This document shows, one piece after another, positions 1-64,000 of a stretch of 64,000 bases of DNA. Location: positions 1-64,000 of the IMG/VR virus record IMGVR_UViG_3300010356_001624. The stretch is one strand, 5' to 3'. The position numbers were made by a program, and so were the translations under genes. Below the pieces are notes generated by a model. That model saw only the letters and a program-made list of their open reading frames with translations. It was not told the origin of the DNA and searched no databases. The DNA comes from a virus. Taxonomy: Duplodnaviria > Heunggongvirae > Uroviricota > Caudoviricetes. How positions within the stretch are numbered: position 1 is the stretch's first letter; each line of letters starts with the position of its first letter.

Positions 1-1271
1 ATGCTGGGGCAGCAAAAGCAGGACAAGAACCTATAAAAGTTGCTGGTTTATTAAGTACAATTAGAAATCAAATTTCAAGTAAAAATAGTTATGTTGATTT
101 ATCGCAATATAAAATGGAAAATTCTTTAGAACCAGAAATGAAATCATTAGAAGACACATCTGATGTTGAATTACAAGAAGCATTGGGTGGTGCAATTTGG
201 GGTGGTCTTAAAACTATTGGTAAAGGTATTACTGACCCAATAAAAGATAAAGCAAAAAAAGTTGGAACTGCAATAAATAAAGGTATTGAAAATGTAAAAC
301 AAGGTGCTGCTGCTCAAAGTAGAAAGCAAGATATTAGAAGGGGAACTAAAAAAAGAAATGCTTATCTTGATAAAGTTCAAGAAAAAGCAAAAGAATTAAT
401 TGAATTAATACAACAAGCAAATGCTGGGGCAGCAAAAGCAGGACAAGAACCTATAAAAGTTGCTGGTTTATTAAGTACAATTAGAAATCAAATTTCAAGT
501 AAAAATAGTTATGTTGATTTATCGCAATATAAAATGGAAAATTCTTCTGAAATGACAAATACTGAAGTATTACCAGATGTTGATAATAAAATATCAGAAT
601 CGGAAAAAAAATTAAGAAATTATATTAGAAAAAGATTAGAAGAAATTTCTGGGTTAAGAAAAGTTAGTATAAATGAATCTAAAAAATCATCAAAATTGAA
701 AAAATTAGATAAACTAATTGAAAGTCAATATAATTTCTACAAAAAAAAAATAACTGTCGATAATAAAATATCGGAATCGGAAAAATTTTTAAGAAATTAT
801 ATTAGGAAAAGATTGGAAGAAATTTCTGGTTTAAGAAAAGTTAATATTAACGAATCAAAAAAATCATCAAAATTAAAAAAATTAGATAAACTAATTGAAA
901 GTCAATATAATTTATATTTAGATTTAAAAAAAAAGAATATAGAGGAAAATTATAATATTGATGAAATTTTTGGTAAATCAAAAAAAGAAATTTTTTATAA
1001 ATTAGACCCAAACGATGAAAATGCTATTTTAGATTTCTTTAAAAAAGTTTTTTCAGAAGAATTTAATACACCATATAGTGGTGCATTTAAAAATGCTTTA
1101 AATTTGACACCAAGGGAAAAAAGATATAATATTTTAAAACAATATTTTGATAATAATCAAAAAGGAACTATTGCAAGAAATAATCAAACAGGTGAATTAG
1201 TTTATACTTTAAAATCACCACTTATTAAAGGAAATAGTTTAAGCGGTAAAGGATTTAATGCTGGTTATTAA
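1..1271 (+). CDS. Lys-rich tandem-repeat protein, 5'-truncated at the window edge (reading frame open from nt 3; track ORF 114-1271)
   Basis: nt 1-126 are identical to nt 421-546, giving an in-frame 420-bp/140-aa repeat. A second imperfect ~174-nt/58-aa tandem repeat is visible (VDNKISESEK[K/F]LRNYIRKRLEEISGLRKV...). No stop codon occurs between nt 3 and 1271. Confidence 0.6.
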   Translation, partial: AGAAKAGQEPIKVAGLLSTIRNQISSKNSYVDLSQYKMENSLEPEMKSLEDTSDVELQEALGGAIWGGLKTIGKGITDPIKDKAKKVGTAINKGIENVKQGAAAQSRKQDIRRGTKKRNAYLDKVQEKAKELIELIQQANAGAAKAGQEPIKVAGLLSTIRNQISSKNSYVDLSQYKMENSSEMTNTEVLPDVDNKISESEKKLRNYIRKRLEEISGLRKVSINESKKSSKLKKLDKLIESQYNFYKKKITVDNKISESEKFLRNYIRKRLEEISGLRKVNINESKKSSKLKKLDKLIESQYNLYLDLKKKNIEENYNIDEIFGKSKKEIFYKLDPNDENAILDFFKKVFSEEFNTPYSGAFKNALNLTPREKRYNILKQYFDNNQKGTIARNNQTGELVYTLKSPLIKGNSLSGKGFNAGY

Positions 1272-1292
1272 AAAAATAGAAATTCTTGTTTA

Positions 1293-1322
1293 TTTAAACC
1301 CGAAATTTTTCGGGTTTTTTTT
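1293..1322 (+). terminator. Rho-independent terminator: stem cccgaaa/tttcggg followed by a T9 run
   Basis: GC-containing hairpin followed by a poly-T run, immediately after the stop codon at 1271. Confidence 0.6.
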
Positions 1323-1349
1323 TGTAACAATAATTTCAATTTTTCGTAT

Positions 1350-1745
1350 ATGAAAATAAAAATTATGTTTAAATTACATAGAACATATATCAATGGTTCG
1401 AAAAAAAATGAAATGAAGGAATTCAAAAGAATTTTTGGTGAAAACAATGAAGATATTGATTGGGTTGAATATTTAAAATTATTCAGAATATTTATGGAAG
1501 ATAATACTCTTGTATGTGAATCAAGAGCAATATTTACAAAAATAATAACCCATTTTATTTTTTATTTTTTTCTACTATTTAATTATTTTTTTAATTTTTA
1601 TTTAAATTTGTTTATTTTTGTAATATATTTAATTTCTTGGTATTTAAAAAGAAAAACAGAAATAAAATTATCAAGAATATTAATAGCAAATGATTTGGCA
1701 TTATCAACCATAATATATCATGTAAATAAAATATATAATTTTTAA
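1350..1745 (+). CDS. hypothetical protein with a hydrophobic C-terminal segment
   Basis: ORF from the track; only a hydrophobic F/I/L-rich stretch, no recognisable motif. Confidence 0.3.
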   Translation: MKIKIMFKLHRTYINGSKKNEMKEFKRIFGENNEDIDWVEYLKLFRIFMEDNTLVCESRAIFTKIITHFIFYFFLLFNYFFNFYLNLFIFVIYLISWYLKRKTEIKLSRILIANDLALSTIIYHVNKIYNF

Positions 1746-1790
1746 TGAAAATGGAAATTTGTGATAAAAATTTTTTGGTGATATTATTAT

Positions 1791-2024
1791 ATGACATTAA
1801 AGAAAAAAATTGTAAATATAAGAACATACTATTTTAATAAAATTGTTAAAATAAAGGAAGAAGAAAAAAAATTACAAGATTCTGGTGGTTGGAAAAGAAA
1901 TGTAAATCCTCAAAAGGGTTATATTAATTGGTGGGAAAATATTTGTAAGTTTTATTCTCGTAGTAGAATGAAACAAATTTGGAAAAATGAAATTAAAAAT
2001 GAATTACTTGATTGCGAGTTATAA
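1791..2024 (+). CDS. hypothetical small protein
   Basis: ORF only. Confidence 0.3.
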   Translation: MTLKKKIVNIRTYYFNKIVKIKEEEKKLQDSGGWKRNVNPQKGYINWWENICKFYSRSRMKQIWKNEIKNELLDCEL

Positions 2025-2076
2025 TTTTATAATTGCATAAAAACAATAAACAGTTAAATAATAAATAATATATTAT

Positions 2077-2295
2077 ATGTTGAAAAATAATAGTATCGTT
2101 TATATACCATTTGAATTTAAAATTGCTGAAACTATGGTAAATAGTGAAACAGTATGGTATGCTAATAAATGGAAAAATTTATTTTTAAAAATAAAGCATT
2201 TTTTCTTTAAACCTAAATGTTATAATAATTCAAATATTTATAAAAAAAGAATTAATTTTTCCTATTATAAACCAATAAATTCATTAAACAATTAA
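2077..2295 (+). CDS. hypothetical small protein
   Basis: ORF only. Confidence 0.3.
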   Translation: MLKNNSIVYIPFEFKIAETMVNSETVWYANKWKNLFLKIKHFFFKPKCYNNSNIYKKRINFSYYKPINSLNN

Positions 2296-2301
2296 AAAGA
2301 T

Positions 2302-2502
2302 ATGAAAAAAATATATAAAAAAATAAAAGAAACTTCAGAATTTTCAAAAGGATTAATAACATATTCATATAAAGATGATAAGGGAATAATATATCCACTT
2401 AATTATATTACTGTTGATTTTAGAAATAATAAAGAAAATATAAAAAAAATGAATGAAATAAAAAAACAACATGGTGATTTTTTTTTTATTTTTCAACAAT
2501 AG
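2302..2502 (+). CDS. hypothetical small protein
   Basis: ORF only. Confidence 0.3.
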   Translation: MKKIYKKIKETSEFSKGLITYSYKDDKGIIYPLNYITVDFRNNKENIKKMNEIKKQHGDFFFIFQQ

Positions 2503-2555
2503 TGATGAAGGAATAAATTTCTGGAAAAATAATCCTATTACAATAATAATACCAA

Positions 2556-3038
2556 ATGAAAAACGATGAAAATAAATTAAAGTTAATATATGTTCTTAAA
2601 ATAGGGTATAATACAAAGGGTGAGGGATTATATGAATTTATTTTTTCCAATAATCCAACAAATATTGATGTTGAAGGTTGGTGTTGGGATTTAAGTCCTG
2701 CTGTTGATAATGCAACACCACCAACAGAAGAATATATTGATGCTGTTTTTAATTTAAAAACAAAATCATTTGATTTGATTTGTTTACATGAAGCGGTAGA
2801 TAGACCATATATGCATGGTTATCATACAATACATGCATTAGCATACGAAAATGAAAACCCACCAGATAATTTAGATGGATTTTCTGATTATGATAAAATG
2901 TTTTCAGATGAAGATGATATTCCATTATTAGTCTTTCATTATGGAATGTCTTTATATAAAATAAAAGAATTATTAAATTCGAGAAAAATAATTTTAAAAA
3001 ACAATGAATTTGTTGAAGTATCTTCAATTGATATATAA
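2556..3038 (+). CDS. hypothetical protein directly upstream of the large terminase; not recognisably a small terminase
   Basis: 160-aa ORF with an acidic C-terminus. Confidence 0.4.
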   Translation: MKNDENKLKLIYVLKIGYNTKGEGLYEFIFSNNPTNIDVEGWCWDLSPAVDNATPPTEEYIDAVFNLKTKSFDLICLHEAVDRPYMHGYHTIHALAYENENPPDNLDGFSDYDKMFSDEDDIPLLVFHYGMSLYKIKELLNSRKIILKNNEFVEVSSIDI

Positions 3039-3103
3039 AACAAACAATTGAAATACGTTTCAATCTTTTTTATTCATAAAAGTATTTATAATAAACTGAT
3101 TTT

Positions 3104-5122
3104 ATGAATAATAAAGAAGACAATATAAATTATCCAGAACATGAACCACAAATACCATTTAATTATCAACTTGAACAGAGTAAGTTAGATGCAAGAAGAT
3201 TGGCATCTGAATTAAGAAAAAAATCAAGCAAATATATTCCTGTTATAACTACAAAAGAAGGAAAAGTAAAAACGGTAAACGATTTAACTTTTTCAGAACA
3301 AGAAGATGAAATTATTCGTTGTGCTTTAAATCCAATTTATTTTATAGAAAAATATTTAACAATATTTGACCAAACAAAAAATGATGGTAATGGTGAAATA
3401 ATACCATTTAAATTATTTGACTTTCAAAAAGATTTAATTGAAATATATTTACAAAATAAATTTGTTATTGCAAATAAATATCGTCAGGCTGGTGTATCAA
3501 CAACAACTTGTGCATACATTGCATGGTATATTATGTTTAATGAAAATAGACAAGTTGCTATTGTTGCTGATAAATTAGAAACAGCAAAGGATGAATTAAT
3601 GTCAGATGTTGTTAATTTTATTGAGGATTGTCCTGATTGGTTGAAACCTAAAACTGGAAGACAAACAGAAAAAAATCTAAAAGACACACAAAAATTAAAA
3701 TTATATGATAATGGTTCTCGATTAGGTGCTTTTAGTTCAAAAGGACTTCGTGGAATGACACCAACTTTAATTTTTTGGGATGAAACGGCATGGACAGAAA
3801 AGGGTGATATTTTTTGGACATCGGCTAGACCAACACTTCAAACAGGTGGTGCTGCTATTATGGTTAGTACACCATTTGGATTGGATGCTGTATTTTATAA
3901 AACTTTTATGGGTGCTAGAAGAAACGAAAATAATTTTAAAGCAGTTGAATTGTGGTGGTTTAATGACCCAAGATATAATAAAGATTTAATGTGGATAAAA
4001 AATAAAGGAAAAGAAAATGAAAAACAATTAATTGATGAAAATTGGGATAATAAGAAAAGAATTATGATGATGGATGATGGTTGGGAAGCAACTTCTCCTT
4101 GGTTTGAAGAACAAATTCGTGATGCTAATGGTGATATGAAAAAAATAGCACAAGAATTAATGTGTTCATTTCTTGGGTCAGGTGATAATTTCATTGCAGA
4201 AGAATATTTAAAAAGAATTGAAGAAAATGAAATTAAACCACCAATTAGACAGGAATATACTGATTTAAATATGTGGATTTGGGAAGACCCAATAATTGGT
4301 GAAGATTATCTTATTGGTATTGATACATCATCTGGTCATGGTGATGATTATTCAACAATAAACATATTAAAAAAACAAGAAATTATTGAAGAAAAGATTA
4401 TTACAAAAAACAATAAACCACAAAAAATAAAAATTAAAAAAAATAAACTTGTTCAAGTTGCTGAATATTATGGAAAAGTAAAACCACAAACATTAGCAGA
4501 AATTGCTTATCAGTATGCAAAAAGATATAATGATGGATATTGTGTTATTGATATTACTGGTGGTCTTGGTGTACAAGTTGTTGAAAAATTACTTGAATTT
4601 GGATATGAAAATATTCATTATTCAGAAATAACACATAAACCATCACGTGATAGATTACAAGGATATATTAAATCAGCACAAAAAACATTATTTGATGGTA
4701 GAATTGTAAATATAGATTTAATACCAGGTTTTTTTATTGGAAATAATAGAGGTTCTGTTTTACTTGAATTACAAAGAGCAATTCATCTTGGCGATATAAA
4801 AATACAATCAATTAGATTATTAAGTGAATTAAAAACATTTATCACCGTTGCGGGTAATCGAGTTGCTGACCATAAAAGGACTTTTCATGATGATAGTATA
4901 ATGGGATTAGCCATTGGATTATATGTATTAAATTTTGAAATGATTTTATTTAAACAAAATAATTATAATCCAGAAAAAATGATTAATGCAATACTAACCA
5001 GTAATGATGTAAATGAAGAATTAATGAAAAATAAATATAAAAATAGAATATCTCCCAATAATCCGTCTTCACTAAATCCTTATTTGGTACATTCTTGGTT
5101 ATTTACCGATTTAAAAAAATAA
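3104..5122 (+). CDS. terminase large subunit (T4 gp17-like)
   Basis: Aligns by eye to T4 gp17: KYRQAGVSTTT...VAIVADK against SRQLGKTT...VGILAHK, LYDNGSRLGAFSS...RGMT...DETAW against LDNGSSIGAYASS...RG...IEDCAF, GIDTSSGHGDDYS against LDCSEGRGQDYH, and HDDSIMGLAI against HDDLVMSLVI. Confidence 0.93.
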   Translation: MNNKEDNINYPEHEPQIPFNYQLEQSKLDARRLASELRKKSSKYIPVITTKEGKVKTVNDLTFSEQEDEIIRCALNPIYFIEKYLTIFDQTKNDGNGEIIPFKLFDFQKDLIEIYLQNKFVIANKYRQAGVSTTTCAYIAWYIMFNENRQVAIVADKLETAKDELMSDVVNFIEDCPDWLKPKTGRQTEKNLKDTQKLKLYDNGSRLGAFSSKGLRGMTPTLIFWDETAWTEKGDIFWTSARPTLQTGGAAIMVSTPFGLDAVFYKTFMGARRNENNFKAVELWWFNDPRYNKDLMWIKNKGKENEKQLIDENWDNKKRIMMMDDGWEATSPWFEEQIRDANGDMKKIAQELMCSFLGSGDNFIAEEYLKRIEENEIKPPIRQEYTDLNMWIWEDPIIGEDYLIGIDTSSGHGDDYSTINILKKQEIIEEKIITKNNKPQKIKIKKNKLVQVAEYYGKVKPQTLAEIAYQYAKRYNDGYCVIDITGGLGVQVVEKLLEFGYENIHYSEITHKPSRDRLQGYIKSAQKTLFDGRIVNIDLIPGFFIGNNRGSVLLELQRAIHLGDIKIQSIRLLSELKTFITVAGNRVADHKRTFHDDSIMGLAIGLYVLNFEMILFKQNNYNPEKMINAILTSNDVNEELMKNKYKNRISPNNPSSLNPYLVHSWLFTDLKK

Positions 5123-5202
5123 TACTATTTATTAATGTTATTTAATGTTTTTTCATTATTTAAAAGTATTTATAAAAAATTATAATTAATTATAAAATAT
5201 TT

Positions 5203-7209
5203 ATGGATTCAAAAAAAGAAAGGGGTACTATATATCAACAATTAAACAAGTTGTTTAATTTTGATGGTTTTGGTTTTGATAATACTGAAATATCTAACTC
5301 TGATAAAAATCCCAAAATAATAATTAAAGGGGCTTCACCTACAGATGTTCATAGAAAAGGACTTGAAATTGCACAAAAAAAAGAACTACAAAATAAATTT
5401 TTTAGAACAACTGAAAGGGGATTTCAAAAAGCATTACAATATGAAGCAGCAAGACTTCCAGCATATTTAGATTATGAAGGTATGGAATATTATCCAATAA
5501 TTTCAAGTGCATTGGATTTATTCATGGAAGAAGCAACAACAATTGGTATAAACGGAAAAATGTTAAACATATATTCAAATAAAGAAAGAATAAAGTTAAT
5601 ATTAGATGAATTTTTTTATGATATTGTAAATGTTAATGTAAACTTGCCATTTTGGGTTAGAAATTTAGTTAAATATGGTGATAATTTTGTTTTACTATAT
5701 GGTGAACGTAAACATGGTATTTCACATATAAAACAATTAGTTAATTATGACATTGAACGATTTGATAGAATACAAAACAATAAACCAATTGTTAAATTTA
5801 AAGAAAGAACAACTGGTGATGAATTTAATATTTTTGAAATTGCACACTTTAGATTATTAGGTGACGATAAGTATTTGCCTTATGGTTCTTCTGTTCTTAA
5901 TAAAGTACGTAGGGTTTTCAGACAATTAGTTATGGCTGAAGATGCAATGTTAACTTATCGTATAATTAGAGCAGGTGAAAAAAAGGTGTTTAAAATTGAT
6001 GTTGGTAATATGGATGATAATGATGTTGAGGATTATATGTATAAAGTTGCCACTAAATTTAAAAAAATGACACGTGTAAATCCAAATGATGGACAAATTG
6101 ATTATAGTTTTAATATACTTGGAAATGATGAAGACTATTTTTTACCTGTAAGAAATTCTAATGTTCAAACAGGTATTGAAACCCTACCAGGAGCATCTAA
6201 TCTTGACCAAATTCAAGATATTGAATATTTAAGAGATAATTTATTTGTGGGATTGGGGATTCCAAAACCATTTTTATCATTTCAAGATGCTGCGGGTGCT
6301 GGTAAAAATATGGCACAATATGATATTAGATTTGCAAAAAAAATAAATAGAATTCAACAGGCAATAATTCAAGAATTAAATAAAATGGCAATTATCCATT
6401 TATATTTAATGGGTTATAGTGGTGATGATTTAAATTCTTTCACTCTAACATTAACAAATCCAAGTACACAACAAGAATTATTAAAATCAGAATTATTACG
6501 TGATAAAGCACAAACATATAGCGAATTAACAAGAGGTGAAAATGGTATTGCTGCAATGTCGCATACAAACGCAAAAAGAAAAATATGGAATATGAGTGAT
6601 AGTGAAATTGTTGAAGACCTTAAACAACAAAAATTAGAAAGAGTTATTATGCAAGAATTACAAGACGCATCTGTTTTAATTAAAAAAACTGGTCTTTTTG
6701 CAGATATTGATAAAAAATTTGGTGAACCTATGGATAATTTACCACCAACATCTAGTAACACTGAAAATATGTCAATGGGTGGAAATGATATGAGTGGAAT
6801 GGACATGGGTGGTGGTAATATGGGTGGAATGGACATGGGTGGTGGTAATATGGGTGGAATGGACATGGGTGGTGGTAATATGGGTGGAATGGACATGGGT
6901 GGTGGTAATATGCCAATGGGTGGAAATGATATGGGTGGAATGAATATGATGGAAAACAAATATGATAAAAACCTATTTGAAAAATATGTAAATAATTTAG
7001 TTTATGGTGATGAAAAAAACGAAAAAAATAATAATATAAAGAAAAAAATTATCGCCGAAAACACAAAATTAAACAATAATTTAAATTTAAAAGCAAAAAA
7101 TATGATTGAAGAAATTAATGTTTTTTTAGATAAACAAGAAGAAATTATTGATAATAATGATGATGATATTTTAAATGTAAATATTGATAATATTGAATTA
7201 TTAGAATAA
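5203..7209 (+). CDS. portal protein (gp20-like) with a C-terminal Gly/Met-rich decapeptide repeat
   Basis: 668-aa ORF immediately downstream of the terminase, the conserved position for a portal. Protein-level similarity to T4 gp20 was not directly verified. C-terminus carries MGGMDMGGGN x4. Confidence 0.75.
   Translation: MDSKKERGTIYQQLNKLFNFDGFGFDNTEISNSDKNPKIIIKGASPTDVHRKGLEIAQKKELQNKFFRTTERGFQKALQYEAARLPAYLDYEGMEYYPIISSALDLFMEEATTIGINGKMLNIYSNKERIKLILDEFFYDIVNVNVNLPFWVRNLVKYGDNFVLLYGERKHGISHIKQLVNYDIERFDRIQNNKPIVKFKERTTGDEFNIFEIAHFRLLGDDKYLPYGSSVLNKVRRVFRQLVMAEDAMLTYRIIRAGEKKVFKIDVGNMDDNDVEDYMYKVATKFKKMTRVNPNDGQIDYSFNILGNDEDYFLPVRNSNVQTGIETLPGASNLDQIQDIEYLRDNLFVGLGIPKPFLSFQDAAGAGKNMAQYDIRFAKKINRIQQAIIQELNKMAIIHLYLMGYSGDDLNSFTLTLTNPSTQQELLKSELLRDKAQTYSELTRGENGIAAMSHTNAKRKIWNMSDSEIVEDLKQQKLERVIMQELQDASVLIKKTGLFADIDKKFGEPMDNLPPTSSNTENMSMGGNDMSGMDMGGGNMGGMDMGGGNMGGMDMGGGNMGGMDMGGGNMPMGGNDMGGMNMMENKYDKNLFEKYVNNLVYGDEKNEKNNNIKKKIIAENTKLNNNLNLKAKNMIEEINVFLDKQEEIIDNNDDDILNVNIDNIELLE
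6781..6955 (+). repeat. 30-bp in-frame tandem repeat (atgggtggaatggacatgggtggtggtaat, about 4.5 copies)
   Basis: Near-perfect repeats seen directly in the sequence, coding (MGGMDMGGGN)n. Confidence 0.85.
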
Positions 7210-7291
7210 AAAAATAAGATTTCGTTGATTAAAAACATGAATATAATCAAATTATTTAATTAAATAACTATTTATATTAAACATTTTAATA

Positions 7292-8074
7292 ATGAAAAAT
7301 TTTAACATTGGTATTTCAAATTCAATTATTGTTAATAAAATAAATCAAATTAACGAAAACGAAAACATTGAATTAAAAAGAATAATTTCGGAATACATTG
7401 AAATAATAAAAAATTCACCAATTCTTACATTAGAATTTAAAATATATAATAATATTGAAAATAAATATATTGATAATGATGTATTGGCAAATCGTTATAT
7501 TGATAATAATATTAAGTTATTTGAAATATATACAATAGATGAAATTTTAAATGAAAGGAAAAAAATAGTTAAATTTTTAAACAATAATAATATATTAACC
7601 GAAGGAAAAATTAAGAAGATAAAATTATATGAATCAATTAATAATTTAATTATAAATTCAATTTGTGATTATTCTGAAATTGATGTGGATTTAATTCATG
7701 AATCATTGATTACAGTTTTAAATCATTTAAAAAGACCTAAAATAGTAAATGAAACAATTAAATTAAAATTAAATAATGACATTGTTGAAATCGCAGTTAA
7801 ATTATTTAATAAAAAATATAATTTGTTAGAAAATGATGATAAAAAACTAATAAAAAAATTAATTAATTATTCATATGAAGATAAAATAAATCTTTTTAAT
7901 GATATAAAAACAAACGCATTAAATGAATTAAAAAATCATAGAAGTGAAATTTTAAACGAACGTATTGATAAAGCAATTAAGAAAATTAATGATATGAACA
8001 ATACAACAAATAATATTAATGATAATATTATTACTCTTTATGAACTTAAAAAGAATTTAGTTATCACCATATAA
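7292..8074 (+). CDS. hypothetical Asn/Ile/Lys-rich protein
   Basis: ORF only; lies between portal and protease, where T4 has the prohead core genes gp67/68. Confidence 0.4.
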   Translation: MKNFNIGISNSIIVNKINQINENENIELKRIISEYIEIIKNSPILTLEFKIYNNIENKYIDNDVLANRYIDNNIKLFEIYTIDEILNERKKIVKFLNNNNILTEGKIKKIKLYESINNLIINSICDYSEIDVDLIHESLITVLNHLKRPKIVNETIKLKLNNDIVEIAVKLFNKKYNLLENDDKKLIKKLINYSYEDKINLFNDIKTNALNELKNHRSEILNERIDKAIKKINDMNNTTNNINDNIITLYELKKNLVITI

Positions 8075-8980
8075 TAAAAAAGATTCATCTTCTTGTGCTT
8101 TAATTAAATCAAAATTATCAATATCACAATTAATATTGTGTGGTGGTTTATTATAATCAAAACAACCAATAAATTTTGTTTTTTCTATTGTATAATTAAC
8201 TTGTTTTGGATTTCCTAAATAATTAAATATTTTATAAACATAATCAATTCCTTCTTTTGGATATTCTACACCTTTTAGTTTTATTGTATTATTTATTGTA
8301 TTCGTATAACTTATATTATTTTTAGGTATTAAATTATGACCTCTGTTATATTCATATAAACAAATACTTGCAATATTATTAGATAATGTTGATATATACT
8401 TCATATATACAAATTGTGCTTTTATCATTATTTTAGGATTGTCCATTGCATTTTGATGAATAATTGGTCTATTAATTTTTATTAAATCAGTTTTTTTAAA
8501 CGTATCAATTGATTTAATATCACCAGTACAACCACTAGTAATTAAATCAATTTCGTTTTTATTAAATTTATATTCATTATTATTATTTGAATATCTATTC
8601 ATTACAATAACATCATAAATAGTAGATAATAAAAATTGACTTATTCCTGTTGCTGTACTATTGTAACCATTTCTATTTAATTTTGGATAATTCCATAATG
8701 CAAATTTAGATTCTTGGAATGCTTGTGCTGCTAAAATATTAGCATCTAATTTAAAAACATTACTAAAATAATTATACCAAATAATTAAACAATTACATAA
8801 TTCTTTGTTTGTTTTTATTAAATTTCCATTATCATCCTTTGGTTTTGCTTCCCATGTTTTATTTACTTCAGTAAATGGTAATATACCATTAGTTCCTTTA
8901 AGTAATGAATTATCTCCACTACAGGCATTATCAATGAAAGTTTTTCCACCAATTGTTATTTCTAATTCATTATTGTTCAT
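8057..8980 (-). CDS. SLT-domain lytic transglycosylase-like protein
   Basis: AQAFQESKF...NSTATGISQF matches the E-S ... GLMQ signature of soluble lytic transglycosylase domains. Its start (8978-8980) overlaps the stop (8982-8984) of the upstream 1450-aa gene by one nucleotide. Confidence 0.6.
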   Translation of the reverse strand: MNNNELEITIGGKTFIDNACSGDNSLLKGTNGILPFTEVNKTWEAKPKDDNGNLIKTNKELCNCLIIWYNYFSNVFKLDANILAAQAFQESKFALWNYPKLNRNGYNSTATGISQFLLSTIYDVIVMNRYSNNNNEYKFNKNEIDLITSGCTGDIKSIDTFKKTDLIKINRPIIHQNAMDNPKIMIKAQFVYMKYISTLSNNIASICLYEYNRGHNLIPKNNISYTNTINNTIKLKGVEYPKEGIDYVYKIFNYLGNPKQVNYTIEKTKFIGCFDYNKPPHNINCDIDNFDLIKAQEDESFLLYGDN

Positions 8981-8981
8981 A

Positions 8982-11900
8982 TTAAGACATTTTTAATGTA
9001 TATAAAGCATTTATTTTCAATTGATTGTTTTCATAATTTAATATATTTTTAACGAATTCACCACTTGATTGTAATGTTAAATCAAGACCCAAATCAGCAT
9101 ATACTAAAGGTGTCATTACTCTAGGTACTGGATATTTTAAAATTTTAGTACCCGAAAATTCAGTAATCATTTTATTTGGTGTTATTTTATGTTCAACATT
9201 TAATATTACATATGCACCATTAAACAATGGTATGTTTTCTAATTGAAAATATTGTGTTGGTTGTATTGTTGCATTACCTAACATTGTAACAGTCGCACCA
9301 TATGCCCTATTTTCATATAAATTATATAAATTTTGACCTTTAGGTACTGGCGCTGAATTTTTATCATCACCAACTAATCTTGAAAGTATTTGAATACTTT
9401 CATTAGTTTCAGGATATTCTTTACTATCAATTTTCATGTTAATAAACATGGATTGGTTTTGTTCTCCAAATCTAACACGAAAAGCACGTACTTGATTCCA
9501 AGGAAACGATTTATTTGAATCCATCATATTTCTATTAATATCATCTAAATCATTAACATTCTTTTTTCTATTAAAATCAATTAAATCTTTACTTTCTAAA
9601 TCAACAATACCATCAGTCTTAAAAAAATCAGTGTTTATTGATGGATAACTAGATGACCCACCAATGTACATACAAACAAAATGGGTAGATGGTGAATCGG
9701 GTATAATACCAGTTTTCATTTTAAAACAATCTTTCCAACTATCTTCAGTATTAAAAGTTAAAAAATTTTGTAACGGAAAAAATTCAAAGCCATTTACGAA
9801 CAATAATTGTGATAATGCAGTAAATACCGTAATATCTGGATTATCAAATATATCAATAAGTGCTTCAACATTAATAATAGTATCACCAATTGGATTCATT
9901 GCTCTATCAACAAAAGCAAAAGAATCAATCAAATTTTTACCTTTTGGGTTGAAAGGATAACCATTTTGTTCTTTATTACCACCACTCAACCATTTATCGT
10001 TTATGTTTTTAAATGAATAATATGTTTGTGTTATTATATCTATATCACCCCTAATTTCGTCATATTTTTTTTCTTCCTTTTCTAATTCTTTTTTTCTTTC
10101 ATCAATTTCTCTTTTTAATTTACTAAAAAAATTTTCAAAAAATAAAATATTTATCCTTTTTTTGTTGTTATCGTTATTAATTACATCTAATGATTCATAA
10201 TATGTTTTAAAATCATTTGAATTTTTTGGTTGAAATGTTGATTGATAATAATTTACAATATATTTTCTCTCCATTAATATTTTAATGATATTATCAAAAA
10301 ATTCTCCCTTATTATCATAACCAACAATATCTTTACCATCAAAAGATGGATTTAACAAATAACTATACACATCGCCATGTTTTCTATCTGTTTTATTGTA
10401 AATTTCTTTTCTTTTTTCTATTATTTTTAAATAACTATTTTTTATTGTATTAAAACTAAAATTTTCAAAATCGTTATATTCTATTTCAAATACTTCTTTA
10501 TCCTTTTCTGACAAATATTTATCAATATCATGTAAATCGGCAAGAATATAATAATATTTATTATAAAAATTTTTTATGGTTGTGTTTCCTGTTAAATAAT
10601 TAATTACAATATTTTTTATATTAATTTCTTTATTTATTTTTACCAATAAACCAATATATAATGGTACAAAAGAAGGTACTTCAATAATTCCAACATTATT
10701 GAAAAGTATATTATTTAATTGGTTTGGATAACCATTAAAAGGACTTAATGTGTTACCAAAATTAGATAAAATTAATAGCGATATAATAATATCATTATCA
10801 TACTTATTAAATTCGTTTTCTATAACCGATTCATTGTAATATAAATCTCTTGCTAATGTTTCTATAATATTTTCAAAATTATAAAAATAATTTTTAATAT
10901 TTTTATTATTTCTTTTGAAATTACCATGATTTATTAAATCATCAATTTCTATGTTTTTATATTCACCATTGTTGATATATAATGTATTTTTAAACTGACA
11001 TAAAAATCTAGTGTTCATACAAATATTTCTAACAATTTTAGTTTCATTATCATTATCAGGCTTATCTTCAAAATAAATTAAATTTTCTTTAGTGAATTTA
11101 AAATATGGTAGTATTGATTTTCTTTTACTTAACTTACTTTTTTTAAATTTATTTACAATTAAATCTAAATCTAATTCAGTAATCTCTGGTGGATTATTTA
11201 TTATTTTTAATCCAACATATGAATCATCATTTTTATTAATTGGAATTTCATATGTTTTTGTAATTGGTATTTTATTTATTGTATTGTTAGGAAAATTAAA
11301 AATGTTATTCTTTTCATCAAATTTTAAATCATGATATTTATCACGAAAATTATTATAGGTTTTTATGTTTTCAATATTTGTTTTCAACACATCAATATTT
11401 TCTTTATTTAATGCTAATGATATGTTAATTGCTTCTGCTTCAGAAAAATAATCAACATAAACACTTATAACTTTTTCATCAGCACCATAAAAATCATTAT
11501 TTAATATTGCTTGTGATAATATATAAAATCTTAATAATAATGTTTTAAATATATCATTACAAATACTATCAGTAGGATTGTATGGATTTTCGTTTATATT
11601 TTCAACGTTATTAAAATGAGAATCTATTGGAGATAATGGAATCCATAAATTAATATCATTATTGCCCTTTTGTATTTTAATTTGGGTATTTTTATTAATA
11701 ATTTTTTGATTTAAAAAAGAATTGATAAAATCATAAACCAAATCTAATTCAGGAAATTCAATATTGTTGTTTTTTAATTCAATTGGTGCAATTCTTTCTT
11801 CTCTATCACCATTATTTTTTATAATCAATGGAAAAGAATATATAGGATAATCAGTATCAAAATTTAAACTGACACTATCCCTTCTATGTGCATTTTCTGC

Positions 11901-13334
11901 TTTTATTGAAGTATCTCTTAGTTTATCAAAAAATTTATCTACATCATCTAATATTATTTTAAATACGTTGTAAATGGTTGGAAGCATACCCAATTCATTT
12001 TTTACTGCTTGATTTACAGAACTAATTAAATTTAAATTTAATAAATTTTTATTGTTAATATGATTTCCTCTTTTTTCAACAACCTTTTTATAAAAATCAG
12101 TAATATCTAATTCAACATATTCAGTTTTTATATTAACTATTGGTGATATACAACGATTACCAAAAAACGTTGTTGAATTTGGTATATCATTATTATTTGA
12201 ACTTGGAAATAAACTAATTAGCGTTTTTTTATATTTATTTAATGCAATAATTTTATTTTCTTTACTATCTAAAAAATTTAAATTGTTGTATGGTTTATTA
12301 TCATTTTCTTCTGTATACATAATTTTATTAACATATACAATTGATAATCTATTTTCATTTGTTGTTTTATTTTTTATTATGTCATCATATTCAAACAAAC
12401 CATTAATCAATCTAATTAATATACTATTATCATATGTTTCTGATAATGGTGTTGTTGTGGTTTCTTTTATTACAAGAAAAACATCACCATTTGTTTTTAA
12501 AGATATATTGTTTTTTATATTATTTATCGTATCAATTATTAAATTAATATTATCTAATTCTTTATTAACATCAACAAGTTGATTATATTCCTTAGTATTT
12601 TTTATATTATCGTTAACAATTGAATATAAATTTTTTATTTTTGTAAGTAATGAGTTTGTGTTTACTGGTATAATACTAGCATCTGGATTTGATTCATTTA
12701 CTTCATTAATAAGTGGCATATTAACAATATATCTAAATAAAATATCATTTAATGGTGCAAATGTCATGGCAACAAAACTTGCATCTATTACAAAATTACC
12801 TGTTTCTGATTGAAATTCTGATGTATATTTTGTTAAATGTAAATCATAAATAATTGGTTTACCATAATATCCTTTAATTGTTAATCTAAATGTTGGCGGT
12901 GGAAAATCAAAAATTATTCTATATGGTGAATTTTCTTGATTAAAAAATGATAATCCTCTAATATCAACAAATTGTATATTAACTTGTGGTATATATGATG
13001 AATTTATTTTTACATTAATATTACTAATACCAAAACTATCAAATGTTGTTTTTTTTCCTGTACTACCGTCATAATAATTAGTAGTAAATTTTAATTTATT
13101 TAGATTATTATTATCGTCTTGATTATTACCCAATAAATTAATTTTTATTAAATCTTCTGTTGTTGAAGAACTACCATTAATTTCTATTACTGTTCTACCT
13201 TTACGTTTCGCAATTAATTCCACAAAAATATACATATTTTGATATTGTGGAATACTATTAACAATTCTATTGTTAATGTTAAAAGTATTGGGGTCAATTA
13301 AAATGACATTACTAGTACCATCACTCATTTTCAA
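8982..13334 (-). CDS. very large (1450 aa) putative virion or ejection protein of unknown function
   Basis: Long uninterrupted ORF followed immediately by the SLT gene, embedded in the head-gene cluster on the opposite strand. Confidence 0.6.
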   Translation of the reverse strand: MKMSDGTSNVILIDPNTFNINNRIVNSIPQYQNMYIFVELIAKRKGRTVIEINGSSSTTEDLIKINLLGNNQDDNNNLNKLKFTTNYYDGSTGKKTTFDSFGISNINVKINSSYIPQVNIQFVDIRGLSFFNQENSPYRIIFDFPPPTFRLTIKGYYGKPIIYDLHLTKYTSEFQSETGNFVIDASFVAMTFAPLNDILFRYIVNMPLINEVNESNPDASIIPVNTNSLLTKIKNLYSIVNDNIKNTKEYNQLVDVNKELDNINLIIDTINNIKNNISLKTNGDVFLVIKETTTTPLSETYDNSILIRLINGLFEYDDIIKNKTTNENRLSIVYVNKIMYTEENDNKPYNNLNFLDSKENKIIALNKYKKTLISLFPSSNNNDIPNSTTFFGNRCISPIVNIKTEYVELDITDFYKKVVEKRGNHINNKNLLNLNLISSVNQAVKNELGMLPTIYNVFKIILDDVDKFFDKLRDTSIKAENAHRRDSVSLNFDTDYPIYSFPLIIKNNGDREERIAPIELKNNNIEFPELDLVYDFINSFLNQKIINKNTQIKIQKGNNDINLWIPLSPIDSHFNNVENINENPYNPTDSICNDIFKTLLLRFYILSQAILNNDFYGADEKVISVYVDYFSEAEAINISLALNKENIDVLKTNIENIKTYNNFRDKYHDLKFDEKNNIFNFPNNTINKIPITKTYEIPINKNDDSYVGLKIINNPPEITELDLDLIVNKFKKSKLSKRKSILPYFKFTKENLIYFEDKPDNDNETKIVRNICMNTRFLCQFKNTLYINNGEYKNIEIDDLINHGNFKRNNKNIKNYFYNFENIIETLARDLYYNESVIENEFNKYDNDIIISLLILSNFGNTLSPFNGYPNQLNNILFNNVGIIEVPSFVPLYIGLLVKINKEINIKNIVINYLTGNTTIKNFYNKYYYILADLHDIDKYLSEKDKEVFEIEYNDFENFSFNTIKNSYLKIIEKRKEIYNKTDRKHGDVYSYLLNPSFDGKDIVGYDNKGEFFDNIIKILMERKYIVNYYQSTFQPKNSNDFKTYYESLDVINNDNNKKRINILFFENFFSKLKREIDERKKELEKEEKKYDEIRGDIDIITQTYYSFKNINDKWLSGGNKEQNGYPFNPKGKNLIDSFAFVDRAMNPIGDTIINVEALIDIFDNPDITVFTALSQLLFVNGFEFFPLQNFLTFNTEDSWKDCFKMKTGIIPDSPSTHFVCMYIGGSSSYPSINTDFFKTDGIVDLESKDLIDFNRKKNVNDLDDINRNMMDSNKSFPWNQVRAFRVRFGEQNQSMFINMKIDSKEYPETNESIQILSRLVGDDKNSAPVPKGQNLYNLYENRAYGATVTMLGNATIQPTQYFQLENIPLFNGAYVILNVEHKITPNKMITEFSGTKILKYPVPRVMTPLVYADLGLDLTLQSSGEFVKNILNYENNQLKINALYTLKMS

Positions 13335-13409
13335 TAAATTTTAATATAAATACACTGTTTTTATTTTACTTTAATTGGGTTTTAACTATTTATTATTAAA
13401 AATAGAAAG

Positions 13410-13793
13410 TTGAATCAAAACGGTATATATTGGTATAATGATATGTTTTTTTATCTATTTGGTGGTTTGATGATTTTTATAATCACTATGTTAGTTTTCT
13501 TATATTTAAAATTACAAGAAAAAATAAAAGAAAATAAACAATTACAACAACAACATATTGCAAAAATAGATATAATTAGAAAAGAACAATCAATTACGTT
13601 AGAAAACATAAGAATTGAAATGTTAAAACGTGAAGATGAAAGAAATCGACAATGGTTTGAATCAGAAAAAGAAACACTTCATGTTTTAAATGGTATTTCA
13701 ATAGTGTTAGATTTATACGATAAAATGGATAAGGTTGGTAATGAGGAAATTTTAAAAAAATTAGACCAAATAATTGAAAAAATAAATGGATAA
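13410..13793 (+). CDS. small protein with an N-terminal transmembrane segment and a coiled-coil
   Basis: Hydrophobic stretch FYLFGGLMIFIITMLVFLYL followed by a charged helical region. Confidence 0.4.
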   Translation: MNQNGIYWYNDMFFYLFGGLMIFIITMLVFLYLKLQEKIKENKQLQQQHIAKIDIIRKEQSITLENIRIEMLKREDERNRQWFESEKETLHVLNGISIVLDLYDKMDKVGNEEILKKLDQIIEKING

Positions 13794-13952
13794 TTATAAA
13801 ATAAAAAATGATTTGAAAAAAATAGAAAGATTTAAAGAAGTAAATGAATCAATAAATCTTATTATAAAAAAAATGAAATATTGTTTATTTCTTAATGAAG
13901 ATAAAAATATTATTCAAAGAATGGATAATATAATCATTAAATCAAATCATTA
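13788..13952 (+). CDS. possible unannotated 54-aa ORF (MDNYKIKNDLKKIERFKEV...)
   Basis: ATG overlaps the upstream stop codon; the ORF is below the track's length cutoff. Confidence 0.2.
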
Positions 13953-13981
13953 ATTTTAACTATTTATATAAAATATATAAT

Positions 13982-14677
13982 ATGAGCAGAATATTACGAA
14001 AAGGTGATATTGGTTTTGGTATATTAATTGAAAATGATGCAGGATTTATAACACACGAATTAAACAATAATATACTAAATGAAGATTTTAAAATAAACCC
14101 AAATGAACCAATTTTAATTGATTGTATTTTACAAAAATGGGGAGTTAAAAATAAAAACGATAGGATTTATCCAAAAGAAGTATTAGTACCACAAGTAGAA
14201 ATTTATCAGGAATTAATAAAAAACAATAGTTCTGTTTCAGAAGCAGACCATCCTGAGAGTAGCATAATTTCTTTACAAAATATATCCCATTTATTAACAA
14301 AAATGTGGTGGGGTTCTGGTGAAAACGAAAATATATTATATGGAACAATAAAATTAATAGTAAGTCCTGGTTTTTTAAAATATGGTATTGTTTCTGTTAT
14401 TGGTGATAAAATTCTTTTATATTTACAAAATAAAATAAGATTGGGTATATCTAGTAGAGGTGTTGGTAGTTTAAAAGAAATAAATGGTGAAAATATTGTA
14501 CAAAATGATTTTGAATTAATTGGATTTGATTTGGTGGCAACACCAAGTACCCCTGGTGCATATTTATTTCCAAAAAGACATGATGATAAAAATTTTAATG
14601 AATTTTATGTGATTGAAAAAAAACCACAACTATTCGAAAATAAAATAATAAAAACATTAGATGATTTTTTACTTTAA
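13982..14677 (+). CDS. prohead core protease (T4 gp21-like)
   Basis: RIYPKEVL, ADHPESS, ISHLLTKMWW, LGISSRGVGSLKE and IGFDLVATPSTPGAY align with T4 gp21 RLYPKKVL, LDHPEDA, ACALLTKLEM, LGVSSRALGSLKP and IDIVADPSFADAF. Confidence 0.9.
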   Translation: MSRILRKGDIGFGILIENDAGFITHELNNNILNEDFKINPNEPILIDCILQKWGVKNKNDRIYPKEVLVPQVEIYQELIKNNSSVSEADHPESSIISLQNISHLLTKMWWGSGENENILYGTIKLIVSPGFLKYGIVSVIGDKILLYLQNKIRLGISSRGVGSLKEINGENIVQNDFELIGFDLVATPSTPGAYLFPKRHDDKNFNEFYVIEKKPQLFENKIIKTLDDFLL

Positions 14678-14755
14678 ATAAAGTAAAAATCGTCTTTTTA
14701 TCAATTAGTTTGTATTTATATTAAAATTATACTATTAGGTTGATATTTTATTGTT

Positions 14756-16327
14756 ATGAGTGATATAAAAAAAACATCAATTCTTAAAGAAGCATTATCT
14801 GATTATGATGAAATCATGAATGCTGCTAAAATTGTTGCGAATAAAAAATTAGAAGAAGAATATTCAAAACGATTTAATGAAATTATAAATGAAGAATTAA
14901 ATAAAAATAAAACAAAAGAATCCTATAAAAAAATGGATGATAATAAAGAATCTGATGAAGATGATGAAATTAATCAAAAAGAAGAATCTGTTATGAAAAA
15001 GAATGAAAAAGAAACTAAAAAAGTTAAAAAAACCACAGATGAATTAGAAAAACAAAAAGTGGTTGATGAAGATGTAAAAATTACTGATACTGTTGGTGAT
15101 AGTAACCCATATGAGAAAAAAGTTAACGAAAATAACGTTTCTGAAGAAAAAAATAAAGAAATTATGGGCGATGTTGAATCTAATACACCAAATATTGCAA
15201 CTAAAAAAAGCAAAGATGGTGATACATTCAAAGAAAAAACACCAAAAAAAGAAAACATCAAGGAAGAATTTGACATAACAGAATTGGATGTTAATCGAGT
15301 GGGTAATGCATTAGAATGTGCAAATGAAAGTGATGAATTTCAAATTGATGATGACGAAACATTTAGTTTAAATGATATTGAAAAAGAAATTAATGCATTA
15401 AATTCTGAAGATGAATTAGATGACTTAAATTCTGATGAAGAATTAGATGACTTAAATTCTGATGAAGAATTAGAAAATTCAGATTCTAATGAAATCAAAC
15501 CAACATCTAATAATTTGAATGATAAACTATATGAATTGCGTAATCAATTAGATGAAATTATTCAAAATTTTGATTCTAATATTCAAGAAGACGATGAACT
15601 TCAAGATATTGAAATTGATGATGAATTAGATAATCAACTTCAAGATATTGAAATTGATGATGAATTAGATAATCAACTTCAAGAAATTGAAATTACTGAT
15701 GATGATATCGATGCAGCACTTGCTGATAATGAAATCGATGAAACATTAGGAATGTCATATCCCAATAAAAGGGCTACAACTGGAAATATTCCTGATAAAG
15801 AATATCAAACACAAGGAAATGTTCAACGTATGCGTTTTTCTATGAGGGAATCTGAAAGAAGGATTAATGGTTTAATTAATGAGAATAAAAAACTCACAAA
15901 AAAATTAAATGAAAATAAAAAATACAAACAAACCGTATCCAAATTATTAGAACAATATAAAACCGCACTTGAAAAATATCGAAATCAATTGAAAGAAATG
16001 GCAACATTTAATACCAATTTAGCACACGTCAACAACTTATTGGTAAACGAAAATCTTGCCCTTACACAAAATGATAAAATTAATATTATCAACAACTTTA
16101 AAAAAATTGATAATATTGCTGAGTCACAGAAAAAGTATAACGAATTACTTGTAGAAATGCAAAAAAAACCAAATACTTTAACTGAAAGCATTGAAACGAA
16201 AGTGTCTGCTTCAATACAATCGTCTTCAAAGCAAAAACTTGACGAAGTTGTTGAAAAAACTGCATATGAAAATAATCAACATATCGAAAAAATTAAAAAG
16301 TTGATTAATTACGGAAGCAAAAAATAA
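14756..16327 (+). CDS. prohead scaffold protein (gp22-like): acidic, repeat-rich, coiled-coil
   Basis: Sits between the protease and the major capsid gene. Contains DELDDLNS and ELDNQLQDIEIDD tandem repeats and is strongly acidic. Confidence 0.65.
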   Translation: MSDIKKTSILKEALSDYDEIMNAAKIVANKKLEEEYSKRFNEIINEELNKNKTKESYKKMDDNKESDEDDEINQKEESVMKKNEKETKKVKKTTDELEKQKVVDEDVKITDTVGDSNPYEKKVNENNVSEEKNKEIMGDVESNTPNIATKKSKDGDTFKEKTPKKENIKEEFDITELDVNRVGNALECANESDEFQIDDDETFSLNDIEKEINALNSEDELDDLNSDEELDDLNSDEELENSDSNEIKPTSNNLNDKLYELRNQLDEIIQNFDSNIQEDDELQDIEIDDELDNQLQDIEIDDELDNQLQEIEITDDDIDAALADNEIDETLGMSYPNKRATTGNIPDKEYQTQGNVQRMRFSMRESERRINGLINENKKLTKKLNENKKYKQTVSKLLEQYKTALEKYRNQLKEMATFNTNLAHVNNLLVNENLALTQNDKINIINNFKKIDNIAESQKKYNELLVEMQKKPNTLTESIETKVSASIQSSSKQKLDEVVEKTAYENNQHIEKIKKLINYGSKK

Positions 16328-16353
16328 CAAAAAATAAATAAAAATTTAAAACA

Positions 16354-18036
16354 ATGGGATTTTTAATGGAAAGTGGCGAAGTTGGTAACATTGGTATTAA
16401 ACAACTTCGTGAACAAAGAGAAATTACGACAAACCGTTGGGAAAAAATTGGATTACTTGAAGGATTAGATGGCAATATTAAAGAAAATTGCGCTCAATTA
16501 TTCGAAAACCAATTATCTCATATGCTTAAAGAATCTTCTGATTCTACATCAAGCGGTCAATTTGAAACAGTTGCATTCCCTGTTATTCGTAGGGTGTTTG
16601 CAAAATTATTAGCAAACGATATTGTTTCAGTACAAGCACTTAACTTACCTTTAGGTAGATTATATTTTATCAATCCAAAGGCTAGTACACGTGTACAAGA
16701 TAGTACACATACAACAACACTTGGTAATATTCATACATCACCTGATGGTGCATATGGAAATGCTGCTGAAAAAACATCAACAAGTTCAACTAATTTTGAA
16801 ACTCGTTCATTATACGATGCATTCTATGCAACTGAATATAATGATGAAGGTACTTCATTATTCGATTTATCAAAAGGTAGTATTGATAGTAAATCAATTA
16901 CTGGTTTAACTGCTAAAGGTTATACAGCAGGAGATAAATTCGTTACTCTTGAAATCACAGGATTTACTACTGATAATGCAGGTAAATTGGTAGGTCCTGC
17001 TGGCGCACCAATGGATACCGAATCATTCCTTGCTGGATTAAAAGTAACAGCAAATAAAACTTTTACAGCACCAACTGGTTATACAAGTGAAAATATTGCA
17101 AGTGGAAATCCAATACCATTTAACGTAAAAGTTCAAAAATATGGACAGGGTATTGTGGATAAAAATGGTAAAATTGTTGTTTTACTTGATGTTCAATATC
17201 CTGGTAAAGATGGTTATCATGCATTAACCATTCCAACTGGAACTACTTATACTGCAACATATAGAACATATAGCGACCTTGAACAAGATTCAAGAATGGC
17301 AGAAGTAACATTCGTTCTTGATTATGTTACTGTAAGTGTTGAAACTCGTAAAATGAGAGCAATGTGGACACCTGAATTAGCACAAGACGTTTCTGCATTC
17401 CATAATATTGATGCTGAAGCAGAATTAACTGCATTGTTATCAGAACAAATGGCTGCTGAAATTGACCGTGAAATATTACGTGACTTAAGACGTGGTGCTG
17501 CATGGACTGCTCGTTGGGATTATAACGGATTAAGAAAAGGAACTAATACTTATTATGGTGTACAAAAAGACTGGAATCAAACGTTAATTACTAAAATTAA
17601 CCAAATTTCAGCACAAATTAATAAGTCAACATTACGTGGTGGTGCATCATGGATAGTTGTATCTCCTGAAGTTTCTGCTGTTTTTGATGACTTAGAATAT
17701 TTCCACGTTTCAAATGCTTCACCTGAACAAGATAAGTATAATATGGGTATTGAAAAAATTGGTACAATAGGTGGACGTTATGTTGTTTACCGTGACCCAT
17801 ATTCAGCACCTAATACTGTTCTTATTGGACATAAAGGAACTAGCATATTGGAAACCGGCTATATTTATGCACCATATATACCTATGCAATTAACACCTGT
17901 AATGTATAATCCATTTGATTTTACACCAATTCGTGGTATTTTAACACGTTATGCTAAGAAAATGGTTCTAAACCGTTACTATGGTAAAATCTTATGTGAT
18001 GGATTAACAACATTTGGTGTTGGTGATTTATCCTAG
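16354..18036 (+). CDS. major capsid protein (T4 gp23-like)
   Basis: IGLLEGLDG near the N-terminus. MRAMWTPELAQDVSAFHNIDAEAELTALLSEQMAAEIDREI aligns with T4 gp23 LKAAYSIELAQDLRAVHGMDADAELSGILATEIMLEINREV. The C-terminal GGRYVVYRDPY...YIYAPYIPMQLTP...ILTRY aligns with GGKYRVYIDQY...IYYAPYVALTP...FKTRY. Confidence 0.95.
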   Translation: MGFLMESGEVGNIGIKQLREQREITTNRWEKIGLLEGLDGNIKENCAQLFENQLSHMLKESSDSTSSGQFETVAFPVIRRVFAKLLANDIVSVQALNLPLGRLYFINPKASTRVQDSTHTTTLGNIHTSPDGAYGNAAEKTSTSSTNFETRSLYDAFYATEYNDEGTSLFDLSKGSIDSKSITGLTAKGYTAGDKFVTLEITGFTTDNAGKLVGPAGAPMDTESFLAGLKVTANKTFTAPTGYTSENIASGNPIPFNVKVQKYGQGIVDKNGKIVVLLDVQYPGKDGYHALTIPTGTTYTATYRTYSDLEQDSRMAEVTFVLDYVTVSVETRKMRAMWTPELAQDVSAFHNIDAEAELTALLSEQMAAEIDREILRDLRRGAAWTARWDYNGLRKGTNTYYGVQKDWNQTLITKINQISAQINKSTLRGGASWIVVSPEVSAVFDDLEYFHVSNASPEQDKYNMGIEKIGTIGGRYVVYRDPYSAPNTVLIGHKGTSILETGYIYAPYIPMQLTPVMYNPFDFTPIRGILTRYAKKMVLNRYYGKILCDGLTTFGVGDLS

Positions 18037-18051
18037 TAGGTACTTAACTTT

Positions 18052-18085
18052 ATTAAAGGGGGATGTTAAACACATCCCTTTTTTT
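18052..18085 (+). terminator. Rho-independent terminator: gggatgt / acatccc stem followed by a T-run
   Basis: Perfect 7-bp GC-containing stem, 5-nt loop, then tttttttattt, directly after the capsid gene. Confidence 0.65.
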
Positions 18086-18124
18086 ATTTCCAAAATAATA
18101 CTATTTTTGTAAAAATGTTTTTCT

Positions 18125-19582
18125 ATGGAAGCACACCAACATAAAATTAGAATAAAAAAATCAAAAGAAGAAATATTAGATTTTAATTATAAAAACATTT
18201 CTTTAGATAATACAGAAATTAAATTAATTGATAAAAACACTGCAAGTAAAATTATAATAGAATATGAATGGTTAAAAACAATGCCATATATTGTTAAATA
18301 TTGTTTTGGTATATATTTTAATACAGAAAATGGTCAAAAACTAGGTGGTGTTTTAGTTTTTAGTAATGATTATACAGAAAATACTGGTGTTTGGGATAAA
18401 TATGGATTTACAAATAAAATTTTATTATTAAGCAGGGGTGTTTGTTTATGGTGGACACCAAAAAATACAGCATCTTTTTTTATTTCTAGGGTTTGTAAAT
18501 GGTTAAAAAATAATACAAAATATAGAATAATAACAGCAACTGTTGACCCAGCAGCAGGTGAAATCGGAACAATTTATCAATCATTAAATTGGTTATATGT
18601 TGGTGTTATGTCTGGTAATTATTCCAATAATAAAGAAACAAAAAGATTTTCAGTATTAATTGATGGTAAATTAAGATATAGTAGATGGGTTAGAAATAAA
18701 TTGGGTACGATGAAAAAAAATGTTATTTTAAAACACTATCCCAATGCAATATTTTTACCACAATATAGAAAACATAGATATTTTTATTTTATAGACACAC
18801 CAAGAAATAATAAAAAACATAAAACATCTATAAATCATTTAATATTACCATATCCTAAAAGAAATGATGAAATTATTGGCGTTATTTATAAAATAAAAAA
18901 CAAAATAAACAACAAATTATATATTGGACAAACAATTCGTTCAATAAATGAAAAAATATTAGAATATAAAAATGGTTTGGGTAATGATTATATTAATAAT
19001 GCATTCAATAAGTATGGTTGGGATAATTTTGAATTTACAATAATTGATACGGCAAAAACAATTCAAGAACTAAACAATAAAGAAATTAAATATATTAGTG
19101 ATTATAAATCAAACCAAAAAGAATTTGGTTATAATATTGAAGGTGGTGGTAAAAATATAATACCAACAAAAGAAACTTTAGATAAAATGTCTATTTCTCA
19201 TTTAGGTATTAAACAATCTAAAGAATGGATTAATAAAAGAATTTCAAAAGCAGGTAGTAATGATGCAAAAAAATACGGTAGAAAAAAAACAAAGCAAGAT
19301 AAATTAATTTTAAGTAAAAATTCTTCTAAATATTGGTTAGGTAAAAACCATACAGAAGAAACTAAACAAAAAATTAGTAAAACAAAAAAACAAATTGGAT
19401 TGTCTGAAAAACAAAAAGAAATAATTTGCAAAAAGGTATTTAAAGTTAATTTAAAAACTAATGAAATTATTGAATTTGAATCAACAAAAAAGGCGAGTGT
19501 TTTTGAAAATGTTAATCAATCCACAATATCAAGATGGTGTAAAAATGAAAAAAGAGTAAATGGTTATTTATGGAAAAATTAA
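18125..19582 (+). CDS. GIY-YIG homing endonuclease with NUMOD3-like repeats, fused in-frame to a ~230-aa N-terminal domain of unknown function
   Basis: GVIYKIKNK...KLYIGQT...R...AFNKYGWDNFEF...KEIKYIS...GYNIEGGG is the GIY-YIG motif set of I-TevI/Seg-like enzymes. KISKTKKQIG and SISHLGIK resemble NUMOD3 repeats. The C-terminus reads ISRWCKNEK. Confidence 0.85.
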   Translation: MEAHQHKIRIKKSKEEILDFNYKNISLDNTEIKLIDKNTASKIIIEYEWLKTMPYIVKYCFGIYFNTENGQKLGGVLVFSNDYTENTGVWDKYGFTNKILLLSRGVCLWWTPKNTASFFISRVCKWLKNNTKYRIITATVDPAAGEIGTIYQSLNWLYVGVMSGNYSNNKETKRFSVLIDGKLRYSRWVRNKLGTMKKNVILKHYPNAIFLPQYRKHRYFYFIDTPRNNKKHKTSINHLILPYPKRNDEIIGVIYKIKNKINNKLYIGQTIRSINEKILEYKNGLGNDYINNAFNKYGWDNFEFTIIDTAKTIQELNNKEIKYISDYKSNQKEFGYNIEGGGKNIIPTKETLDKMSISHLGIKQSKEWINKRISKAGSNDAKKYGRKKTKQDKLILSKNSSKYWLGKNHTEETKQKISKTKKQIGLSEKQKEIICKKVFKVNLKTNEIIEFESTKKASVFENVNQSTISRWCKNEKRVNGYLWKN

Positions 19583-19872
19583 AATATTAGTGGTTTGAAT
19601 ATATAAGCAGGTTTACCTTATAAAAATTATTAATTTAACTAATATAATTTAATATCTCTTTATAATAAACATTTAGATAATATTTTTAGAGTATATTTTT
19701 AATATTTCAAGAAATTTATTTTTAATATCATTTACATTAGATTCAATTAGTTTTAAGAATTTCTCTAACTTCATCAGATGAATTCTTATATACTTCTTTT
19801 AAGGTTTTATTTGTTTCTTCCATCATTTAATTATTTTTATAATATACGATAAATAATTTAAATTGTTACAAA

Positions 19873-20145
19873 TTATTCAACAAAGTCAATTGTTTTAAAA
19901 TTTTCCAATTCTAACGATAATTTTTCATAAATATCAATCAACTCATTTAATTTTTCATGTATTTTATACATAATATTAGCAATTTGGTTAATATTTATAT
20001 TTAATAAAAAGACATCATTATAAAAATCTATCCAATTATTATTTATTTTATATTGACCAATAAATGTTAAATTTTTTTCTATGGGATTAAATTTAACTAA
20101 TATTCTTCTATCACTATATTTTTCAAAATTTACTTTCCATTCCAT
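19873..20145 (-). CDS. hypothetical protein
   Basis: ORF only. Confidence 0.35.
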   Translation of the reverse strand: MEWKVNFEKYSDRRILVKFNPIEKNLTFIGQYKINNNWIDFYNDVFLLNININQIANIMYKIHEKLNELIDIYEKLSLELENFKTIDFVE

Positions 20146-20157
20146 AAATTTAAAATT

Positions 20158-23100
20158 TTAAGAGATATCTGTCCAATTTCTATCAAAGATTAATTCATTT
20201 TTTGCTCTTGTATATGCAACATATTCTAAATTTTTTTCTTGTAAAAATTCCCAATTTTTTGTTGTTTTCATTGGTAATAAATCTGGTCTTATTATAAAGA
20301 CCCTATTTGCTTCAAGACCCTTTATTTTATGTATTGTACTTAAGCAAATTCCTTGAATTTCATCACTAAAAATTAAACCAATTTTATTTTTTAAATCAAC
20401 AATACTATTTGATAATTTTGCTAAAAAAAGTAATGTTGTTACTTTATCTTCTAATGTAACATAACCACTATGTTCATTTGGGTTTAAAATACCTTCCTTT
20501 TTTAATTCTTTTCTATATTTAATTAATTCTCTATCCCAAAAAAGAATTAAATTGTCAATAGATTTAATATCACCAATTAATTCAATTAACTGAACACCAA
20601 TATCAGAACCTTTCACAATTGCTTTTTTTTCTTGTTCTAAAAATTCAAAAAATAATTTAATTAATGGTATTGTTGTTCTACATAAAACAAAATCACCACT
20701 TTCTGCTTCTTTTAAAACATTACCATCCCTTACAATACCATCAGGTGCATTGGGTAGTGCTTTTATATCAGGTACAATTTCTTGTGCTTTTTTTATTACA
20801 TTTTTTGAACATCTGAATGACGTTGATAATGGTAGTGTTTTAGTATTTGGGAATTTACTAAACCATTCAAACGCTTTTTCATCTGCTGCATTAAATCCAT
20901 ATATACAATTATGTGTTAATATATTATCAGCAACATATGTTTCGTATTTATCAATTTCTAAAGAATAAACTAAACCAGAATATTTTTCATATTTTAATTC
21001 ATATATTTTTTGAATGTTGTGCAAATTTGCATTTAAACTGCAAATTTGCATTAAATCTGGAATAATATTAATTGCATATATTTCTAAAAAATTTTGATTA
21101 TAATCCATATTCCAATTAGAATTCCATATCGGGTAGTTTGAATTTTTATTAAAATCATTAAATATTTTATCTTTATTTGCTAAATAATAATTAGCATCTT
21201 TATATGCATAATACAAAGAATAGTACGATTTTAAAATCCAAATTTTATTAACATCACTTTTATTCTTAAAAATTTTAAAAAAATCAATCTCATTTCTTAT
21301 TGTGAATATACGTATGTGTTGAGTTTCATCCATCAATTCAAACAAACACAATACAAATTGTAATTGTTTTGTTTTTTTTATTTTAACCAAACATTTATGT
21401 TCTGGTGTATATTTAGATTCACATCCTCTTGAAATTATTTTTATTAAATTTCCATTATAATACCTACAACCAATATTGTTAATTTTACTTTTAATAAAGG
21501 AATTACTTTTTCTATCGTAAGAAATAATTAAATCACCAACATTTAAATTTTCAATATCCTTTTCTGTATTATCATTCATTAATATTTTTGTTCCTTTAGG
21601 TTGACATTGATAATAATCACCAACAGATATTAATCTACCTATATATTTACCAGTAGTTTTATCTTTTTTTATTAATTTTTCTACAATTTTTATTTGACAA
21701 CGATTTAAATCTTGAACTTCATCAATAAAAATATAATCTTGAGGAAACATCCAAATACTACTATCTATTGCTGGTAAATATATCATATCAATAAAATCAT
21801 AATTTTTTCTATCAATTGTTGATTCTTCTAATATTTTTAATATTCTTTTAATATCTTTATTTTCTTTAATTGGTATATTATATTTTTCAGCAATATTTGG
21901 AATAAATTCTGAATTTGTTGTTAATGTTAATCTACATAAATTAACCATTTTTTTTATATTATTTAAATATAAAGAAATATCATCGTTATCATCAAATTCA
22001 TCGTTTAATTTCCAATTTTTTGATTTTGATTGTATTATTTTATCAATTTTAAATTCATCGAATTGTATTTTATCACCATATTTTCTTTTAATTGCAGACG
22101 TACCTAAACCATAAGTTGTATAACATCTAACATATTCGGGTAATTTTGTTTTTAATTCTTCTTGTATGTGTTTATTGAACGCTAAAAACATAATAGATTT
22201 ATCTTTAGGTAATAATTTTACTGCATCAACTATGGTTGAAGTATTGTGTGTGATTGTAAAATCACCCAATAAAAATCTACCATTACCATTTAAAGTAAAT
22301 CCAAAATATAAACCTTGTGATATAATATTTTCTTTTATTTTAAAAGAAAATAAATTATTGTAATTTGTTTTTTGTTTTCTTTTATATACTAAAGGTAATA
22401 TGCTAGTATTTCCATTAATGTCAATTTTCCAAAAAATGTTATTTCGAAAAGAAAATATCTTTTTCTCTTTATATATAAAACCTAAACTTTCACATAAAAA
22501 TTTCAAATTAACTATTTTCCTTTTTGAAATTATTGTTAGTTTGGATGTCCTGTTTTTTTTATTATAATAAACATCAAAAATACCCGCCAAGATTTTTTTT
22601 CTATTTTCAATAGAATTTATTAGATATTTGTCTGGTATTGATAAATGAATATTCTTTTTGTTTTTATCAATATTAAAAATAATACACTTTTGAAAATCAT
22701 CGGAATAAAAACCCTTTTCATATTTTTTATTTAAACAAACACTTGTTTTATTTAAAACAAAAAAAGAATTATCTTTTAACTCCAACAATTTTTCTATTAT
22801 TTTTCTTGTTAACCTAAAATCGACAAATAAAAATTGTTTTATATTATTTTTTAAATTATATCCTAACCATAATCCTAATAAATATGGATTTATTTCTGTT
22901 TTATTTTCTTGAAATTCAACAATGGATTTTTTTAATTTAATATTTTTTAAATAACCATTCCATTTTTTTGAATATTTGAGTTCATTTAGTGGTGTATCTA
23001 ACAAAATTTTAGAAATTTCATTGTAATGTGTAATTACATGAACATCATTACAAACCCAAGAATATCCTATTTCATTTTTTATTTTATATAGTTTACCATA

Positions 23101-23328
23101 TCCAATATTTTTATTCAATACTTTACGAGGCGATGAATCATCACCCATTAAAAAATCACCAATTTTTATATCTTGAACCCTTTTTATTGTTCCATCATAC
23201 ATCAATACTGGTGTATCATATCCAAGACATTTACCTGTACCAGCATATGCTTTTATTAAAATATTTTCAGGTCTTTTTTTTGTAAATAAAAATATTCTTT
23301 CTTGTTCTTTTGTTGGTTTATTAATCAT
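20158..23328 (-). CDS. SF1 DNA helicase (Dda/UvrD-like) precursor interrupted by two inteins
   Basis: Extein motifs: AYAGTGK|...|TSTIV (Walker A GTGKT split), IDEVQD (motif II), VGDYYQ|...|CIYGFNAAD (motif III split) and YVAYTRAKNELIF (motif VI). Confidence 0.85.
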   Translation of the reverse strand: MINKPTKEQERIFLFTKKRPENILIKAYAGTGKCLGYDTPVLMYDGTIKRVQDIKIGDFLMGDDSSPRKVLNKNIGYGKLYKIKNEIGYSWVCNDVHVITHYNEISKILLDTPLNELKYSKKWNGYLKNIKLKKSIVEFQENKTEINPYLLGLWLGYNLKNNIKQFLFVDFRLTRKIIEKLLELKDNSFFVLNKTSVCLNKKYEKGFYSDDFQKCIIFNIDKNKKNIHLSIPDKYLINSIENRKKILAGIFDVYYNKKNRTSKLTIISKRKIVNLKFLCESLGFIYKEKKIFSFRNNIFWKIDINGNTSILPLVYKRKQKTNYNNLFSFKIKENIISQGLYFGFTLNGNGRFLLGDFTITHNTSTIVDAVKLLPKDKSIMFLAFNKHIQEELKTKLPEYVRCYTTYGLGTSAIKRKYGDKIQFDEFKIDKIIQSKSKNWKLNDEFDDNDDISLYLNNIKKMVNLCRLTLTTNSEFIPNIAEKYNIPIKENKDIKRILKILEESTIDRKNYDFIDMIYLPAIDSSIWMFPQDYIFIDEVQDLNRCQIKIVEKLIKKDKTTGKYIGRLISVGDYYQCQPKGTKILMNDNTEKDIENLNVGDLIISYDRKSNSFIKSKINNIGCRYYNGNLIKIISRGCESKYTPEHKCLVKIKKTKQLQFVLCLFELMDETQHIRIFTIRNEIDFFKIFKNKSDVNKIWILKSYYSLYYAYKDANYYLANKDKIFNDFNKNSNYPIWNSNWNMDYNQNFLEIYAINIIPDLMQICSLNANLHNIQKIYELKYEKYSGLVYSLEIDKYETYVADNILTHNCIYGFNAADEKAFEWFSKFPNTKTLPLSTSFRCSKNVIKKAQEIVPDIKALPNAPDGIVRDGNVLKEAESGDFVLCRTTIPLIKLFFEFLEQEKKAIVKGSDIGVQLIELIGDIKSIDNLILFWDRELIKYRKELKKEGILNPNEHSGYVTLEDKVTTLLFLAKLSNSIVDLKNKIGLIFSDEIQGICLSTIHKIKGLEANRVFIIRPDLLPMKTTKNWEFLQEKNLEYVAYTRAKNELIFDRNWTDIS
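20908..21606 (-). mobile_element. intein 2 (233 aa) inserted in helicase motif III (GDYYQ|CIYGF)
   Basis: Begins CQPKGTKILMNDNT...VGDLI and ends YVADNILTHN followed by +1 Cys. The flanking exteins reconstitute GDxxQ(S/C)IYGF. Confidence 0.72.
22243..23229 (-). mobile_element. intein 1 (329 aa) with a LAGLIDADG homing-endonuclease domain, inserted in the helicase P-loop between GTGK and T
   Basis: Begins CLGYDTPVLMYDG (block A) and ends GDFTITHN followed by +1 Thr. Two LAGLIDADG-like motifs are present: YLLGLWLGYN and ILAGIFDVYY. Confidence 0.8.
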
Positions 23329-23403
23329 TTGTAGAAATCCAATTATTGTTTAAAATCCCATTTTTTAATTTATATGTTTTCATTTCATTAAGAACCAAAA
23401 CAG

Positions 23404-23811
23404 TTAATCCTTCTTTTCTTTCAAAAATTTTATTGTTATAATATATATATATTTTATATCTAAATTATACAATTCTTCAATATTTTCCACCTGTATGTGA
23501 TAATTTGAATTCAAAGAAAATGCAATATCTCCTTTATCTTTCATATTATTCCATAAAATTTTTGCAATTTCATCACTTATTTGTCCTAATAGTTTAATAG
23601 TATTATTCATGTGTTTAATTGCATTTTCAGAAAACTTATCATTCTTTTCAACATATATTTTTTCCAATAAATATCTTGTTAATTCTATTGCAAAAAATCT
23701 ATCTTCTGGATTATTTTCATAATCATTTGATAAATCCACACAAGGTCTACCATTTTCATTTAATGTAATATCATATTCAATATTAAACATAATAAAAATA
23801 ATATAATGCAA
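23404..23811 (-). CDS. hypothetical protein
   Basis: ORF only. Confidence 0.35.
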   Translation of the reverse strand: MHYIIFIMFNIEYDITLNENGRPCVDLSNDYENNPEDRFFAIELTRYLLEKIYVEKNDKFSENAIKHMNNTIKLLGQISDEIAKILWNNMKDKGDIAFSLNSNYHIQVENIEELYNLDIKYIYIITIKFLKEKKD

Positions 23812-23910
23812 ATATATATTATTAATTCTAATAAGACAACTAATTATAGCAATTTTTAGTATTTATATTAAAGAAATAAATTTAAATAATCCAATTATTA
23901 AATTATAAAT

Positions 23911-25032
23911 ATGGCACTTATATCAACAACAGAAAAAAATAAACTTTATTTAAAAGTTAAACATGTTTTAGGATATCCATTAAGACCTTTTGAAATAACT
24001 AATGAAATGATGGATTCATATCTTGAAATTGTTATTGAAGATTATTCTTCGTTAGTTAATAATTGGTTAATTAAACAACAATGGGTTAGTTTGGAAGGAT
24101 TAAATAGGGAAAATAGTGATTTTTTGGCTGCATTTACTCATAAATCCAATGCATATATGAAAAGTTTTACATATGCTTATTCTAAACAATTGGGATTAGG
24201 TACAAATGCACCAGGAGCAAAAGGTTGGGAATTAAAAAGAGATTTTATTATAACTGAAGAAAACACACAACACTATTTAATACCTAAAGGTCGTGAAGTT
24301 AATGAAGTTTTATGGGAAACACCACCAATTATTGATGGTGGTCTAGTAGACCCATTTGCATTAAATGCTTGGAGTTCTGGATTAATGGGTATGTCTTATT
24401 TAGGTCGTCCTGCATTATATGTTCAACCAACATTTTCAACATTATTGGCAGCACAAGACCGTAGAATGAAACAAAGAGTATTACAATCAATTTTAACATA
24501 TAGAATTACAGGATTAGAAACTGGTGAAAAATTATTACATTTATATCCAGTACCAAATGATAGATATGAAATTGCAAATAGTTGGGGAAAACATTATGCT
24601 GGTAGAAAAGTATGGTATTGGTATTATGATACAAACAATGGTAAAGATAGAGATAGATGTCTTGAAGAAAATGATGATGTCGTAAGATTACCATCAGACC
24701 CACCAACAAAAGTATTAAAATGGGAAGATATGAATGATGTTGCACAACAACAAATAAGAAATTTATTAATTGCTCAAGTGAAAATTGTTATTGGTGGTGT
24801 TAGAGGATTTTATAGTGGTGAATTGGGTGTTAGTGAAAAACAACTAACAATGGATTATCGTCATTTACTTGAAGAAGGTACAAAACTTAAAGAAGACACT
24901 GAAAGATTTATTATTGAACAATTGGATAAAATAAGTCAGGTTAATTTAACGGAAGAACGTGCGAAAATTGCAGAAAATGTTAATAGGGAACGTGGTTTTC
25001 AACCTTTACAATATCCTATTATTGTAATTTAA
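23911..25032 (+). CDS. hypothetical protein, possibly a virion structural protein
   Basis: 373-aa ORF with ordinary (not low-complexity) composition; no motif assignable. Confidence 0.45.
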   Translation: MALISTTEKNKLYLKVKHVLGYPLRPFEITNEMMDSYLEIVIEDYSSLVNNWLIKQQWVSLEGLNRENSDFLAAFTHKSNAYMKSFTYAYSKQLGLGTNAPGAKGWELKRDFIITEENTQHYLIPKGREVNEVLWETPPIIDGGLVDPFALNAWSSGLMGMSYLGRPALYVQPTFSTLLAAQDRRMKQRVLQSILTYRITGLETGEKLLHLYPVPNDRYEIANSWGKHYAGRKVWYWYYDTNNGKDRDRCLEENDDVVRLPSDPPTKVLKWEDMNDVAQQQIRNLLIAQVKIVIGGVRGFYSGELGVSEKQLTMDYRHLLEEGTKLKEDTERFIIEQLDKISQVNLTEERAKIAENVNRERGFQPLQYPIIVI

Positions 25033-25260
25033 GTTTGAATTTCATATTCCACAATCATAAATATGATAATAATTCAATGATGACATTATTTTTCTAAACT
25101 TTTTTTTATAAATAATTATCTATTATTATAATTCTCATTACCATATCTTTCTTTTTTTGTTTTTTTCATTTTAATAACATTTTCCCTATTTTTCATTGGA
25201 TTGTTTTCACCAAATTTTTTATATTTATCATTTGTATTTATATAAAAGATATTTTTTTAT

Positions 25261-25824
25261 ATGAAAAAAAGAAAACAATTTATTGACCTAGAATCAAATC
25301 GAATGGGTTTATTTATGAACAATAATTCATTTGATTTGGATATTATGTATGGTAGAAATTATTTACAAACAGATAATGCTCAAGAAATTATACTATATAA
25401 AATAAATGTTATTGAAAGTAAAACACATGACCTTTATGGTCAAGCAAAAGCAAAAGATAAAAAATATTTACCACCAGTAAGATTGTCCGTTATGGTTAAT
25501 GTTGAACAAAGTAAGCAAGAATATTATGGTAATAATCAAAGCGGTATTGTTCGTGATGATACGGGTAGTTTGATTTTTGGTGTTTATTTAAAAGAATTGG
25601 AAGATAAAAAAATTGATATTGATAGGGGCGATATTGTTATGTATAACATGAGTGGTGAAAAAAATAGATTTTATGAAGTTGAAAATGCTAATAATGTTAC
25701 CGATGAAACAACTAAAACAATTGGTGGATTTAAACCATATTGGAAACGTGTAACGGCAGTTCCAGTGCGTAGTGATGTTGTCGCATTATTCGAAGGTGGT
25801 GAACATGGAGAATTTAGAGTTTAA
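25261..25824 (+). CDS. hypothetical protein
   Basis: ORF only. Confidence 0.4.
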   Translation: MKKRKQFIDLESNRMGLFMNNNSFDLDIMYGRNYLQTDNAQEIILYKINVIESKTHDLYGQAKAKDKKYLPPVRLSVMVNVEQSKQEYYGNNQSGIVRDDTGSLIFGVYLKELEDKKIDIDRGDIVMYNMSGEKNRFYEVENANNVTDETTKTIGGFKPYWKRVTAVPVRSDVVALFEGGEHGEFRV

Positions 25825-26329
25825 TTTTATTTTTTATAAATCTTCTCCAAATAAATGAATAAAATGGTTGCCAATCGTTAAACTCAACAATACAAATCTC
25901 ACCATTTTTTAATGTTTTATTTTCTTTATCATCACAATATTTATATTTTTCAACATCATTCCAATATATTCTATAAAAATCATCATCCGTTTCAAAAGAA
26001 AGCGAATGATTTAATTTTTCAATATGATTAAAATTTTTTTGAATAAAATTATCTCTACAATCTATTGCAAATAAACTATTAAATGTTGGTGATGATTTAA
26101 TAAATAACGAAAAATTATTACCGTAATCTTTTCTTGCTATTAAATTTAGTGCCTTCCAATATGTTCTAGGTAATTCATAATCCCATTCTTTTTGTGTTGT
26201 GGCATATTCATATTCAATTTTACATATCAATTTCTTTTTTCTATCACCACTAATTTGTATTAATATAATATCGTTTTTATTGTATTGATTTTCACATTGA
26301 ATTTCAAAAAAAAATACCACATTTAACAA
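25814..26329 (-). CDS. hypothetical protein
   Basis: ORF only. Confidence 0.35.
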   Translation of the reverse strand: MLNVVFFFEIQCENQYNKNDIILIQISGDRKKKLICKIEYEYATTQKEWDYELPRTYWKALNLIARKDYGNNFSLFIKSSPTFNSLFAIDCRDNFIQKNFNHIEKLNHSLSFETDDDFYRIYWNDVEKYKYCDDKENKTLKNGEICIVEFNDWQPFYSFIWRRFIKNKIKL

Positions 26330-26412
26330 AAAAAAGTGGCATGTTTTTATTCAAATAATGACACATTATAAATTCATTTTGATGATTAATTTTATAATAT
26401 TCATCAACCGCA

Positions 26413-26670
26413 TTATAATTTTTCCCCATTATTTAACAAATGTTTATTCTTAATTTTATTCAATTCTTCTGATAATATTTTGTGTTGGTCTTCTGATTGA
26501 ATACCTAAATCATCACCAAATTCAATGAAAATATCAATAACAAATTTAATATATTCTTTTTCTTTATTAGATAAATAAATGCTTTTTTTTATAAAAAGAA
26601 ATAATCCTATTGAAAGAAATAGAATTATTAATATTAATAAAATAATTAATATAATGCATATTATTGTCAT
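26413..26670 (-). CDS. small membrane protein with an N-terminal transmembrane helix
   Basis: MTIICIILIILLILIILFLSIGLFLFI is a hydrophobic N-terminus. Confidence 0.4.
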   Translation of the reverse strand: MTIICIILIILLILIILFLSIGLFLFIKKSIYLSNKEKEYIKFVIDIFIEFGDDLGIQSEDQHKILSEELNKIKNKHLLNNGEKL

Positions 26671-26694
26671 TCATTAAATTAATTCAAATTTTAA

Positions 26695-27765
26695 TTACTT
26701 TTTTTGGTCTTTAGATAATCCAACAAACAATTCAAAATTTATTTTAGAATGTGATTGATAATTTACCAATTCAAAATCATCAATTGTTAAATTTGTTATA
26801 TCTTCAAGTGTGTTTAAATTTTTATTAATTTTCATTTTCGGTAATTCAAAGGGCTTTCTTTTTGTTTGATTTTTAATATTTTCAATATGATTAAGATAAA
26901 TATGTGTACATCCACCAATCCATATAGCAACACTTGGAATCATATTACATGCTTTTGCCATTAACATTAATAATAAACTCATTGATGCTAAATTATATGG
27001 AACACCAAGCGCAACATCACATGAACGTTGATACATGTTTAAATCAAGATAAAATTTGGGTATGTTATTTGTTTCCAATAAATCTAAATTTGTTTCAAAT
27101 AACATTTTTGGTAATTTTAATTCTTTTACTGCATATTTAATGCGTTCTTTTTTCGTTAATGGTCTTACAATAAAATGATAAAGTAAATGACAAGGTGGTA
27201 ATGCCATGTTATTAAAATCAGATTTATTCCAAGCATTTATAATATGATAACGACTATATGGATTATTTTTTAAACCATCAATAACATCTTTAACTTGGTC
27301 AATACCATTTTGATTTCTCCATTGATAACCATAAACTTTATCCAAATCACCATATGTATATGTTACATATCTTTCATATGGATGTTCTTTAGTTGGGTTT
27401 GGGTTATTAACTTTTGTTTTTTTTCCTCTTTTTACATTATCAATAAATTCATCAAAAGATATTATAGGTGCGCCTAATTTAACATATTTATCATTATACC
27501 ACCTATAGGCATCATCATTCCATATGTTAACATTATTATTAACTAAATATTTAATATTGGTATCACCACGTAAAAACCATAATAATTCATGTACAATACC
27601 CTTCCAATACATTTTTTTTGTTGTTAGTAATGGAAATCCGTTTTTCAAATCCATTTTTATAGAACTTTTTGAAATTTCTAAAGTGTTTGGCATATTAGCC
27701 CTACCACTTTCTTTTTCAACACCATTTTTTAAAATATTATTAACTAAATTTATATATTGTTTCAT
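26695..27765 (-). CDS. thyA: thymidylate synthase family protein (ThyA-like, long-insert type)
   Basis: GFPLLTTKK, HELLWFLRGDTN, LPPCHLLYHF, QRSCDVALGVPYNLAS and GGCTHIY match the ThyA signature motifs, including the catalytic Cys in the PCH motif and the Asn in PYN. Confidence 0.88.
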   Translation of the reverse strand: MKQYINLVNNILKNGVEKESGRANMPNTLEISKSSIKMDLKNGFPLLTTKKMYWKGIVHELLWFLRGDTNIKYLVNNNVNIWNDDAYRWYNDKYVKLGAPIISFDEFIDNVKRGKKTKVNNPNPTKEHPYERYVTYTYGDLDKVYGYQWRNQNGIDQVKDVIDGLKNNPYSRYHIINAWNKSDFNNMALPPCHLLYHFIVRPLTKKERIKYAVKELKLPKMLFETNLDLLETNNIPKFYLDLNMYQRSCDVALGVPYNLASMSLLLMLMAKACNMIPSVAIWIGGCTHIYLNHIENIKNQTKRKPFELPKMKINKNLNTLEDITNLTIDDFELVNYQSHSKINFELFVGLSKDQKK

Positions 27766-27791
27766 GCTTTTATTTTTTTTGTTTTATGTTT

Positions 27792-28265
27792 TTATTTACC
27801 CGTACTACCAAAACCACCCCTATCTTTTGAATTTAATTTATCAACTTCAATAAATTCAATTTTATTATCAAAAATCCATTTAAGTTTAGCCCACCAAGGT
27901 GCTTTCATTGTAGGTCTTATTTCAAACTGACAAATTCTATCACCAGTTGATATTTTTGTTGACCTTAATGCAATAGCACTAAATTTCCAAATATCGTTAT
28001 TACCCGAATAACCATCCGTGTGTTTATCAGGACCGTCAACCACTCCGTAATGATTTCCTTGAATTACACCGAATTTAGAAAAAGTTCCACTTCTAGGAAC
28101 AACACTACCCTGATAATATTTTGGTAATTTCATTGATACTCCCAATGGTATTAATGCATGTTCAAATTCATTTAATTCAATATCAATTGATGATTTTAAA
28201 TCAAACCAATTACCATGTGATTCAATTTTACAATTAGGATTATGATATTTGATTAAAATTTTCAT
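27792..28265 (-). CDS. dut: dUTPase (trimeric dUTP diphosphatase-like). The start is probably the internal Met at 28265; the track ORF extends to 28361.
   Basis: VVPRSGTFSKFGV...GVVDGPDKHTDGYSG resembles dUTPase motifs 2 and 3. MKILIKYH is the likelier start because the upstream part overlaps the gene at 28270-28491. Confidence 0.75.
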   Translation of the reverse strand: MKILIKYHNPNCKIESHGNWFDLKSSIDIELNEFEHALIPLGVSMKLPKYYQGSVVPRSGTFSKFGVIQGNHYGVVDGPDKHTDGYSGNNDIWKFSAIALRSTKISTGDRICQFEIRPTMKAPWWAKLKWIFDNKIEFIEVDKLNSKDRGGFGSTGK

Positions 28266-28269
28266 AATT

Positions 28270-28491
28270 TTATTTATCTTTTGTTTTATAACCTTTAAGA
28301 AAAAACATTTTAAATGGAATAAAAGACTTAATAAAATTATTATTTTTTTCAAAAAATTCACTTCTTTGAAATATTGTTATTATTACAATAAGATAATAAA
28401 CAAATAAAATAATTATAATTCCAAAAATAATTAAACTTATCATGGCTTTATTTTTTTTTTTTATTAAATTAAATATTAAAAAATTATTCAC
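28270..28491 (-). CDS. small membrane protein, possibly an NfeD-like partner of the SPFH protein
   Basis: 73 aa with a hydrophobic stretch MISLIIFGIIIILFVYYLIVIITIF, directly downstream of the SPFH gene in the same operon. Confidence 0.4.
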   Translation of the reverse strand: MNNFLIFNLIKKKNKAMISLIIFGIIIILFVYYLIVIITIFQRSEFFEKNNNFIKSFIPFKMFFLKGYKTKDK

Positions 28492-28512
28492 TTCCCTTAT
28501 TTTATTGTTTGT

Positions 28513-29742
28513 TTATTTGTTTTTATTCAAATCTTCCATCTTTTTCATAACATCCAATCCCATGCTAACACCAATCATATCCATTGGATTTGCACCACCT
28601 TTACCTTCATTTCCCACAATAATCATTGTTGGTACTTTAATTTTAGCAAGTTCAGTTGCAACACCAACTTTTGTTTTATATTCCCATTCAACACGTTCTT
28701 GTGGTGTAAGTCCTGCGGAAACCTTAAGTCTTGCTGCTTCTGCTTCACCTTGACCCTTTGAAATTAATGCTTTACGTTCTTCTTCTGCTTCTTTTGCCTT
28801 AAACATTGCTACTTTATATGCTTTTTCTGCATTAAGTTCTGCGACTTCTTTTTCTTTCTGTGCAATTGTCACTTGTTTAATTTTATCAACTTCTTGGTCT
28901 GCTTTTTCTTTAGCAATTCGTGTTTCACCTTTGGCTTTTTCTGTAATAGCATCTTGTTGTGCTTTTTGTGCATCCTTTCTTGAATCAATTAATGCTATTA
29001 ATTTATCATCAAAATCCATATCCTTAATATTAAATTGTGGTAAAGTGATATCATATTTACCAAGCAACGATTCTTTCATTATTATAGGTTTTCCTGTAGT
29101 ATCTCTATTTACACTATAATGTTTAATTTCTTGATTTTGACCTGCTGAATTTGTAATAAATTCACTTCTTACTTTAGATTCATATAAACCAAATAATGCT
29201 TGTTCTTTCGATAATCGAATAAATTCAGAACGTTTATTGGAATATGCTTCTTCAGCAGACATTAATGTGGCAGTATTTTTTAATGCTTCCGTAATTTGTT
29301 GTTTAATCATATACTGAAGATTAGAATTATTACCATATTTAATATGAAGTTCAATTTGAATTTCTGGAACTAATGGTATTTCATATAAACCAACAAAATC
29401 AATATCGGCATAACCATTCGGAAATAGTACACGTTCAGGTTTAATTTCTCTATTAGTAAGACTTTTATCACCCTTTTCTTTACTTAATATTACATCATCA
29501 GTAATTCGATATGTAGTAATTTTTCCAAAATTTTGCATATAAGTACCAGGTGTATTTCTAACACTCAACTTACCACTAATTAATGATTGTTTAACTTGAT
29601 AATATCCTGCATTGTTTGTTTCAAATAGTTTAAAAATTGCAATAAGAATTAATGCAGAAATTACAACAAGTGATGTAATCATCATAATTGAACGAGATTT
29701 CATAGCGTTCATTTTTGTTTGATTTTCATTTCTTCTTTCCAT
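28513..29742 (-). CDS. SPFH/band-7 (prohibitin/HflKC-like) membrane protein
   Basis: N-terminal transmembrane segment (IMMITSLVVISALILIAIF), a band-7-like core, and a C-terminal coiled-coil (AEKAYKVAMFKAKEAEEERKALISKGQGEAEAARLK) typical of the HflK/prohibitin family. Confidence 0.75.
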   Translation of the reverse strand: MERRNENQTKMNAMKSRSIMMITSLVVISALILIAIFKLFETNNAGYYQVKQSLISGKLSVRNTPGTYMQNFGKITTYRITDDVILSKEKGDKSLTNREIKPERVLFPNGYADIDFVGLYEIPLVPEIQIELHIKYGNNSNLQYMIKQQITEALKNTATLMSAEEAYSNKRSEFIRLSKEQALFGLYESKVRSEFITNSAGQNQEIKHYSVNRDTTGKPIIMKESLLGKYDITLPQFNIKDMDFDDKLIALIDSRKDAQKAQQDAITEKAKGETRIAKEKADQEVDKIKQVTIAQKEKEVAELNAEKAYKVAMFKAKEAEEERKALISKGQGEAEAARLKVSAGLTPQERVEWEYKTKVGVATELAKIKVPTMIIVGNEGKGGANPMDMIGVSMGLDVMKKMEDLNKNK

Positions 29743-29761
29743 TTCTTTATAATTTTAATAG

Positions 29762-30067
29762 TTAAAAATTTTTTGTTAAATTATCTAAATTATTAAAAAT
29801 TTCATTTATTTTATTTTCAGTAATATCTTCATTATTTAAACGTTCAAAATATTCATTATCAATATCTTCATTAAACTTTATCAGTTCATCTATCTTTGAT
29901 AATGCAAATTTTGCTTGTGTACCATTGTCTATTATAATTTTTCTATCTTTAAATTTTGAATCACTTGATGGTAATTTATAATTTTCTTCATCGGAATAAA
30001 ATTCAAGTATTTTCTTAACTAAAAGAAATAAATTATCATATTGTTCAATTGTGATATTATTCATCAT
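29762..30067 (-). CDS. hypothetical acidic protein
   Basis: ORF only. Confidence 0.35.
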   Translation of the reverse strand: MMNNITIEQYDNLFLLVKKILEFYSDEENYKLPSSDSKFKDRKIIIDNGTQAKFALSKIDELIKFNEDIDNEYFERLNNEDITENKINEIFNNLDNLTKNF

Positions 30068-30401
30068 CCAAAATTTGATTATTTTTTTTCCATTCTGAAA
30101 TTATTTTTTTTATTTCATCAATTTCATTGGGATATAGTTTATACTCTTTATATGTTGGATATTTTTCATTATTTCTTATATTACTATGAAAATATTTTCC
30201 TTGGGATTCTGCATTTTCAAAATCATCATAAATTTCTTGGGTTATGTTTAAATATGAATATGTATTTCCTTTATTAAAGACAATATAAAGTTTTTCACTT
30301 TTGGGAAAATATGTACTTTTTAATATATTTTGTGAATTATATATTGCATCAACATATCCAATTTCATTATTTTCTATATGTACCTTTTTTTCAACTAACA
30401 T
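30057..30401 (-). CDS. KTSC-domain protein
   Basis: LYIVFNKGNTYSYLNITQEIYDDFENAESQGKYFHSNIRNNEKY fits the KTSC pattern (G..Y.Y..V...vy..F..A.S.G.yF...I). Confidence 0.5.
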   Translation of the reverse strand: MLVEKKVHIENNEIGYVDAIYNSQNILKSTYFPKSEKLYIVFNKGNTYSYLNITQEIYDDFENAESQGKYFHSNIRNNEKYPTYKEYKLYPNEIDEIKKIISEWKKNNQILDDE

Positions 30402-30541
30402 GTTTTATTTTTTTTATACAAAGATATTTTTAATTTTATAAAAAACAAAATTTCAAAAAAATTTACATTAATATTATATAAATCCAATAAACATATAACC
30501 ATTATTAATAAAAAAATAAGTATTTATAAAAAAAACTAATA

Positions 30542-31306
30542 ATGGCACTTCCAAAAAAAAATAAAACAAAACTTGATATTCGACCACCAAAAATTGGTAG
30601 TGAATACCTTAAATATGGTATGGATAGAATTGAAGAATTGATGAATGCTACCGATATTAAAACGAATTATTTACCAAGAACAATTCTTTTAGAAGATATG
30701 GATAGGGGTATATTTAACCATATCAATTCAAAAAATCTTAAAATTGTGATTGATGGTAAAATAGTTCCCACATTCTATTTGGATAATGACAGATGGGGTG
30801 AATATAGTAAAACTTGGAAGTTTGTTGACGATGATAAAAACGTACCAACACCATATGTAACCATTAGAAGAATTAATAAAGAAATTGGTACTAGATTGGG
30901 TAATAAATATTTAGTGCCACAACTTCGTAAATTTAAGTATATGGATGTTCCAATACTTGATGAAGGAGAAGTAATCTATTTAAGATTTAAAATGCCAGAA
31001 CCCGTTAATGTTGATTTAACATATGAAGTTGTTTTATTCACCAAATATCGTGTTGATGTTAATCAGTATGATGAACAGGTGTTAAGAAATTTTGCATCAC
31101 GTCAAGACTATATCCATATTAATGGTAATCCTTTACCTTTACTTTTTGAAGGATTTACTGAATCAAACCCAATTGAAAATATTGATGGTGATAGATATTT
31201 TGTTTCTAAATACACATTAAAACTATTGGGCTATATTCGTGATGAAAAGGATTATGAAATTGTAAAAACCACAAGAAAACCAAGATTTACAACAACAATT
31301 ATATAA
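30542..31306 (+). CDS. hypothetical protein, possibly structural
   Basis: ORF only. Confidence 0.45.
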   Translation: MALPKKNKTKLDIRPPKIGSEYLKYGMDRIEELMNATDIKTNYLPRTILLEDMDRGIFNHINSKNLKIVIDGKIVPTFYLDNDRWGEYSKTWKFVDDDKNVPTPYVTIRRINKEIGTRLGNKYLVPQLRKFKYMDVPILDEGEVIYLRFKMPEPVNVDLTYEVVLFTKYRVDVNQYDEQVLRNFASRQDYIHINGNPLPLLFEGFTESNPIENIDGDRYFVSKYTLKLLGYIRDEKDYEIVKTTRKPRFTTTII

Positions 31307-31310
31307 TACA

Positions 31311-32111
31311 CTATTGTTCATTAGTATATGTTCCAGTATTAGGATTAAATTTATTCCCACCTTCTGGATATTTTTGTTGAATATAGTTAGTTTTATTAAA
31401 TGTATTATTAATTTTATCAACATATTGTGATTTTGGTAATTCATAGGCTTTAAATTCAGATAAAATTGGTGGTTGTGGTTTAAAGTACCATGTTTTTTCT
31501 TTTTTATTAAAAATAACATCAAAATACATTATTTCTTCAGTATTATTAATCAACTGATTATTATATTTTGCATAATTATAAAATAATGATAAAATACCCG
31601 TTTCTGCATTATAGAAACTTAACTTTAAAAAACAACCAAATTCGTTTTTTTCTTGTTTATTTATATATGATATTGGAACATCAAAAAAAGATAGTTGTGT
31701 ATCTTTTGTTGTTGTTATTATATATTTCGGTTTATTATCATTAGCATAGTCAATAAATTTTGTGAAATATGTTCTAAAAATTTTATTTTGTGTGTTGGAA
31801 TTAAAACTATCATAAAAATCAAATATAAAAAAACTATTTTGAATAAATTTTGTTTTATTATTTTCAAAAGGAAATTCGTTGTAGTGTGATGTTTTACCTT
31901 TGAAATAAAAATAAAATATTTGAGAACCACCAACATTAGATTTTTTAAATCTACAGACTTCTTCATCAATAATTGGATTAATTAAAGAATTACCTACATT
32001 TTCAACTAAATTATTCAATGAATTAATAATAATATCATTTTTAGAATTTAATTGAAAATTTATATTTAAATCTTTTCCTGAAAATTTTAATCTTTTTTTA
32101 TTTATAAGCAT
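31311..32111 (-). CDS. hypothetical protein
   Basis: ORF only. Confidence 0.4.
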   Translation of the reverse strand: MLINKKRLKFSGKDLNINFQLNSKNDIIINSLNNLVENVGNSLINPIIDEEVCRFKKSNVGGSQIFYFYFKGKTSHYNEFPFENNKTKFIQNSFFIFDFYDSFNSNTQNKIFRTYFTKFIDYANDNKPKYIITTTKDTQLSFFDVPISYINKQEKNEFGCFLKLSFYNAETGILSLFYNYAKYNNQLINNTEEIMYFDVIFNKKEKTWYFKPQPPILSEFKAYELPKSQYVDKINNTFNKTNYIQQKYPEGGNKFNPNTGTYTNEQ

Positions 32112-33739
32112 GGTTTTCCAATATCATCTAAATTATTTTTTGGTTTAATTGAAGTAATTTCACCGTTTTTTGTATACCAAAGTTCATCAAATATATTTTT
32201 TGTTGTAATATCATTTAAATCGGGTGTAACTGAAAATATTGTTGGTGTAAAAATATAATGATTATCATTTAAAAACGGATGGTCTACACCAATATTCGTT
32301 AATGGTTCAAAATAACCTTCTGGTAAAATTTCTCTCCAAATATATGTATTATTATTCAAAATATCAATTGCATGTTTTGGTATTTGTTCAATATTTTCAT
32401 ATATACTATCATTAGAACTAATACTATAAACATCACTGCTTAAATATCTTAATCTTATCGGTATAAATGGATTATATTTCCAAACTAATCTTATTTTTAA
32501 ATTATCTTCATTATAATGAAAAGTATATATATTGAATTTTTGTTCTAACAATAATTCTTGATTATAATTTTTTTTATCATATTTAACAATATCAGAAATA
32601 TATTCATTTTCATTATTAGTAACATAATCACCAATTGATAATAATTTACTGTTTAAAATTTTCATTTCATATTCATCATCTTCTTCATCATACATCCAAG
32701 TGCAAAATTTTAACAATTCTGAATCATTATTACCATTATTTGATTCTATATATTTAGCATATAAATATAATTCAGTTATTGGGTATTCATCATCTTTTGC
32801 AAAATCAGAAAGTTTAATTGTTTTATCAATATCCCAATAATAAATTTGTTCGTTATATACATTTTTTGAAAAACCAGCATTATGAATAGTAAAATCGTTA
32901 GGCGTTGCTAATACTTTAAATTTTCTTTTAATATTTTGAGAATCATTGTATAATTCAATTTTTATATAGTCTAAATAAACTTTTAGGGAATTACCTTTTA
33001 CTATAATAACTATTTTACGTATAGGATTTTCATTGTCAATATCACAAGTATATGTTTTTTCACCATCTTCTGTAAGAGAAACATTAAAATCTTTATAATT
33101 ATCATCATCAAATTTTAATAAAACCCTAAAACTATCATTTTCAACATTACCATATACAGTTGTTTTAGTTTTAAAAACCAAAGTACCATAGGATTCTATT
33201 ATGTTTTTTGTCATTTGAATCGTACCATTTTGTAACATACCACTAGGATGTACTATTAATTCTGCTTGATTTGCTAATGTTTGTGACATATAAGAATCTC
33301 CCTTAACAATAACATCCCATCCTCTTGGATAATCCGTTGGTTCTGATATTACCCAATCATCAAAATTTTCATCAATTAATATTTTTGGCTGTTCTTCTAC
33401 TTCATCTAAATTTAATTCTGGTTTAACTAAATAAAAATCAAATGAATTTAAAATATTTTTAGAATTATTTTCACTTGGTTTAAAAAAATCCTTTAATTCA
33501 TTATAACCAAATTTGAGGTTATTTAATAGCGAAATCCATTCAAATTTACCATAAAATCTATAATTATCACTATTTTCTCTTTCTTTTATATATTGTTCAC
33601 TAGAACTAATAGTTTTATGAACATCATATTCAACAATTTCAGATATTTCATTCGTTAATGATATATTATCATGCAAATCAGTATTTGTAGAATCTATATT
33701 TTTTTTATCACCCAATAATATTTTTACCTGTTTATCCAT
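32102..33739 (-). CDS. hypothetical protein, possibly a tail fibre or receptor-binding protein
   Basis: 545-aa ORF with no assignable motif. Confidence 0.45.
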   Translation of the reverse strand: MDKQVKILLGDKKNIDSTNTDLHDNISLTNEISEIVEYDVHKTISSSEQYIKERENSDNYRFYGKFEWISLLNNLKFGYNELKDFFKPSENNSKNILNSFDFYLVKPELNLDEVEEQPKILIDENFDDWVISEPTDYPRGWDVIVKGDSYMSQTLANQAELIVHPSGMLQNGTIQMTKNIIESYGTLVFKTKTTVYGNVENDSFRVLLKFDDDNYKDFNVSLTEDGEKTYTCDIDNENPIRKIVIIVKGNSLKVYLDYIKIELYNDSQNIKRKFKVLATPNDFTIHNAGFSKNVYNEQIYYWDIDKTIKLSDFAKDDEYPITELYLYAKYIESNNGNNDSELLKFCTWMYDEEDDEYEMKILNSKLLSIGDYVTNNENEYISDIVKYDKKNYNQELLLEQKFNIYTFHYNEDNLKIRLVWKYNPFIPIRLRYLSSDVYSISSNDSIYENIEQIPKHAIDILNNNTYIWREILPEGYFEPLTNIGVDHPFLNDNHYIFTPTIFSVTPDLNDITTKNIFDELWYTKNGEITSIKPKNNLDDIGKPCL

Positions 33740-33848
33740 AAAACACTTTCTGTTTATATAAATAGTTATTAAAATAATATAATATTTTGTAACATTTTTT
33801 TACTATTTTCGTATCACTAAATAAACTAACAAAAAAATATTTAAAGCC

Positions 33849-34364
33849 ATGAAAAAACTAATTTATTTTATGATGATTGCAATAGTTGTAGCAACCAGTT
33901 GTAAAAAAGAAGAAATCGTTGAACCCGAACCACCAAAACCAATTCCCATTATTAGTTTTGAAGAACTAATTGGTTACTGGACTACAATTAAATGGGAATA
34001 TGATGGTAATACATATACGGAATGTGATGATGTTAAATTCCTTATGTGGCTTAATGATAAAGGTGCAATACTTTTAGAAATTGAATTTAATAATGACTAT
34101 CCTTGGACGGATGATAATGGTGTACCTTGGGGCTATGGTTTATTTCATGATATGTGTGGTGGTAATTGGGGTAGTCAAAATTATTATTTTATAGATATTG
34201 AAAAAAATCAAATTATTTTTGCTGACCATCTTAGTCTTGAAATTCGTGTATTATTTCAAGTATTGGAATACAACAAAGAAGAACAAATACTGAAATTTGA
34301 ATTAACTAAAACTAAACCTAGTATGAGTTTTATTAATTCAATTTATACAATGAAAAAACTGTAA
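33849..34364 (+). CDS. putative lipoprotein
   Basis: N-terminus MKKLIYFMMIAIVVATSC|KKEE is a signal peptide ending in a lipobox (VATSC). Confidence 0.6.
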   Translation: MKKLIYFMMIAIVVATSCKKEEIVEPEPPKPIPIISFEELIGYWTTIKWEYDGNTYTECDDVKFLMWLNDKGAILLEIEFNNDYPWTDDNGVPWGYGLFHDMCGGNWGSQNYYFIDIEKNQIIFADHLSLEIRVLFQVLEYNKEEQILKFELTKTKPSMSFINSIYTMKKL

Positions 34365-34383
34365 ATGTTTAGCATTAAGTTCA

Positions 34384-34418
34384 AACTCACCACTACTATC
34401 AATAGTGGTGAGTTTGGA
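34384..34418 (+). terminator. 14-bp perfect hairpin (caaactcaccacta ... tagtggtgagtttg) downstream of the lipoprotein gene
   Basis: Inverted repeat seen directly; the T-tract after it is weak. Confidence 0.45.
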
Positions 34419-34587
34419 TTATTCAATTTAGTCTTTATATAATTATAATTAGTAGAATTATAAAAATTTATGATTTTTTATAGAATGAAAAGTATTTATT
34501 AAAAAATATAATTATTAACGTTTCATTTTAAACAAAATAATATAAAATTAGAACATTGTAAATATTTACAAAAATTTAAAAATTTTT

Positions 34588-35121
34588 ATGAAAATAATAA
34601 TAAGAATATTTTTATATTTTCAACATATTTGGAAATTATTTATTGGTTTTCTATCAAAGAAAAAAATTCATAGTAATAATCCACAACTTAGTAGATTGAT
34701 GGAATCAAATTTAAGTTTTAAAGAGTTAGAAATTAAAAGAAAAAAATTAATAAACAAAAAACTAAAGTTGTGTGCTGAATTAAACGCATTTAAATACAAT
34801 AAAATGGAACGTGGAATAGATTATAATATTTTAGACTTCAACGAAAAGAACGATAAAATTTCTCAAATAAATTCTTTGTTGAAAGGCATAGAAGTTAAAT
34901 TAAGAAAAATTGGTTATGTTTATGAATATATAAAAGAAATAGTTGCAAAGAATGAATTTAACGAAAAAATATTATTGAAAAATAGGTGTGAAATTATACT
35001 TGAAAAAAAATATGAATTACCATTAAATCAAGAAGATTTCATTGAAATATTTAAACTTTTAGATTTGAATGATGATGAAAATTTAATATCAATAAGACAT
35101 ATTAAATCTATTAATAGTTAA
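34588..35121 (+). CDS. hypothetical protein
   Basis: ORF only. Confidence 0.35.
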   Translation: MKIIIRIFLYFQHIWKLFIGFLSKKKIHSNNPQLSRLMESNLSFKELEIKRKKLINKKLKLCAELNAFKYNKMERGIDYNILDFNEKNDKISQINSLLKGIEVKLRKIGYVYEYIKEIVAKNEFNEKILLKNRCEIILEKKYELPLNQEDFIEIFKLLDLNDDENLISIRHIKSINS

Positions 35122-35235
35122 TGGATTTAACATACCTATTATTGGCAGTAATAAATTTGAAATAAAAAATATTACTTAATAATATTAATTTAATGTTTGA
35201 TATTGATGATGAAATTGAAATAAAAAAATATTAAA

Positions 35236-35877
35236 ATGAAAAGAATAAAAAATTTTATAAATGTTAAAATATTACCATATTTAAGAAGTGGATATGGTTA
35301 TTACTATTACCTTTGTTTTAAGAATTTTATAATAAAACTCATAAAACCAAAGAAAATAATAGCCATTAAATGGAGAATTACTATTGATGAAGAATTTAAA
35401 TACGTCACGTATGTTGAAAAATGTTTAATTACAAGGTATATAGGAAGAATAAGAAACAATATACTATTTGATAATAAAGACACTTTTCATTTTAAATTTA
35501 ATAATATACCCACAGCACCATCATCAATATATGAAAAGGATGTAATTAATCCAGAAATCAAACCCCAAAACGATTTTTATTTTGTTGAAAAAAACTGTTT
35601 GATTGAATATATAGTGGATGAATTTAATGATAATTCAATTGTTTTTCATTCTGAAAATTTCACACATTTCAAGATTGGTAATTCAGAATGGATACCCATT
35701 GAAAATATTGACTATAGGTATGGTGGATTATGTTTATTTTCGTTTGAACATAAATTATTTGCAATTATTGAAACTGATTTAATTTCAGAAGTAAGTAAAA
35801 ATGAAATTGGTAATTTAATAGAAAAAGATTTAAAGGAATTAACACTTTCTTTTCAAAAAATTAAACAAAAAATATAA
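35236..35877 (+). CDS. hypothetical protein
   Basis: ORF only. Confidence 0.4.
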   Translation: MKRIKNFINVKILPYLRSGYGYYYYLCFKNFIIKLIKPKKIIAIKWRITIDEEFKYVTYVEKCLITRYIGRIRNNILFDNKDTFHFKFNNIPTAPSSIYEKDVINPEIKPQNDFYFVEKNCLIEYIVDEFNDNSIVFHSENFTHFKIGNSEWIPIENIDYRYGGLCLFSFEHKLFAIIETDLISEVSKNEIGNLIEKDLKELTLSFQKIKQKI

Positions 35878-36070
35878 AAATTTAAATAATTATTAAACAT
35901 AAAGAAATTAATTTGTATGGAATTGAATATTTTTTAGTACCAAAATCCACCAAATATGATATTATAAAAACCTAACCAAAGAATATTGAATCCTCACATG
36001 GTCTTTGGAAAATCTTTGAAGAACCAAAAAGAGTTAAAAAAACACAAATTATAATTAATGTTTTAGAAAA

Positions 36071-38158
36071 TCATTTAATGTTAAGAACATCTGCCACAAA
36101 TTTTATACAATCAGATTCCCCCAACCCTTTATAAAAATAAAAATCTGAGTCGGGTTGGTTTGTGGGAATACCATATAATTTTCCACCATTTAATGGGCAA
36201 GCAACACCACCCCATGATGGTGAGTTTACACCGTTACGATAATAACCCAATTCATTAACATCGATATTAAAAACATCATCAATATATTTAAATCCCTTTT
36301 TCTCTATACTATTAAAACTTTTAATATGGTTTTCTGGTACTTCAATAAAATCAGTCCAGTGTAAATTGGGTCGTATAAATCTTTTGGTATTGATATCATT
36401 TGCTGCAATTGGATAACTATTATCATTAATCGATTGAACTTCACCGCTAATTTCTGTATCATAACTAAAACATGTGTTAATTCTTAACCCACCAAATTCA
36501 GCACTTCTAACATATCCCATTTGTGGAAGATAAATAGAAAAATTTAGCCAATTTGCACCAAAAATTTTTTTATTATCATCAGTAAAACCATTACTCGGAA
36601 AATCATCTGTAGTTTTAATAACACCAACAGTAAAAAACGGGTCTTTTTTTAATCTATTAATTTTATCATCTATTTCAAATCCATTACTAAATACTGCCGA
36701 TTCTGTTCCTTTTTTATTATAAACAACACCGTTAAATTTTGAAACGCTATAAATTTTATTTGATTTAAATGTAAAATGACTATTTCTCCATTGAGATGTA
36801 TTTACAGTTTGATAATTAGTGGTATGTTGTGGTATTTTAATTCTTGTTCTGAATAAAGTAACCGAACGTGTTTCATTTCCAATAACATTTTCAAGTCTTA
36901 GATTAGGTGTGGATAAATCATCTTCAGTAATTTCTAATGTTATAAATCCTTTAAATTCGGTATATATACCACCTTGTGTTAAATCGCTTACTTCAATAAG
37001 AGTTCCTTCTTCATTATGTATCATTTTTTTTCTGTTACAATTAACAATAAAAATAAAATCACCATTCCTTTTATGTGTTGTATATTCAGATGGATTTAAT
37101 AATATCATTTTTTTATAAAGATTATTTATTTCTGTAGAATTGGTTGTATTAATTTCATTATCTGTTACATTATTAGGATAATAATATATTTTTTCGGTTA
37201 TATTACCAATTCTCTTATTTTGTATATTAATACTATTATATTGGTCATTTACTCTATATAATTGACCAATACCAAATTTTTTAAAATAATTACCATTTTC
37301 ATCCTTATTTTGATAATTATTAGCCCATCTTGATTCATAGTCATCAGTAAAAGCACTACCAAAAATAGTAAATTGACCACTAATTGTTGCTTTAATTTTA
37401 AAATCCTGTCTGGTTATTCCAATTTCAAAATTTTCTTTATCACCCCAGAATGGTATTATATCCACATTAATTTCTTGTGTTTCTATATGTGGTAAATCAT
37501 CCAAATTTGAACTTTCTTTTATTTTTGTGTTATTATCAGTAAAAAGATTAGGAGAATATCCTAAATTTACTACCATTGCAGCAGGTGTCATTGAAAATTC
37601 ACCAATATCTGTAATATCAACACTCATATGTACTGTTTGCGTTCCTGTTGGTACACCAAAAATCATATAATCACCTGATTTGTTGGTAACAGCAGTATAT
37701 TTATAATATTTTTTATATACATTAAATAAAACTTCGTTGGTTACTAGTTCTGGTTTTATTGGGAATGAACCAAATGGTTGTTTTGGTTTATAAATATTTT
37801 TTTCTTGGTCTAATTCAGAAACACGTGGTAATAGATTATATCGTTTACCTTCATTATTTAAATCTCTAGGCGTTTCATAAGGATAAATGCTATAAATTTC
37901 ATCATTATTTTTATCTTCTTCATTGAGTGGTATAAATATACTAATTTTTGCATTAGGAATTCCAACATTATCGTTTGCAATAACCCTTCCCACTAAAATA
38001 CCATAATCAGAATTAAAATTTTTATAAGCATCTTCTGTTTTAAATTTTAATGACATAAATTCCAAAGTTTTAACTTTTTGTTCAAGTTTAACTTTTATAA
38101 ATTTATCATTATTTGATGGGTCGTTAATATTAAAAAAAATTCGTTGTGATTTATTCAT
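36071..38158 (-). CDS. hypothetical large protein, possibly a baseplate or tail structural protein
   Basis: 695-aa ORF divergent from the sheath gene. Confidence 0.5.
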   Translation of the reverse strand: MNKSQRIFFNINDPSNNDKFIKVKLEQKVKTLEFMSLKFKTEDAYKNFNSDYGILVGRVIANDNVGIPNAKISIFIPLNEEDKNNDEIYSIYPYETPRDLNNEGKRYNLLPRVSELDQEKNIYKPKQPFGSFPIKPELVTNEVLFNVYKKYYKYTAVTNKSGDYMIFGVPTGTQTVHMSVDITDIGEFSMTPAAMVVNLGYSPNLFTDNNTKIKESSNLDDLPHIETQEINVDIIPFWGDKENFEIGITRQDFKIKATISGQFTIFGSAFTDDYESRWANNYQNKDENGNYFKKFGIGQLYRVNDQYNSINIQNKRIGNITEKIYYYPNNVTDNEINTTNSTEINNLYKKMILLNPSEYTTHKRNGDFIFIVNCNRKKMIHNEEGTLIEVSDLTQGGIYTEFKGFITLEITEDDLSTPNLRLENVIGNETRSVTLFRTRIKIPQHTTNYQTVNTSQWRNSHFTFKSNKIYSVSKFNGVVYNKKGTESAVFSNGFEIDDKINRLKKDPFFTVGVIKTTDDFPSNGFTDDNKKIFGANWLNFSIYLPQMGYVRSAEFGGLRINTCFSYDTEISGEVQSINDNSYPIAANDINTKRFIRPNLHWTDFIEVPENHIKSFNSIEKKGFKYIDDVFNIDVNELGYYRNGVNSPSWGGVACPLNGGKLYGIPTNQPDSDFYFYKGLGESDCIKFVADVLNIK

Positions 38159-38449
38159 AATTAAAATTTTTTATAAATACGAATTACAAAAATAACTAAA
38201 ATATTAAAAATTTTCAAATTATTATTTTAGGGTTTTTTCATAAAAAAATTTAAAATTTTAATAAAAAATCAAAAATTTTAAAAAAAAGTAATAAAAAATA
38301 AAAAATAACTCAAAATTGTTGTTTTATTATAAAGAATTACAATACTATAATAATACTATTAAATCTTCTTTTCGATTATTTTTTAGTATTTATTGAAAAA
38401 GAACATAAAATAGAAAAATAATAAATAATATAGTAAAGTAATAAAAAAT
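38159..38449. promoter_or_regulatory. 291-bp extremely A/T-rich divergent intergenic region, likely holding promoters for the sheath gene and the opposite-strand gene
   Basis: Longest non-coding gap flanked by divergent starts. No confident promoter motif was assigned. Confidence 0.3.
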
Positions 38450-41203
38450 ATGGGAAATTTTGTATTCACATCTCCAGGTGTAAAATTTAAAGAACGTGAT
38501 TTAACTTTTGTGACACGTAATGTAGGAATAACAACATTGGGTTTAGTTGGCGAAACTATGAAAGGACCTGCTTTTGAACCTGTTTATATTGAAGATAAAC
38601 AACAATTTAAGGAAATATTTGGAAACCAATCAACCAAAAGAATGGATGGTAATTTACAATACCAATTACCCTATGTTGCTAATGCATATTTAAACGAATC
38701 AAATCAACTATGGGTTACCAGAGTATTGGGTTTAAGTGGTTATGATGCGGGAAATGCTTGGATGTTAACATTAAGTGCTGGATTAGACCCTGATAGTATT
38801 AATATTGTATCAACAATTACTGATAATACAAGTTTAACTGATAATACTTATTATGGTCATAATATCTATTTTAATGGACAAACTGGTACAATAAAAAGTG
38901 GTTATACAAAAAATAATATTAATAACACATTTTCACAAACCGTATATGATTATTATGTTGAAGATTATCAAGAAGGTGGTGATTCTGGTATTCTATATAC
39001 TGCAACCACTTACACAGGTAAATCATACATCAACTATGAAAATATGGTATTGGCAATAATTAGAAGTAATGGTGATTCTAAAATTCCTATTAATGAACCA
39101 CAAAAAACAAAATTTTATACAAAAAATCTTAAAATAAAGAATAATAAAACATTATTTGATATTGGTGATTTATATGGAAGATTTGATATTGAAGTTGTGT
39201 TTGAAGAAAATGGTATAGATAAAACTGAAACATATACGGTTTCATTAAATCCTGATGATGCTAGTTTTCTACCAAATGTTATTGGTAATAAACCAAAAAG
39301 TAAAAAAACAAAAATTTGGGTACAAGAAGTATATCCTGAATTGATGAAAAAACTAAAAACAGATGATTTAGGATATGGTATTAATACTCAAGTAATAACA
39401 GGTAGTTCAACTAATTTTACTGATAGTTTTAATTCTCAATTTCGAACACCAGAAACCCCTTGGGTAGTATCACAAGTTAAGGGTAATGTAGTTGATAGAT
39501 TATTTAAATTTATCAGTATTAGTGATGGTAATGCTGCTAATGAAGAAATAAAAATTTCAATTGAAAATATAGACCCAACAAGTTTAACATTTGATGTAAT
39601 AATTCGTAGTTTTTATGATACTGATGATAATGTTAATATTCTTAAATCATTCATTAAATGTAGTATGATTAAAGAATCAAACAACTATATTGGTAAAAAA
39701 ATTGGTACTATTGATGGTGAATATCAATTAAAAAATAATTATATTATGGTTGAAATTGCTGATAATATTTCTGATGGAGTATTTCCTGCTGGATTTGAAG
39801 GGTATTATTTAAATGATTATAGCACAAAATCAACAGGGGATAATACAACAACAGGTATTTCACCAACAATATTTTATAAAAGGTCATATTTAGTAAGAGA
39901 AGATGTAAAAAAAGCATATTTAGGTATTTCAGAAAAAGGATATGGTACAAACAATGGATTTAATCAAAATATGTTTAACTATAATGGTTATTTTGAATCA
40001 AGTCCATATGTTACTGGATTTACTAAATCTAAAGGATTTCATATGGATATAACTGCTACTGCCATAACCAATACTTCATTTGTTGGTGAATTTGATTGTG
40101 GTATGGATGTTTTTCAAACATATAAAGACATTGATAATCCTAACAATAAATATAATAATATTAAAACAAGAAAATTTACTTTAGTTCCCGCAGGTGGATT
40201 TGATGGTTGGGATGTTCATCGTATTTCACGTTCTAATACTGATGGATATCAACAAGGTGGCATATATAGTGGTTATCCGAACAATCCTTTATTTCCACCA
40301 ACAAATGATTTTCAAGCATGGCAAATGGCAATAGATACTTTTGCTAATCCTGAAGAAGTTACCATAAATTTATTTGCAACTCCTGGTATTAATTGGGCTG
40401 ACCATCAATTATTAGTAAAAGATACAATTGAAATGATTGAAGAAAAAAGAGCAGATAGTTTATATGTTATTGATTCTCCTGATATCGGAATTGAATTTAG
40501 TGTCGGTAATAGTCGTAATGCAGATGTTGATAATGCTGAATCTTATAAAGAAGCATTAGATTTAACAGAAATAGATAGTAGTTATTCTTGTACTTATGCT
40601 CCTTGGATTCAAATTCAAGACACACAAAATATTTCTGATATTTACATTCCACCAACTGGTGAAGTTTTACGTGCAATGGCATATACTGATAAGGTTAATT
40701 TTCCTTGGTATGCCCCTGCTGGTTTAAATCGTGGTGCAATTAATGCAAAACAACCAAAATATAAATTAAGTCTTGAAGCACGTGATATTCTTTATAGTGG
40801 AAGAATTAATCCAATTGCATATTTTTCAGACGTTGGTACTGCAATTTTTGGTCAAAAAACATTAAAGAAAAAAGAAGGTGCGTTAGATAGAATTAATGTT
40901 CGTAGATTACTTCTTCGAATTAAAGTTTTAATTTCTAACATTGCTGTTAGATTATTATTTGAACAAAACGACCAAGATGTTATTAACGAATTCTTGGCTA
41001 AAGCAAATCCTGCTTTAGCAGCAATAAAAAGAGAAAGAGGTTTATATGATTTTAAAATAAAAATGGATGATACTAATAATACCCCAGAAACACGTGATAG
41101 AAATGAACTATATGGTGAAATATTTTTAAAACCAACACGTACTCTTGAATATATTGGTATTACATTTACAATTACACCTTCAGGTGCATCTTTCGAAGAA
41201 TAA
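38450..41203 (+). CDS. contractile tail sheath protein
   Basis: The N-terminus SPGVKFKERDLTFVTRNVGITTLGLVGETMKGPAFEPVYIEDKQQFKEIFG matches the sheath N-terminal signature (PGVY..E.D......T...VG...KGP......S..eF...FG). The C-terminal DRINVRRLLLRIK...FEQND matches the conserved sheath C-terminal domain. Confidence 0.9.
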   Translation: MGNFVFTSPGVKFKERDLTFVTRNVGITTLGLVGETMKGPAFEPVYIEDKQQFKEIFGNQSTKRMDGNLQYQLPYVANAYLNESNQLWVTRVLGLSGYDAGNAWMLTLSAGLDPDSINIVSTITDNTSLTDNTYYGHNIYFNGQTGTIKSGYTKNNINNTFSQTVYDYYVEDYQEGGDSGILYTATTYTGKSYINYENMVLAIIRSNGDSKIPINEPQKTKFYTKNLKIKNNKTLFDIGDLYGRFDIEVVFEENGIDKTETYTVSLNPDDASFLPNVIGNKPKSKKTKIWVQEVYPELMKKLKTDDLGYGINTQVITGSSTNFTDSFNSQFRTPETPWVVSQVKGNVVDRLFKFISISDGNAANEEIKISIENIDPTSLTFDVIIRSFYDTDDNVNILKSFIKCSMIKESNNYIGKKIGTIDGEYQLKNNYIMVEIADNISDGVFPAGFEGYYLNDYSTKSTGDNTTTGISPTIFYKRSYLVREDVKKAYLGISEKGYGTNNGFNQNMFNYNGYFESSPYVTGFTKSKGFHMDITATAITNTSFVGEFDCGMDVFQTYKDIDNPNNKYNNIKTRKFTLVPAGGFDGWDVHRISRSNTDGYQQGGIYSGYPNNPLFPPTNDFQAWQMAIDTFANPEEVTINLFATPGINWADHQLLVKDTIEMIEEKRADSLYVIDSPDIGIEFSVGNSRNADVDNAESYKEALDLTEIDSSYSCTYAPWIQIQDTQNISDIYIPPTGEVLRAMAYTDKVNFPWYAPAGLNRGAINAKQPKYKLSLEARDILYSGRINPIAYFSDVGTAIFGQKTLKKKEGALDRINVRRLLLRIKVLISNIAVRLLFEQNDQDVINEFLAKANPALAAIKRERGLYDFKIKMDDTNNTPETRDRNELYGEIFLKPTRTLEYIGITFTITPSGASFEE

Positions 41204-41220
41204 AAAAATAAAAGTTTACA

Positions 41221-41252
41221 AAAAAAGACCTCAAATGTGAGGTCTTTTTTAT
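41221..41252 (+). terminator. Rho-independent terminator: agacctca / tgaggtct stem followed by a T-run
   Basis: aaaaaagacctcaaatgtgaggtcttttttattt sits directly after the sheath stop codon. Confidence 0.65.
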
Positions 41253-41329
41253 TTAAAAAAATAAAAACTGATAATTTTAATAATAAGACTATTTATATAT
41301 AAATAATTAATTAAAATATTAATATAGAT

Positions 41330-41608
41330 ATGGGAAAAAAATATAAAAAACAATCTGATTTAGAACACAAATTTAATTCAGACATTAACTATAATGATAA
41401 AATTGAAATTAATCAAGAAATTCCTGAAAATGAATATAGTATGGAAGAAAATATAAAAAACGATAATTTTTCAGAAATAGAATATATAGAAAATGAAACA
41501 ATTGAAAAAGAAAATGAAATAATTGTCGAAAAACCAAAAAAATCCATTGCTGATTTAAGTAAATCTGAATATAGACAATATTTAAGAACAGGTATAATTC
41601 CAGAATAA
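41330..41608 (+). CDS. hypothetical acidic small protein
   Basis: ORF only. A TATAAATA motif lies at 41298-41305 upstream. Confidence 0.35.
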   Translation: MGKKYKKQSDLEHKFNSDINYNDKIEINQEIPENEYSMEENIKNDNFSEIEYIENETIEKENEIIVEKPKKSIADLSKSEYRQYLRTGIIPE

Positions 41609-41669
41609 AAAAAGAGAATTAAAACTATTTATAAAAAAAATAAATTTGAATTAATTAAATATATATGAT

Positions 41670-42158
41670 ATGGGTGATATGTTAATAAAAGTGCCAATGC
41701 AACACGAACCAAAAAGAAAAAATAGATATTTTGCTCATTTTGGTACTGATATTGGTATTGAAACTTGGGCAATTCGTAAATTTAAAAGACCTTCAATGAA
41801 AATAAATAAAATTGAAATACCATACATGAATGAACAGAATTATGTTGCGGGTAGATATACATGGGATTCGGTTAATGTTACTTTTCTTGACCCAATCGGT
41901 CCTTCTTCCTCACAAATTCTCATGGAATGGGTTCGTTTACATGCAGAATCCATAACTGGTCGTATGGGTTATGCTGCTGGTTATAAAAAAACCATAACAT
42001 TAGAATCGTTAGACCCAACGGGTATTGCTATTGAAAAATGGACACTTGAAGATTGTCAAATTATTAGTATTGATTTTGGTGATAATGATTATAGTAGTGA
42101 TGACCTAACTGAAATTTCATTAGAATTACAACCTTGGAGATGTATTCTTAATATGTAA
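41670..42158 (+). CDS. tail tube protein (T4 gp19-like)
   Basis: Follows the sheath gene; 162 aa. KINKIEIPYMNEQNYVAGRYTWDSVNVTFLD and LELQPW resemble T4 gp19 KIPVGFMNRKINVAGDRTFDDWTVTVMND and LALDYWE. Confidence 0.72.
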   Translation: MGDMLIKVPMQHEPKRKNRYFAHFGTDIGIETWAIRKFKRPSMKINKIEIPYMNEQNYVAGRYTWDSVNVTFLDPIGPSSSQILMEWVRLHAESITGRMGYAAGYKKTITLESLDPTGIAIEKWTLEDCQIISIDFGDNDYSSDDLTEISLELQPWRCILNM

Positions 42159-42214
42159 ATATTATTTATTCTTAAGTTTAAAAGCAATTATATTTAATTA
42201 TATAATTGCTTTTT

Positions 42215-43126
42215 TTAATTAATAACAATATTTTTTTGAAGCATTGGTTCAAATTGTAGTTCTTCCAACATTCTAATTATTTCTGTTTTTTCTGCTGGTA
42301 ATGCAGAATATCCATGAATATGATTAATTAAAACATTTCTAAATATTTCTAAAATTTCTAATAACACATCACCACGAACTAAAGGATGTGTATTATCAAA
42401 TATTCTTTTTCTATCTTCAAATTTTAATTTTGTTGTTTTTAAATTTGGATTACCATCATGTGAAATTAAAGCAATTTTATCACTGGTCATGATAATATTA
42501 CTTTGATATTCATCTTTTTTTTCTATATTTGGTTCAAAAACTAAACTAATTTGTGCTGGATTTTTTATGTTTAATTTTAAAGGATTATCATTTTCATGTT
42601 TTCCTGCACGTATATGAACTTCATTTAATCTTAATATAACATCAGTATTAACACGACCAATAATTGCAACATCTGTTTTTGTAGGGTAAATACCTTCAGC
42701 ATCTGGATATGTAGATGGTGCTTTTTCAGGTGCTAATCCCATTTCTTTATCAATATTAGACCTTGCACTAAAAATATAATCACCACCAATTTTATGTGGT
42801 TGTGATATAATACTACCTAACCAAAATCTACCTTTTTGATTAAAACTAATATCTTCAATGAATACCCTAACCGTTTCATTAATTTTTGGATATACATGAA
42901 AAAATTTTGGTAATAAGGGATAACACCACGATAAATTTTCAGGATTATCTTTATCTATTTGACTATCTAAATCTGGAATATATACTTTAATTCTCATACC
43001 ATCAGTCTTATCATCAATATCTAAAACAGTACCATAAAAAATTGTTCTTTGTGGTACTATTGTAGATGGTGATTTTCTTAATGGATTACTAGTATGTGTT
43101 ATTTTATTTATATAACTATCTAACAT
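42215..43126 (-). CDS. baseplate hub/spike protein with a gpV/gp5-type N-terminal OB-fold
   Basis: GTVLDIDDKTDGMRIKVYIPDLD...LSWCYPLLP...VRVFIEDISFNQKGRFWLGSI fits the gpV/VgrG/gp5 pattern (G.V..vdD...GRVrV..P.....s.Wa.P..P.....g..V.V.Fe.GD...p.w.G). Confidence 0.62.
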   Translation of the reverse strand: MLDSYINKITHTSNPLRKSPSTIVPQRTIFYGTVLDIDDKTDGMRIKVYIPDLDSQIDKDNPENLSWCYPLLPKFFHVYPKINETVRVFIEDISFNQKGRFWLGSIISQPHKIGGDYIFSARSNIDKEMGLAPEKAPSTYPDAEGIYPTKTDVAIIGRVNTDVILRLNEVHIRAGKHENDNPLKLNIKNPAQISLVFEPNIEKKDEYQSNIIMTSDKIALISHDGNPNLKTTKLKFEDRKRIFDNTHPLVRGDVLLEILEIFRNVLINHIHGYSALPAEKTEIIRMLEELQFEPMLQKNIVIN

Positions 43127-43130
43127 ATTA

Positions 43131-43334
43131 TTATCTTTTATCTAATTCTTCGTGTATTAAACTATTTAATGTTTTTAAATCTTCTAAAATTTTTAAATTT
43201 TCGTTTATTTTATTTTGTAATTCTTCAACCGTCAATAAATCTTTAATAATTTCTTGTTTAAGTGATTCGTGTTCACTTCTAATATCATTACTATATTTTA
43301 GTAATTCTATTTGTGTATAATCTGTTAAATCCAT
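43131..43334 (-). CDS. small coiled-coil protein
   Basis: ORF only. Confidence 0.3.
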   Translation of the reverse strand: MDLTDYTQIELLKYSNDIRSEHESLKQEIIKDLLTVEELQNKINENLKILEDLKTLNSLIHEELDKR

Positions 43335-43338
43335 ATTT

Positions 43339-43746
43339 TTATTGTATTATACCATATCCTTTTGTTATCGTAATTGTTGAACCATATACTGAAACAGGAC
43401 CTGCTGGTGATATTCCCGCAGCAGATAATGTTATTCCTGGTGGTATAGCAACACTAATAATTGCATCAGTTTGAAGTGCTTTAATTATTTCTTCAACTCT
43501 AATTTTTTCCATAATTTCATCAGGATTTGCATTGCCATTTGGTAATACACCAATTGGTAATCCTGCTTCACTTTTTCTTTTAATAATTTCATGTGCAATT
43601 TTACTTGCAGATAAACCACCACGTTGTGGAACACCAACCAAAATTAATGGTGTTGGTATTGGTGGTGGACTTCCAATTGATGATAATTTTAAAATTTTAG
43701 TAAAACCACCAATAATAGAATCAATATTGGTATAATCAATATTCAT
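43339..43746 (-). CDS. hypothetical Pro/Gly-rich protein, possibly a baseplate component
   Basis: ORF upstream of the spike gene on the same strand. Confidence 0.4.
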   Translation of the reverse strand: MNIDYTNIDSIIGGFTKILKLSSIGSPPPIPTPLILVGVPQRGGLSASKIAHEIIKRKSEAGLPIGVLPNGNANPDEIMEKIRVEEIIKALQTDAIISVAIPPGITLSAAGISPAGPVSVYGSTITITKGYGIIQ

Positions 43747-43924
43747 TATATTTATTTTAATGTTTTTAATTTTTTTACATTAACCCATTTCCAACCCAAT
43801 ATTAATCTTGTTAATATTTTTCTAACTAAATTAGGTTTAGAAGTTGTAGCCATTTGTGTACCATTAACATTACCATCAATTAAATACACACCAACTATTT
43901 GTTTATTAACTTTTTGGTCTATAA

Positions 43925-45262
43925 TCATAATATTTTAGATTTTATTGTTGAAACTAATGACATAAGACTATTTTCCCAAGATTCTAATCTTTCTTTCATT
44001 CGTTCTTTTATTTCTGGTTTAATTAATTTAACTAAATATTTAACAACTAAAGCAAAAATAAATGCACCTACAATAAGCATAATTTCTTTTTTCATACAAA
44101 AAATAATTCTTTTCCATTTTTTTAAATCATCTTTTGCTTTTTCTAACATAACTTCACCATTATTAACAATAGCACTATATATTGCCATTAACATTCTTAC
44201 TTGTGGTGCTGTTGTAACTGCTTCTAATAATTTAAGAATAATTGTTTTTATAAATTTAACAAAAAAACCGTCCTTAAAACTTCTTTTATCGGAATCATCA
44301 GAAGTATTTATGCTATTTTCCATTATATCACTAACAATATTACCAACTTCATTAGGATTTTTATTAGAATCATTTATATCCACCATCATTTTTTGTAATG
44401 ATTCCATTGGTAATTCACCATAATATACTTCGTATTCAATTTCTTCAGGTATAAAACCTTGAACTATTTTACAATTAATATCATAAGTTACTAAACCATT
44501 AGAAATTTGTTCCGCTTCTAAATCTAAATCAGGATAATTTTCTATATTAACATCATATGGATTATCTTCATCATTTAAAACATTTTCTAATATTTTTTCA
44601 GTTAAAAGTTCATCTAAAACCTCTTCTTTTGTTTTATTTTGTGATTTAGATAATGTTCCAAATAATTTATCCATTGCATTGCCAACAATTTCATCTGAAT
44701 TTATTATATTTGTATTATCAATAAAATTATTAAAATAATCACCAACATTTACATCTATAGGCTTTAATAAAAAACTATCATTATCAGGATTATAATTTAC
44801 TAATGTATTGTGACAAGGAATATTTGAACTTGGATTATTAATGGCATTTCTTAACATTCTATCACCATTATTATTCGAATCACCATACAATAAATTTCCA
44901 CCCTTTTCTTCATCTGTTGGCAATACTTTTAATTTTTTTTTACTATCGAGAGTTTTTACCTTAACATTTACATCAAATTCTGGTAATGAGTTATCGGCAT
45001 TTGATTGAACAAATTGTTTTTTTAATCCACTTTTTAATTGAGATTCTGAATTATTTAATATATCAACAAGAAAAGAACCAATTAAAAATTTTAATGCTTC
45101 AGTTCCTGCAATTGCTTTTAATACATCCAACATAAATGAAATAGAATCTTTAGAATTATTAACAGAAGAATAACTATCTTTTACTTCTGGTTTATTTCCA
45201 GATTTAGAAGAAAATGCTTTAATGTCTGAAAAGACATTTCTTTTATTGTTAATTCTACTCAT
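43925..45262 (-). CDS. hypothetical protein with a C-terminal hydrophobic region
   Basis: 445-aa ORF. Confidence 0.45.
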   Translation of the reverse strand: MSRINNKRNVFSDIKAFSSKSGNKPEVKDSYSSVNNSKDSISFMLDVLKAIAGTEALKFLIGSFLVDILNNSESQLKSGLKKQFVQSNADNSLPEFDVNVKVKTLDSKKKLKVLPTDEEKGGNLLYGDSNNNGDRMLRNAINNPSSNIPCHNTLVNYNPDNDSFLLKPIDVNVGDYFNNFIDNTNIINSDEIVGNAMDKLFGTLSKSQNKTKEEVLDELLTEKILENVLNDEDNPYDVNIENYPDLDLEAEQISNGLVTYDINCKIVQGFIPEEIEYEVYYGELPMESLQKMMVDINDSNKNPNEVGNIVSDIMENSINTSDDSDKRSFKDGFFVKFIKTIILKLLEAVTTAPQVRMLMAIYSAIVNNGEVMLEKAKDDLKKWKRIIFCMKKEIMLIVGAFIFALVVKYLVKLIKPEIKERMKERLESWENSLMSLVSTIKSKIL

Positions 45263-45635
45263 TACTTTCTTTTCTTTTACGTTCTATTTCTTTTGCAACA
45301 AATGATAATAATTCATTTCTTCTTGCATCAGTAACATCACCCTTTTCTTCATCATCAGAAGATGTTTTTTCGGTTTTTTTCTCAAAAACAACTTCTTTAA
45401 GATATTTAAGTAACATTATTTTTTGGTCTTGATTTTTTGCTTCAGCAGCAATAAGTTTAACAATTTGGTCACCAATAGCAGCAACTTCTCCATTGTCTTT
45501 TACTTTTAATTCCCATTTAGTAAATAATCTAGTGATTTTTGCTTTAATATTATGGGATTCATTATATATTTCTTGAAGTAGTTTATTAACACTTTCTTCA
45601 TCAAATTTTAATTCTTTACGTTTAGGTCTTGCCAT
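45255..45635 (-). CDS. hypothetical basic/acidic small protein
   Basis: ORF only. Confidence 0.35.
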   Translation of the reverse strand: MARPKRKELKFDEESVNKLLQEIYNESHNIKAKITRLFTKWELKVKDNGEVAAIGDQIVKLIAAEAKNQDQKIMLLKYLKEVVFEKKTEKTSSDDEEKGDVTDARRNELLSFVAKEIERKRKESNE

Positions 45636-45679
45636 AATTATTAGTTTTAGTACATATAAATAGTAATAATTAAAATTTA

Positions 45680-46540
45680 TTAATCATCATATATTTCTTT
45701 TTTTTCAAAAAAATAAATATCTTTAAATGGTTTTATTCCCATTCTTATTTCTTTTGTGTTTAATCCTGTTTGTTCTTTTAAAAATAATAGAATTTTATTT
45801 TTTGTAAATTTATTTGTTATTTTTTTATTATAATTACCTTCTGGTGTTTCTTCCATAAATAATTCTTGCCAATTTGATAAAATATTTATTATAGCATCCC
45901 CAACAATAATTTCATTTTTTTTTAAATTTTTATCGTTTTCTAATTTATTTTGAATTTTTTTTATAATATTATTAATTAATATTTCTAATTTATTAAGATA
46001 ATCAATATCCATTTCATAAATATAGTCATTTTCTTTATTAATTTCTTCTATATATTCATCGTAGCATAAATTAACCATCTTATCGTTATATGTTTTTTTA
46101 CTATGGTCTTTATAGTAATTACGAACAATTGTTTGACAATAACTATATGCTTTAGAACAGAAAATTCTATATTTAATATTTTCATTATTATTTTTTAACG
46201 AAAGTAATTTTTCATCAGCATTTTTTTTATATAAGAATCTATAACCATCACCCAATTTAATCCATTTTTCATCATGATAAAATTCAATAATATATGGTTT
46301 ATATTTAACCATTTGGTCAATCATATGGCTAAGAGCATTTGATTCAATTTCTTCCATTTCATAATTACCAATATGTATTGGATATCTTCTTAATATTGAC
46401 TGTATCATTTTTCTAAATGGTTCTATTAAAATCTCATTATAAATTCTATTTTTTTCTTCTTTAGAATTTGATTTAATATAATTTATAACAGCCCTTTCTT
46501 CTTTTTCACCAAAATATTGATTAGTTTCTTCTTTTTCCAT
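45680..46540 (-). CDS. hypothetical protein; weak resemblance to a sigma-70 region-2-like (T4 gp55-type) late sigma factor
   Basis: EILIEPFRKMIQSILRRYP...EMEEIESNALSHMIDQMVKYKP has the spacing of sigma region 2.1-2.2. Low-confidence pattern match only. Confidence 0.3.
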   Translation of the reverse strand: MEKEETNQYFGEKEERAVINYIKSNSKEEKNRIYNEILIEPFRKMIQSILRRYPIHIGNYEMEEIESNALSHMIDQMVKYKPYIIEFYHDEKWIKLGDGYRFLYKKNADEKLLSLKNNNENIKYRIFCSKAYSYCQTIVRNYYKDHSKKTYNDKMVNLCYDEYIEEINKENDYIYEMDIDYLNKLEILINNIIKKIQNKLENDKNLKKNEIIVGDAIINILSNWQELFMEETPEGNYNKKITNKFTKNKILLFLKEQTGLNTKEIRMGIKPFKDIYFFEKKEIYDD

Positions 46541-46640
46541 TCAATAAAAAACATTAAAAATAATATGATATTTTCACATATTTTTCATATTCATTTTTTA
46601 TTATATATTTATATTTAAATAAATTTATAAATAAAAATGT

Positions 46641-47462
46641 TTATTTTTCTTGAAGTTTACTTATATCAATTTCTCTATCTGTAGTGAAATTAGACTCTTT
46701 AAACGCAGTTTCAAACCAAAATTTTCGTTCATCCATTGGCATATTTTTTAAATATCCATCAAATAAACTACCTTCACGATTAATTAAATGTCTATATCCG
46801 ATTTTTGGTATTGCAAATATTTTAGATGCATTATTTAATGCTCTAAGAATAAATTCATACATAAAAGTTAGTTTTATGTTTCTTTTATATCTACCCAAAT
46901 TAATAAATTCAGATTTTTTTATTGCAGCACCACTTAATTTAAAATCAGTATATTGTTTTATTGAATTTAAATTCAAATATCCCAATTCACCATTTTCACC
47001 AACAAATTGTTGTGACCAAACCATTTCATTAGTTAATTTAATACCTTTATTTTCATTTGTTACTTCAATCATCATTATTAAAAAAATATCAATGTTGGGA
47101 TATGCTTTTACATATTCATTAATATTTTTTAAATACGTTAACCCCAATTCGTCATCAAATTCAAGAACAGTAAAATAATCAGTATTAACACTATCAACAG
47201 CAAGATTTACCTGAGATTGATAATCAGTATTTCCATTATTTTTTATTAGTTTAAAATTATAATTAAAATATTTTTCTTTAATAAAATTATTAATTTCATT
47301 TTCTATTGTTGATGAATAAACAATTAAAACGTCTGGTTTTTCAACTTCTTGTTGATTTATAATTGATTCAATCGCTTTATTTAAATATGTTGAAATATTA
47401 TCATTAAATTCATGTATTGGAATTATTATTGATGTACTATTCATTTTCTTTAGTATTTTCAT
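46641..47462 (-). CDS. family-2 (GT-A fold) glycosyltransferase-like protein
   Basis: The N-terminus SIIIPIHEFNDNISTYLNKAIESIINQ matches the GT2 N-terminal pattern, and FDDE is a candidate DxD motif. Confidence 0.55.
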   Translation of the reverse strand: MKILKKMNSTSIIIPIHEFNDNISTYLNKAIESIINQQEVEKPDVLIVYSSTIENEINNFIKEKYFNYNFKLIKNNGNTDYQSQVNLAVDSVNTDYFTVLEFDDELGLTYLKNINEYVKAYPNIDIFLIMMIEVTNENKGIKLTNEMVWSQQFVGENGELGYLNLNSIKQYTDFKLSGAAIKKSEFINLGRYKRNIKLTFMYEFILRALNNASKIFAIPKIGYRHLINREGSLFDGYLKNMPMDERKFWFETAFKESNFTTDREIDISKLQEK

Positions 47463-48615
47463 TATTGTTATTTTTATTAGATTCTAATGCGGATTTAAAT
47501 AAATTAATTCTTTCGTTTACATATCCACTATAAATCTCAACCAATTCTTTTTCAGAATTATCTTGATTGTATTTTGATGCAATCTTATCCATATTATCAT
47601 AAATTTCTTTAGATATATTATCATCTAAAAATTTGACTAATGTATCTGCAATTAAAATTGGTAAATCATAATAATTATTAGTCCAAACGCCACAATTATC
47701 AATTGCTTTTATTGGTTTATCACCATCTTCACTTCTTTCAACCATATATTCAGGAATAATATCTGGTTTTAAACAAATAGGAACAACGCCTGATTTCATA
47801 CATTCAAGAGGAAATGTACCAAAACTTGAGATTCTATCAATCCAAACAGCAGCAAAATTTTCACTCAATCTTTTTGCAAAATCAACCCTACGCATTTGTT
47901 GTGGTGGTTTACTTTTAGTTAACATTGGGTCAAAAGTAATCCAATTAAATTCAGGGTATTTAAGAAAAAACAATTTAACTAATTTACTAATTTCATTTGG
48001 ATTTCTACCAATAATTGATACTACTGGTTTTTTTGGTCTTTCTGTTTTTTCAAAATAATCAGGAATTCCTATTGTATATGATTTAGTTTTATATTTTTTT
48101 CCAAAATATAATTCAATAAATTCCTCAAGTGTTTTTGAAGTAGTAATAATATTATTAATACCAAACATTTCCCAATTTATACCTGGTATTAAACTATTTA
48201 ACATATAATCAATAGATTGTAAAAATCCTATTCTTAAACAAGGTAAATTTTTAGTATGTTCCATGATATTTGAATAAACTTCAGGAATTATCATAATATC
48301 TTCAGGACCGACACTTAATTTATTATTTTCATCCATTGATAAATGTTTAATATCGGTTAATTCACTCTCAATCCAATTAGGTTTTACATAATCATTTTTT
48401 TCTGTGAATATAATTACATCATATCCCATTCTTTTTACAACAGTGGCATGAAAATATAACTCATATATACTTGCTACTGGTGATTGTGATTCGGGTATAC
48501 AAAAAATAAATTTAGATTTTTTATTTTCTAAATTATTTAAAGAAATTTTAATTTTTTCAAATTTTTCTTTTTCAACATCTTCAATTGATTTTTCAATATT
48601 TTTATCCATTTTCAT
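47437..48615 (-). CDS. GT-B fold glycosyltransferase-like protein (GT4-like)
   Basis: ECMKSGVVPI resembles the E-x7-E/EAMAxGxPVI motif of group-1 glycosyltransferases. Confidence 0.45.
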   Translation of the reverse strand: MKMDKNIEKSIEDVEKEKFEKIKISLNNLENKKSKFIFCIPESQSPVASIYELYFHATVVKRMGYDVIIFTEKNDYVKPNWIESELTDIKHLSMDENNKLSVGPEDIMIIPEVYSNIMEHTKNLPCLRIGFLQSIDYMLNSLIPGINWEMFGINNIITTSKTLEEFIELYFGKKYKTKSYTIGIPDYFEKTERPKKPVVSIIGRNPNEISKLVKLFFLKYPEFNWITFDPMLTKSKPPQQMRRVDFAKRLSENFAAVWIDRISSFGTFPLECMKSGVVPICLKPDIIPEYMVERSEDGDKPIKAIDNCGVWTNNYYDLPILIADTLVKFLDDNISKEIYDNMDKIASKYNQDNSEKELVEIYSGYVNERINLFKSALESNKNNNNENTKENE

Positions 48616-49354
48616 TTTTTTTATATTTTATTATTTTTTCAAAATCCTTATTTTCTATTAATTCTGCTATTTGTAAAATTTCCATTGAATATGAATTAAA
48701 CTTTTCATTATATGGTCTTTTTACTTTTATTAGTTTTTTAAACCAAGGTGTTCCTAATTTTAATATTTCTGGGTCTGTTGTTATTAAAATATCAATATTA
48801 TTCCACATTTCAATAGATTTTTTTACAAATCGAATGTTTTCAAATCTACTTTTAATTTTACTTAAAAAGAATAATGTGGGTGGTATACTAAATCTATTTT
48901 CAACAGAAAATAATGTAAAATTAACAGTATCACAATATTTATCATAAAATTTATTACCATCAACATCCATATTTCTATACATCATCGGTGCTGAACCATG
49001 TATTTCAAATAAGTAATCTTCATACATGAATCTATTATAAACTTCTTTTGATGTTAATTTTATTTTATTCTCCTTTTTAAATAATAAAAAATCAGCAGGT
49101 GCTTCATTTTTATCATTCAATTGATATTCTAATGGACTTATATTTTCTGGAATATCTTCTGGCTCTTTAAGTTCTTTAATTATTTCTTCAACATCATTAA
49201 ATTTATAATTATTAAAGAAATCATAAACATATTCCTGTTCTTTTGGAACACCATCTAAACCAAATTCTTCAACATAATACTTATCAAATTGTAACCATTT
49301 CGCCCTTAATATTTCATCAATATCAATTCCAACATTTTTTTTATTTATTTTCAT
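48602..49354 (-). CDS. hypothetical protein
   Basis: ORF only. Confidence 0.4.
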   Translation of the reverse strand: MKINKKNVGIDIDEILRAKWLQFDKYYVEEFGLDGVPKEQEYVYDFFNNYKFNDVEEIIKELKEPEDIPENISPLEYQLNDKNEAPADFLLFKKENKIKLTSKEVYNRFMYEDYLFEIHGSAPMMYRNMDVDGNKFYDKYCDTVNFTLFSVENRFSIPPTLFFLSKIKSRFENIRFVKKSIEMWNNIDILITTDPEILKLGTPWFKKLIKVKRPYNEKFNSYSMEILQIAELIENKDFEKIIKYKKNENG

Positions 49355-49619
49355 TTTCTAATTCATTTATTTGATAATTAAGTAAATTATTTAATTTTTT
49401 CATCATTTCATTATGTTCTTTAATTAATGCTTCTTCAGTAACATATCTCGGATTAATACATTCAATTTTAGTATCAATTGTATTTGTTGGTATAACTATT
49501 ATTTCACCTTCAAATCTTTCAGGTGTAATTTTTTTTGTAACTTTTTTTACAAAATCTTCAATATCTGCTAATCTAATATTAGCAACACCAACATAAATAA
49601 CTAAAATCATATTACTCAT
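49341..49619 (-). CDS. hypothetical protein
   Basis: ORF only. Confidence 0.35.
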   Translation of the reverse strand: MSNMILVIYVGVANIRLADIEDFVKKVTKKITPERFEGEIIVIPTNTIDTKIECINPRYVTEEALIKEHNEMMKKLNNLLNYQINELENENK

Positions 49620-49743
49620 TTTTAATTAATATTTTTCTATATATATAATACGTTTTTTTTATAAAAATCTTGAAATTTTTATAATTTTATTTTTTTGTAG
49701 TATTTATAAAAAAAATAATGGTTATTTATAAAAATTTATAAAA

Positions 49744-50673
49744 ATGTCTGAAGAAAAAAATTTTTCTCAAAAAAAGGGTATTTCTGACCTTCTAAAAAAA
49801 TATAGAAGTCAAAAAGATAATGTTGAAAATGAAAATACAAATCAAATCAACATTCCAAAACCACAAGAAAATACACCTAATTTACAACAATTTAATCATG
49901 AAGAATTTGAAAAAGCCATGTCTAAAGAAACCGACCCAGATTTAATTACAACTTATGAAATTGTTAAATTACCATCTAAAGGTTTATTTTATAAAAATGG
50001 TCTTTCTGAAATAAATGTCGAATATATGACATCAAAAGATGAAGATTTATTAACTACTTCATCATTAATTGAAAGTGGTGTTGTTTTAGACTTACTATTG
50101 AAAAGAAAAATAAAAACACCAAATGTTAATTCAGAAGATTTATTACCAGGTGACCGTAATGCAATTTTACTGTTTTTACGTATAACAAGTTATGGTTCTG
50201 ATTATACTGTTCAAGTAACTGACCCAAGAACAGGTGTTCCATTTAAAACAACAGTTGATTTAACAAAACTTAAATATAAAAAAATTGAAGAAAAACCAAA
50301 CGATAATGGTTTGTTTAGTGTTGATTTACCAATGCGTAAAAAAAATGTACTTTTTAAACTATTAACTGTTGGTGAAGATACAAGAATATATAAAACTGCT
50401 GAATCTTTAAAAGAAGCAAAAAATGAAGAATTTAGTCAGTATTCTACCATGAGATTAGTTGCAAGTATTGTATCAATAGATGGTAATACTAATAAAACAT
50501 ATATTAGTAAGTTTGTTGATGCAATGCCAGCATTGGATGCATACGCAATTCGTAAAAAAATGTTGGATGTTAGTCCTGATGTTGATATGGATTATGTCTT
50601 TACTGCTAAAGATGGATATACTTTCAATGCTAATTTAACAATTGGTTTAGATTTTTTTTTCCCAAGCATCTAG
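49744..50673 (+). CDS. putative tail assembly chaperone (lambda gpG / P2 gpE analogue), 0-frame product
   Basis: Its position immediately upstream of the tape measure gene. A T9 slippery tract (50652-50660) lies 4 codons before its stop, and an open -1 frame continues downstream. Confidence 0.5.
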   Translation: MSEEKNFSQKKGISDLLKKYRSQKDNVENENTNQINIPKPQENTPNLQQFNHEEFEKAMSKETDPDLITTYEIVKLPSKGLFYKNGLSEINVEYMTSKDEDLLTTSSLIESGVVLDLLLKRKIKTPNVNSEDLLPGDRNAILLFLRITSYGSDYTVQVTDPRTGVPFKTTVDLTKLKYKKIEEKPNDNGLFSVDLPMRKKNVLFKLLTVGEDTRIYKTAESLKEAKNEEFSQYSTMRLVASIVSIDGNTNKTYISKFVDAMPALDAYAIRKKMLDVSPDVDMDYVFTAKDGYTFNANLTIGLDFFFPSI

Positions 50674-50861
50674 CGGAAGATTATAAAAAAATGGTAAATG
50701 AAGAAATTTATGTTCTTACTAAACACGCTAAATTTCAAAGCGAATATATTGAAAATATACCCGTTTATCGAAGAAGATATTTTTTATATCTGTTTGAAAA
50801 AGAAATGGAAGAATTAAAAAAACTACAAGAAAAAGAAATCAAAAAAAGACCAAGATTTTAA
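50634..50861 (+). CDS. -1 frame extension, candidate frameshifted C-terminal (GT/E'-like) part of the chaperone. As a stand-alone ORF it is 56 aa (50691-50861).
   Basis: The -1 frame is open from 50634 across the heptamer T TTT TTC (X XXY YYZ) through 50861. The stop is followed by a hairpin and T-run. Confidence 0.4.
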   Translation, partial: FNNWFRFFFPKHLAEDYKKMVNEEIYVLTKHAKFQSEYIENIPVYRRRYFLYLFEKEMEELKKLQEKEIKKRPRF

Positions 50862-50878
50862 AATTTTGGTCTTTTTTT
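50846..50878 (+). terminator. candidate terminator: agaccaa ... ttggtct stem followed by a T-run
   Basis: aaagaccaagattttaaaattttggtctttttttattt; the stem is imperfect in its middle. Confidence 0.4.
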
Positions 50879-50949
50879 ATTTATAATAATCGTAATTTAA
50901 AATTTTATTAAAATTTACCAATAACTATTTATAGTAAAATATTATCACT

Positions 50950-53538
50950 ATGAGCAAAATGTCACCTGAAGAAGTTAGAAAAACATTTGAAGAATATCAA
51001 AAATTAAATAAAGAACTTCAAAAATCAAGAAAATCTTTAATTAATCTTGGTGATTATGAACGTGCTAGAGCAATTACTGTTGAAATTATTGCAAATAATG
51101 AAAAAATTGTAAATCAATTAAAAAATAATACTAAAGGTTTAACAGACGAACAATTAAAACAATACAATAAATTAATTGATGTTCAAAAAGAATTAAATAA
51201 CGAACTTGATAATGAATATAAAAGAAGAAAACATATTATAAGTTCATTAAAACATAGTTTTGATTTATTAGTAAGTGGTTATAAATATTTACAACAACAG
51301 GATAAAATCATAAAAAATACCATTCTTAATCTAGGAATGAGTGGGAACAAAGCAGAATTAATGCGAGGTTCTTTTGAAAGAAGTGCAATGTTTGTTGCTA
51401 GATTGGGTGGTAATCTTGAAGTTATTCAAACCATGATGACTGGATTTGCCGATGAAACAGGTAGGTCACGTGCATTAACATCAGATATGGTTAAGGATAT
51501 TACTGTTATTGGTAAAGGTACTGGTCTTGGAATTGAACAGGCAACTAAACTTTCAGCACAATTTGAAGCAATTGGTATTAATACAAAAGGTGCTTTAGAT
51601 TATGTTCAGGGTGTTGTTGATACTTCTGAAAGAATGGGTGTTAATACCACAAAAGTATTAAAAAATATTACTGATAATTTTAAAAAACTACAAACCTTCC
51701 ATTTTCAACAGGGTGTTAGAGGTTTTAGAGAAATGGCAGAATATGCTGAAAAATTTAAAGTTGATATTTCCGATGCATTAAATTCTGCTGAAATTGCAAG
51801 AACACTTGAAGGGGCTATTGGTATGGTAGCAAATTTACAGGTAATGGGTGGTGAATTTGCTAAATTGGATATGTTTGAAACACTATATTTTGCACGTAAT
51901 GACCCTGCTAAACTTCAAGCAAAAATTGGGGAAATGACAAAGGGTATTGTTACACTTCGTAAAAATAGTGATGGTACTTTTGAAAAATTTATTAGTCCTG
52001 CTGACCGTGATAGGCTTGCTGCTGCTGGTAAAGCATTGGGTATTACTACGGATAAAATGACAGAAATGGCATTAAGAGCATTTGATATCGGAAAAATGTC
52101 ACAGGAATTATCTGGTATGGGTTTAACAAATGAACAAAAACAACTAATTGAAGGTGCTGCATTTTTTAATCAACAAACTGGTAAATTTCAAGTTCAACTT
52201 GGTGAAGATATGAAAAATATCAGTGAATTAACAATACAACAGGCTAAATCTTTTGCACAAGAACAAAAACTATTAAAAGACCGTGCAAAAGAAGCAATGA
52301 CTTTTGATGAAACATTTAAAGCAACAATAGAAATGTTAAAAGCAGGATTATTACCATTATTAAATAATATAAATAAAGCATTGTTATGGATAAGTAAGTA
52401 TTCAGATAAATTATTTGAAGGAAAGGGTATTGTTATTGCTGCTACCACATTATTTGCTGGTGCTAAATTATTTTTTCTTTCTTCAAAACTTCTTAATAGA
52501 GCATTTGATAATTACATATCATATAATAAATTAAGTTTTAGAAATTTAGCAGCAACTAATTCTGGTGGTCTTTCTAGTCTTTTTAGTAAAAGTGTTGGTA
52601 TTGGTGATTCATTAACACCAACAACAGGAAAAGGAAGTAGTGGTTTAGCAGATATGAGAAGGGGTATTGGTGCTGGTGCTGAAGCAAAGGGTATTGGAAT
52701 GAAAAGACTTGGTACTGGTATTGGTGCTGGTGCTGAAGCAAAGGGTATTGGAATGAAAAGACTTGGTACTGGTGCAGGTATTGGTGCTGCTGCTTTAGGA
52801 ATTGGTGGCGGTGTTGCACTTGCTGCTGTTGGTATTAGTAAACTTGCCGATTCTATGAGCAAATTGGATGAAAAACAATTATCTGTTTTAAAAGGAATTG
52901 CCATGACATTAGCCATTTCGTTTCCTGCTGCTGCTCTTGGTATTGCTATTGCAGGTGCTGCTGGTAAACTTGCTGCTCCAGGATTATATGCACTTAGTGT
53001 TGCTGCTTTAGGAATAGGTGCTGCTGTTGGTATTGCTGCTGTTGGAATAGGAATTATGGCAAAAGGAATTGGTGAAATGATTGAAAAAAGTAAAGGTGCT
53101 GGTGATGCAATGCTTAGTGTTGGACTTGGTGTTAGTGCATTATCATTAGCAATGATGGGTTTTACAGCAGGTGCTTTAGGTTTGGGAGTATTTGCATTAA
53201 CAATGAAAACAATAGCAAAACATGCCGATGCTGTTGAAAAGGTAGGTAATGCTTTTGGTAATATAAAAGCAGTAATGTCTGGAACAAAAGAAGATTTTGA
53301 AGCCGTTGAAAGTGCAGTTAAATTAATTTCAAGTGTGAATACAAATAAAGGTAGTGTATTTGCTGAACTTGCAGCATTATTAAAAACACCTTTAAAAGTA
53401 GAATTTGAAAAAAATACAATACCTATTCAAACTGATGTAACGCTTGAAGTTGATGGTGAAAAATTAATGAATAAATCATTTACGAATAGAATTGCTGTTC
53501 AAAAATCAAATGATGCTAAACTTGGTAAGGTAAATTAA
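50950..53538 (+). CDS. tail tape measure protein
   Basis: 862 aa with a long helical N-terminus, Gly/Ala-rich hydrophobic repeats (GIGAGAEAKGIGMKRLGTG x2, AAVGI...), and a position after the chaperone and before a large tail protein. Confidence 0.78.
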   Translation: MSKMSPEEVRKTFEEYQKLNKELQKSRKSLINLGDYERARAITVEIIANNEKIVNQLKNNTKGLTDEQLKQYNKLIDVQKELNNELDNEYKRRKHIISSLKHSFDLLVSGYKYLQQQDKIIKNTILNLGMSGNKAELMRGSFERSAMFVARLGGNLEVIQTMMTGFADETGRSRALTSDMVKDITVIGKGTGLGIEQATKLSAQFEAIGINTKGALDYVQGVVDTSERMGVNTTKVLKNITDNFKKLQTFHFQQGVRGFREMAEYAEKFKVDISDALNSAEIARTLEGAIGMVANLQVMGGEFAKLDMFETLYFARNDPAKLQAKIGEMTKGIVTLRKNSDGTFEKFISPADRDRLAAAGKALGITTDKMTEMALRAFDIGKMSQELSGMGLTNEQKQLIEGAAFFNQQTGKFQVQLGEDMKNISELTIQQAKSFAQEQKLLKDRAKEAMTFDETFKATIEMLKAGLLPLLNNINKALLWISKYSDKLFEGKGIVIAATTLFAGAKLFFLSSKLLNRAFDNYISYNKLSFRNLAATNSGGLSSLFSKSVGIGDSLTPTTGKGSSGLADMRRGIGAGAEAKGIGMKRLGTGIGAGAEAKGIGMKRLGTGAGIGAAALGIGGGVALAAVGISKLADSMSKLDEKQLSVLKGIAMTLAISFPAAALGIAIAGAAGKLAAPGLYALSVAALGIGAAVGIAAVGIGIMAKGIGEMIEKSKGAGDAMLSVGLGVSALSLAMMGFTAGALGLGVFALTMKTIAKHADAVEKVGNAFGNIKAVMSGTKEDFEAVESAVKLISSVNTNKGSVFAELAALLKTPLKVEFEKNTIPIQTDVTLEVDGEKLMNKSFTNRIAVQKSNDAKLGKVN
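52672..52790 (+). repeat. 57-bp in-frame tandem duplication inside the tape measure gene
   Basis: ggtattggtgctggtgctgaagcaaagggtattggaatgaaaagacttggtactggt occurs twice in tandem. Confidence 0.8.
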
Positions 53539-53994
53539 AAAATAATTTAATAAAAATAAAAACAATAAAAATTTGCAAATGTCAAAAATTTTTTATAACT
53601 TTGCCAAGATTTTTATTTTCAATGTAAAAACAATAAAAAGGTAATATTTATTTATTTCAAATAAAAGTAAATAAAAATTCTATTCAAAATCTTTTTTCGT
53701 TTCTACGAAACAAAATCAAAGTTATAATGTTTATAATTAAATTCTACGAATTTAACAAAAAACTTAGATGAAGGGCATATTATATTCAAAAATTTAAAAT
53801 TTTTTTCATTTAAAAAAATCTTACCATTATAATTCATAATTTAAAAATTAAAAATTATTAACACACCTCAATAAAGGAATTGGTTTAATTCAAAATTAAA
53901 TTTTTCGAAAAAGAATATATTTTCCCAATGTAAAGATAATACATATAAAACAATTTAACAAGTATTTATTAAAAATATATAGGATTATATACCA

Positions 53995-56900
53995 ATGGAT
54001 ATTAATTTACCTGAAAATAGTTCAAATTTAATAAGAAAAGATTATATTATTTATAATGATATAAATTATACTCTTGAAGAATTTCTTAATGTAATTTTAA
54101 ATTTAAATAATTTTGACAATAAAAATAATATCCATTATGGTGATGGTGTTTATACTTTTGATGAATTTATAAATTTTATATTATATAGAAATCTTAAAGA
54201 AAATAGATATAGTTTTGATTTAGATTATAAAGATTATGCTACATCAAGTGCTGGAAATTTATTTAGATTTAATAATGATACTAAATTAGGTAATTTTGGA
54301 AATGCACTTCTTGATGTTATACCTCAATATAATTCATTAAATTTATCAAATACTTTAATTGGTCGTGGAATTGATTTTGGATTATTTGGTAACATAACAC
54401 CATTGGAAAGTATTGGTAGTGTTATGTTAGGTAAACAAATGACATTTAATGCTGTATCACAAGCAGCACGTACTACTGCCGATTATCTACCAAGTATTAA
54501 TATTCAAAATTTATTTACGAATGAACCAATTTTTAGTAAACCTGCTGATTATAGTATTACTAAATTAAATATTACTGGTTTTGATTTTGTTGATAATTTA
54601 TTATCACCATCATTTTATAAATCACAACGTATTGATAGTAATTATGAACATATTATAAACGAAAATGAAATTGTTGATTATACAGGTAAAGGTCAATTAA
54701 ATGAATTGTTTAGACAACTAAATTTTAATTTTTATAAATTTAATTCGTTATATGAATATCGTGTTAAATATAATATAAAAGGACAAAAAGATTTAATTGA
54801 TGAATTGAAAGGAAAAAGATTTGATTTTTTTTATAATCCATATTCAATATTATATGGTTCTGATATGATTAAAACATATTCAGATAAATTACCTGAAACA
54901 TATGCTGGTGCAGAAGAATATGTTTCAGATATTCATGATATATCATTTTTTTATGGTAAAACAACTAATCAAGAGTTAACAGAAATTCCTAAAGATTTTA
55001 TAACTAATTATGATTCTGAAGATGATATTCAAAATAACTTAATTTGGGGTAAGGATGGTGTTGGACAAATTGTACATTTTAATTTAGATAATTCAAGGGA
55101 TAAATATACAAAAGAATTAATTAATAATAATATTGAAAATTTCAAAATTAAAAGAGGTTTACTTGAATATACTAAAAATTTATTAAACGTATCATCTGGT
55201 TTTTATGTTGATATGACCAAAAAAATATATAGAGATTTAAATAAAAGAAGAATATATGGATTTAATGGTTCTCCTGTATGGGAAAAAGAATTAACAAAAT
55301 ATTCATCAAAAAATTTTAAAGGTAGAAAAGAAGGTATTCGTCAGCATAATGCATTGGATAAATATGATAAATTTGTAAAGGCAATTAGGTTTGATGGTAA
55401 TATAGCATATAATAAGAGTGGTAATAATAAAGATTCTGTAATATATAATTCAGTAATGCCAAAAATACATCCAATTAGAGATGATAAAGGAAATGTTGAT
55501 AATAAAAACATGATGTTTAGCATTGAAAATCTTGCTGTTACTGCTGTTAAGGATGAATTAAATAATATTGGTTATATTGATGATGAAGATGGTTCTCAAA
55601 TACCGATAAGTGAGGTAGGACCGTTCAACGGTCGTATTATGTGGTTTCCACCATACGGAATTGAACTTAATGAAACTTCAACAGCAAAATTTGACTCTAC
55701 TGTTATGGTGGGTAGAAATGAACCAATATATACATATATGAATTCAGAAAGAAGTGCAACACTTTCTTTTGTTCTCCTTATTGACCATCCACCTCATTTA
55801 ATTAACTATATGGGTGAAGAAGAATATAAAAAGAAAATTGCTAATTTCTTTGCTTTTGGGGGTGATGATTATTATGAAGATAGTGTTAGTATTAGTGATT
55901 TAACAAAAAGAATTGAAGATATAAAACAAGAAATAGATAATATAAAAAAAGATAATTTAATTAATTCTGGTGAAATAGTTGCTGATGGATTAAATTTAGA
56001 AAATTTACCTTCAATTTATTTTCCAAATGATTATCCAAAAGAAGGTGGGGTTTCAAATGTTATTGATTATATATATAATAATAAATATGAAATAAGTAAT
56101 AAAAATTCTACAATAGAGGGTGATGAAGGTAGTTCAGGATTAAATGACAATATATATGTTTTAAGTGCAGATACATCACAATATAATGCAATTAATGAAA
56201 ATTGTTTATTGAATAAGACATTAAAAGAAGTTTATGTTGATAATAATAATAAAAAGGTTATTGGTATTAAACTTGAAGGTTATGCATCAAGACATGGTGA
56301 TAATATAGATGGTTATAATACAATTTTGGTTGAAAGAAGACTTGAAGCAGCAAAAATTTTTATTTTAAAAAGATTAAATGCATTATTTCCTAATAATGAT
56401 TTTGTTGATGAAGATATTTTTATTGAAATAGTAAATAAAGGTTCTAATTATAGTGATGATGTAGATGATAAAAATATTAATGAAGTAAAAGGTGATAGAA
56501 GGGTTGAATTAAGTTTTGTTCATAATGGAAAAACAATATCTGAAGATGGTACTGTTAGTGACAATCAATATGAATTAGAAATAAAAGAATTAGAAAAAGA
56601 ATTAGAAAATTTATATACAACATTATATAGAGCAAGAAATAGAAAGGATAATATATTTACAGAAAGAACAAAAGAAGATAAAGCGATTTTTGATAATTTT
56701 GAATCAATAAAAACGAATCATTATAAACCCATGTATCATTCTCAAACACCAGAGGATTTTCATAAAAGATTAACGTTTTTACAGCAATGTACTAGACAAG
56801 GTTCTTCAGTTAGAAATAGAAATATAAAAGATAAAGATAATTTAACATCAAAAAATTCAGTTTTTGGTAAGCAACCAATATGTATTTTAAGGGTTGGTGA

Positions 56901-57246
56901 TTTCTTTTATACAAAGGTAATTATTAATAATGTTACTGTTGATTACAACGATACAACATGGGATATGAATCCTGAAGGATTTGGTATGCAACCAATGATT
57001 GCAAAGGTTACATTACAAATGAATGTATTGGGTGGTCAATCACTGTCAGGACCTATCGATGCACTTCAAAATGCTGTATCGTATAACTATTATGCCAATT
57101 CAACTTTTACTAATACAGGGATTTATAAAAAGGCAAGTAGAATTGCAAGGGAACAACAAGCATATTTTAAAGAAATAAAAAAGGATATTATTGATAATAT
57201 GAAAAGTAGATATAACGAATTAAAAACAAATAATAATTTATCATAA
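53995..57246 (+). CDS. large tail/baseplate-associated protein with an internal OmpA-like peptidoglycan-binding domain (about nt 56200-56530)
   Basis: LEGYASRHGDNIDGYNTILVERRLEAAKIFILKRL...KGDRRVELSF matches the OmpA_C signature (GHTD..G...YN..LS.RRA.AV..yL...NRRVEI). The gene lies immediately downstream of the tape measure gene. Confidence 0.6.
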   Translation: MDINLPENSSNLIRKDYIIYNDINYTLEEFLNVILNLNNFDNKNNIHYGDGVYTFDEFINFILYRNLKENRYSFDLDYKDYATSSAGNLFRFNNDTKLGNFGNALLDVIPQYNSLNLSNTLIGRGIDFGLFGNITPLESIGSVMLGKQMTFNAVSQAARTTADYLPSINIQNLFTNEPIFSKPADYSITKLNITGFDFVDNLLSPSFYKSQRIDSNYEHIINENEIVDYTGKGQLNELFRQLNFNFYKFNSLYEYRVKYNIKGQKDLIDELKGKRFDFFYNPYSILYGSDMIKTYSDKLPETYAGAEEYVSDIHDISFFYGKTTNQELTEIPKDFITNYDSEDDIQNNLIWGKDGVGQIVHFNLDNSRDKYTKELINNNIENFKIKRGLLEYTKNLLNVSSGFYVDMTKKIYRDLNKRRIYGFNGSPVWEKELTKYSSKNFKGRKEGIRQHNALDKYDKFVKAIRFDGNIAYNKSGNNKDSVIYNSVMPKIHPIRDDKGNVDNKNMMFSIENLAVTAVKDELNNIGYIDDEDGSQIPISEVGPFNGRIMWFPPYGIELNETSTAKFDSTVMVGRNEPIYTYMNSERSATLSFVLLIDHPPHLINYMGEEEYKKKIANFFAFGGDDYYEDSVSISDLTKRIEDIKQEIDNIKKDNLINSGEIVADGLNLENLPSIYFPNDYPKEGGVSNVIDYIYNNKYEISNKNSTIEGDEGSSGLNDNIYVLSADTSQYNAINENCLLNKTLKEVYVDNNNKKVIGIKLEGYASRHGDNIDGYNTILVERRLEAAKIFILKRLNALFPNNDFVDEDIFIEIVNKGSNYSDDVDDKNINEVKGDRRVELSFVHNGKTISEDGTVSDNQYELEIKELEKELENLYTTLYRARNRKDNIFTERTKEDKAIFDNFESIKTNHYKPMYHSQTPEDFHKRLTFLQQCTRQGSSVRNRNIKDKDNLTSKNSVFGKQPICILRVGDFFYTKVIINNVTVDYNDTTWDMNPEGFGMQPMIAKVTLQMNVLGGQSLSGPIDALQNAVSYNYYANSTFTNTGIYKKASRIAREQQAYFKEIKKDIIDNMKSRYNELKTNNNLS

Positions 57247-57257
57247 ATTTTATTATT

Positions 57258-57578
57258 ATGCCAAAATTAGATTATAATAGATATGCCATATTAAAAAAGC
57301 CTGATGGTTCAATTGAACCCATGCCTTTTGTTGATTTACCTGTTAATACTAGTGATAAGTATATTTTTTGGAGTAGTGGTAGTGATAGGTTAGATAAATT
57401 ATCACAAAAATATTATAATAATCCTTTTTACGATTTTTTAATATTATATGCCAATAATGAATATACAAATGAATTTGATATTCCTGATAATGCATTGATT
57501 AGAATACCATTCCCATTAGAGAGGGCAATTTATGATTATGAATTAATTTTAAAAAATCATATGCAACAATTTATTTGA
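57258..57578 (+). CDS. hypothetical protein
   Basis: ORF only. Confidence 0.4.
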   Translation: MPKLDYNRYAILKKPDGSIEPMPFVDLPVNTSDKYIFWSSGSDRLDKLSQKYYNNPFYDFLILYANNEYTNEFDIPDNALIRIPFPLERAIYDYELILKNHMQQFI

Positions 57579-57627
57579 TAATTTAATTTATTTATATTAA
57601 TATTGCAAAATATTAAATTTTTTATAA

Positions 57628-59742
57628 ATGAAAAATAATATTGTTGTTGTTTTTTCATCCCATTTATCTGAAGAAGAAAATCAGAAATTTATTAAACATA
57701 TTAACAATACCATTGGTAAAGTTAAACATGATGTAATTTGCTATTCAAATTTTAATCAGTATAGTCTTACTGAAATTTATAATAAAGCGATTAAAGAACA
57801 TTATAAAAAGGATTCTATATTTGTTGTTTGTCATAATGATATTATTATAGGTACGAGAGATTGGGGTAAATTATTGCTTTTTAAATTTAATCAAACAAAT
57901 TTTGATATTATTGGTGTTGCAGGTAGTACCTATTTACCTGAATCCTGTGTATGGTGGGAAGATAGAACAAAAATGGTTGGTATTGTTGACCATACGGATG
58001 GATATTCTATTTGGACAAGTGAATATTCTAAAGAAAAAAAGGGTGTGATTACACCAGTTGTTTTGGTTGATGGTCTTTTTATTTCTTTTAATCCCGATAC
58101 GATTGTACATAGATTTGATGAAGAATTTAAAGGGTTTCATCTTTATGATTTATCATTTTGTATTCCAAATTGGCTTGATGGTTGTGATATTGGTGTAACA
58201 ACAGATATTAGAATATTACATAAATCAATTGGTGAAACAAATCAACAATGGGATGAAAATAGAAAACAATTAGCGGAAAAATATTATGATGAATTACCAA
58301 TAACAATATTACCAGAATATAATGATTTAATTGTTAATTTATTAACAGAGCCAAAAGTAACAGTAATTATTCCAACAAAAAATAATTTAAAGTATATTAA
58401 AAATAATATTTATTCTTGGAATAATGTTGTTAATTATGATAATTATGAAATAATTATTGCTGATACGGGTAGTGATGAAAGTGTAATTAAGGAATATGAT
58501 TCATTTCTTTCAAATAAAATTAAATTAATAAAATATAATTATTATAATTTTGCTAAAATAAATAATGATGTAGTAAAAAATCATACATCTAATGATACAG
58601 AATTAATACTATTTTGTAATGATGATATAAAATTATTAAATGATAGTCTTAGTAGATGTATTGAAATTTATAATCAAAATAAAGATACTGTTGGTACTAT
58701 TGGTATTAGATTACATTATGGGGATGGTAGTATTCAACATAATGGGATTTTAATGTATAAAGAAAATAATATTTTAAGACTTACACATAAAGATATTAGA
58801 AAAACTGAAAATTATTTTACTGGTATTAATTACGATTCATTGGGAAATACTGGTGGGTTTATGTTAATTAAAAAAGATTTATTTTTAAAATATGGTGGGT
58901 TTAATGAAAACTATATTGAATGTTTGGAAGATGTTGAATTAAATATTAAATGTAAATACGATGGATTAAAAAATATTACAGTTAGTGATGCTGTTGCAAT
59001 TCATTATGAATCTATAAGTAGAAATAAAATTTTGGGTGGTAATGAAAGATTTATGGTTGATTATAATAGATTGATGAATTTTGTAAACGATTTTGAAAAT
59101 AAAGAAAGAGAAATTAAAAGAAATAAAGAAAATAAAAATCCAATTATTAATATTATAACAAGAACACACGATAGACCTAAACATTTTAAAATATGTAGAG
59201 ATTCAATTTTAAATCAAACATATAAAAATATTAATCATATTGTTGGTAGTGATATTGATTGTGATTATTGTGATGATTATATTAAATTAGAATTACAAGA
59301 AGTTCAACCAAAACCAGATAATTTGGCATCATATCCTGCACCTTGGAATTTACACATAAATGTTTTACATAACTATGTAAAAGAAGGTTGGATTATGTAT
59401 TTAGATGATGATGATATGTTTATTAATGAAAATTCTTTAAGTATAATAGTGAATCATATTGAAAATGAAGATGAATTATTGCTTTGGAGAGTAAACATTA
59501 ATGGAAGAATAGTTCCAGATGATAATGGTTTTGGAAAAATTATTGCAGGGAATATATCTGGTATTGGTTTTATGTTTCATTCGAAATATTTACCAATTGA
59601 TTGGGTGTCTTGGAATTTTGGTGATTATAGGGCTATTAAACAATTAGAAAATAAAAAATTAAAACAGAAATGGATTAACCAAGTGTTAACAAAAACACAA
59701 GGTGTTCCAAATTTAGGAAAAAAACCAAATGATTATGAATAG
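57628..59742 (+). CDS. multidomain glycosyltransferase with three GT-A-like modules
   Basis: The middle module reads VTVIIPTKNN...EIIIADTGSDES...CNDDIKLL...IQHNG, which fits GT2 DxD and acceptor-site motifs. The C-terminal module reads INIITRTHDRP...ILNQTY...YLDDDDMF. The N-terminal module reads VVFSSH...VVCHNDIII...LVDGLF. Confidence 0.7.
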   Translation: MKNNIVVVFSSHLSEEENQKFIKHINNTIGKVKHDVICYSNFNQYSLTEIYNKAIKEHYKKDSIFVVCHNDIIIGTRDWGKLLLFKFNQTNFDIIGVAGSTYLPESCVWWEDRTKMVGIVDHTDGYSIWTSEYSKEKKGVITPVVLVDGLFISFNPDTIVHRFDEEFKGFHLYDLSFCIPNWLDGCDIGVTTDIRILHKSIGETNQQWDENRKQLAEKYYDELPITILPEYNDLIVNLLTEPKVTVIIPTKNNLKYIKNNIYSWNNVVNYDNYEIIIADTGSDESVIKEYDSFLSNKIKLIKYNYYNFAKINNDVVKNHTSNDTELILFCNDDIKLLNDSLSRCIEIYNQNKDTVGTIGIRLHYGDGSIQHNGILMYKENNILRLTHKDIRKTENYFTGINYDSLGNTGGFMLIKKDLFLKYGGFNENYIECLEDVELNIKCKYDGLKNITVSDAVAIHYESISRNKILGGNERFMVDYNRLMNFVNDFENKEREIKRNKENKNPIINIITRTHDRPKHFKICRDSILNQTYKNINHIVGSDIDCDYCDDYIKLELQEVQPKPDNLASYPAPWNLHINVLHNYVKEGWIMYLDDDDMFINENSLSIIVNHIENEDELLLWRVNINGRIVPDDNGFGKIIAGNISGIGFMFHSKYLPIDWVSWNFGDYRAIKQLENKKLKQKWINQVLTKTQGVPNLGKKPNDYE

Positions 59743-60436
59743 TAAAGTAGATATTTACATTGCATCTTTATGGCGACAAGGACATGTTGTAAATACAGTA
59801 AATTCAATATTGCTTAATCCAGAAGCGGAAAAAATTACTATATCATGTAATTTGTATACTGATGAACAATGGGGATATGTTAATAATGAGTTGAGAAATT
59901 CAAAAATTAAATTACATAGAACAAACAATGAAAAATGTAGTAATGAAAAATTAAAATATATAAATAACGGTAATAGCCCATATATTGCGTTAATTGATGA
60001 TGATTTAATTTATCCTTCGGATTATTTAAAAAAATTAATTGATGGTTGTGAAAAATATCAAGGACACGTATCATTACATGGGGTAATATTAAATCCAAGA
60101 CCAATTAGGTCATATTATCATAATAGAATAGTATATAGAGGTTTAGGAAATGTGAATGAAGATGTTAAAGTAGATATTATTGGTAGTGGAACATTATTAT
60201 TTAAACGTGAATGGTATGATGATTTGGATGAATGGTATGATAGGTGTAGTAATGTATCAATGGATGATATTTATGTTAGTTTTTTTGCAAGAAGTAAAAA
60301 CATTCCAAGATATGTTTTAGCACATAAAGAAGGATATTTAAAACATAAAGAAATAAAAAAAGAAGATAATTATGTTTTTGATAAATATGTAAATAATGAT
60401 AAGGTACAAACAGATTTTATAAATATTTATTTTTAA
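59729..60436 (+). CDS. glycosyltransferase-like protein with a DxD motif
   Basis: IALIDDDLIYPSDYLKKLIDG resembles a GT-A DXD segment. Confidence 0.4.
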   Translation: MIMNSKVDIYIASLWRQGHVVNTVNSILLNPEAEKITISCNLYTDEQWGYVNNELRNSKIKLHRTNNEKCSNEKLKYINNGNSPYIALIDDDLIYPSDYLKKLIDGCEKYQGHVSLHGVILNPRPIRSYYHNRIVYRGLGNVNEDVKVDIIGSGTLLFKREWYDDLDEWYDRCSNVSMDDIYVSFFARSKNIPRYVLAHKEGYLKHKEIKKEDNYVFDKYVNNDKVQTDFINIYF

Positions 60437-60446
60437 TATAATTAAC

Positions 60447-61031
60447 ATGCCTTTTGAAAGTAAAAAATATTGGATTGATAGGTATGCAACACATGGTGGT
60501 AATTCTGGTGTTGGTTCTTATGGAATATATGCCGAATATAAAGCAAATATTATAAATAAATTTTTTATTGATTATAATATTGAAACTGTTTTGGAATTGG
60601 GATGTGGTGATGGTAATCAATTATCTTATTTAAAACCAAAAAAATACTATGATTATGATATTAGTGATTTTGTAATTAGTAAAAATAAAAAAAGATTTAA
60701 TGGCTCTAATTATTTTTTTACTACAAATTTAGATGAATTGAAATCAAAAAAATTTGATGTGGTTTTATCTTTGGATGTTATTTACCATTTAATAGAAGAT
60801 AATAATTATTATGAATATATGAAAAATTTATTTTTCTTTTCTAAAAAATATGTAATTATATATTCAACAAATAATAATAATAATTGGTTGTCTGAACATT
60901 GTAAAAATAGAATTTTTATGAATGATATTTCAAATAATTTTAAATTAATTAATAAAATTGATAATCCATTAAAAGGAGAAAATACACAATCTGATTTTTA
61001 TTTTTTTAAAAATGAAAAGAACGAGATATAA
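60447..61031 (+). CDS. class I SAM-dependent methyltransferase
   Basis: VLELGCGDGNQLSYL is motif I (E/DxGxGxG); VVLSLDVIYHL is the motif II/post-I acidic strand. Confidence 0.65.
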   Translation: MPFESKKYWIDRYATHGGNSGVGSYGIYAEYKANIINKFFIDYNIETVLELGCGDGNQLSYLKPKKYYDYDISDFVISKNKKRFNGSNYFFTTNLDELKSKKFDVVLSLDVIYHLIEDNNYYEYMKNLFFFSKKYVIIYSTNNNNNWLSEHCKNRIFMNDISNNFKLINKIDNPLKGENTQSDFYFFKNEKNEI

Positions 61032-61917
61032 CATAAAAAAACAAATAAAGAAAAAGATTAATAATACTATAACTAAGAAAAATATAGTAATAAATAATCT
61101 AAATAAAAAAAATAACATTAATTTAAATTCTGATAAAATATATGAAAATAAAAAATCAGAATCAAAATATAATTTTCCTAATATTGTTGAAAATAAAAAA
61201 ATAGAATCGAAAAACGATATTATTAACATAATTGAAAATAAAATAAAAAACTATGATTTGATTGATAATTTAAATCCAAAAATATTATTTTTAATTTCAA
61301 ATTATGAAAGAGAAGAAATGTTAAAACAATTAATTTCAGAAATTAAAACAATAAATGCGGATTATATTATATTTGATGATGTATCATCATATAAAATTGA
61401 TGACCCGAATGTGATTATTAATGATTATCATAGAGGAAAGGGTGATTATTGGAAAACTTTTGATGATATGTTTAAATATTGCAAGGAAAATTATTATGAT
61501 ATATATGTTTTTACACCTAATGATTTTTTAAATTATAAATTTGATAAAATTATAACATATGGTGTTAATTTAAGAAATTATGAATATATATTTAATATTA
61601 TAAATGATGGTAGAAAATCTTGTTGGGTTGGTATTGAAGAAAAAATTTTAAATAATAAAATAAAATTATCGTTTTTTACTGATTGTGGATTTTTTACTAA
61701 TTATAAAACACTTAGTTTATTAGAATTTAAAATGAATAAAATTAATTTAAAACCCATTCCAAATCGAGGGTCTTTTGTTGGAGAACAACTTACAAGAAGA
61801 TTGGTAAACCTAAAAGTGCCAATATTTACACCTATTAAAAGTTTTGCATATCATGGTGACCATGAATCATTAATGAATCCTGAAGTTAGAAAAATTCATA
61901 AAATAATTTCATTATAA
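61012..61917 (+). CDS. hypothetical protein, possibly GT-A-like, with an Asn/Lys-rich N-terminus
   Basis: ILFLISNYEREEMLKQLISEI...IIFDDVSSY weakly resembles a GT2 N-terminus plus DxD motif. Confidence 0.35.
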   Translation: MKRTRYNIKKQIKKKINNTITKKNIVINNLNKKNNINLNSDKIYENKKSESKYNFPNIVENKKIESKNDIINIIENKIKNYDLIDNLNPKILFLISNYEREEMLKQLISEIKTINADYIIFDDVSSYKIDDPNVIINDYHRGKGDYWKTFDDMFKYCKENYYDIYVFTPNDFLNYKFDKIITYGVNLRNYEYIFNIINDGRKSCWVGIEEKILNNKIKLSFFTDCGFFTNYKTLSLLEFKMNKINLKPIPNRGSFVGEQLTRRLVNLKVPIFTPIKSFAYHGDHESLMNPEVRKIHKIISL

Positions 61918-61922
61918 AAAGA

Positions 61923-62606
61923 ATGAATATGAAAAATAATGTTGTTATAAAAAATTTTAAATATGATAATTTTCAATATTCATTTAAAGGAGTTGAAAAT
62001 GAACATATTTTTAAACAAATACCTTGGTATGAACAAGAATTATTAGAATATATTAGTAATTTAAATTTAAATGGTGTTTATGTTGATGTTGGTGGTAATA
62101 TAGGAAATCATTCATTATTTTTTGCCAATCATTGTAATTCAACAAAATTATATATATTTGAACCAGAAAATTTTTGTTTTAACATTTTAAATGAGAATTT
62201 ATCAAAAAATTCAAAAAAACAATATGTTTTAAGAAATATTGTTTTATGGAACAAAAAAGATGAATTAAATTTAATTAAATATGAAACATATCAAAATACT
62301 GGAATATCGAAAGTAATTGAAAAAAATAAAAACAATGACAATTTATTATTTATAATTTCAAATACATTGGATGATGAAATTTCATTAAATGAAAATGTTG
62401 TGTTGATTAAAATAGATACTGAAGGTGCTGAAAGAAAAATACTTGATGGTGGTATAAATTTAATAAAAAACAAATTACCTGTTATTATTTGTGAAGCAGC
62501 AACAAGTGAAGAATTTAAAGAAATTGATGATTTTTTAAAACCTTTGGGATATAAAACACCCACAAGAAGATTTAATGCAACACCAACATATATTTGGGTT
62601 TGTTAA
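61923..62606 (+). CDS. FkbM-family methyltransferase
   Basis: YVDVGGNIGNHSLFFANH and IKIDTEGAERKILDGG match FkbM methyltransferase motifs. Confidence 0.72.
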   Translation: MNMKNNVVIKNFKYDNFQYSFKGVENEHIFKQIPWYEQELLEYISNLNLNGVYVDVGGNIGNHSLFFANHCNSTKLYIFEPENFCFNILNENLSKNSKKQYVLRNIVLWNKKDELNLIKYETYQNTGISKVIEKNKNNDNLLFIISNTLDDEISLNENVVLIKIDTEGAERKILDGGINLIKNKLPVIICEAATSEEFKEIDDFLKPLGYKTPTRRFNATPTYIWVC

Positions 62607-62636
62607 ACTATATTTATTATGTAAAAAAATAATATT

Positions 62637-63392
62637 ATGGATAAAGTATTAGTTATTGGTGATAGTTGTATTGATGAATTTCAATATGGTGTTTGTGAAA
62701 GAATTAGTCCTGAAGCACCAGTGCCTATTTTTAAGAGTTTGTATGGTGTTCAATCTAGTGGTATGGCAAGTAATGTTAAAAATAATTTAGAAGGTTTAGG
62801 TATTTCGTGTGATATAATTACAAATACTATGGTAAAACCACATAAATTAAGATTTGTTGATAAAAAAACAAATCAAATGTTACTTAGGGTTGATGGTTAT
62901 GATAGGATTGTTGAAAAAGCAGAAGAATATTTAGTTAATATTAATTTTAATGATTATGATGCTATTGTAATTTCAGATTATGATAAAGGTTTTCTTACTG
63001 AAAATACTATAACAAATATAACAAATAAACACAAATTAGTTTTTTTAGATAGCAAAAAAAAGTTTGGAAAATGGGCAGATGGTATAGAATTCATAAAAGT
63101 TAATGAAAATGAGTTTAATAATAATTCAAAGTATTTAATTGATGATTTTAAGGGTGAATTAATTATTACCTTGGGGGATGAAGGTGCTAGACATAATGAT
63201 GTTTTATATCATGTTGAACAACAATATGCTATTATTAATTTAGCGGGTGCTGGTGATACTTTTTTTGCAGGTTTTGTGGCAAATTATTTAGAATTTGGAA
63301 ATATTCCAAAAGCAATTAATTTTGCAAATAAATGTGCTTCTTGGGTTGTTTCCCAAAAAGGTGTTGGTGTTATAAATAAAAGTAATATATGA
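62637..63392 (+). CDS. sugar kinase of the ribokinase/PfkB family, HldE/RfaE domain-I-like (D-glycero-D-manno-heptose-7-phosphate kinase-like)
   Basis: The N-terminus KVLVIGDSCIDEFQYGVCERISPEAPVPIF matches the RfaE domain-I signature (iLVvGDvmlDrYw.G.veRiSPEAPVPVv). NLAGAGDTFFAGF is the PfkB motif. Confidence 0.72.
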   Translation: MDKVLVIGDSCIDEFQYGVCERISPEAPVPIFKSLYGVQSSGMASNVKNNLEGLGISCDIITNTMVKPHKLRFVDKKTNQMLLRVDGYDRIVEKAEEYLVNINFNDYDAIVISDYDKGFLTENTITNITNKHKLVFLDSKKKFGKWADGIEFIKVNENEFNNNSKYLIDDFKGELIITLGDEGARHNDVLYHVEQQYAIINLAGAGDTFFAGFVANYLEFGNIPKAINFANKCASWVVSQKGVGVINKSNI

Positions 63393-63772
63393 TAAAAATT
63401 TTAAACATAAATGATTTGGATTTTGAATCTATTGTTGAGAAAAAATGGGGTCGTGAAATAATACTACATAATGATGAAAATTATTGTGGTAAAATACTTC
63501 AATTTAAATCTGGTTCTAAATTTAGTATGCATTACCATTTAAAAAAAGAAGAAACCTTTTATGTAAATAAAGGAAAATTAATATTAAATTATATTGATAC
63601 TAATGATGCTACTGAATATTCAAGAGAACTTAATATTGGTGATGTTATTCATATTGAACAGGGTGACCCACATCAAATAATAGCATTGGAAGATAGTGAA
63701 ATTATTGAAATATCAACACAACATTTTGATTTTGATAGTTATAGAATAAGAAAGGGTGATAGTCAATCATGA
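63389..63772 (+). CDS. cupin-fold protein (sugar epimerase/isomerase-like)
   Basis: WGRE...GKILQFKSGSKFSMHYHLKKEETFYVNKGKL...GDVIHIEQGDPHQI shows the cupin two-motif pattern (G..S.H.H...E and G.....P...H). Confidence 0.55.
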   Translation: MIKILNINDLDFESIVEKKWGREIILHNDENYCGKILQFKSGSKFSMHYHLKKEETFYVNKGKLILNYIDTNDATEYSRELNIGDVIHIEQGDPHQIIALEDSEIIEISTQHFDFDSYRIRKGDSQS

Positions 63773-64000
63773 TAATTTATGTAGATATTGATAATACAAT
63801 ATGTTATACGAATGGAAATGATTATGTTAATTCAATACCAAATTTTGAAAACATCAAAAAGGTAAATAAACTATATGATGATGGTAATATAATAATATAT
63901 TGGACAGGAAGGGGTATGAAAAGTGGTTTAGATTGGACTAATTTAACAAAAAAACAACTATCTGATTGGGGTTGTAAATATAATGAATTAATAATGAATA
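63769..64000 (+). CDS. HAD-superfamily phosphatase (GmhB-like?), 3'-truncated at the window edge
   Basis: MIIYVDIDNTIC carries HAD motif I (DxDxT). Its ATG overlaps the cupin stop codon (ATGA). Confidence 0.45.
   Translation, partial: MIIYVDIDNTICYTNGNDYVNSIPNFENIKKVNKLYDDGNIIIYWTGRGMKSGLDWTNLTKKQLSDWGCKYNELIMN

What the first reader, a model, noticed from the sequence alone, without database searches (positions are those of the whole stretch)
8057..13334. A 1450-aa protein plus SLT transglycosylase gene pair inserted, on the opposite strand, inside the conserved portal-to-prohead-protease head module
In T4-like phages gp20, gp67, gp68, gp21, gp22 and gp23 are contiguous. Here a 4.3-kb ORF and an adjacent gene, whose start overlaps the ORF's stop by 1 nt and which has an E-S...GISQF lytic-transglycosylase signature, sit between portal and protease in reverse orientation. 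One reading is that the pair encodes capsid-packaged ejection proteins, analogous to T7 gp15/gp16 where gp16 carries an SLT domain, which cut peptidoglycan during genome delivery. The other reading is a giant tail or baseplate component acquired by module shuffling.
Basis: inference. Interest (0 to 1): 0.6.

Follow-up and report, generated by a model that had tools for sequence, protein, structure and literature searches.

The report
Giant tail-hub protein with detachable wall-cutting enzyme
The gene pair is real, but it most likely encodes the central tail-tip (baseplate hub) protein of an uncultured jumbo phage together with a cell-wall-cutting enzyme, which is a known kind of infection device rather than a capsid-packaged ejection system.

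Summary
Both ORFs are real minus-strand genes. They lie between a T4-type portal and a prohead protease. Two details need correcting. The large ORF most likely starts at ATG 13328 (1448 aa). The two genes do not overlap; one nucleotide separates them (TAA-T-ATG).

The layout is not a private insertion. All 8 relatives examined have the same layout, on contigs of up to 366 kb.

About 43% of the large protein's homologues carry a peptidoglycan hydrolase (GH25, M15 or M23) fused to the C-terminus. The unfused forms instead have a separate hydrolase gene immediately downstream, as here.

The 307-aa protein does not hit Pfam on its own. Its family does: 20 of 28 members match SLT. The invariant E90-S91, G-I-S-Q and Y-N-R-G motifs align with the catalytic motifs of E. 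coli Slt70 and MltC.

Best reading (about 0.6): a giant hub-hydrolase, analogous to the A-1(L) gp15 and diffocin CD1368 hubs. It belongs to a large unannotated family. Interest is modest.

The parts
8985..13328 (-). CDS of the 1448-aa giant hub-like protein. The stop TAA is at 8982-8984. The mechanical ORF list starts it at TTG 13334.
   Evidence: ORF list. The ATG start matches P0001 exactly. It has more than 343 full-length homologues at 40-51% identity. Its C-terminal domain family has 1970 clusters at 50% identity.
12729..13241 (-). N-terminal conserved beta-rich domain (about aa 30-200) with a tail-tube/hub-like barrel fold.
10062..12581 (-). Central region (about aa 250-1089), less conserved, mixed alpha/beta and mostly helical. 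Its role is unknown.
9117..10061 (-). C-terminal conserved domain (about aa 1090-1404), ending in the YPVPRV motif. It gives weak gpD-type hub signals.
   Evidence: This is the most conserved block. Weak hits: phrog_196 'baseplate hub' E 0.0036; phrog_52 in 8 of 18 members (best E 0.0086), which is the P2 gpD family; Pfam Phage_GPD and YQBQ at E about 0.1. AF2 confidence here is below 50.
8985..9116 (-). C-terminal 44-aa tail ending ...INALYTLKMS. Fused homologues carry a hydrolase domain at this position. It may be a docking peptide for the separate enzyme (inference).
   Evidence: All 63 unfused homologues have a short tail of 42-64 aa after the YPVPRV motif. Most end in a conserved (Y/F)N(S/A)MYxLKI-like peptide. 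The 47 fused homologues instead carry about 200-300 aa with GH25, M15 or M23.
8978..8984 (-). Gene junction TAA-T-ATG: the stop of the large gene, one spacer base, then the start of the hydrolase gene.
   Evidence: Read directly from the sequence. Relatives L001 and L012 have the same 1-nt spacing. L016 and L017 have 2 nt and L003 has 26 nt.
8057..8980 (-). CDS of the 307-aa SLT-type lytic transglycosylase. About 75 N-terminal residues (8756-8980) form a conserved non-catalytic region. The catalytic domain spans about 8201-8755.
   Evidence: It has 28 homologues, of which 20 match PF01464 SLT (best E 3.4e-7). The invariant columns are listed.
8711..8713 (-). Codon of Glu90, the predicted catalytic acid/base (E-S motif). 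The G-I-S-Q-F motif is at 8633-8647 and the Y-N-R-G motif at 8339-8350.
   Evidence: E90 and S91 are invariant in 28 of 28 family members. The family profile aligns them with 'QES' of E. coli Slt70 and 'TES' of MltC. It also aligns S..A.GI.Q with their 'GLMQ' motif.
13345..13353 (-). GTATTTATA motif 16 nt upstream of the ATG; a probable late-promoter element shared with virion genes.
   Evidence: TATTTATA lies in sense orientation within 60 nt upstream of 16 of 55 ORFs, against 3 of 55 for the antisense orientation. GTATTTAT(A/G) sits within about 20 nt upstream of the homologous gene's start in 8 of 8 relatives.

Best explanation
The 1448-aa protein is the central baseplate (hub-class) protein of a contractile-tailed jumbo phage. 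The 307-aa protein is its peptidoglycan-cutting partner.

Proposed mechanism:
1. [quoted passage not shown]
2. A cell-wall hydrolase hangs off the C-terminus. In about 43% of homologues it is fused (GH25 muramidase, M15 or M23 peptidase). In the rest, as here, it is a separate protein made from a tightly coupled downstream gene (TAA-T-ATG).
3. The separate enzyme probably docks on the hub through its conserved N-terminal 75 residues and the hub's conserved C-terminal peptide.
4. On sheath contraction the tube tip carries the enzyme into the periplasm. There the SLT domain, with Glu90 as its single catalytic acid/base, cleaves the glycan strands locally so that the tube can reach the inner membrane.

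Shown: gene reality, conserved synteny, the fused-versus-split hydrolase pattern, the SLT motifs, the tube/hub-like N-terminal fold, and a promoter motif shared with virion genes.

Inferred: location in the virion, trimeric hub assembly, docking of the separate enzyme, and enzymatic activity.
For: 1. Fusion evidence. Of 110 homologues with the YPVPRV motif, 47 carry a C-terminal extension of 200-300 aa. Database Pfam annotation and inspection identify these as GH25, Peptidase_M15_3 or M23.
2. Complementary gene content in eight sequenced neighbourhoods.
   - The five unfused forms (L001, L003, L012, L016, L017) each have a 279-474 aa gene 1-26 nt downstream. It is a direct SLT-family homologue in L012 (37% identity), carries a faint SLT hit in L003 and an M15_3 hit in L016, and has no recorded family in L001 and L017.
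   - The GH25- and M23-fused forms (L002, L011) have no such gene.
   - The M15-fused form (L010) has an extra M15 gene.

3. SLT assignment. 20 of 28 family members hit PF01464. E90-S91, S108/A110/Q115 and Y211/R213/G214 are invariant and align with the Slt70 and MltC catalytic motifs.
5. The C-terminal domain gives repeated weak hits to gpD-type hub families.
6. It is not shaped like a tape measure: 41% helix, 14% strand, longest helix 40 residues.
7. The phage is a myovirus with a sheath gene and a T4 baseplate-hub-type gene in the window.
8. The gene carries the same conserved upstream motif as the TerL, portal, protease, putative tail-tube and baseplate genes.
9. Published precedents exist: the A-1(L) hub with lysozyme, endoglucanase and peptidase domains (PMC10966104), and the diffocin hub-hydrolase with a lytic transglycosylase plus an endopeptidase (PMC10996793).
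Against: - The sequence links to gpD-type families are below significance. They disappear in direct comparison with P2 gpD, Mu gp44 and T4 gp27.
- AlphaFold could not model the most conserved C-terminal domain (pLDDT below 50).
- The gene sits in the head-gene block, far from the sheath (38 kb) and the baseplate-type gene (50 kb).
- No spike or second hub gene was identified for comparison.
- No structure was predicted for the 307-aa protein.
- There are no virion proteomics for any family member.
Confidence: 0.6

Rival explanations
1. Tail tape-measure protein with a C-terminal or associated wall hydrolase. The long protein would lie inside the tail tube, set the tail length, and be ejected first with its enzyme, as in T5 Pb2 or mycobacteriophage tape measures.
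For: - At 1448 aa the protein would suit a long jumbo-phage tail.
- C-terminal M23, GH25 or transglycosylase modules are also typical of tape measures (established knowledge).
- The fusions seen fit this reading equally well.
- No tape-measure gene was recognised elsewhere in the window.
Against: - Predicted structure is only 41% helix, with a longest helix of 40 residues and several beta domains.
- The N-terminal domain is a tube/hub-type barrel.
- The central region is predicted as compact, confidently folded domains rather than an extended coiled coil.
- There are no transmembrane segments.
- The gene does not follow the sheath and putative tube genes.
Confidence: 0.12
2. Capsid-internal ejection proteins. 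The pair would be packaged in the head, like T7 gp15/gp16, and ejected to cut peptidoglycan and build a trans-envelope channel.
For: - The pair lies inside the head-gene block between portal and prohead protease, in all 8 relatives.
- The protein is large and has a mostly helical central region.
Against: - No profile similarity to T7 gp16 for either protein.
- The hydrolase is C-terminal or separate, not N-terminal as in gp16.
- The N-terminal domain has the tail-tube/hub barrel fold.
- The phage has a contractile tail, which does not need an ejected channel.
- T4 itself places tail genes 18 and 19 between terminase and portal, so position within a head block is weak evidence.
Confidence: 0.08
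3. The 307-aa SLT protein is simply the phage's endolysin for host lysis. On this reading it happens to sit next to a large structural gene and is not a virion component.
For: - It is a free-standing muralytic enzyme without a signal peptide.
- A small membrane protein gene (13410-13793) lies nearby and gives very weak holin/spanin-like hits at E 0.04-0.1.
Against: - The distribution is complementary: hydrolase domains are fused to the large protein exactly where the separate gene is missing.
- The spacing is 1-2 nt in four of the five unfused relatives examined.
- The conserved N-terminal 75-aa non-catalytic region suggests a docking role.
- The membrane-protein gene is on the other strand, 4.4 kb away.
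Confidence: 0.1

Closest known systems
Hub-hydrolase CD1368 of the Clostridioides difficile diffocin (PDB 8v3w; PMC10996793)
   Different: CD1368 is 581 aa, and its transglycosylase is MltA-like rather than SLT-like. The protein here is 2.5 times larger and has an insertion of about 850 aa with unknown function. In about 57% of the family the enzyme is a separate polypeptide. No significant sequence similarity was found.
Baseplate hub gp15 of Anabaena myophage A-1(L) (PDB 8kea; PMC10966104)
   Different: In A-1(L) the inserted domains are themselves enzymes (lysozyme, endoglucanase). Here the insertion has no recognisable enzyme fold. The two share no detectable sequence homology.
T4 gp27-gp5 hub and tail lysozyme complex
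   Same: Both belong to phages with the T4-type head lineage. In both, the central hub carries a muralytic enzyme to the periplasm on contraction (established knowledge of T4).
   Different: T4 splits the functions differently: the lysozyme is an internal domain of the spike protein gp5. hhalign of the family against T4 gp27 and gp29 finds nothing. The T4 hub genes lie in a baseplate cluster, not between genes 20 and 21.
T7 gp16 internal virion protein with an SLT domain
   Same: Both are giant proteins (1318 aa against 1448 aa) associated with an SLT-type transglycosylase used at genome entry.
   Different: In gp16 the SLT domain is N-terminal and part of the same chain. The protein is helical, is packaged in the capsid of a podovirus, and forms the ejectosome. 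Here there is no profile similarity, the N-terminal fold is a tube/hub barrel, and the virus is a myovirus.

Membership tests
SLT / family-1 lytic transglycosylase (PF01464), for the 307-aa protein | Catalytic Glu followed by Ser (motif I, 'E-S') at the end of a helix | tested here: met
   E90 and S91 are invariant in 28 of 28 family members. The family profile aligns them with 'QES' of Slt70 and 'TES' of MltC. These are the known catalytic Glu positions (established knowledge).
SLT / family-1 lytic transglycosylase (PF01464), for the 307-aa protein | Motif II 'G-L-M-Q' and motif III 'A-Y-N-x-G' | tested here: met
   S108, A110 and Q115 are invariant within S-T-A-T-G-I-S-Q-F, which aligns with 'ALGLMQ' and 'ASGLMQ'. 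Y211, R213 and G214 are invariant within Y-N-R-G. The motif III match is by inspection only.
SLT / family-1 lytic transglycosylase (PF01464), for the 307-aa protein | Scores above the Pfam threshold for PF01464 | tested here: inconclusive
   The window protein itself has no hit at E<0.1. 20 of its 28 homologues hit SLT at E<0.1, the best at 3.4e-7. A profile search of PDB sequences finds nothing.
SLT / family-1 lytic transglycosylase (PF01464), for the 307-aa protein | Lysozyme-like alpha-helical fold and muralytic activity yielding 1,6-anhydro-MurNAc | not tested
Enzymatic activity needs an experiment.
gp27/gpD-type baseplate hub, for the 1448-aa protein | Tail-tube-like beta-barrel domain that adapts the 6-fold tube to the 3-fold spike | tested here: met
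gp27/gpD-type baseplate hub, for the 1448-aa protein | Significant sequence membership in a hub family (Pfam Phage_GPD, PHROG hub families) | tested here: not met
   Only sub-threshold hits were found: phrog_196 at E 0.0036, phrog_52 (the P2 gpD family) at best 0.0086 in 8 of 18 members, and Phage_GPD and YQBQ at about 0.1. There is nothing for the N-terminal domain and nothing against P2 gpD, Mu gp44 or T4 gp27 directly.
gp27/gpD-type baseplate hub, for the 1448-aa protein | Second barrel and complete four-domain hub architecture | tested here: inconclusive
   The C-terminal conserved domain was modelled with pLDDT below 50. The N- and C-terminal halves had to be folded separately because of the 1200-residue limit.
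gp27/gpD-type baseplate hub, for the 1448-aa protein | Trimer at the tip of the tail tube, bound to a spike protein, in the virion | not testable with these tools
   This needs cryo-EM or proteomics of a cultured clade member. None exists in INPHARED.
T7 gp15/gp16-type internal (ejection) proteins | Homology to gp16, an N-terminal SLT domain in the same chain, and a helical fold | tested here: not met
   hhalign of both families against T7 gp16 gives probability below 1%. The hydrolase is C-terminal or separate. The N-terminal domain is a beta-barrel.
Tail tape-measure proteins | Predominantly extended alpha-helical or coiled-coil chain, usually with transmembrane or hydrophobic segments, encoded after the tube and chaperone genes | tested here: not met
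   The prediction gives 41% helix, 14% strand and a longest helix of 40 residues. There is no convincing transmembrane segment. The gene lies in the head block, 25 kb from the sheath gene.

The most novel reading that the evidence does not exclude
The roughly 850-residue central region, which matches nothing known, could make this more than a hub. It might be released from the tail tip after contraction and refold into a periplasm-spanning conduit or membrane-active device. That would give a contractile-tailed phage an 'ejectosome' built into the tail hub, combining the roles of T4 gp27/gp5/gp29 and T7 gp15/gp16 in one protein. On this reading its conserved place in the head-gene block would reflect co-assembly with the portal or neck rather than chance.
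Probability: 0.08. Interest if true: 0.65.

Novelty: new member of a known kind. Interest (0 to 1): 0.33.

Why it matters
The finding gives a working annotation to a very large family that no database names. The C-terminal domain alone defines 1970 clusters at 50% identity in metagenomes, and no cultured phage in INPHARED has it.

The family shows a clear natural experiment. The same tail-tip scaffold carries GH25, M15, M23 or a detachable SLT enzyme at one position. That makes it a useful system for studying how phages swap wall-degrading modules to match hosts, and a possible source of virion-associated lysins.

The presence of peptidoglycan hydrolases also argues that these low-GC jumbo phages infect bacteria. 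One NCBI record bins a copy as 'archaeon'.

The finding does not reveal a new infection mechanism.

Tried and rejected
- Direct Pfam, PHROG, PDB-sequence and INPHARED tblastn searches with both proteins found nothing.
- Profile searches of PDB sequences with both family alignments gave only low-complexity dynamin noise.
- A phmmer search of PDB sequences with the SLT homologue P0135 also found nothing.
- hhalign of the large family against T4 gp27, T4 gp29 and T7 gp16, and of the SLT family against the T7 gp16 N-terminus, found no similarity.
- Local hmmsearch of the N- and C-terminal domain profiles against P2 gpD, gpU and gpT, Mu gp42, gp43 and gp44, and T4 gp27, gp29, gp48 and gp54 gave nothing significant.
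- Pfam and PHROG scans of the N-terminal domain across 20 members gave nothing.
- tblastn of two distant long family members (P0299, P0289) against cultured phages either found nothing or matched only the appended hydrolase module, in crAss-like and Bacteroides phages.
- The sigma-70 promoter and terminator scan was uninformative in this AT-rich DNA: 81 sites against 89 expected, and no terminators.
- I tried to identify the neighbouring large ORFs (50950-53538 and 53995-57246) as alternative hub or tape-measure candidates, without success.
- I considered a programmed frameshift joining the two ORFs and rejected it. The downstream ORF has its own conserved N-terminal region starting at Met, and none of the 120 listed homologues of the large protein is fused to an SLT domain.
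Full report
**1. What is in the sequence**

The window has about 22% G+C. On the plus strand it encodes:
- a large terminase (3104-5122);
- a T4-type portal (5203-7209, PF07230, E 5e-63);
- a 260-aa ORF (7292-8074);
- a prohead protease (13982-14677, PF03420, E 4e-18);
- an acidic scaffold-like protein (14756-16327);
- a gp23-type major capsid protein (16354-18036, PF07068, E 3e-70).

Between the 260-aa ORF and the protease, on the minus strand, lie the two ORFs of the finding: 8057-8980 (307 aa) and 8982-13334 (1450 aa).

Neither is a chance ORF. With this composition about 9% of random codons are stops, so an open frame of 1448 codons has a probability of about 1e-61. GC skew changes sign exactly over this stretch. 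The large protein has more than 343 full-length homologues.

Two details of the finding are wrong. First, the start of the large gene is most likely ATG 13328, giving 1448 aa identical to database protein P0001. Second, the two genes do not overlap. The sequence reads ATG TCT TAA T ATG, so one base separates stop and start.

**2. The arrangement is clade-wide, not an insertion**

I fetched the neighbourhoods of eight homologues of the large protein (41-51% identical). They come from metagenome contigs of 65 to 366 kb.

All eight show the same order: terminase, portal, a gene of about 260 aa, then on the opposite strand the large gene with or without a following hydrolase gene, then one or two small ORFs, protease, scaffold and capsid protein.

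The nearest cultured relative by capsid protein is Flavobacterium phage immuto (31% identity). It lacks the pair and has three small same-strand genes between portal and protease. T4 also places tail genes 18 and 19 between terminase and portal. A tail gene inside a 'head' block is therefore not unusual in this lineage.

**3. The strongest functional clue is domain fusion**

Of 110 homologues that contain the conserved YPVPRV motif, 47 continue for another 200-300 residues. Database annotation and inspection identify these extensions as GH25 muramidase, Peptidase_M15_3 or Peptidase_M23.

The other 63, including the window protein, have only a short tail of 42-64 residues after that motif. Most of these tails end in a conserved (Y/F)N(S/A)MYxLKI-like peptide.

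Gene content is complementary in the eight neighbourhoods:
- The five unfused forms each have a 279-474 aa gene 1-26 nt downstream. It is a direct homologue of the window's 307-aa protein in L012 (37% identity, E 6e-60), carries a faint SLT hit in L003 and an M15_3 hit in L016, and has no recorded family in L001 and L017.
- The GH25- and M23-fused forms have no such gene.
- The M15-fused form has an additional M15 gene.

So the large protein and a wall hydrolase work together. The enzyme is an exchangeable module at one fixed position, either covalently attached or separately translated.

**4. The 307-aa protein is an SLT-type lytic transglycosylase at family level**

On its own it matches nothing in Pfam, PHROGs or PDB sequences. 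Of its 28 homologues, 20 match PF01464 (SLT), with a best E of 3.4e-7.

In the family alignment E90-S91, S108/A110/Q115 (within STATGISQF) and Y211/R213/G214 (within YNRG) are invariant. A profile of the family aligns E90-S91 with 'QES' of E. coli Slt70 and 'TES' of MltC. It aligns the GISQ block with their GLMQ block. These are the catalytic Glu-Ser and substrate-binding motifs of family-1 lytic transglycosylases (established knowledge).

The alignment scores to the E. coli enzymes are weak, and I did not predict this protein's structure.

The first 75 residues are conserved, including a nearly invariant Cys20, and lie outside the catalytic domain. I infer that they dock the enzyme on the large protein.

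**5. The large protein looks like a baseplate hub**

Conservation is concentrated at the two ends (about aa 26-200 and 1100-1400), with a more variable centre. The length limit meant that I folded the two halves separately.

- lactococcal phage p2 ORF15 (8.3);
- monocin FtbL (8.2);
- P1 gp6 (8.0);
- Bxb1 hub (8.0);
- A-1(L) hub (7.9);
- E217 hub gp41 (7.7);
- pyocin R2 hub (7.5);
- diffocin hub-hydrolase (7.2);
- Mu gp44 (6.5);
- NF5 tail-associated lysin (6.3).

A Foldseek search of viral models finds a distant family member annotated 'Lysozyme' (E 7e-23). After that come tail proteins, tail lysins, a T6SS-type protein and a baseplate protein.

The C-terminal half is confidently helical up to about residue 1090 and matches nothing specific. 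The highly conserved last domain was not modelled (pLDDT below 50). That domain gives weak but convergent sequence hits:
- phrog_196 'baseplate hub' (E 0.0036 for the window protein);
- phrog_52 in 8 of 18 members (best E 0.0086), which I verified to be the family of the P2 hub protein gpD;
- Pfam Phage_GPD and YQBQ-like at E about 0.1.

None of these reaches significance. Direct comparisons with P2 gpD, Mu gp44 and T4 gp27 are empty.

**6. Rivals**

A tape measure would also explain a long protein with a C-terminal hydrolase. The predicted structure argues against it: 41% helix, 14% strand, a longest helix of 40 residues, several compact domains, an N-terminal barrel and no transmembrane segments.

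The T7 gp15/gp16-type reading finds no support in profile comparisons. It has the wrong domain order and the wrong fold. It is also unnecessary in a phage with a contractile sheath (38450-41203).

An endolysin role for the 307-aa protein is hard to reconcile with the complementary fused/split pattern and the 1-nt coupling.

**7. Expression**

The motif GTATTTATA lies 16 nt upstream of the large gene's ATG. TATTTATA occurs in sense orientation within 60 nt upstream of 16 of 55 ORFs, against 3 of 55 in antisense. The 16 include the terminase, portal, protease, scaffold, putative tail-tube and baseplate genes.

GTATTTAT(A/G) is conserved within about 20 nt upstream of the homologous gene's start in all eight relatives. 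This looks like a late promoter comparable to the T4 TATAAATA element (inference). It places the gene in the virion-gene regulon, but it does not discriminate head from tail.

**8. Comparison with known systems and verdict**

Hubs that carry wall hydrolases are established. The A-1(L) hub gp15 has a barrel interrupted by enzyme domains and a C-terminal peptidase, with activity shown (PMC10966104). The diffocin hub-hydrolase has a gp27-like domain, a flexible linker, and a lytic transglycosylase plus an endopeptidase (PMC10996793).

The protein here works like these. It differs in four respects:
- size (1448 aa);
- a central region of about 850 aa with unknown function;
- a split enzyme in about 57% of the family;
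- its conserved location between portal and protease.

It fails sequence-level membership of the known hub families. I therefore file it as a new, very large and unannotated family of a known functional kind. The family has 1970 clusters at 50% identity, and none is present in cultured phages.

Confidence in the hub-hydrolase reading is about 0.6. Interest is modest.

Noticed in passing
window 13345-13353 (-), 3082-3090, 5166-5174, 7268-7276, 13960-13968, 14712-14720, 49722-49730, 50925-50933 and others: The motif (G/C)TATTTATA lies 13-43 nt upstream of 16 of 55 ORF starts in sense orientation, against 3 of 55 in antisense. The ORFs are mostly virion genes. GTATTTAT(A/G) is conserved upstream of the large gene in 8 of 8 relatives. 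It is probably a late promoter, reminiscent of T4 TATAAATA. The total count in the window is not above chance (43 against 37), so the signal is positional.
   Followed up: partly
window 18125-19582 (+): The gene right after the capsid gene is a fusion of a Mom-family domain (PF25680, E 4e-26; the Mu DNA-modification family) with a GIY-YIG nuclease domain. The same fusion follows the capsid gene in relative L017, so it is not a sporadic homing endonuclease.
   Followed up: partly
window 20158-23328 (-): A UvrD-type helicase of 1056 aa carries two intein-type insertions (Hom_end_hint at aa 34-87, Intein_splicing at aa 583-807). Relatives have intein-free versions of about 490 aa. They carry inteins in the portal and the prohead protease instead (L003, L010, L012).
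   Followed up: partly
window 6775-6948 (+): The C-terminal part of the portal contains a Gly/Met-rich tandem repeat (MGGxDMGGGN, 30-nt period, about 4 copies at 98% identity). This is unusual for a portal protein.
   Followed up: no
window 578-913 (+), within ORF 114-1271: A 177-nt tandem duplication (1.9 copies, 91% identity) repeats a 59-aa lysine-rich segment inside an ORF of unknown function.
   Followed up: no
whole window; NCBI protein HPC09591.1: Shine-Dalgarno-like sequences are almost absent upstream of genes (3 of 33). The nearest cultured capsid relative is a Flavobacterium phage. Hydrolase modules of distant family members resemble those of Bacteroides and crAss-like phages. A near-identical copy of the 307-aa protein is deposited as 'MAG: archaeon', which is probably a binning error, because peptidoglycan hydrolases imply a bacterial host, possibly Bacteroidota.
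   Followed up: partly
window 13410-13793 (+): A 127-aa protein with one N-terminal hydrophobic helix and a charged coiled-coil-like tail lies divergent from the large gene. It is conserved in position in relatives at 127-160 aa. It gives only very weak holin/spanin-like hits (E 0.04-0.1).
   Followed up: no
window 7292-8074 (+) and 8057-8980 (-): The 260-aa ORF after the portal and the SLT gene converge and overlap by 18 nt, with no terminator-like hairpin between them. The 260-aa gene is conserved in all 8 relatives and has no recognisable family.
   Followed up: no
window 49744-50673, 50950-53538, 53995-57246 (+): A T4 baseplate-hub-type gene (PF12322, E 2e-10) is followed by two large ORFs (862 and 1083 aa) with no matches anywhere. 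They may be further baseplate components. One carries the putative late-promoter motif.
   Followed up: partly

What the first reader, a model, noticed from the sequence alone, without database searches (positions are those of the whole stretch)
20158..23328. SF1 helicase gene carrying two inteins, one with a LAGLIDADG homing endonuclease, inserted in the Walker A motif and in motif III
The 1056-aa ORF reduces to a ~494-aa Dda/UvrD-like helicase once two in-frame elements are removed. Intein 1 (nt 22243-23229) splits the P-loop as AYAGTGK|C...THN|TSTIV and contains two LAGLIDADG-like motifs, YLLGLWLGYN and ILAGIFDVYY. Intein 2 (nt 20908-21606) splits motif III as VGDYYQ|C...THN|CIYGFNAAD. Both insertions hit the most conserved catalytic residues, as expected for inteins. 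Two inteins in one phage helicase mark a homing hot-spot.
Basis: partly seen in the sequence, partly recalled or inferred. Interest (0 to 1): 0.8.

Follow-up and report, generated by a model that had tools for sequence, protein, structure and literature searches.

The report
Phage helicase with two decayed inteins
A phage DNA-helicase gene is interrupted by two genuine self-splicing protein elements (inteins) at its ATP-binding loop and at motif III, but both have lost their own DNA-cutting enzymes, so this is an ordinary, well-understood kind of selfish element caught in its late, immobile stage.

Summary
ORF 20158-23328 (-) encodes 1056 aa. Removing aa 34-362 and aa 575-807 leaves a 494-aa UvrD/PcrA-type (not Dda-type) SF1 helicase that aligns end to end with intein-free phage helicases. 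Both inserts pass Pfam Hint/intein thresholds and keep Cys1, the block-B His, the terminal His-Asn and a +1 Thr or Cys.

The interpretation needs two corrections. First, the LAGLIDADG domain of intein 1 is a relic. Both catalytic Asp are replaced (GLWLGYN, GIFDVYY against GLWLGDG, GIIDTDG in 57 relatives). No LAGLIDADG profile matches it. It is 31% identical to relatives that are 66% identical to each other, while the exteins are about 72% identical in both comparisons. Second, intein 2 is not a plain mini-intein. It is a 233-aa deletion derivative of a roughly 304-aa intein, and it has lost every conserved residue of that intein's nested nuclease.

The helicase family is an intein hot-spot with three sites (Walker A, Walker B, motif III), but this allele is probably immobile.

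By predicted fold, the nested nuclease of the motif-III intein family looks GIY-YIG-like. It has no Pfam model, and I found no paper describing it.

The exact protein is already in NCBI, labelled only "Hint domain-containing homing endonuclease".

The parts
20158..23328 (-). Whole precursor ORF, 1056 aa plus stop: a UvrD-like helicase interrupted by two inteins. The exact protein is NCBI HPC09580.1.
23230..23328 (-). N-extein, aa 1-33, ending in the Walker A motif AYAGTGK
22243..23229 (-). Intein 1, aa 34-362 (329 aa), class 1, PI-SceI/VMA type: Cys1, block B NDVH, C-terminal THN, +1 Thr
   Evidence: Pfam PF05203 3.6e-18; PDB sequence matches to Prp8 and PI-SceI inteins; alignment with relatives
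22930..23229 (-). Intein 1 N-terminal Hint part (aa 34-133; inner boundary approximate). It keeps 28 of 30 positions that are at least 95% conserved in 57 relatives.
22330..22929 (-). Intein 1 decayed LAGLIDADG endonuclease region (aa 134-333; boundaries approximate). It is 31% identical to relatives that are 66% identical to each other, it carries several indels, and it keeps only 17 of 31 conserved positions.
22855..22884 (-). Relic of LAGLIDADG motif 1: YLLGLWLGYN (relatives have YLLGLWLGDG). The catalytic Asp is replaced by Tyr.
22564..22593 (-). Relic of LAGLIDADG motif 2: ILAGIFDVYY (relatives have LLAGIIDTDG/SDG). The catalytic Asp is replaced by Tyr.
22243..22329 (-). Intein 1 C-terminal Hint part (aa 334-362, blocks F and G ...YFGFTLNGNGRFLLGDFTITHN). 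It keeps 17 of 17 conserved positions.
21607..22242 (-). Middle extein, aa 363-574: TSTIV... through Walker B (FIDEVQDL) to motif III (VGDYYQ)
20908..21606 (-). Intein 2, aa 575-807 (233 aa), class 1: Cys1 (CQPKGT), block B TPEH, C-terminal THN, +1 Cys. It is a deletion derivative of a roughly 304-aa intein family.
   Evidence: Pfam PF14890; TIGR01443; alignment
21073..21348 (-). Intein 2 remnant of the nested nuclease domain, which is GIY-YIG-like by fold in full-length relatives (aa 661-752; boundaries approximate). All conserved Tyr/Gly/Arg/Glu/Glu residues are replaced, the S...IPQ motif is deleted, and GC1/2/3 is flat.
   Evidence: fold of relatives
20158..20907 (-). C-extein, aa 808-1056 plus stop: CIYGF (motif III, second half) through UvrD_C and motif VI (VAYTRAK)

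Best explanation
The gene encodes a precursor of a UvrD/PcrA-like SF1 DNA helicase from an uncultivated, AT-rich, T4-like jumbo phage.

Two class-1 inteins sit inside the ATPase core. One splits Walker A (GTGK|TST). The other splits motif III (GDYYQ|CIYGF).

After translation each intein should excise itself by the standard four steps: an N-S acyl shift at Cys1, trans-esterification to the +1 Thr or Cys, cyclisation of the terminal Asn, and an acyl shift back to a peptide bond. This joins three exteins into a 494-aa helicase with intact motifs. These steps are inferred from conserved residues, not shown.

Both inteins once carried a homing endonuclease: a PI-SceI-type LAGLIDADG enzyme in intein 1, and a GIY-YIG-like-fold nuclease in intein 2. 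Both nuclease domains have decayed in this lineage through loss of catalytic residues, indels and near-neutral composition, while the splicing parts remain under selection.

The elements therefore most likely no longer home on their own. They persist because only a codon-exact deletion could remove them without destroying an essential helicase motif, and because any stop codon or frameshift inside them would kill the helicase.
For: The boundaries, and the helicase restored by removing the inserts. The extein-only protein gives UvrD-helicase at 2.6e-21 and PHROG 1967 at 3.5e-88 over aa 1-486, and single-piece tblastn alignments covering 94-98% to intein-free phage helicases.

Hint profiles score above the curated cut-offs.

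The splicing residues are retained. In intein 1, 28/30 and 17/17 of the positions at least 95% conserved in the Hint parts are kept. In intein 2, 14/15 and 14/16 are kept. These include C1, the block-B His and the terminal HN.

The nucleases have decayed:
- In intein 1, D124Y/G125N and D221Y/G222Y remove both LAGLIDADG catalytic Asp, and only 17/31 conserved positions are kept.
- Its endonuclease region is 31% identical to relatives, against 66% among the relatives. The exteins are 71.7% against 72.9%.
- No LAGLIDADG Pfam hit appears in the window copy at E<=1, whereas relatives carry PF05204 and PF14528.
- Intein 2 lacks about 70 residues in three deletions. It has lost Y104, G115, R131, E135, E156 and the S160...IPQ motif, and keeps 7/18 conserved central positions.

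The codon-position GC gradient is strong in the exteins and Hint parts (0.26-0.37 / 0.25-0.31 / 0.07-0.11). It is flat in the decayed regions (0.21/0.20/0.14 and 0.23/0.20/0.18). The frame nevertheless stays open, with a chance probability of 5e-11 and 3e-5 for the two regions.

Family context: three insertion sites with sporadic occupancy among exteins that are at least 70% identical.
Against: No experiment shows splicing. Block B of intein 1 has Asn where most inteins have Thr, although all of its relatives share this. Block F of intein 2 has Ser where many inteins have Asp, and this too is typical of its family.

Loss of the canonical Asp makes LAGLIDADG catalysis very unlikely but does not prove it absent. 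A decayed domain could still bind DNA or serve another role.

I did not predict the structure of either of the window's own inteins.
Confidence: 0.85

Rival explanations
1. One reading: both elements are currently mobile, intein 1 carries a working LAGLIDADG homing endonuclease, and the gene is an active homing hot-spot in this genome.
For: Two LAGLIDADG-like motifs are recognisable at the expected spacing. Relatives with intact motifs exist, and occupancy of the sites is sporadic across closely related exteins, so homing does occur in the family.
Against: Both catalytic Asp are replaced by Tyr. 14 of 31 conserved endonuclease positions are lost and several indels are present. No LAGLIDADG or Hom_end profile hit appears at E<=1. 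The endonuclease region is 31% identical to relatives against 66% among them. The codon-position composition is flat. Intein 2 has lost all conserved nuclease residues and about 70 residues. No alternative-frame or antisense ORF of endonuclease size lies inside either intein.
Confidence: 0.05
2. The helicase gene is dead. The inteins no longer splice, and the ORF is a decaying pseudogene that happens to remain open.
For: There is no experimental evidence of splicing. Both inteins sit on long branches, at 45-58% identity to their relatives in the Hint parts.
Against: The probability of 1056 open codons in this composition is about 2e-52. The exteins are as conserved as those of relatives (71.7% against 72.9%) and all helicase motifs are intact. 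Splicing-block residues are kept selectively while the neighbouring nuclease residues are lost. The identical protein occurs on 30 contigs.
Confidence: 0.04
3. The decayed nuclease domains are retained for a new role, such as DNA binding, conditional (stress- or redox-controlled) splicing that times helicase activation, or mobilisation in trans by a nuclease supplied by a co-infecting relative or a free-standing homing endonuclease gene.
For: The relic regions have not been deleted down to mini-intein size, although mini versions exist in the family (144-149 aa at site a, 146 aa at site c). A free-standing Mom-GIY-YIG nuclease gene lies about 600 bp away. Trans-homing of a defunct endonuclease in T4 is the title and abstract claim of PMC2790892 (listed; I did not read the paper). 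Conditional splicing of helicase P-loop inteins is the abstract claim of PMC6195587 (listed).
Against: The composition and substitution pattern of the relics looks neutral apart from stop-codon avoidance. Nothing in the sequence points to a specific new function. This rival is compatible with the main explanation rather than opposed to it.
Confidence: 0.06

Closest known systems
P-loop inteins of ATPases and helicases (DnaB insertion point b, MCM insertion point a, RFC-S; bacterial UvrD listed with 16 inteins): Novikova et al. 2016, PMC4760082
   Same: A class-1 intein is inserted within the Walker A motif of a DNA helicase (here between the Lys and the Thr). The +1 residue is Thr, as that paper describes for the DnaB sites. 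Several inteins sit in one ATPase core.
   Different: The host here is a phage UvrD-like SF1 helicase family that has three occupied sites (Walker A, Walker B, motif III). I did not check whether the 16 bacterial UvrD inteins in that survey use the same sites.
PI-SceI (VMA1 intein) and fungal Prp8 inteins
   Same: Intein 1 matches the Hom_end-associated Hint model PF05203. It also matches Prp8 intein and PI-SceI sequences in the PDB. Its relatives carry Hom_end (PF05204) and LAGLIDADG_3 domains. The architecture is Hint-N, then a two-motif LAGLIDADG domain, then Hint-C.
   Different: In the window copy both motif-terminal Asp residues are lost and the LAGLIDADG profiles no longer match. It is a relic, not an enzyme.
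The homing cycle of invasion, fixation, endonuclease decay and loss (Goddard and Burt 1999, cited from my own knowledge; the reference appears in PMC7765530), and inteins with inactive endonuclease domains (PMC8966425; 'decaying or completely degraded HENs' in actinobacteriophage inteins, bioRxiv 10.1101/2025.01.02.630785)
   Same: The splicing domain is conserved. The endonuclease domain has mutated catalytic residues and deletions. Relatives with intact domains exist, as do relatives with empty sites.
   Different: Two unrelated inteins in one gene are both at the decayed stage.
GIY-YIG nucleases (I-TevI, Seg proteins, UvrC N-terminal domain, SLX1, T4 EndoII)
   Different: No GIY-YIG Pfam model or PDB sequence matches it. 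The profile-profile comparison is weak (P=0.003, probability 10%). The domain sits in frame inside a contiguous intein. The papers I could read describe GIY-YIG only as a free-standing gene next to split inteins (PMC2677866). The window copy has lost all of these residues.

Membership tests
Intein (class 1, Hint fold) | An in-frame insertion in a conserved host motif whose removal restores a contiguous, alignable host protein | tested here: met
   The extein-only 494-aa protein aligns in one piece over 94-98% with intein-free phage helicases. The UvrD-helicase score rises from 36 to 77 bits.
Intein (class 1, Hint fold) | A Hint-domain profile match above the curated threshold | tested here: met
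   PF05203 scores 66.8 bits (cut-off 32.1) on intein 1. PF14890 scores 40.3 bits in the full ORF and 37.6 bits on the isolated intein (cut-off 35.8) on intein 2. TIGR01443 scores 19.7 bits (cut-off 15.6) on the C-terminus of intein 2.
Intein (class 1, Hint fold) | Catalytic residues: Cys/Ser1, block-B His, C-terminal His-Asn, and a +1 Cys/Ser/Thr | tested here: met
   Intein 1 has C34, NDVH, THN362 and +1 T363. Intein 2 has C575, TPEH, THN807 and +1 C808. The block-B Thr of intein 1 is Asn, as in all its relatives.
Intein (class 1, Hint fold) | Protein splicing actually occurs | not testable with these tools
   This needs expression followed by mass spectrometry or western blot.
LAGLIDADG homing endonuclease (PI-SceI type), for intein 1 | Two LAGLIDADG motifs, each ending in a catalytic acidic residue | tested here: not met
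   The motif helices are recognisable, but GDG has become GYN and (T/S)DG has become VYY. Asp is at least 95% conserved at both positions in 57 relatives.
LAGLIDADG homing endonuclease (PI-SceI type), for intein 1 | A profile match to Hom_end (PF05204) or LAGLIDADG_3 (PF14528) | tested here: not met
   No hit at E<=1 in the window copy. Both families are listed for its relatives.
GIY-YIG nuclease superfamily, for the central domain of the motif-III intein family | A beta-beta-alpha-beta-alpha core fold | tested here: met
GIY-YIG nuclease superfamily, for the central domain of the motif-III intein family | Conserved Tyr (strand 1), Tyr/x-Gly (strand 2), Arg (helix 1) and Glu (helix 2) | tested here: inconclusive
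   In 55 diverse relatives Y7, G18, R34 and E59 are invariant and lie on the matching secondary-structure elements. I could not superpose the structures residue by residue. In the window copy all four are replaced (C, F, F, A).
GIY-YIG nuclease superfamily, for the central domain of the motif-III intein family | Sequence-profile membership (Pfam GIY-YIG clan models) | tested here: not met
   No GIY-YIG-clan hit in 15 plus 55 members, apart from one Tox-URI2 hit at E=0.13. A PDB profile search was negative. hhalign against a Seg-type alignment gave P=0.003 and probability 10%.
UvrD/Rep/PcrA-like SF1A helicase (host protein) | The UvrD N- and C-terminal domain profiles and motifs I, II, III and VI | tested here: met
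   PF00580 at 2.6e-21, PF13361 at 5e-11 and PF13538. GTGKT, DEVQD, GDYYQCIYGF and VAYTRAK align with homologues. PcrA and UvrD1 are found in the PDB. PHROG 1967 matches.
Dda/RecD-like SF1B helicase (host protein) | A match to the Dda/RecD-type profile over the helicase core | tested here: not met
   AAA_30 scores 13.9 bits against a cut-off of 27 and covers only aa 17-67. The Dda-like PHROG 325 scores E=1.2e-4 and covers only aa 5-55.

The most novel reading that the evidence does not exclude
The window's intein 2 is a decayed member of a very large, unannotated intein family. That family has at least 1300 clusters at 50% identity and sits almost always in motif III of SF1 helicases, though also at neighbouring sites and in up to three copies per protein. 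Its in-frame nested nuclease is a divergent GIY-YIG-fold domain. In the papers I could search, the in-frame endonucleases of inteins are LAGLIDADG or HNH. GIY-YIG is stated 'not known to be present in inteins' (PMC2677866, 2009), and it is absent from the in-frame types listed in a 2025 survey (bioRxiv 10.1101/2025.01.02.630785). If this reading is right, the family would be a further independent marriage of a Hint domain with a homing endonuclease class, and an abundant one.
Probability: 0.6. Interest if true: 0.55.

Novelty: new member of a known kind. Interest (0 to 1): 0.35.

Why it matters
For the window itself, the value is correct annotation. The gene is a UvrD-like helicase precursor, not a "Hint domain-containing homing endonuclease", which is its NCBI name.

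It is also a clean natural example of two unrelated inteins in one gene that have both reached the endonuclease-dead stage. Selection on the splicing parts and neutral drift of the nuclease parts are visible side by side. Both inteins are compact and AT-rich and cut a Walker A and a motif III site, which may interest protein engineers.

The wider point concerns the family rather than this copy. A phage SF1 helicase clade carries inteins at three catalytic motifs. The motif-III intein family appears to hold a GIY-YIG-like nuclease that has no profile model, so current pipelines miss it.

Tried and rejected
- A DNA-level search of the gene against 50,697 phage records found nothing. Only protein-level relatives exist among cultured phages.
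- Sequence searches for the central domain of the motif-III intein found nothing meaningful. These covered Pfam on 15 and then 55 members at E<=10, PDB profile searches, and PHROGs.
- hhalign of the 15-sequence profile against the GIY-YIG domain of the neighbouring Mom-GIY-YIG family found nothing. A broader pair of profiles gave only P=0.003.
- An endonuclease in another frame or on the antisense strand inside the inteins, as reported for some actinophage inteins, is rejected. The other sense frames are full of stops, and the only plus-strand ORFs inside the gene are 72 and 65 aa, both straddling intein-extein boundaries.
- The promoter and terminator scan was uninformative: 44 promoter-like sites against 51 expected by chance.
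- Rfam and tRNA scans of the window were empty, so there is no group I intron here.
- No other intein turned up in the 20 largest other ORFs of the window.
- The afdb50 fold library was unavailable.
- My regex and BLAST site typing mislabelled some site-a proteins as '?114' or '?135'. The occupancy counts are therefore approximate.
Full report
**Observation**

The window holds an uninterrupted 1056-codon ORF at 20158..23328 on the minus strand.
- Intein 1 is aa 34-362 (nt 22243-23229), read as AYAGTGK|CLGYD...FTITHN|TSTIV.
- Intein 2 is aa 575-807 (nt 20908-21606), read as VGDYYQ|CQPKGT...ILTHN|CIYGF.
- The joined exteins are 494 aa.

The DNA here is about 21% G+C and the coding strand has 44% A and 34% T. 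A stop codon is therefore expected about every nine codons. The chance of 1056 open codons is about 2e-52, and the other two sense frames contain 103 and 168 stops. The feature is real.

**Are these inteins?**

The Pfam results are clear.
- Hom_end_hint (PF05203) scores 66.8 bits on aa 34-87, against a cut-off of 32.1.
- Intein_splicing (PF14890) scores 40.3 bits over aa 583-807, against a cut-off of 35.8.
- The UvrD N- and C-terminal helicase domains are found on the flanks.
- When both inserts are removed, the UvrD-helicase score rises from 36 to 77 bits and the match becomes continuous over profile positions 13-268.

NCBIfam finds the intein C-terminal splicing region at aa 787-808. PDB sequences of Prp8 inteins and PI-SceI match the start of intein 1.

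The extein-only protein aligns in a single tblastn piece, covering 94-98% of its length, with intein-free helicases of cultured phages. These include Chryseobacterium phage MA9V-3 (37.5% identity), Bacteroides phages SJC03/DAC (34%), and Pseudomonas, Xanthomonas and Salinibacter phages. 261 of 281 records cover at least 80% of the query. In a multiple alignment the motif-III insert falls exactly between GDxxQ and [SA]IYGF, and the Walker A of the homologues reads AG(A/S)GK(T/S)TT.

The motifs are reconstituted and the Hint blocks are present.

Both elements carry the class-1 catalytic set: Cys1, a block-B His (NDVH in intein 1, TPEH in intein 2), a C-terminal His-Asn, and a nucleophile at +1 (Thr363, Cys808).

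**What the host protein is**

It is a UvrD/Rep/PcrA-like SF1A helicase.
- PF00580, PF13361 and PF13538 match, and PcrA and UvrD1 are the PDB helicase matches.
- PHROG 1967 'DNA helicase' matches at 3.5e-88 over aa 1-486.
- The Dda/RecD-type models touch only the P-loop and stay below threshold.

The surrounding genes are a T4-type large terminase, gp20 portal, gp23 capsid protein, tail sheath, T4 baseplate protein and thymidylate synthase. The closest cultured gp23 is only about 31% identical. The identical helicase protein is on 30 public contigs, the longest 240 kb, and is deposited as HPC09580.1 'MAG TPA: Hint domain-containing homing endonuclease [archaeon]'. The source is thus an uncultivated T4-like jumbo phage, probably mis-binned. 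Its helicase has been auto-named after its intein.

**Family context**

A search with the full protein returned more than 1000 relatives. Mapping their inserts onto the extein shows three insertion sites.
- Site a is in Walker A (GK|T). Its inteins are about 340 aa and carry Hom_end plus LAGLIDADG_3. Mini versions of 144-149 aa also exist.
- Site c is in Walker B (DE|CQD). Its inteins are about 355 aa and carry LAGLIDADG_2, or are 146-aa minis.
- Site b is in motif III (GDxxQ|[SC]IYGF). Its inteins are about 304 aa.

Among the 120 best hits the approximate counts are: 55 with a only, 23 with b only, 19 with c only, about 10 with a+b, several with a+c, and two with all three (P0027, P0075). This list is biased towards intein carriers because the query contained inteins.

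Exteins 73-78% identical to the window's carry different combinations. P0025 has b only, P0003 has a only, and P0058 has c only. The a+b relatives are more distant, at 51-69%. Such sporadic occupancy is the usual signature of homing and loss, so the family is a hot-spot. The locus of the a+b relative P0002 is syntenic with the window: gp23, a GIY-YIG gene, then the helicase convergent with gp23.

**Intein 1 endonuclease**

In 57 full-length site-a relatives the two LAGLIDADG motifs read YLLGLWLGDG and LLAGIID(T/S)DG. The window has YLLGLWLGYN and ILAGIFDVYY. Both catalytic Asp and the following Gly are replaced, at positions that are at least 95% conserved in the relatives.
- Of the positions conserved at that level, the window keeps 28/30 in the N-terminal Hint part and 17/17 in the C-terminal part.
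- It keeps only 17/31 in the endonuclease region.
- Against 26 relatives, identity is 58% (Hint-N), 75% (Hint-C) and 31% (endonuclease). The same regions are 73%, 85% and 66% identical among the relatives.
- The exteins are 71.7% identical to relatives, against 72.9% among the relatives.
- The region carries several indels.
- No LAGLIDADG or Hom_end Pfam model matches it at E<=1, although both are recorded for its relatives.

The decay is specific to the endonuclease domain and to this lineage.

**Intein 2**

This element is 233 aa, against about 304 aa in 28 relatives. Three deletions account for the difference: about 17 aa in a Hint loop, about 37 aa inside the central domain, and about 19 aa in a C-terminal loop.
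- Of the positions conserved in at least 16 of 17 full-length relatives, the window keeps 14/15 and 14/16 in the Hint parts.
- It keeps only 7/18 in the centre.
- The losses are Y104C, G115F, R131F, E135S and E156A, plus deletion of S160 and I165-P166-Q167.

The codon-position G+C gradient is steep in the exteins and Hint parts: GC1/2/3 of 0.31-0.37/0.25-0.31/0.07-0.09 in the exteins, and 0.36/0.26/0.11 and 0.26/0.28/0.09 in the Hint parts. It is nearly flat in the two relic regions, at 0.21/0.20/0.14 and 0.23/0.20/0.18. Residues encoded by AT-rich codons rise to 54-58% there. Yet these regions contain no stop codon, with chance probabilities of 5e-11 and 3e-5.

This pattern is what one expects of sequence under no selection except the need to keep the downstream helicase in frame.

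**What the central domain of the motif-III intein family is**

No Pfam, PDB-sequence or PHROG profile matches it.

AlphaFold2 models are confident. The full-length relative (P0025 aa 246-549, 18-sequence alignment) has pLDDT 92.3, and the central 135 aa alone has pLDDT 88.8.

The model's core runs strand, strand, helix, strand, helix. In 55 diverse members Tyr7 (strand 1), Gly18 (strand 2, in a [FYW]R[IV]G motif), Arg34 (helix 1) and Glu59 (helix 2) are invariant. This is the order of the GIY, YIG, Arg and Glu elements.

A profile-profile comparison with a Seg-type GIY-YIG alignment is in register but weak, at P=0.003 and probability 10%. A narrower pair of profiles gave nothing.

I therefore call the domain GIY-YIG-like by predicted fold, with about 0.6-0.7 confidence. 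I do not file it as a member of the GIY-YIG family.

A profile of this domain finds 1706 clusters at 50% identity (1302 at E<=1e-10) among 1.84 billion representatives. In the best 150, nearly all sit in GDxxQ|CQP...HN|[SC]IYGF of SF1 helicases. Some are shifted by one or more residues or sit at other sites, including DE|...|CQD and QxIY|...|SFRG, with up to three matched stretches per protein.

In the literature I could search, in-frame intein endonucleases are LAGLIDADG or HNH.
- A 2025 survey of actinophage inteins found in-frame HNH, and found Vsr-like and endonuclease VII-like genes only antisense or out of frame. Its one mention of GIY-YIG is in a general list of intein-associated endonuclease types.
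- Six phrase searches for GIY-YIG inteins returned nothing.

This is absence of evidence in a partial library, not proof of novelty.

**Mechanism**

The following is shown: the anatomy, the conservation pattern and the family context.

The following is inferred. The precursor is translated. Each intein performs the standard class-1 splicing reaction, and a 494-aa helicase with restored Walker A and motif III results. Neither intein can cleave an empty allele, so this allele is inherited vertically or by ordinary recombination. The relics cannot be lost except by codon-exact deletion, because they lie inside catalytic motifs.

Alternative views were weighed: active homing, a dead gene, or co-option or trans-mobilisation of the relics. 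The first two conflict with the data above. The third cannot be excluded and is compatible with the main account.

**Verdict**

This is a new member of a well-known kind: multiple inteins in the ATPase motifs of a DNA helicase, both at the endonuclease-dead stage. Interest is modest at 0.35. The more novel lead concerns the intein family to which intein 2 belongs, not this copy.

Noticed in passing
window 18125-19582 (+): A 485-aa ORF directly downstream of the gp23 capsid gene fuses a Mom-family domain (PF25680, 4e-26, aa 31-245) to a GIY-YIG nuclease domain (PF01541, aa 252-331). The fusion is a conserved architecture: dozens of roughly 486-aa relatives at 55-78% identity carry both domains. 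NCBI annotates only a 324-aa GIY-YIG protein here (HPC09582.1), starting at an internal Met. In the related locus L005 the GIY-YIG gene next to gp23 is a separate 246-aa protein, and a weak Mom hit lies in a different 598-aa protein.
   Followed up: partly
proteins P0121-P0267; not in the window: The nuclease-like central domain of the motif-III intein family is very abundant, with 1706 clusters at 50% identity, yet it has no Pfam, PHROG or PDB sequence match. It occurs in up to three matched stretches per protein, in proteins of up to 2536 aa, and at several different insertion points of SF1 helicases.
   Followed up: partly
relatives P0027, P0040, P0051, P0056-P0065, P0075 and others: A third intein site, absent from the window, lies in Walker B of the same helicase family (DE|C...HN|CQD). 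It holds inteins of about 355 aa carrying LAGLIDADG_2 (PF03161), or 146-aa mini-inteins. Two proteins carry inteins at all three sites.
   Followed up: partly
whole window, 1-64000: The window is a T4-like structural and replication region at 24% G+C. The identical helicase protein is on 30 contigs of up to 240 kb, and the NCBI record is labelled 'archaeon', which is probably a binning artefact for a jumbo phage. There are no tRNA genes and no Rfam family hits in the 64 kb.
   Followed up: partly
window 26695-27765 (-): The thymidylate synthase ORF is 356 aa, and its match to the 266-position Pfam profile spans aa 2-347. It therefore carries about 80 extra residues as one or more insertions. 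That is too short for an intein. Their nature was not examined.
   Followed up: no
window 20285-20302: A perfect 6-bp-stem hairpin (GGTCTT...AAGACC) followed by a T-rich run scores as terminator-like on both strands. It lies inside the 3' part of the helicase ORF, about 130 nt before its stop codon.
   Followed up: no
window 8982-13334 (-), 53995-57246 (+), 50950-53538 (+), 36071-38158 (-): Four very large ORFs (1450, 1083, 862 and 695 aa) have no Pfam match at E<=0.001.
   Followed up: no

Follow-up and report, generated by a model that had tools for sequence, protein, structure and literature searches.

The window, the whole 64,000-nucleotide stretch of Caudoviricetes DNA analysed here (IMG/VR record IMGVR_UViG_3300010356_001624), encodes an SPFH/band-7 scaffold protein that is a member of a discrete subfamily, PHROG 11908, and genes of this subfamily are coupled to that of a very small, dedicated single-pass membrane protein. 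In the window the two components are a 409-aa SPFH protein (28513..29742, minus strand) and a 57-aa membrane protein (28270..28443, minus strand). Mentions of SPFH genes in phages go back twenty years, and their function has been called unclear (PMC1524935, PMC7760394, PMC13239085).

The SPFH protein and its subfamily

The 409-aa protein is a genuine but divergent SPFH protein, as judged from profile searches and an AF2 model. It scores 24.3 bits against Pfam Band_7 (PF01145), marginal for a single sequence relative to the GA cut-off of 23.6, while the match to PHROG 11908 covers residues 22-392 with E=3.6e-37. Band_7 is matched by 44 of the 54 aligned homologs, the best with E=3.6e-16. No NCBIfam family, HflK (TIGR01933) and HflC (TIGR01932) included, matched the protein at E<=0.01, and PHROG 200 ('lipoprotein') gave a weak match (E=5e-6). 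The SPFH core, whose absence from profile searches had been named as a reason to abandon the original prediction, is thus present.

The AF2 monomer model (pLDDT 84) comprises a transmembrane (TM) helix, an alpha/beta body and one long helix. The TM anchor, at approximately residues 15-44 (nt 29611-29700), coincides with a hydrophobic segment; it is followed by the alpha/beta SPFH body at residues 40-245 (nt 29008-29625), a single helix of ~97 residues at 246-342 (nt 28717-29007) and a Gly-rich C-terminus that is modelled with low confidence. Both the SPFH identity and the N-terminal anchor with a long helical region, as originally proposed, are therefore upheld by profiles, hydrophobicity and the predicted structure. 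The top Foldseek matches of the model are HflK/C, erlin, prohibitin and QmcA (probability 1.00), and flotillin and stomatin also reach probability 1.00; E-values range from 1e-10 to 1e-6 for the HflK/C-FtsH complexes 7vhq, 7wi3 and 9cz2 and for the erlin, prohibitin, QmcA-YbbJ, flotillin and stomatin cages. As modelled, the protein carries the whole architecture of a cage former: an N-terminal anchor precedes the SPFH1/2 body, which leads into a wall helix of ~100 residues and then into a region for the C-terminal cap. On the strength of this fold it may assemble into a ring or cage oligomer.

HflK and HflC of E. coli, represented by the same three complexes, are the best structural matches and share the order of N-terminal TM segment, SPFH1/2 body, long wall helix and C-terminal cap. 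However, identity in the structural alignments is 11-16%, there is no NCBIfam match, and the SPFH body of the window protein contains a beta insertion of ~40 residues (143 residues over 100 Band_7 positions). Unlike the K/C pair, it is the product of a single gene, is encoded by a phage and has its own families of small partners.

Of 1.84 billion representatives, the subfamily accounts for 1,617 clusters (50% identity) with a threshold of E<=1e-3 and for 649 when this is tightened to E<=1e-30, and tblastn with the window protein found matches in just 36 of 50,697 phage records. It is common in large uncultured phages, being concentrated in contigs of 100-360 kb, and occurs in crAss001-like phages, T5-like Vibrio phages and some Aeromonas phages, with scattered members in bacteria. 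Gp91 of crAss001, annotated as an SPFH-domain/band7-family protein, belongs to the same subfamily, being 27% identical across 89% of the query (E=2e-19). Other phages also encode Band_7 proteins (PHROG 200; ORFs of the T4-like phages 44RR, Aeh1 and RB43; RaK2-like and Vi01-like phages; Schitoviridae), but these represent a different subfamily, and none is among the 36 records matched by tblastn. The Band_7 proteins of those groups are left without an assigned role in PMC1524935, PMC7760394, PMC10892097 and PMC13239085.

Small membrane partners

A small TM ORF lies directly upstream of the SPFH gene in 99 of 148 loci, compared with 12% for the other genes of these loci. Two families were defined among the partners. 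Type A proteins (70-100 aa) are encoded directly upstream of the SPFH gene and consist of an N-terminal TM segment, a K/R-rich juxtamembrane stretch and an acidic helical tail. Type B proteins (55-75 aa) adjoin SPFH genes of the PHROG 11908 type and contain an N-terminal TM segment with YY, the motif IPF(Y/W)(Y)W 24 residues on and a basic C-terminus. The type A HMM matches 66 ORFs in the upstream slot and none elsewhere with significance; the type B HMM matches solely SPFH-adjacent ORFs, including Gp92 of crAss001 and the 57-aa ORF of the window. Among the non-redundant viral loci, 31 of 47 have a recognised partner of type A or B, and 39 of 47 have some small TM neighbour. In some loci small TM genes flank the SPFH gene on both sides, while about one third of loci, mostly chromosomal ones of spirochaetes, have no recognisable partner. 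The pair of SPFH and type A genes is also found in bacterial chromosomes, beside housekeeping genes. Neither family matches Pfam, and the two have no detectable relationship to each other (hhalign probability 5%), so a single partner function for both is an assumption.

The small TM gene of the window most likely encodes 57 aa from the ATG at 28443, rather than the 73 aa that would follow from the alternative GTG start at 28491 (28270-28491, minus strand), since the shorter form is chosen by gene callers in public assemblies and fits the family alignment. Within the type B family this protein is divergent. The type B HMM, derived from the partner ORFs at other loci, recovers the ORF with E=1.3-1.9e-5 in a search of ~12,600 ORFs (~24 bits), as its sole match in the window and with no off-target matches up to E=10. 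In the alignment the YY and IPF residues are in register with those of type B, whereas the FYYW motif is lost and replaced by FKMFF. The crAss001 pair shares both families with the window, although its partner gene precedes the SPFH gene, after which come genes for a TM protein and then for a peptidoglycan hydrolase, whereas the window has the partner downstream, and dut and thyA as neighbours. In all four closest relatives with known context (SPFH proteins 56-61% identical) the type B gene is likewise upstream.

The original prediction placed a small TM protein in the usual position of an NfeD partner. That it is a real SPFH partner is upheld by the HMM made from flanking ORFs elsewhere, but it is not NfeD, and its downstream location is not the usual one. 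The 73-aa ORF has no match to NfeD (PF01957) at E<=0.1, the 57-aa form and the other partners have none at E<=1, and the 57-aa protein matches no Pfam family. The NfeD identity was rejected on these grounds and because the ~30 residues beyond the TM segment leave no space for an NfeD OB-fold. The arrangement resembles SPFH-NfeD operons, such as QmcA-YbbJ (PDB 8z5g), stomatin PH1511 with PH1510, and FloA/FloT with NfeD proteins, in that a scaffold gene is tightly linked to the gene of a small membrane protein, and QmcA is itself a structural match of the window protein; the window partner differs in lacking the OB-fold and any NfeD profile match. Loci of relatives confirm that the pair is kept in related phages, so these genes were not picked up recently from a host.

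The gene run around the pair

All seven ORFs of the predicted one-strand order are present on the minus strand between 26413 and 30401, and the same-strand run goes on into one further gene. The source phage is large and very AT-rich. Intergenic gaps along the run are -11, 19, 69, 4, 26, 24 and -17 nt; the shared strand and this spacing suggest co-transcription, and scans of the run for promoters and terminators gave signals no better than chance level.

The first gene encodes a 114-aa KTSC-domain protein (30057..30401, minus strand; Pfam KTSC, PF13619, E=8e-16, 58 bits versus GA 25). The second (29762..30067, minus strand) encodes a soluble, acidic protein of 101 aa (net charge -8) with no TM segment and no match in Pfam, PHROG, NCBIfam or PADLOC; it fills the upstream slot that holds the small membrane partner in relatives. 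Beyond the SPFH gene and its partner, a dUTPase (27792..28265, minus strand; Pfam E=1.5e-8, 34.9 bits; PHROG 135, E=3.8e-24; TIGR00576, E=1e-16) starts at 28265 according to gene calls, 4 nt past the stop of the 57-aa gene, giving 157 and not 189 aa. Thymidylate synthase ThyA (356 aa; 26695..27765, minus strand; Pfam Thymidylat_synt, E=2e-88, 296.5 bits; PHROG 160, E=1.4e-98; TIGR03284, 260.7 versus 108) has insertions of ~80-90 aa relative to the Pfam model, its residues 2-347 spanning model positions 1-265. With these scores over thresholds, the identities proposed for KTSC, dUTPase and ThyA stand. An 85-aa protein (26413..26670, minus strand) with an N-terminal TM helix (aa 1-34) and an acidic tail is type A-like in outline, but the type A HMM does not reach it even with E<=50 allowed, and it has no family matches; over all window ORFs the type A HMM found nothing significant, the best being an unrelated ORF with E=0.4. 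The last gene (25814..26429, minus strand), which has no Pfam match, encodes 204 aa in most strains; in the window a homopolymer difference, T9 versus T8, shifts the frame and divides it into 41 and 171 aa (gene calls of L010, L160 and L163 compared with those of L161 and the window).

The promoter of the run should be located in the divergent intergenic region of 140 bp at 30402..30541 (no strand assigned). This region contains a single TATTTATA motif, at 30521-30528, which points to the plus-strand gene at 30542. The motif is found 5' of 16 of the 51 large ORFs, including those for terminase and portal, and comparison of its positions with the large ORFs located none upstream of the SPFH cluster, which places the cluster outside the late class. 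The cluster lies within a variable accessory island flanked by late-type gene blocks.

The placement of the pair in a nucleotide-metabolism operon had been taken as a cue to its function. The genes thyA, KTSC and the 101-aa gene adjoin the SPFH gene solely in the phage species of the window and in none of ~150 other loci, among which the genes downstream of the SPFH gene vary; across all loci compared, homologs of the 101-aa and KTSC proteins occur only in copies of this species. Because the link is limited to one species, the placement says nothing about function; thyA, dut and KTSC are chance neighbours, and a misleading cue is removed.

Possible roles of the pair

The regions flanking the TM segment of the SPFH protein differ in charge among the 54 homologs, with a mean of +2.8 on the N-terminal side, positive in 52 of 54, and -0.2 on the C-terminal side. 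By the positive-inside rule, the predicted topology has a cytoplasmic N-terminus and a periplasmic SPFH body, the N-in/C-out, periplasm-facing orientation of HflK/HflC. The SPFH domains of QmcA and flotillins are oriented opposite to this prediction. The tails of the partners are basic, and the partner is probably oriented opposite to the SPFH protein, in which case the two would meet via their TM helices.

The roles first proposed, in membrane remodelling, protection against lysis or counter-defence, are candidates only. Taken as a whole, the data are best explained by a membrane ring or cage that the phage makes and equips with a mini-partner of its own, an interpretation of somewhat less than even confidence. 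During infection the pair would build this structure at the host cytoplasmic membrane, on its outer face, where it would fence off a membrane patch together with a client inside. The likeliest class of client, as a guess, is a membrane protease such as FtsH, the enclosure of which could alter the turnover of membrane or phage proteins. The thyA, dut, KTSC and 101-aa genes are unrelated accessory genes that share a tightly packed, non-late transcription unit in this phage species alone. The gene order ftsH - type A - SPFH is found in two spirochaete genomes, one of them that of Thiospirochaeta perfilievii, and a third such genome has ftsH - SPFH, with the subfamily homolog directly after ftsH. 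This adjacency accounts for 3 of the 80 genome loci, or 1 of 37 once duplicates are removed, while other bacterial neighbourhoods of the homologs vary and no ftsH link was seen among the neighbour genes of phage loci. Being confined to a single spirochaete lineage, it makes FtsH a weak lead only.

Alternatively, a scaffold of the flotillin or PspA-linked type could preserve the host membrane and proton-motive force over the long infection cycle of a large phage, with no specific client. The concentration of the subfamily in large contigs and the fold matches to flotillin and stomatin cages are consistent with such general maintenance, and passages in PMC8581546 and PMC11222466 describe bacterial SPFH proteins acting in membrane stress responses. 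Since the predicted outward orientation is unlike that of flotillin or YdjI-type scaffolds, a dedicated partner linked so tightly points to a complex of greater specificity and no PspA-like gene is found among the neighbours of the loci, this role seems unlikely.

Lysis timing, in which the small proteins would act like holins or antiholins and the SPFH ring would restrain them or stabilise the membrane until the right moment, is suggested by the crAss001 gene order Gp92 (type B), Gp91 (SPFH), Gp90 (TM protein) and Gp89 (peptidoglycan hydrolase), by the holin-like outline of the partners, which are small and have one TM segment and charged C-termini, and by the loci with small TM genes on either side. 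However, the hydrolase of crAss001 is the sole cell-wall hydrolase among 129 downstream genes of viral loci, no lysis enzyme was recognised beside the cluster of the window in Pfam and PHROG searches, and the chromosomal pairs of SPFH and type A genes lie next to housekeeping genes, so that this role is quite improbable.

Equally doubtful is a membrane complex serving conflict, either stopping the DNA entry of rival phages (superinfection exclusion) or neutralising a membrane-bound defence effector of the host. In favour are its membrane location, its place outside the late class and in a variable accessory island between late-type blocks, and the private ORFans around it, a setting typical of conflict loci. 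Nevertheless, PADLOC-DB v2 contains no defence system matching the KTSC, 101-aa, SPFH, small TM or 85-aa protein, a full-text literature search for SPFH and anti-phage defence found no paper, and one family is retained in phages of very different types as well as in bacterial chromosomes, a wider spread than conflict genes usually show. Lastly, a canonical SPFH-NfeD pair lately captured from a host, as the order of SPFH and small TM gene (resembling qmcA-ybbJ) and the structural match to QmcA-YbbJ might suggest, is contradicted by the NfeD and Pfam negatives, the lack of space for an OB-fold and the conservation of both genes in many phages, and is hardly credible.

Thus, one discrete SPFH subfamily is accompanied by its own tiny membrane partner in phages of very different kinds and has a predicted orientation towards the periplasm, like HflK/C, which turns a vague SPFH annotation into a testable two-gene module with cultured representatives, Gp92/Gp91 of crAss001 and gp169/gp170 of Vibrio phage Thalassa. 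It is conceivable, though on the doubtful side, that many unrelated phages (crAss-like, T5-like and T4-core jumbo) build a periplasm-facing SPFH cage with a mini-partner to capture or insulate a machine of the host inner membrane, candidates being FtsH and a DNA-entry or defence component. If true, this would represent a general and so far undescribed viral strategy to control host membrane proteostasis or to exclude rival phages.

The SPFH protein, its gene cluster and its phage

The SPFH (Band-7) gene (28513-29742) lies in a minus-strand run (26413-30401) that also encodes a KTSC-domain protein, a 101-aa protein, a small transmembrane protein (28270-28443), dUTPase, ThyA and an 85-aa protein. 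All of the ORFs of the original prediction were recovered on this strand at the coordinates proposed for them, and profile searches upheld the identification of the KTSC protein (E=8e-16), dUTPase and ThyA (E=2e-88). The dUTPase length was corrected to 157 aa, while the best start of the small transmembrane gene is the ATG at 28443, so that its product is most likely 57 aa long. The ThyA protein (26695-27765) comprises 356 aa, and the Pfam model of 266 positions is spread over residues 2-347, which implies about 80-90 residues of insertions in the enzyme. The same-strand run extends to an eighth gene (25814-26429), which codes for 204 aa in most strains and is divided into ORFs of 41 and 171 aa in two sequences, the window and the assembly L161. 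The split results from a T9 run instead of T8 in a homopolymer at about 26306-26314, either through slippage-prone variation or through an assembly error. The intergenic gaps within the run range from -17 to 69 nt; scans of this 23% GC DNA for sigma-70 promoters and terminators performed at chance level, leaving gene spacing as the indication of co-transcription.

GC content is about 23% in the window, where the terminase is of the T4 type, the portal of the gp20 type and the capsid protein of the gp23 type; a sheath-like protein is encoded as well. The closest relatives of the capsid protein, with about 31% identity, are found in Flavobacterium phage immuto and uncultured huge phages, and the cluster region had no megablast match among cultured phages. 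The exact 57-aa protein is indexed in 108 blocks of a public-assembly collection, where the longest contig reaches 240 kb, indicating that the window belongs to an uncultured phage that is widespread and whose genome measures 240 kb or more. The filing of this protein at NCBI under an 'archaeon' MAG is probably a binning error. Eight assemblies of the phage compared over the cluster were 99.95-100% identical, and a selection test on the small ORFs using these strain variants consequently gave no signal. Elsewhere in the window, a 485-aa ORF at 18125-19582, directly after the major capsid gene, contains both a Mom-like region related to DNA modification (PHROG 1384) and one of the GIY-YIG/HNH homing-endonuclease type (PHROG 314), and a 1056-aa protein (20158-23328) matches a helicase (PHROG 1967) at residues 363-1048 and, weakly, a terminase large subunit at residues 14-257.

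The 409-aa protein does contain the SPFH core, although the Pfam Band_7 threshold was passed narrowly (24.3 versus 23.6 bits); the domain was matched independently by 44 of the 54 aligned homologs, and the protein is matched over its whole length (E=3.6e-37) by PHROG 11908, a functionally uncharacterised family of phage proteins. An AlphaFold2 model computed from the homolog alignment (mean pLDDT 84) comprises an N-terminal helix (residues 4-39), an SPFH body rich in beta structure and also containing helices (40-245), an uninterrupted helix (246-342) and a Gly-rich, poorly defined C-terminus. Foldseek comparison of this model with the PDB retrieved HflK/C, erlin, prohibitin, QmcA-YbbJ, flotillin, stomatin and the major vault protein, all with a probability of 1.00, and a search of BFVD yielded many viral Band-7 proteins. 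A sequence-profile search of the PDB returned nothing at E<=0.01, and a single-sequence search only marginal prohibitin matches.

At least 384 relatives were found by a word-indexed search, and when 1.84 billion cluster representatives were screened exhaustively with a profile, 1,617 clusters matched at E<=1e-3, 649 of them at E<=1e-30. They form a discrete, medium-sized subfamily that is not the main body of HflK/C or stomatin proteins; NCBIfam contains no model for this subfamily. The subfamily occurs in only 36 of 50,697 cultured phage records, which belong to crAss001 and related phages (as Gp91, with an SPFH annotation), to T5-like Vibrio phages (as gp170 in Thalassa), to Vibrio phage CHOED and to two Aeromonas phages. 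Among IMG/VR contigs of 40-360 kb it is frequent. True bacterial chromosomes also carry it, for example those of Thiospirochaeta perfilievii, Oceanirhabdus and Cellvibrionaceae.

The small membrane partner

The small transmembrane protein had been proposed to be an NfeD partner, an identity that must be abandoned, since it matches no NfeD profile and is too short. Its relationship to the SPFH gene emerged from a comparison of 155 loci, 148 of which had enough sequence to be inspected for an upstream ORF of 35-140 aa with a transmembrane segment, ending no more than 250 nt before the SPFH start. Such an ORF is present at 99 of the 148 loci, compared with 12% for other genes of at least 200 aa in the same loci.

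These ORFs sort into two families, neither of which is matched by a Pfam model. Type A proteins (70-100 aa) consist of an N-terminal transmembrane segment, a K/R-rich stretch and an acidic helical tail; 56 of 63 unique sequences link into one cluster, and the type A HMM matched 66 ORFs in the upstream slot, its sole other significant matches (in loci L072 and L092) being upstream ORFs as well. The 85-aa protein of the window has a similar outline and no match to this HMM. Type B proteins (55-75 aa), which include crAss001 Gp92, carry a transmembrane segment with a YY motif, followed exactly 24 residues on by (I/L)PF(Y/W)YW and a basic end. Homology between the two families was not detectable (hhalign probability 5%).

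A type B HMM built without the 57-aa ORF of the window matched it with E=1.3-1.9e-5 (database of about 12,600 ORFs), as its sole match in the 64 kb and with no off-target matches up to E=10. The YY and IPF elements are in register, and FYYW is replaced by FKMFF; a homolog search with the 57-aa protein retrieved itself alone. The pair proved to be conserved in related phages: in all four of the closest relatives with fetchable context (SPFH proteins 56-61% identical) a type B ORF lies directly upstream (E=1e-17 to 6e-5), two of these ORFs having been overlooked by gene callers. In the window phage the upstream slot is occupied by the 101-aa protein, which is acidic and private to this phage, and the partner immediately follows the SPFH gene, a position that represents a local rearrangement of the conserved pair. 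Among non-redundant viral loci, type A is upstream in 23, type B upstream in seven and downstream in one (the window), while eight have another small transmembrane ORF, eight have none and one offers too little upstream sequence.

Further small membrane-protein genes adjoin the SPFH gene at several loci: three in a row upstream in L159 (4460-4973), a conserved protein of 59-61 aa whose transmembrane segment is C-terminal just downstream in L136, L142 and L146 (about 6185-6380), and Gp90 in crAss001 (L001, 7203-7457). The SPFH module may thus have more than two membrane components.

Genomic context and expression class

At the loci compared, no homologs of the KTSC, 101-aa, ThyA or 85-aa proteins adjoin the SPFH gene outside other copies of this phage (99.95-100% identical), so a conserved link of SPFH to thyA, dut or KTSC was rejected; weak dut matches occur about 2.5 kb from the SPFH gene in one jumbo-phage lineage. 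Pfam scans of 129 downstream genes at viral loci and 132 flanking genes at genome loci revealed no recurrent partner. ThyX, dCMP deaminase, dNMP kinase and HD proteins are sporadic neighbours, as would be expected where large phages carry accessory or early genes. Since the linkage is private to one phage and no partner recurs, placement in a nucleotide-metabolism operon, taken in the original prediction as a hint, is uninformative on function. A Clp protease lies near the SPFH gene in five related loci of one lineage; being on the opposite strand, it reflects lineage synteny and is not an NfeD-like protease neighbour. No cluster protein matched a PADLOC defence system. In T. perfilievii and two other spirochaetes (L014 2581-6203, L021 and L020) the SPFH homolog is directly downstream of ftsH, with a type A gene between them in two of the three; this adjacency is confined to one spirochaete lineage and does not amount to a general ftsH-SPFH link.

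A sense-strand TATTTATA motif precedes the start codon by 18-51 nt in 16 of the 51 large ORFs of the window (e.g. 3083-3090, 5167-5174, 13345-13352, 30521-30528 and 33757-33764), including terminase, portal and several unannotated genes flanking the cluster. About 18 of its 43 occurrences in the window fall within these short upstream stretches, making it a candidate late-promoter element, different from the TATAAATA motif of T4. It is missing upstream of the SPFH cluster, suggesting that the cluster is outside the late regulon. The genes on both sides (23911-25824 and 30542-33739) have no Pfam or PHROG match and most are preceded by TATTTATA, which gives the cluster the appearance of an accessory island amid late-type genes.

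Possible function and novelty of the SPFH module

In 52 of 54 SPFH homologs the flank preceding the transmembrane segment is more positive than the one following it (mean +2.8 versus -0.2), which predicts an N-in/C-out topology with the SPFH body facing the periplasm. According to published work, HflK/C is oriented in this way and QmcA in the reverse way. The C-terminal sides of type A and type B partners are basic, and charge distribution thus predicts that they are oriented opposite to the SPFH protein.

To our knowledge, every solved SPFH protein matched by Foldseek forms a ring or cage on the membrane, enclosing a patch of bilayer. Several of these assemblies hold a protease: FtsH in the case of HflK/C (7vhq, 7wi3, 9cz2), m-AAA proteases in that of the prohibitins and an NfeD protease in that of stomatin. 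The window protein has all of the structural parts of ring- or cage-forming SPFH proteins, plus a dedicated small membrane partner, so the phage may make an outward-facing SPFH ring or cage paired with a mini-partner. The leading guess for its client would be FtsH, given the structural matches and the position of ftsH directly before the pair or SPFH homolog in three spirochaete genomes; this step is given low weight because the adjacency is that of one lineage. Control of lysis timing by the SPFH protein and its partner, suggested by the crAss001 gene order Gp92-Gp91-Gp90-Gp89, which ends with a peptidoglycan hydrolase (Gp89), has less support than a ring or cage with a mini-partner. The same holds for a role in general membrane maintenance and for one in superinfection exclusion or counter-defence.

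Phage SPFH genes have long been known as annotations, their role being called unclear (PMC1524935, PMC7760394, PMC10892097, PMC13239085), and a 2009 survey of prokaryotic SPFH proteins, in which phages were not mentioned, described NfeD partners for subfamilies 1, 2 and 5. Full-text literature searches, of partial coverage and hence an absence of evidence, found no account of these two small-partner families other than NfeD, or of a coupling between them and this SPFH subfamily. Phage SPFH annotations and SPFH-NfeD pairing elsewhere were thus already known, and what appears to be new is the two non-NfeD partner families tied to this SPFH subfamily. Together they constitute an SPFH-partner module carried mainly by phages, of which the window holds a rearranged example.

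What the first reader, a model, noticed from the sequence alone, without database searches (positions are those of the whole stretch)
49744..50861. Candidate programmed -1 ribosomal frameshift (G/GT-like) in the gene immediately upstream of the tape measure gene
The 309-aa ORF ends 4 codons after a T9 tract at 50652-60, which has the form gat ttt ttt ttc cca = X XXY YYZ. The -1 frame is open from 50634 and continues 56 codons to a stop at 50859-61, followed by a hairpin and T-run. The position, immediately 5' of the tape measure gene, and the geometry, with the slip site just before the 0-frame stop, copy the lambda G/GT, P2 E/E' and Mu gp41/42 arrangement. The alternative explanation is a homopolymer sequencing error that splits a single gene.
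Basis: partly seen in the sequence, partly recalled or inferred. Interest (0 to 1): 0.7.

Follow-up and report, generated by a model that had tools for sequence, protein, structure and literature searches.

The report
Frameshifted tail chaperone in jumbo phage
A giant-phage tail-assembly gene related to T4 gene 26 very probably makes a short and a long protein by slipping back one base on a run of T's just before its stop codon; this is the well-known lambda G/GT trick, so it is ordinary in kind, but it sits in a gene family that databases label "baseplate hub" and do not annotate as frameshifted.

Summary
A T9 tract (50652-50660) lies 4 codons before the stop of a 309-aa ORF. The -1 frame then runs 66 codons to TAA at 50859-61 and is followed by a terminator-like hairpin. 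It is not a sequencing error. Nine independent assemblies carry the identical T9. About 84 diverged relatives (55-66% protein identity) all keep a T8 or T9 tract, the frame break, a 0-frame stop 3-4 codons after the Pro codon, and a conserved -1-frame extension with a coding signature. No read-through version was found. The ORF is a T4 gp26-like protein (PF12322, "baseplate hub"), not a recognised TAC family. It does sit directly upstream of a probable tape measure gene, downstream of sheath and tube. Its predicted fold is closest to the HK97 and YqbN tail assembly chaperones. Best reading is a programmed -1 recoding of the G/GT or P2 E/E+E' type, most likely ribosomal on U_UUU_UUC. Transcriptional slippage on the T-run cannot be excluded. 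Distant relatives reach a homologous extension in the +1 frame. T4 gp26 ends at the same motif but has no extension. Verdict: new member of a known kind, moderate interest.

The parts
49744..50673 (+). 0-frame ORF of 309 aa. It is a T4 gp26-like protein (the short, 'G-like' product).
50652..50661 (+). Slip site: the T9 tract plus C. It contains the in-register heptamers T_TTT_TTT (50652-58) and T_TTT_TTC (50655-61).
   Evidence: The sequence was read directly. GAY TTT TTT TTC CCN is invariant in 81 loci, with T9 in 73 and T8 in 8. L075 adds a further T9. L069 and L070 carry a T8C5 variant. Elsewhere in the gene the Phe codons are 81% TTT and 19% TTC.
50671..50673 (+). 0-frame stop codon TAG. 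It overlaps the conserved Leu-Ala codons (YTA GCN) of the -1 frame.
   Evidence: The stop lies 3 codons after Pro in 80 of 81 loci. It is TAG in 76, TAA in 4 and TGA in 1.
50661..50861 (+). -1-frame extension of 66 codons plus TAA (the 'T-like' domain). The fused product is 372 aa, joined from 49744..50661 and 50661..50861.
   Evidence: Translation is. Codon-position variability in the -1 frame is .137/.050/.301, against .050/.301/.147 when phased in the 0 frame. Adding the extension lengthens the phrog_150 match from profile positions 15-233 to 15-281 of 282. It is predicted to form three helices, pLDDT 76.
50841..50878 (+). Terminator-like hairpin with a T tail. It overlaps the stop codon of the extension.
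   Evidence: One search found 1 such site, against 0.4 expected from shuffles. Sub-threshold Rfam hits fall only on this hairpin.
50950..53538 (+). Probable tape measure protein, 862 aa.
   Evidence: Its position matches the annotated TMP genes in L002, L091 and L092. It has a coiled-coil-like N-terminus and a long Gly/Ala-rich hydrophobic region. Similarity to the Flavobacterium phage TMP is weak, E 0.02. Homologues are 817-894 aa. No family or PDB hit was found.
38450..41203 (+). Tail sheath gene (context).
   Evidence: phrog_23 at 9e-61.
41670..42158 (+). Tail tube gene (context). It is separated from the gp26-like gene by a 7.4-kb block of minus-strand ORFs (42215-49619).
   Evidence: phrog_4542 at 4e-29. 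ORF list.

Best explanation
The gene at 49744 encodes the tail assembly chaperone of a jumbo (~340 kb) contractile-tailed phage and is a homologue of T4 gp26.

Most ribosomes terminate at TAG 50671-73 and make a 309-aa protein. A fraction shifts to the -1 frame inside the T-run and adds a 66-residue helical domain, giving a 372-aa protein. The shift is most likely tandem tRNA-Phe slippage on U_UUU_UUC (50655-61) or U_UUU_UUU (50652-58). Because F-F-F-P is written in both frames, the long product has the same sequence wherever in the run the shift occurs.

By analogy with lambda G/GT and P2 E/E+E', the shared part would hold the tape measure protein and the extension would recruit the tube or hub, at a ratio fixed by the slip frequency.

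Shown here: the conserved frame break, the coding status of the extension, the synteny and the fold resemblance. Inferred: ribosomal rather than transcriptional slippage, the binding partners and the product ratio.
For: 1. It is not an error. Nine independent assemblies (JGI, NCBI, ENA, Logan) are 100% identical across the site, including the T9. In the window, 41 of 61 homopolymers of 8 or more bases sit inside intact ORFs.

2. It is conserved.
- 81 loci at 55-66% protein identity and 24-40% GC keep GAY TTT TTT TTC CCN, a 0-frame stop 3-4 codons after the Pro codon, and a 62-75 aa -1-frame extension.
- Three further loci fit the pattern. Two of them (L069, L070) carry a T8C5 variant in which only the -1 frame still reads FFFP.

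3. The extension is translated in the -1 frame starting at the T-run.
- It has a third-position variability signature.
- The 10 codons between the run and the internal Met are conserved while varying at synonymous sites.
- That Met is absent or not ATG in 7 of 63 unique sequences.
- In at least 14 loci a -1-frame stop abuts the T-run, so these codons can be reached only by shifting within it.

4. No fused ORF exists among the 120 best homologues or among 44 homologues of the extension.

5. The synteny is that of a TAC. The order sheath, tube, gp26-like, extension, TMP is seen in Mel-JY01, Flavobacterium immuto, LIS04 and HSE3 and in the window.

7. There is precedent. P2 slips at TTTTTTG without a downstream structure (PMC3091744). 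T7G and T7C sites are predicted in P2-like phages (PMC3931495).

8. Distant relatives without any homopolymer still need a frame change, here +1. In those lineages this points to the ribosome.
Against: - No conserved downstream stem-loop or pseudoknot (alifold gave no structure; window z about 0).
- No Rfam element.
- No conserved upstream SD-like element was seen.
- A run of 8 or more T is also an excellent RNA polymerase slippage site, and every member keeps at least T8.
- The efficiency of U_UUU_UUC in the unknown host is unknown.
- No Pfam Phage_TAC family matches at E<=1.
- The TMP identity of the next gene rests on position and composition only.
- There is no expression data of any kind.
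Confidence: 0.62

Rival explanations
1. Transcriptional slippage. RNA polymerase (host or phage) adds one extra U on the T8-T9 template run. A subset of mRNAs then reads straight through into the extension, as in Shigella mxiE. The two proteins are the same, but the step at which they diverge differs.
For: Every member keeps at least T8. No downstream RNA structure is conserved. Exactly one added base is what is needed to fuse the frames. The review PMC5009743 describes slippage of this kind yielding an extended MxiE product.
Against: The ninth T varies at close to the background rate: GAC occurs in 8 of 81 sites, against 20% GAC elsewhere in the gene. A perfect in-register X_XXY_YYZ heptamer is kept in all three site variants. 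Relatives with a +1 extension have no homopolymer in the overlap, for example L002, L003 and L092. According to the papers read, lambda and P2 use ribosomal frameshifting at the equivalent position.
Confidence: 0.27
2. Two separate genes. The extension would be made on its own as a 56-aa protein from ATG 50691, by independent initiation or by termination-reinitiation after TAG 50671, with no frame change.
For: Gene callers predict this ORF in 44 clusters. A GGTGA-like sequence lies about 10 nt upstream of the ATG in the clade consensus.
Against: The start is not conserved: ATG in 56 of 63 unique sequences, TTG in 2, TTA in 2, and GTT, ATA and ATT in 1 each. The 10 codons upstream of it are conserved as protein in the -1 frame and show synonymous variation. 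The synonymous sites of the T-run are invariant. In Mel-JY01 and the Flavobacterium phage the conserved core of the extension lies upstream of any ATG.
Confidence: 0.06
3. An artefact or a dead gene. Either a homopolymer miscount (true T10) splits one 372-aa gene, or a frameshift mutation has made a pseudogene. DNA-level phase variation of the tract would be a related case.
For: Homopolymers are error-prone, and T10 would restore a single ORF.
Against: Nine independent assemblies agree. About 84 diverged loci carry the same break. No fused homologue exists. Other long homopolymers in the window do not break ORFs. The extension is still under purifying selection.
Confidence: 0.02

Closest known systems
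Phage P2 E / E+E' (and P2-like phages with predicted T7G or T7C sites)
   Same: A contractile-tailed phage. The gene lies between the tube gene and the tape measure gene. The -1 shift occurs on a T-run followed by one other base, just before the 0-frame stop. No downstream RNA structure is present (PMC3091744; PMC3931495).
   Different: P2 E is 91 aa and E+E' is 142 aa. Here the products are 309 and 372 aa, with no sequence similarity to E. The run here is T8-T9 followed by C, and the conserved FFFP motif is written in both frames.
Phage lambda G / GT tail assembly chaperones
   Same: A short and a frameshift-extended long product are made from a gene 5' of the tape measure gene. The arrangement is conserved despite sequence divergence (PMC5009743).
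   Different: The lambda slip site is not a homopolymer (G GGA AAG, from my own knowledge). Lambda is a siphovirus. The functions of the two domains are shown experimentally for lambda and only inferred here.
T4 gp26 (PF12322, 'baseplate hub subunit' or 'hub assembly chaperone')
   Same: Sequence family membership. T4 gp26 aligns to the same C-terminal FF motif and stops 3 residues after it. It is listed as a hub assembly chaperone in PMC3004832.
   Different: T4 gene 26 is followed directly by gene 25 on the other side of the hub cluster. It is not next to gene 29, and no extension homologue was found in the 13-kb hub region. T4 is cited as the exception to G-T frameshifting (PMC5009743). The window clade has lost the two CxxC pairs present in most members.
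HK97 tail assembly chaperone (PDB 2ob9) and B. subtilis YqbN (PDB 3klu)
   Different: They cover only 85-91 residues of a 309-aa protein. The scores are modest (Foldseek E 0.65). No sequence-level relationship was found.
Shigella mxiE-type transcriptional slippage
   Same: A homopolymeric run. One added base fuses two overlapping frames into an extended product (PMC5009743).
   Different: That is a regulator gene, not a phage tail gene. The polymerase mechanism is demonstrated there and untested here.

Membership tests
G/GT-type frameshifted tail assembly chaperone | The gene lies between the major tail/tube gene and the tape measure gene. | tested here: met
   In the window, sheath is at 38450-41203 and tube at 41670-42158. 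A 7.4-kb minus-strand block follows, then the gene, then the 862-aa probable TMP. In relatives the order tube, gp26-like, TMP is contiguous.
G/GT-type frameshifted tail assembly chaperone | A second ORF overlaps the 3' end in another frame, has no conserved start of its own, and the overlap contains a slippery sequence. | tested here: met
   The overlap is 50634-50670 and holds T_TTT_TTT and T_TTT_TTC. In at least 14 relatives the -1 frame opens exactly at the T-run. The internal Met is not conserved.
G/GT-type frameshifted tail assembly chaperone | The two-frame arrangement is conserved in diverged relatives. | tested here: met
   About 84 loci of the clade. Nine more distant phages have the extension in the -1 or +1 frame.
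G/GT-type frameshifted tail assembly chaperone | The downstream gene is the tape measure protein. | tested here: inconclusive
   Supported only by position, size (862 aa; homologues 817-894 aa), composition and one weak BLASTP match at E 0.02. No Pfam, PHROG, NCBIfam, PDB or phage tblastn hit.
G/GT-type frameshifted tail assembly chaperone | Homology to a recognised TAC family. | tested here: inconclusive
G/GT-type frameshifted tail assembly chaperone | Both products are made at a fixed ratio, both are needed for tail assembly, and both are absent from virions. | not testable with these tools
   This needs proteomics and genetics.
T4 gp26 / PF12322 T4_baseplate | Pfam match above the gathering threshold. 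| tested here: met
   41.2 bits against 24.5, covering residues 70-288. Precomputed PF12322 hits are on nearly all homologues.
T4 gp26 / PF12322 T4_baseplate | End-to-end alignment with T4 gp26, including the C-terminal FF motif. | tested here: met
   Alignment A2. A single-sequence hhalign of T4 gp26 against the clade profile was not significant, so the link rests on the Pfam model and the multi-lineage alignment.
T4 gp26 / PF12322 T4_baseplate | T4-type gene neighbourhood (25-26 / 51-27-28-29). | tested here: not met
   The window gene is followed by the probable TMP, and the genes upstream are on the other strand.
Programmed transcriptional slippage site | A homopolymeric A or T run of about 8-9 or more at the frame junction. 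| tested here: met
   T9 here, and T8-T9 in all relatives.
Programmed transcriptional slippage site | mRNA length heterogeneity at the run. | not testable with these tools
   No transcript data are available.

The most novel reading that the evidence does not exclude
The whole T4 gp26 family (PF12322, annotated 'baseplate hub subunit') is the tail assembly chaperone of large contractile-tailed phages.
- Its members almost always stop within 0-6 residues of an F-[FWY]-P motif.
- Outside the T4-like phages, a homologous helical C-terminal domain of about 60-90 aa is reached by recoding at that motif.
- The direction of the recoding has switched between lineages: -1 on T-runs in this jumbo-phage clade, LR756511 and Xoo-sp13; +1 in Mel-JY01, Flavobacterium immuto, LR756508, GXN1, SP-15/LIS04 and HSE3.
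- T4, cited as the one exception to G-T frameshifting, would then have kept only the 'G' half.

None of the public records examined annotates this, and I found no paper that states it.
Probability: 0.55. Interest if true: 0.6.

Novelty: new member of a known kind. Interest (0 to 1): 0.42.

Why it matters
For annotation: these genes are currently filed as 'baseplate hub' plus a separate small 'hypothetical protein' in isolate genomes (SP-15, LIS04, HSE3, GXN1, Mel-JY01, immuto). In thousands of metagenomic jumbo-phage contigs they are unnamed or 'hypothetical'. Both products and the function are therefore mislabelled.

For phage biology: the finding ties T4 gp26, a long-unexplained 'hub assembly chaperone' missing from the virion, to the near-universal G/GT tail-length machinery. 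It would explain why T4 looked like the exception.

For recoding: one protein family appears to use -1 and +1 shifts at the same protein motif, with the motif FFFP written in both frames. That makes it a natural system for asking how the direction of a frameshift evolves.

None of this changes the kind of mechanism, which is textbook.

Tried and rejected
- Downstream stimulator RNA. RNAalifold on 60 unique sequences gave an empty consensus. The window alone has z about 0, and the mean z over all sequences is -1.2. Rfam at E<=1 hit only the terminator hairpin, below threshold.
- Tape measure identity by families. Pfam (also at E<=10), PHROGs, NCBIfam, PDB sequences and tblastn against phages all gave nothing.
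- blastn of 49000-54000 against phages: no match.
- The search for related loci on metagenome contigs failed with a tool error.
- hhalign of T4 gp26 against the clade profile: not significant.
- Search for an extension homologue in the T4 hub region: none.
- TAG reassignment. Reading through TAG adds only 8 codons here, and the window's long ORFs fit the standard code, so this was rejected.
- Literature. Searches on gp26 with tail assembly chaperone, frameshift and PF12322 found no paper linking gp26-like proteins to G/GT frameshifting. The library is incomplete: Xu et al. 2004, Christie et al. 2002 and Taylor et al. 2016 are not held.

Full report
**1. The observation**

The window has 24% GC. 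The ORF at 49744-50673 (309 aa) ends ...GLDFFFPSI*. Its last codons are gat ttt ttt ttc cca agc atc tag, so the T9 tract lies at 50652-50660 and the stop at 50671-73.

The -1 frame is closed by TAA at 50631-33. It is then open to TAA at 50859-61. A -1 shift in the T-run gives a 372-aa protein...GLDFFF|PKHLAEDYKKMVNEEIYVLTKHAKFQSEYIENIPVYRRRYFLYLFEKEMEELKKLQEKEIKKRPRF. A terminator-like hairpin with a T tail lies at 50841-50878.

Three details in the finding need correcting:
- The extension is 66 codons from the slip point.
- The junction has three Phe, not four.
- Only T10 (or T7) would fuse the frames. T8 would not.

The heptamer by itself means nothing in this AT-rich DNA. There are 103 in-frame T_TTT_TTY or A_AAA_AAR heptamers in long open frames of the window. 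Only this one is followed by a -1 frame that runs 62 codons past the 0-frame stop. The next best runs 7 codons, and the median -1 run is 3 codons.

**2. It is not a sequencing error**

- The 56-aa ORF that gene callers predict inside the extension occurs on more than 20 contigs. Nine places were fetched from JGI, NCBI (GCA_035385645.1), ENA and Logan assemblies. All are 100% identical to the window over 330-650 nt, including the T9.
- Other long homopolymers in the window do not break genes. Of 61 runs of 8 or more bases, 41 lie inside intact open frames.
- A search with the fused 372-aa protein found 1,226 homologues. The best 120 (60-99% identity) are all 297-320 aa long and cover at most 83% of the query, so none reads through.
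- A search with the extension alone found 44 proteins, all 49-91 aa.

**3. Conservation in relatives**

Eighty-five related loci came from IMG/VR contigs of up to about 365 kb, at 55-66% protein identity and 24-40% GC.

In 81 loci, the window included (62 unique contexts), the site is invariably GAY TTT TTT TTC CCN. It is T9 in 73 and T8 (with GAC) in 8. The 0-frame stop comes 3 codons after Pro in 80 of 81, and is TAG in 76. The -1 frame continues for 62-75 codons with a strongly conserved sequence, P..LAGEYKKMV.EEIYILTKHAKFQADYIE.LPIYRRRHFL.LL.KE....

Three further loci fit the pattern. L075 has the standard T9. L069 and L070 have GAT TTT TTT TCC CCC. There the 0 frame reads DFFSP, while the -1 frame still reads FFFP.

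Elsewhere in the same genes Phe is 81% TTT and 19% TTC. At the site, the three Phe codons are TTT TTT TTC in all 60 unique sequences analysed.

Codon-position variability (positions 1/2/3):

| Region and phasing | Pos 1 | Pos 2 | Pos 3 |
|---|---|---|---|
| Upstream, 0 frame | .157 | .112 | .296 |
| Downstream, -1 frame | .137 | .050 | .301 |
| Downstream, phased as 0 frame | .050 | .301 | .147 |

The extension is therefore a coding sequence under purifying selection in the -1 frame.

**4. The extension is reached from the upstream ORF, not made separately**

- The ten codons between the T-run and the internal Met (P-x-x-L-A-G-E-Y-K-K) are conserved as protein. They vary at synonymous sites (GAA 25 / GAG 23, GCG 38 / GCA 15, TAT 54 / TAC 8). 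Their variability is .119/.059/.256.
- The Met codon is ATG in only 56 of 63 unique sequences.
- In at least 14 loci a -1-frame TGA abuts the T-run. There the conserved FFFP..LAGEYKK codons can be read only by a ribosome that changes frame between the start of the run and the 0-frame stop seven codons later.

F-F-F-P is encoded in both frames (TTT TTT TTC CCN and TTT TTT TTT CCC). This explains why the C after the run is invariant. It also means the product is the same wherever in the run the slip happens.

**5. What the gene is**

The 309-aa protein matches PF12322 'T4_baseplate' (2e-10, above the gathering threshold) and phrog_150 'baseplate hub'. With the extension fused on, the phrog_150 match lengthens from profile positions 15-233 to 15-281 of 282.

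T4 gp26 aligns with the family to its very end (...RGLKEFFELL*) and stops three residues after the FF motif.

A profile search of 1.84 billion cluster representatives found 2,820 members. Of the best 150, 92 reach the end of the profile, and 91 of those stop 0-6 residues later. A stop right after F-[FWY]-P is therefore a property of the whole family.

**6. Context**

The window encodes:
- large terminase (3104-5122), portal (5203-7209) and major head protein (16354-18036);
- tail sheath (38450-41203) and tail tube (41670-42158);
- a 7.4-kb block of minus-strand ORFs of unknown function;
- the gp26-like gene;
- after 88 nt containing the hairpin, an 862-aa ORF.

That ORF has a coiled-coil-like N-terminus and a long Gly/Ala-rich hydrophobic segment. 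It has a weak match to an annotated tape measure protein (E 0.02). Its homologues are tightly clustered in length, 817-894 aa. No family model hits it.

In Mel-JY01, Flavobacterium phage immuto, Listeria phage LIS04 and Bacillus phage HSE3 the order is sheath, tube, gp26-like, a 110-240-nt gap or small ORF, then a large gene. That gene is annotated as a tape measure in immuto, LIS04 and HSE3 and as a hypothetical protein in Mel-JY01. [quoted passage not shown]

**7. Distant relatives**

All nine non-T4 relatives examined have a homologous extension in another frame:

| Frame of extension | Relatives |
|---|---|
| -1 | LR756511; Xoo-sp13 (site gcT TTT TTT att) |
| +1 | Mel-JY01, immuto, LR756508, GXN1, LIS04, HSE3 |

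- An HMM of the window-clade extension finds the Mel-JY01 +1-frame piece at E=5.6e-8. It ranks the LR756508, HSE3 and GXN1 pieces next among 1,585 six-frame pieces.
- A fused +1 query from HSE3 covers 95-100% of LIS04, SP-15 and GXN1 in two pieces.
- Several +1 overlaps contain no homopolymer.
- These records annotate 'baseplate hub' plus 'hypothetical protein', never a frameshift.
- T4 has no room for an extension, because gene 25 starts at the stop of gene 26. No extension homologue occurs in the 13-kb hub region.
[quoted passage not shown] PMC3004832 lists gp26 as a hub assembly chaperone.

**8. Mechanism**

I put recoding of some kind at about 0.9.

*Ribosomal -1 slippage on U_UUU_UUC or U_UUU_UUU is favoured (about 0.6).*
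- An in-register perfect heptamer survives in all three site variants.
- The ninth T varies at close to the background rate.
- The +1 relatives have no polymerase-slippery run.
- The closest analogue, P2 E/E+E', frameshifts at TTTTTTG without a downstream structure (PMC3091744). T7C sites are predicted in P2-like prophages (PMC3931495).

*Transcriptional slippage (about 0.27) is not excluded.*
- Every member keeps at least T8.
- No stimulatory RNA structure is conserved.

The roles of the two domains are inferred by analogy with lambda (PMC5009743). On that analogy the shared part binds the tape measure and the extension recruits tube or hub.

**9. Verdict**

This is a real, conserved, programmed frame change of the G/GT or P2 E/E+E' kind. 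In kind it is already known.

What appears not to be recorded is that the gene belongs to the T4 gp26 'baseplate hub' family. The same holds for the family-wide pattern of stopping at the same motif with an out-of-frame extension. This is true of the annotations I saw and of the searchable literature.

Noticed in passing
L001 4674-4964; L002 4632-4937; L003 4707-5009; L004 4653-5021; L091 5617-5930; L092 5677-5901: In six distant relatives (Mel-JY01, Flavobacterium immuto, LR756508, GXN1, LIS04, HSE3) the homologous extension is in the +1 frame, not -1. Several of the overlaps have no homopolymer. Candidate +1 sites are CCC_N (GXN1, HSE3), CTT_T (immuto) and TTT_T (Mel-JY01, LIS04). GenBank annotates these as 'baseplate hub' plus 'hypothetical protein'.
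   Followed up: partly
L069 and L070, about 4890-4915: Variant slip site GAT TTT TTT TCC CCC (T8C5). The 0 frame reads DFFSP but the -1 frame keeps FFFP. Only the T_TTT_TTT heptamer is in register here. Two independent samples carry it.
   Followed up: partly
window 52663-52773: A perfect 54-nt tandem repeat (2.1 copies, 18 aa: IGAGAEAKGIGMKRLGTG) inside the probable tape measure gene. Near-identical relatives of 844 aa differ from the 862-aa form by exactly one unit, which suggests repeat-number variation in a tail-length ruler.
   Followed up: partly
window 42215-49619, minus strand: A 7.4-kb block of eight minus-strand ORFs with no family hits. It interrupts the otherwise conserved order sheath, tube, chaperone, tape measure, which is contiguous in the isolate phages examined.
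   Followed up: no
window 18125-19582: A 485-aa ORF directly after the major head protein gene. It combines a Mom-like DNA modification domain (residues 21-261) with a homing-endonuclease domain (GIY-YIG/HNH type, residues 245-484).
   Followed up: no
window 57628-63772: Downstream of the tail and baseplate genes lies a cluster of modification-type genes: a 704-aa double glycosyltransferase, two or three methyltransferases and a cysteine dioxygenase-like protein.
   Followed up: no
window 20158-23328, minus strand: A 1056-aa helicase (phrog_1967) whose N-terminal 250 residues also hit a large-terminase ATPase family (phrog_36964, 1.8e-8).
   Followed up: no
L097 (NCBI GCA_035385645.1, DAOOKN010000003.1) and names: Contigs of this phage clade are deposited inside MAGs labelled 'archaeon', 'Dehalococcoidia bacterium' and 'Candidatus Paceibacterota bacterium'. 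These are probably binning artefacts, so the labels should not be read as hosts.
   Followed up: no
alignment A2, columns about 220-250 and 385-395: Most gp26-family members, T4 included, have two CxxC pairs, which looks like a zinc ribbon. The window clade, Mel-JY01 and the Flavobacterium phage have lost them.
   Followed up: no
window 50841-50887: The terminator-like hairpin between the chaperone gene and the probable tape measure gene overlaps the extension's stop codon. It is followed by promoter-like hexamers (consensus level only). A transcription stop after the tail chaperone gene was also reported for Listeria phage CKA15 (PMC12282133).
   Followed up: partly
window 28451-28462: The longest homopolymer in the window (T12). 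It lies in a short + strand open frame that overlaps the 3' part of a minus-strand 409-aa ORF. Its status was not examined.
   Followed up: no
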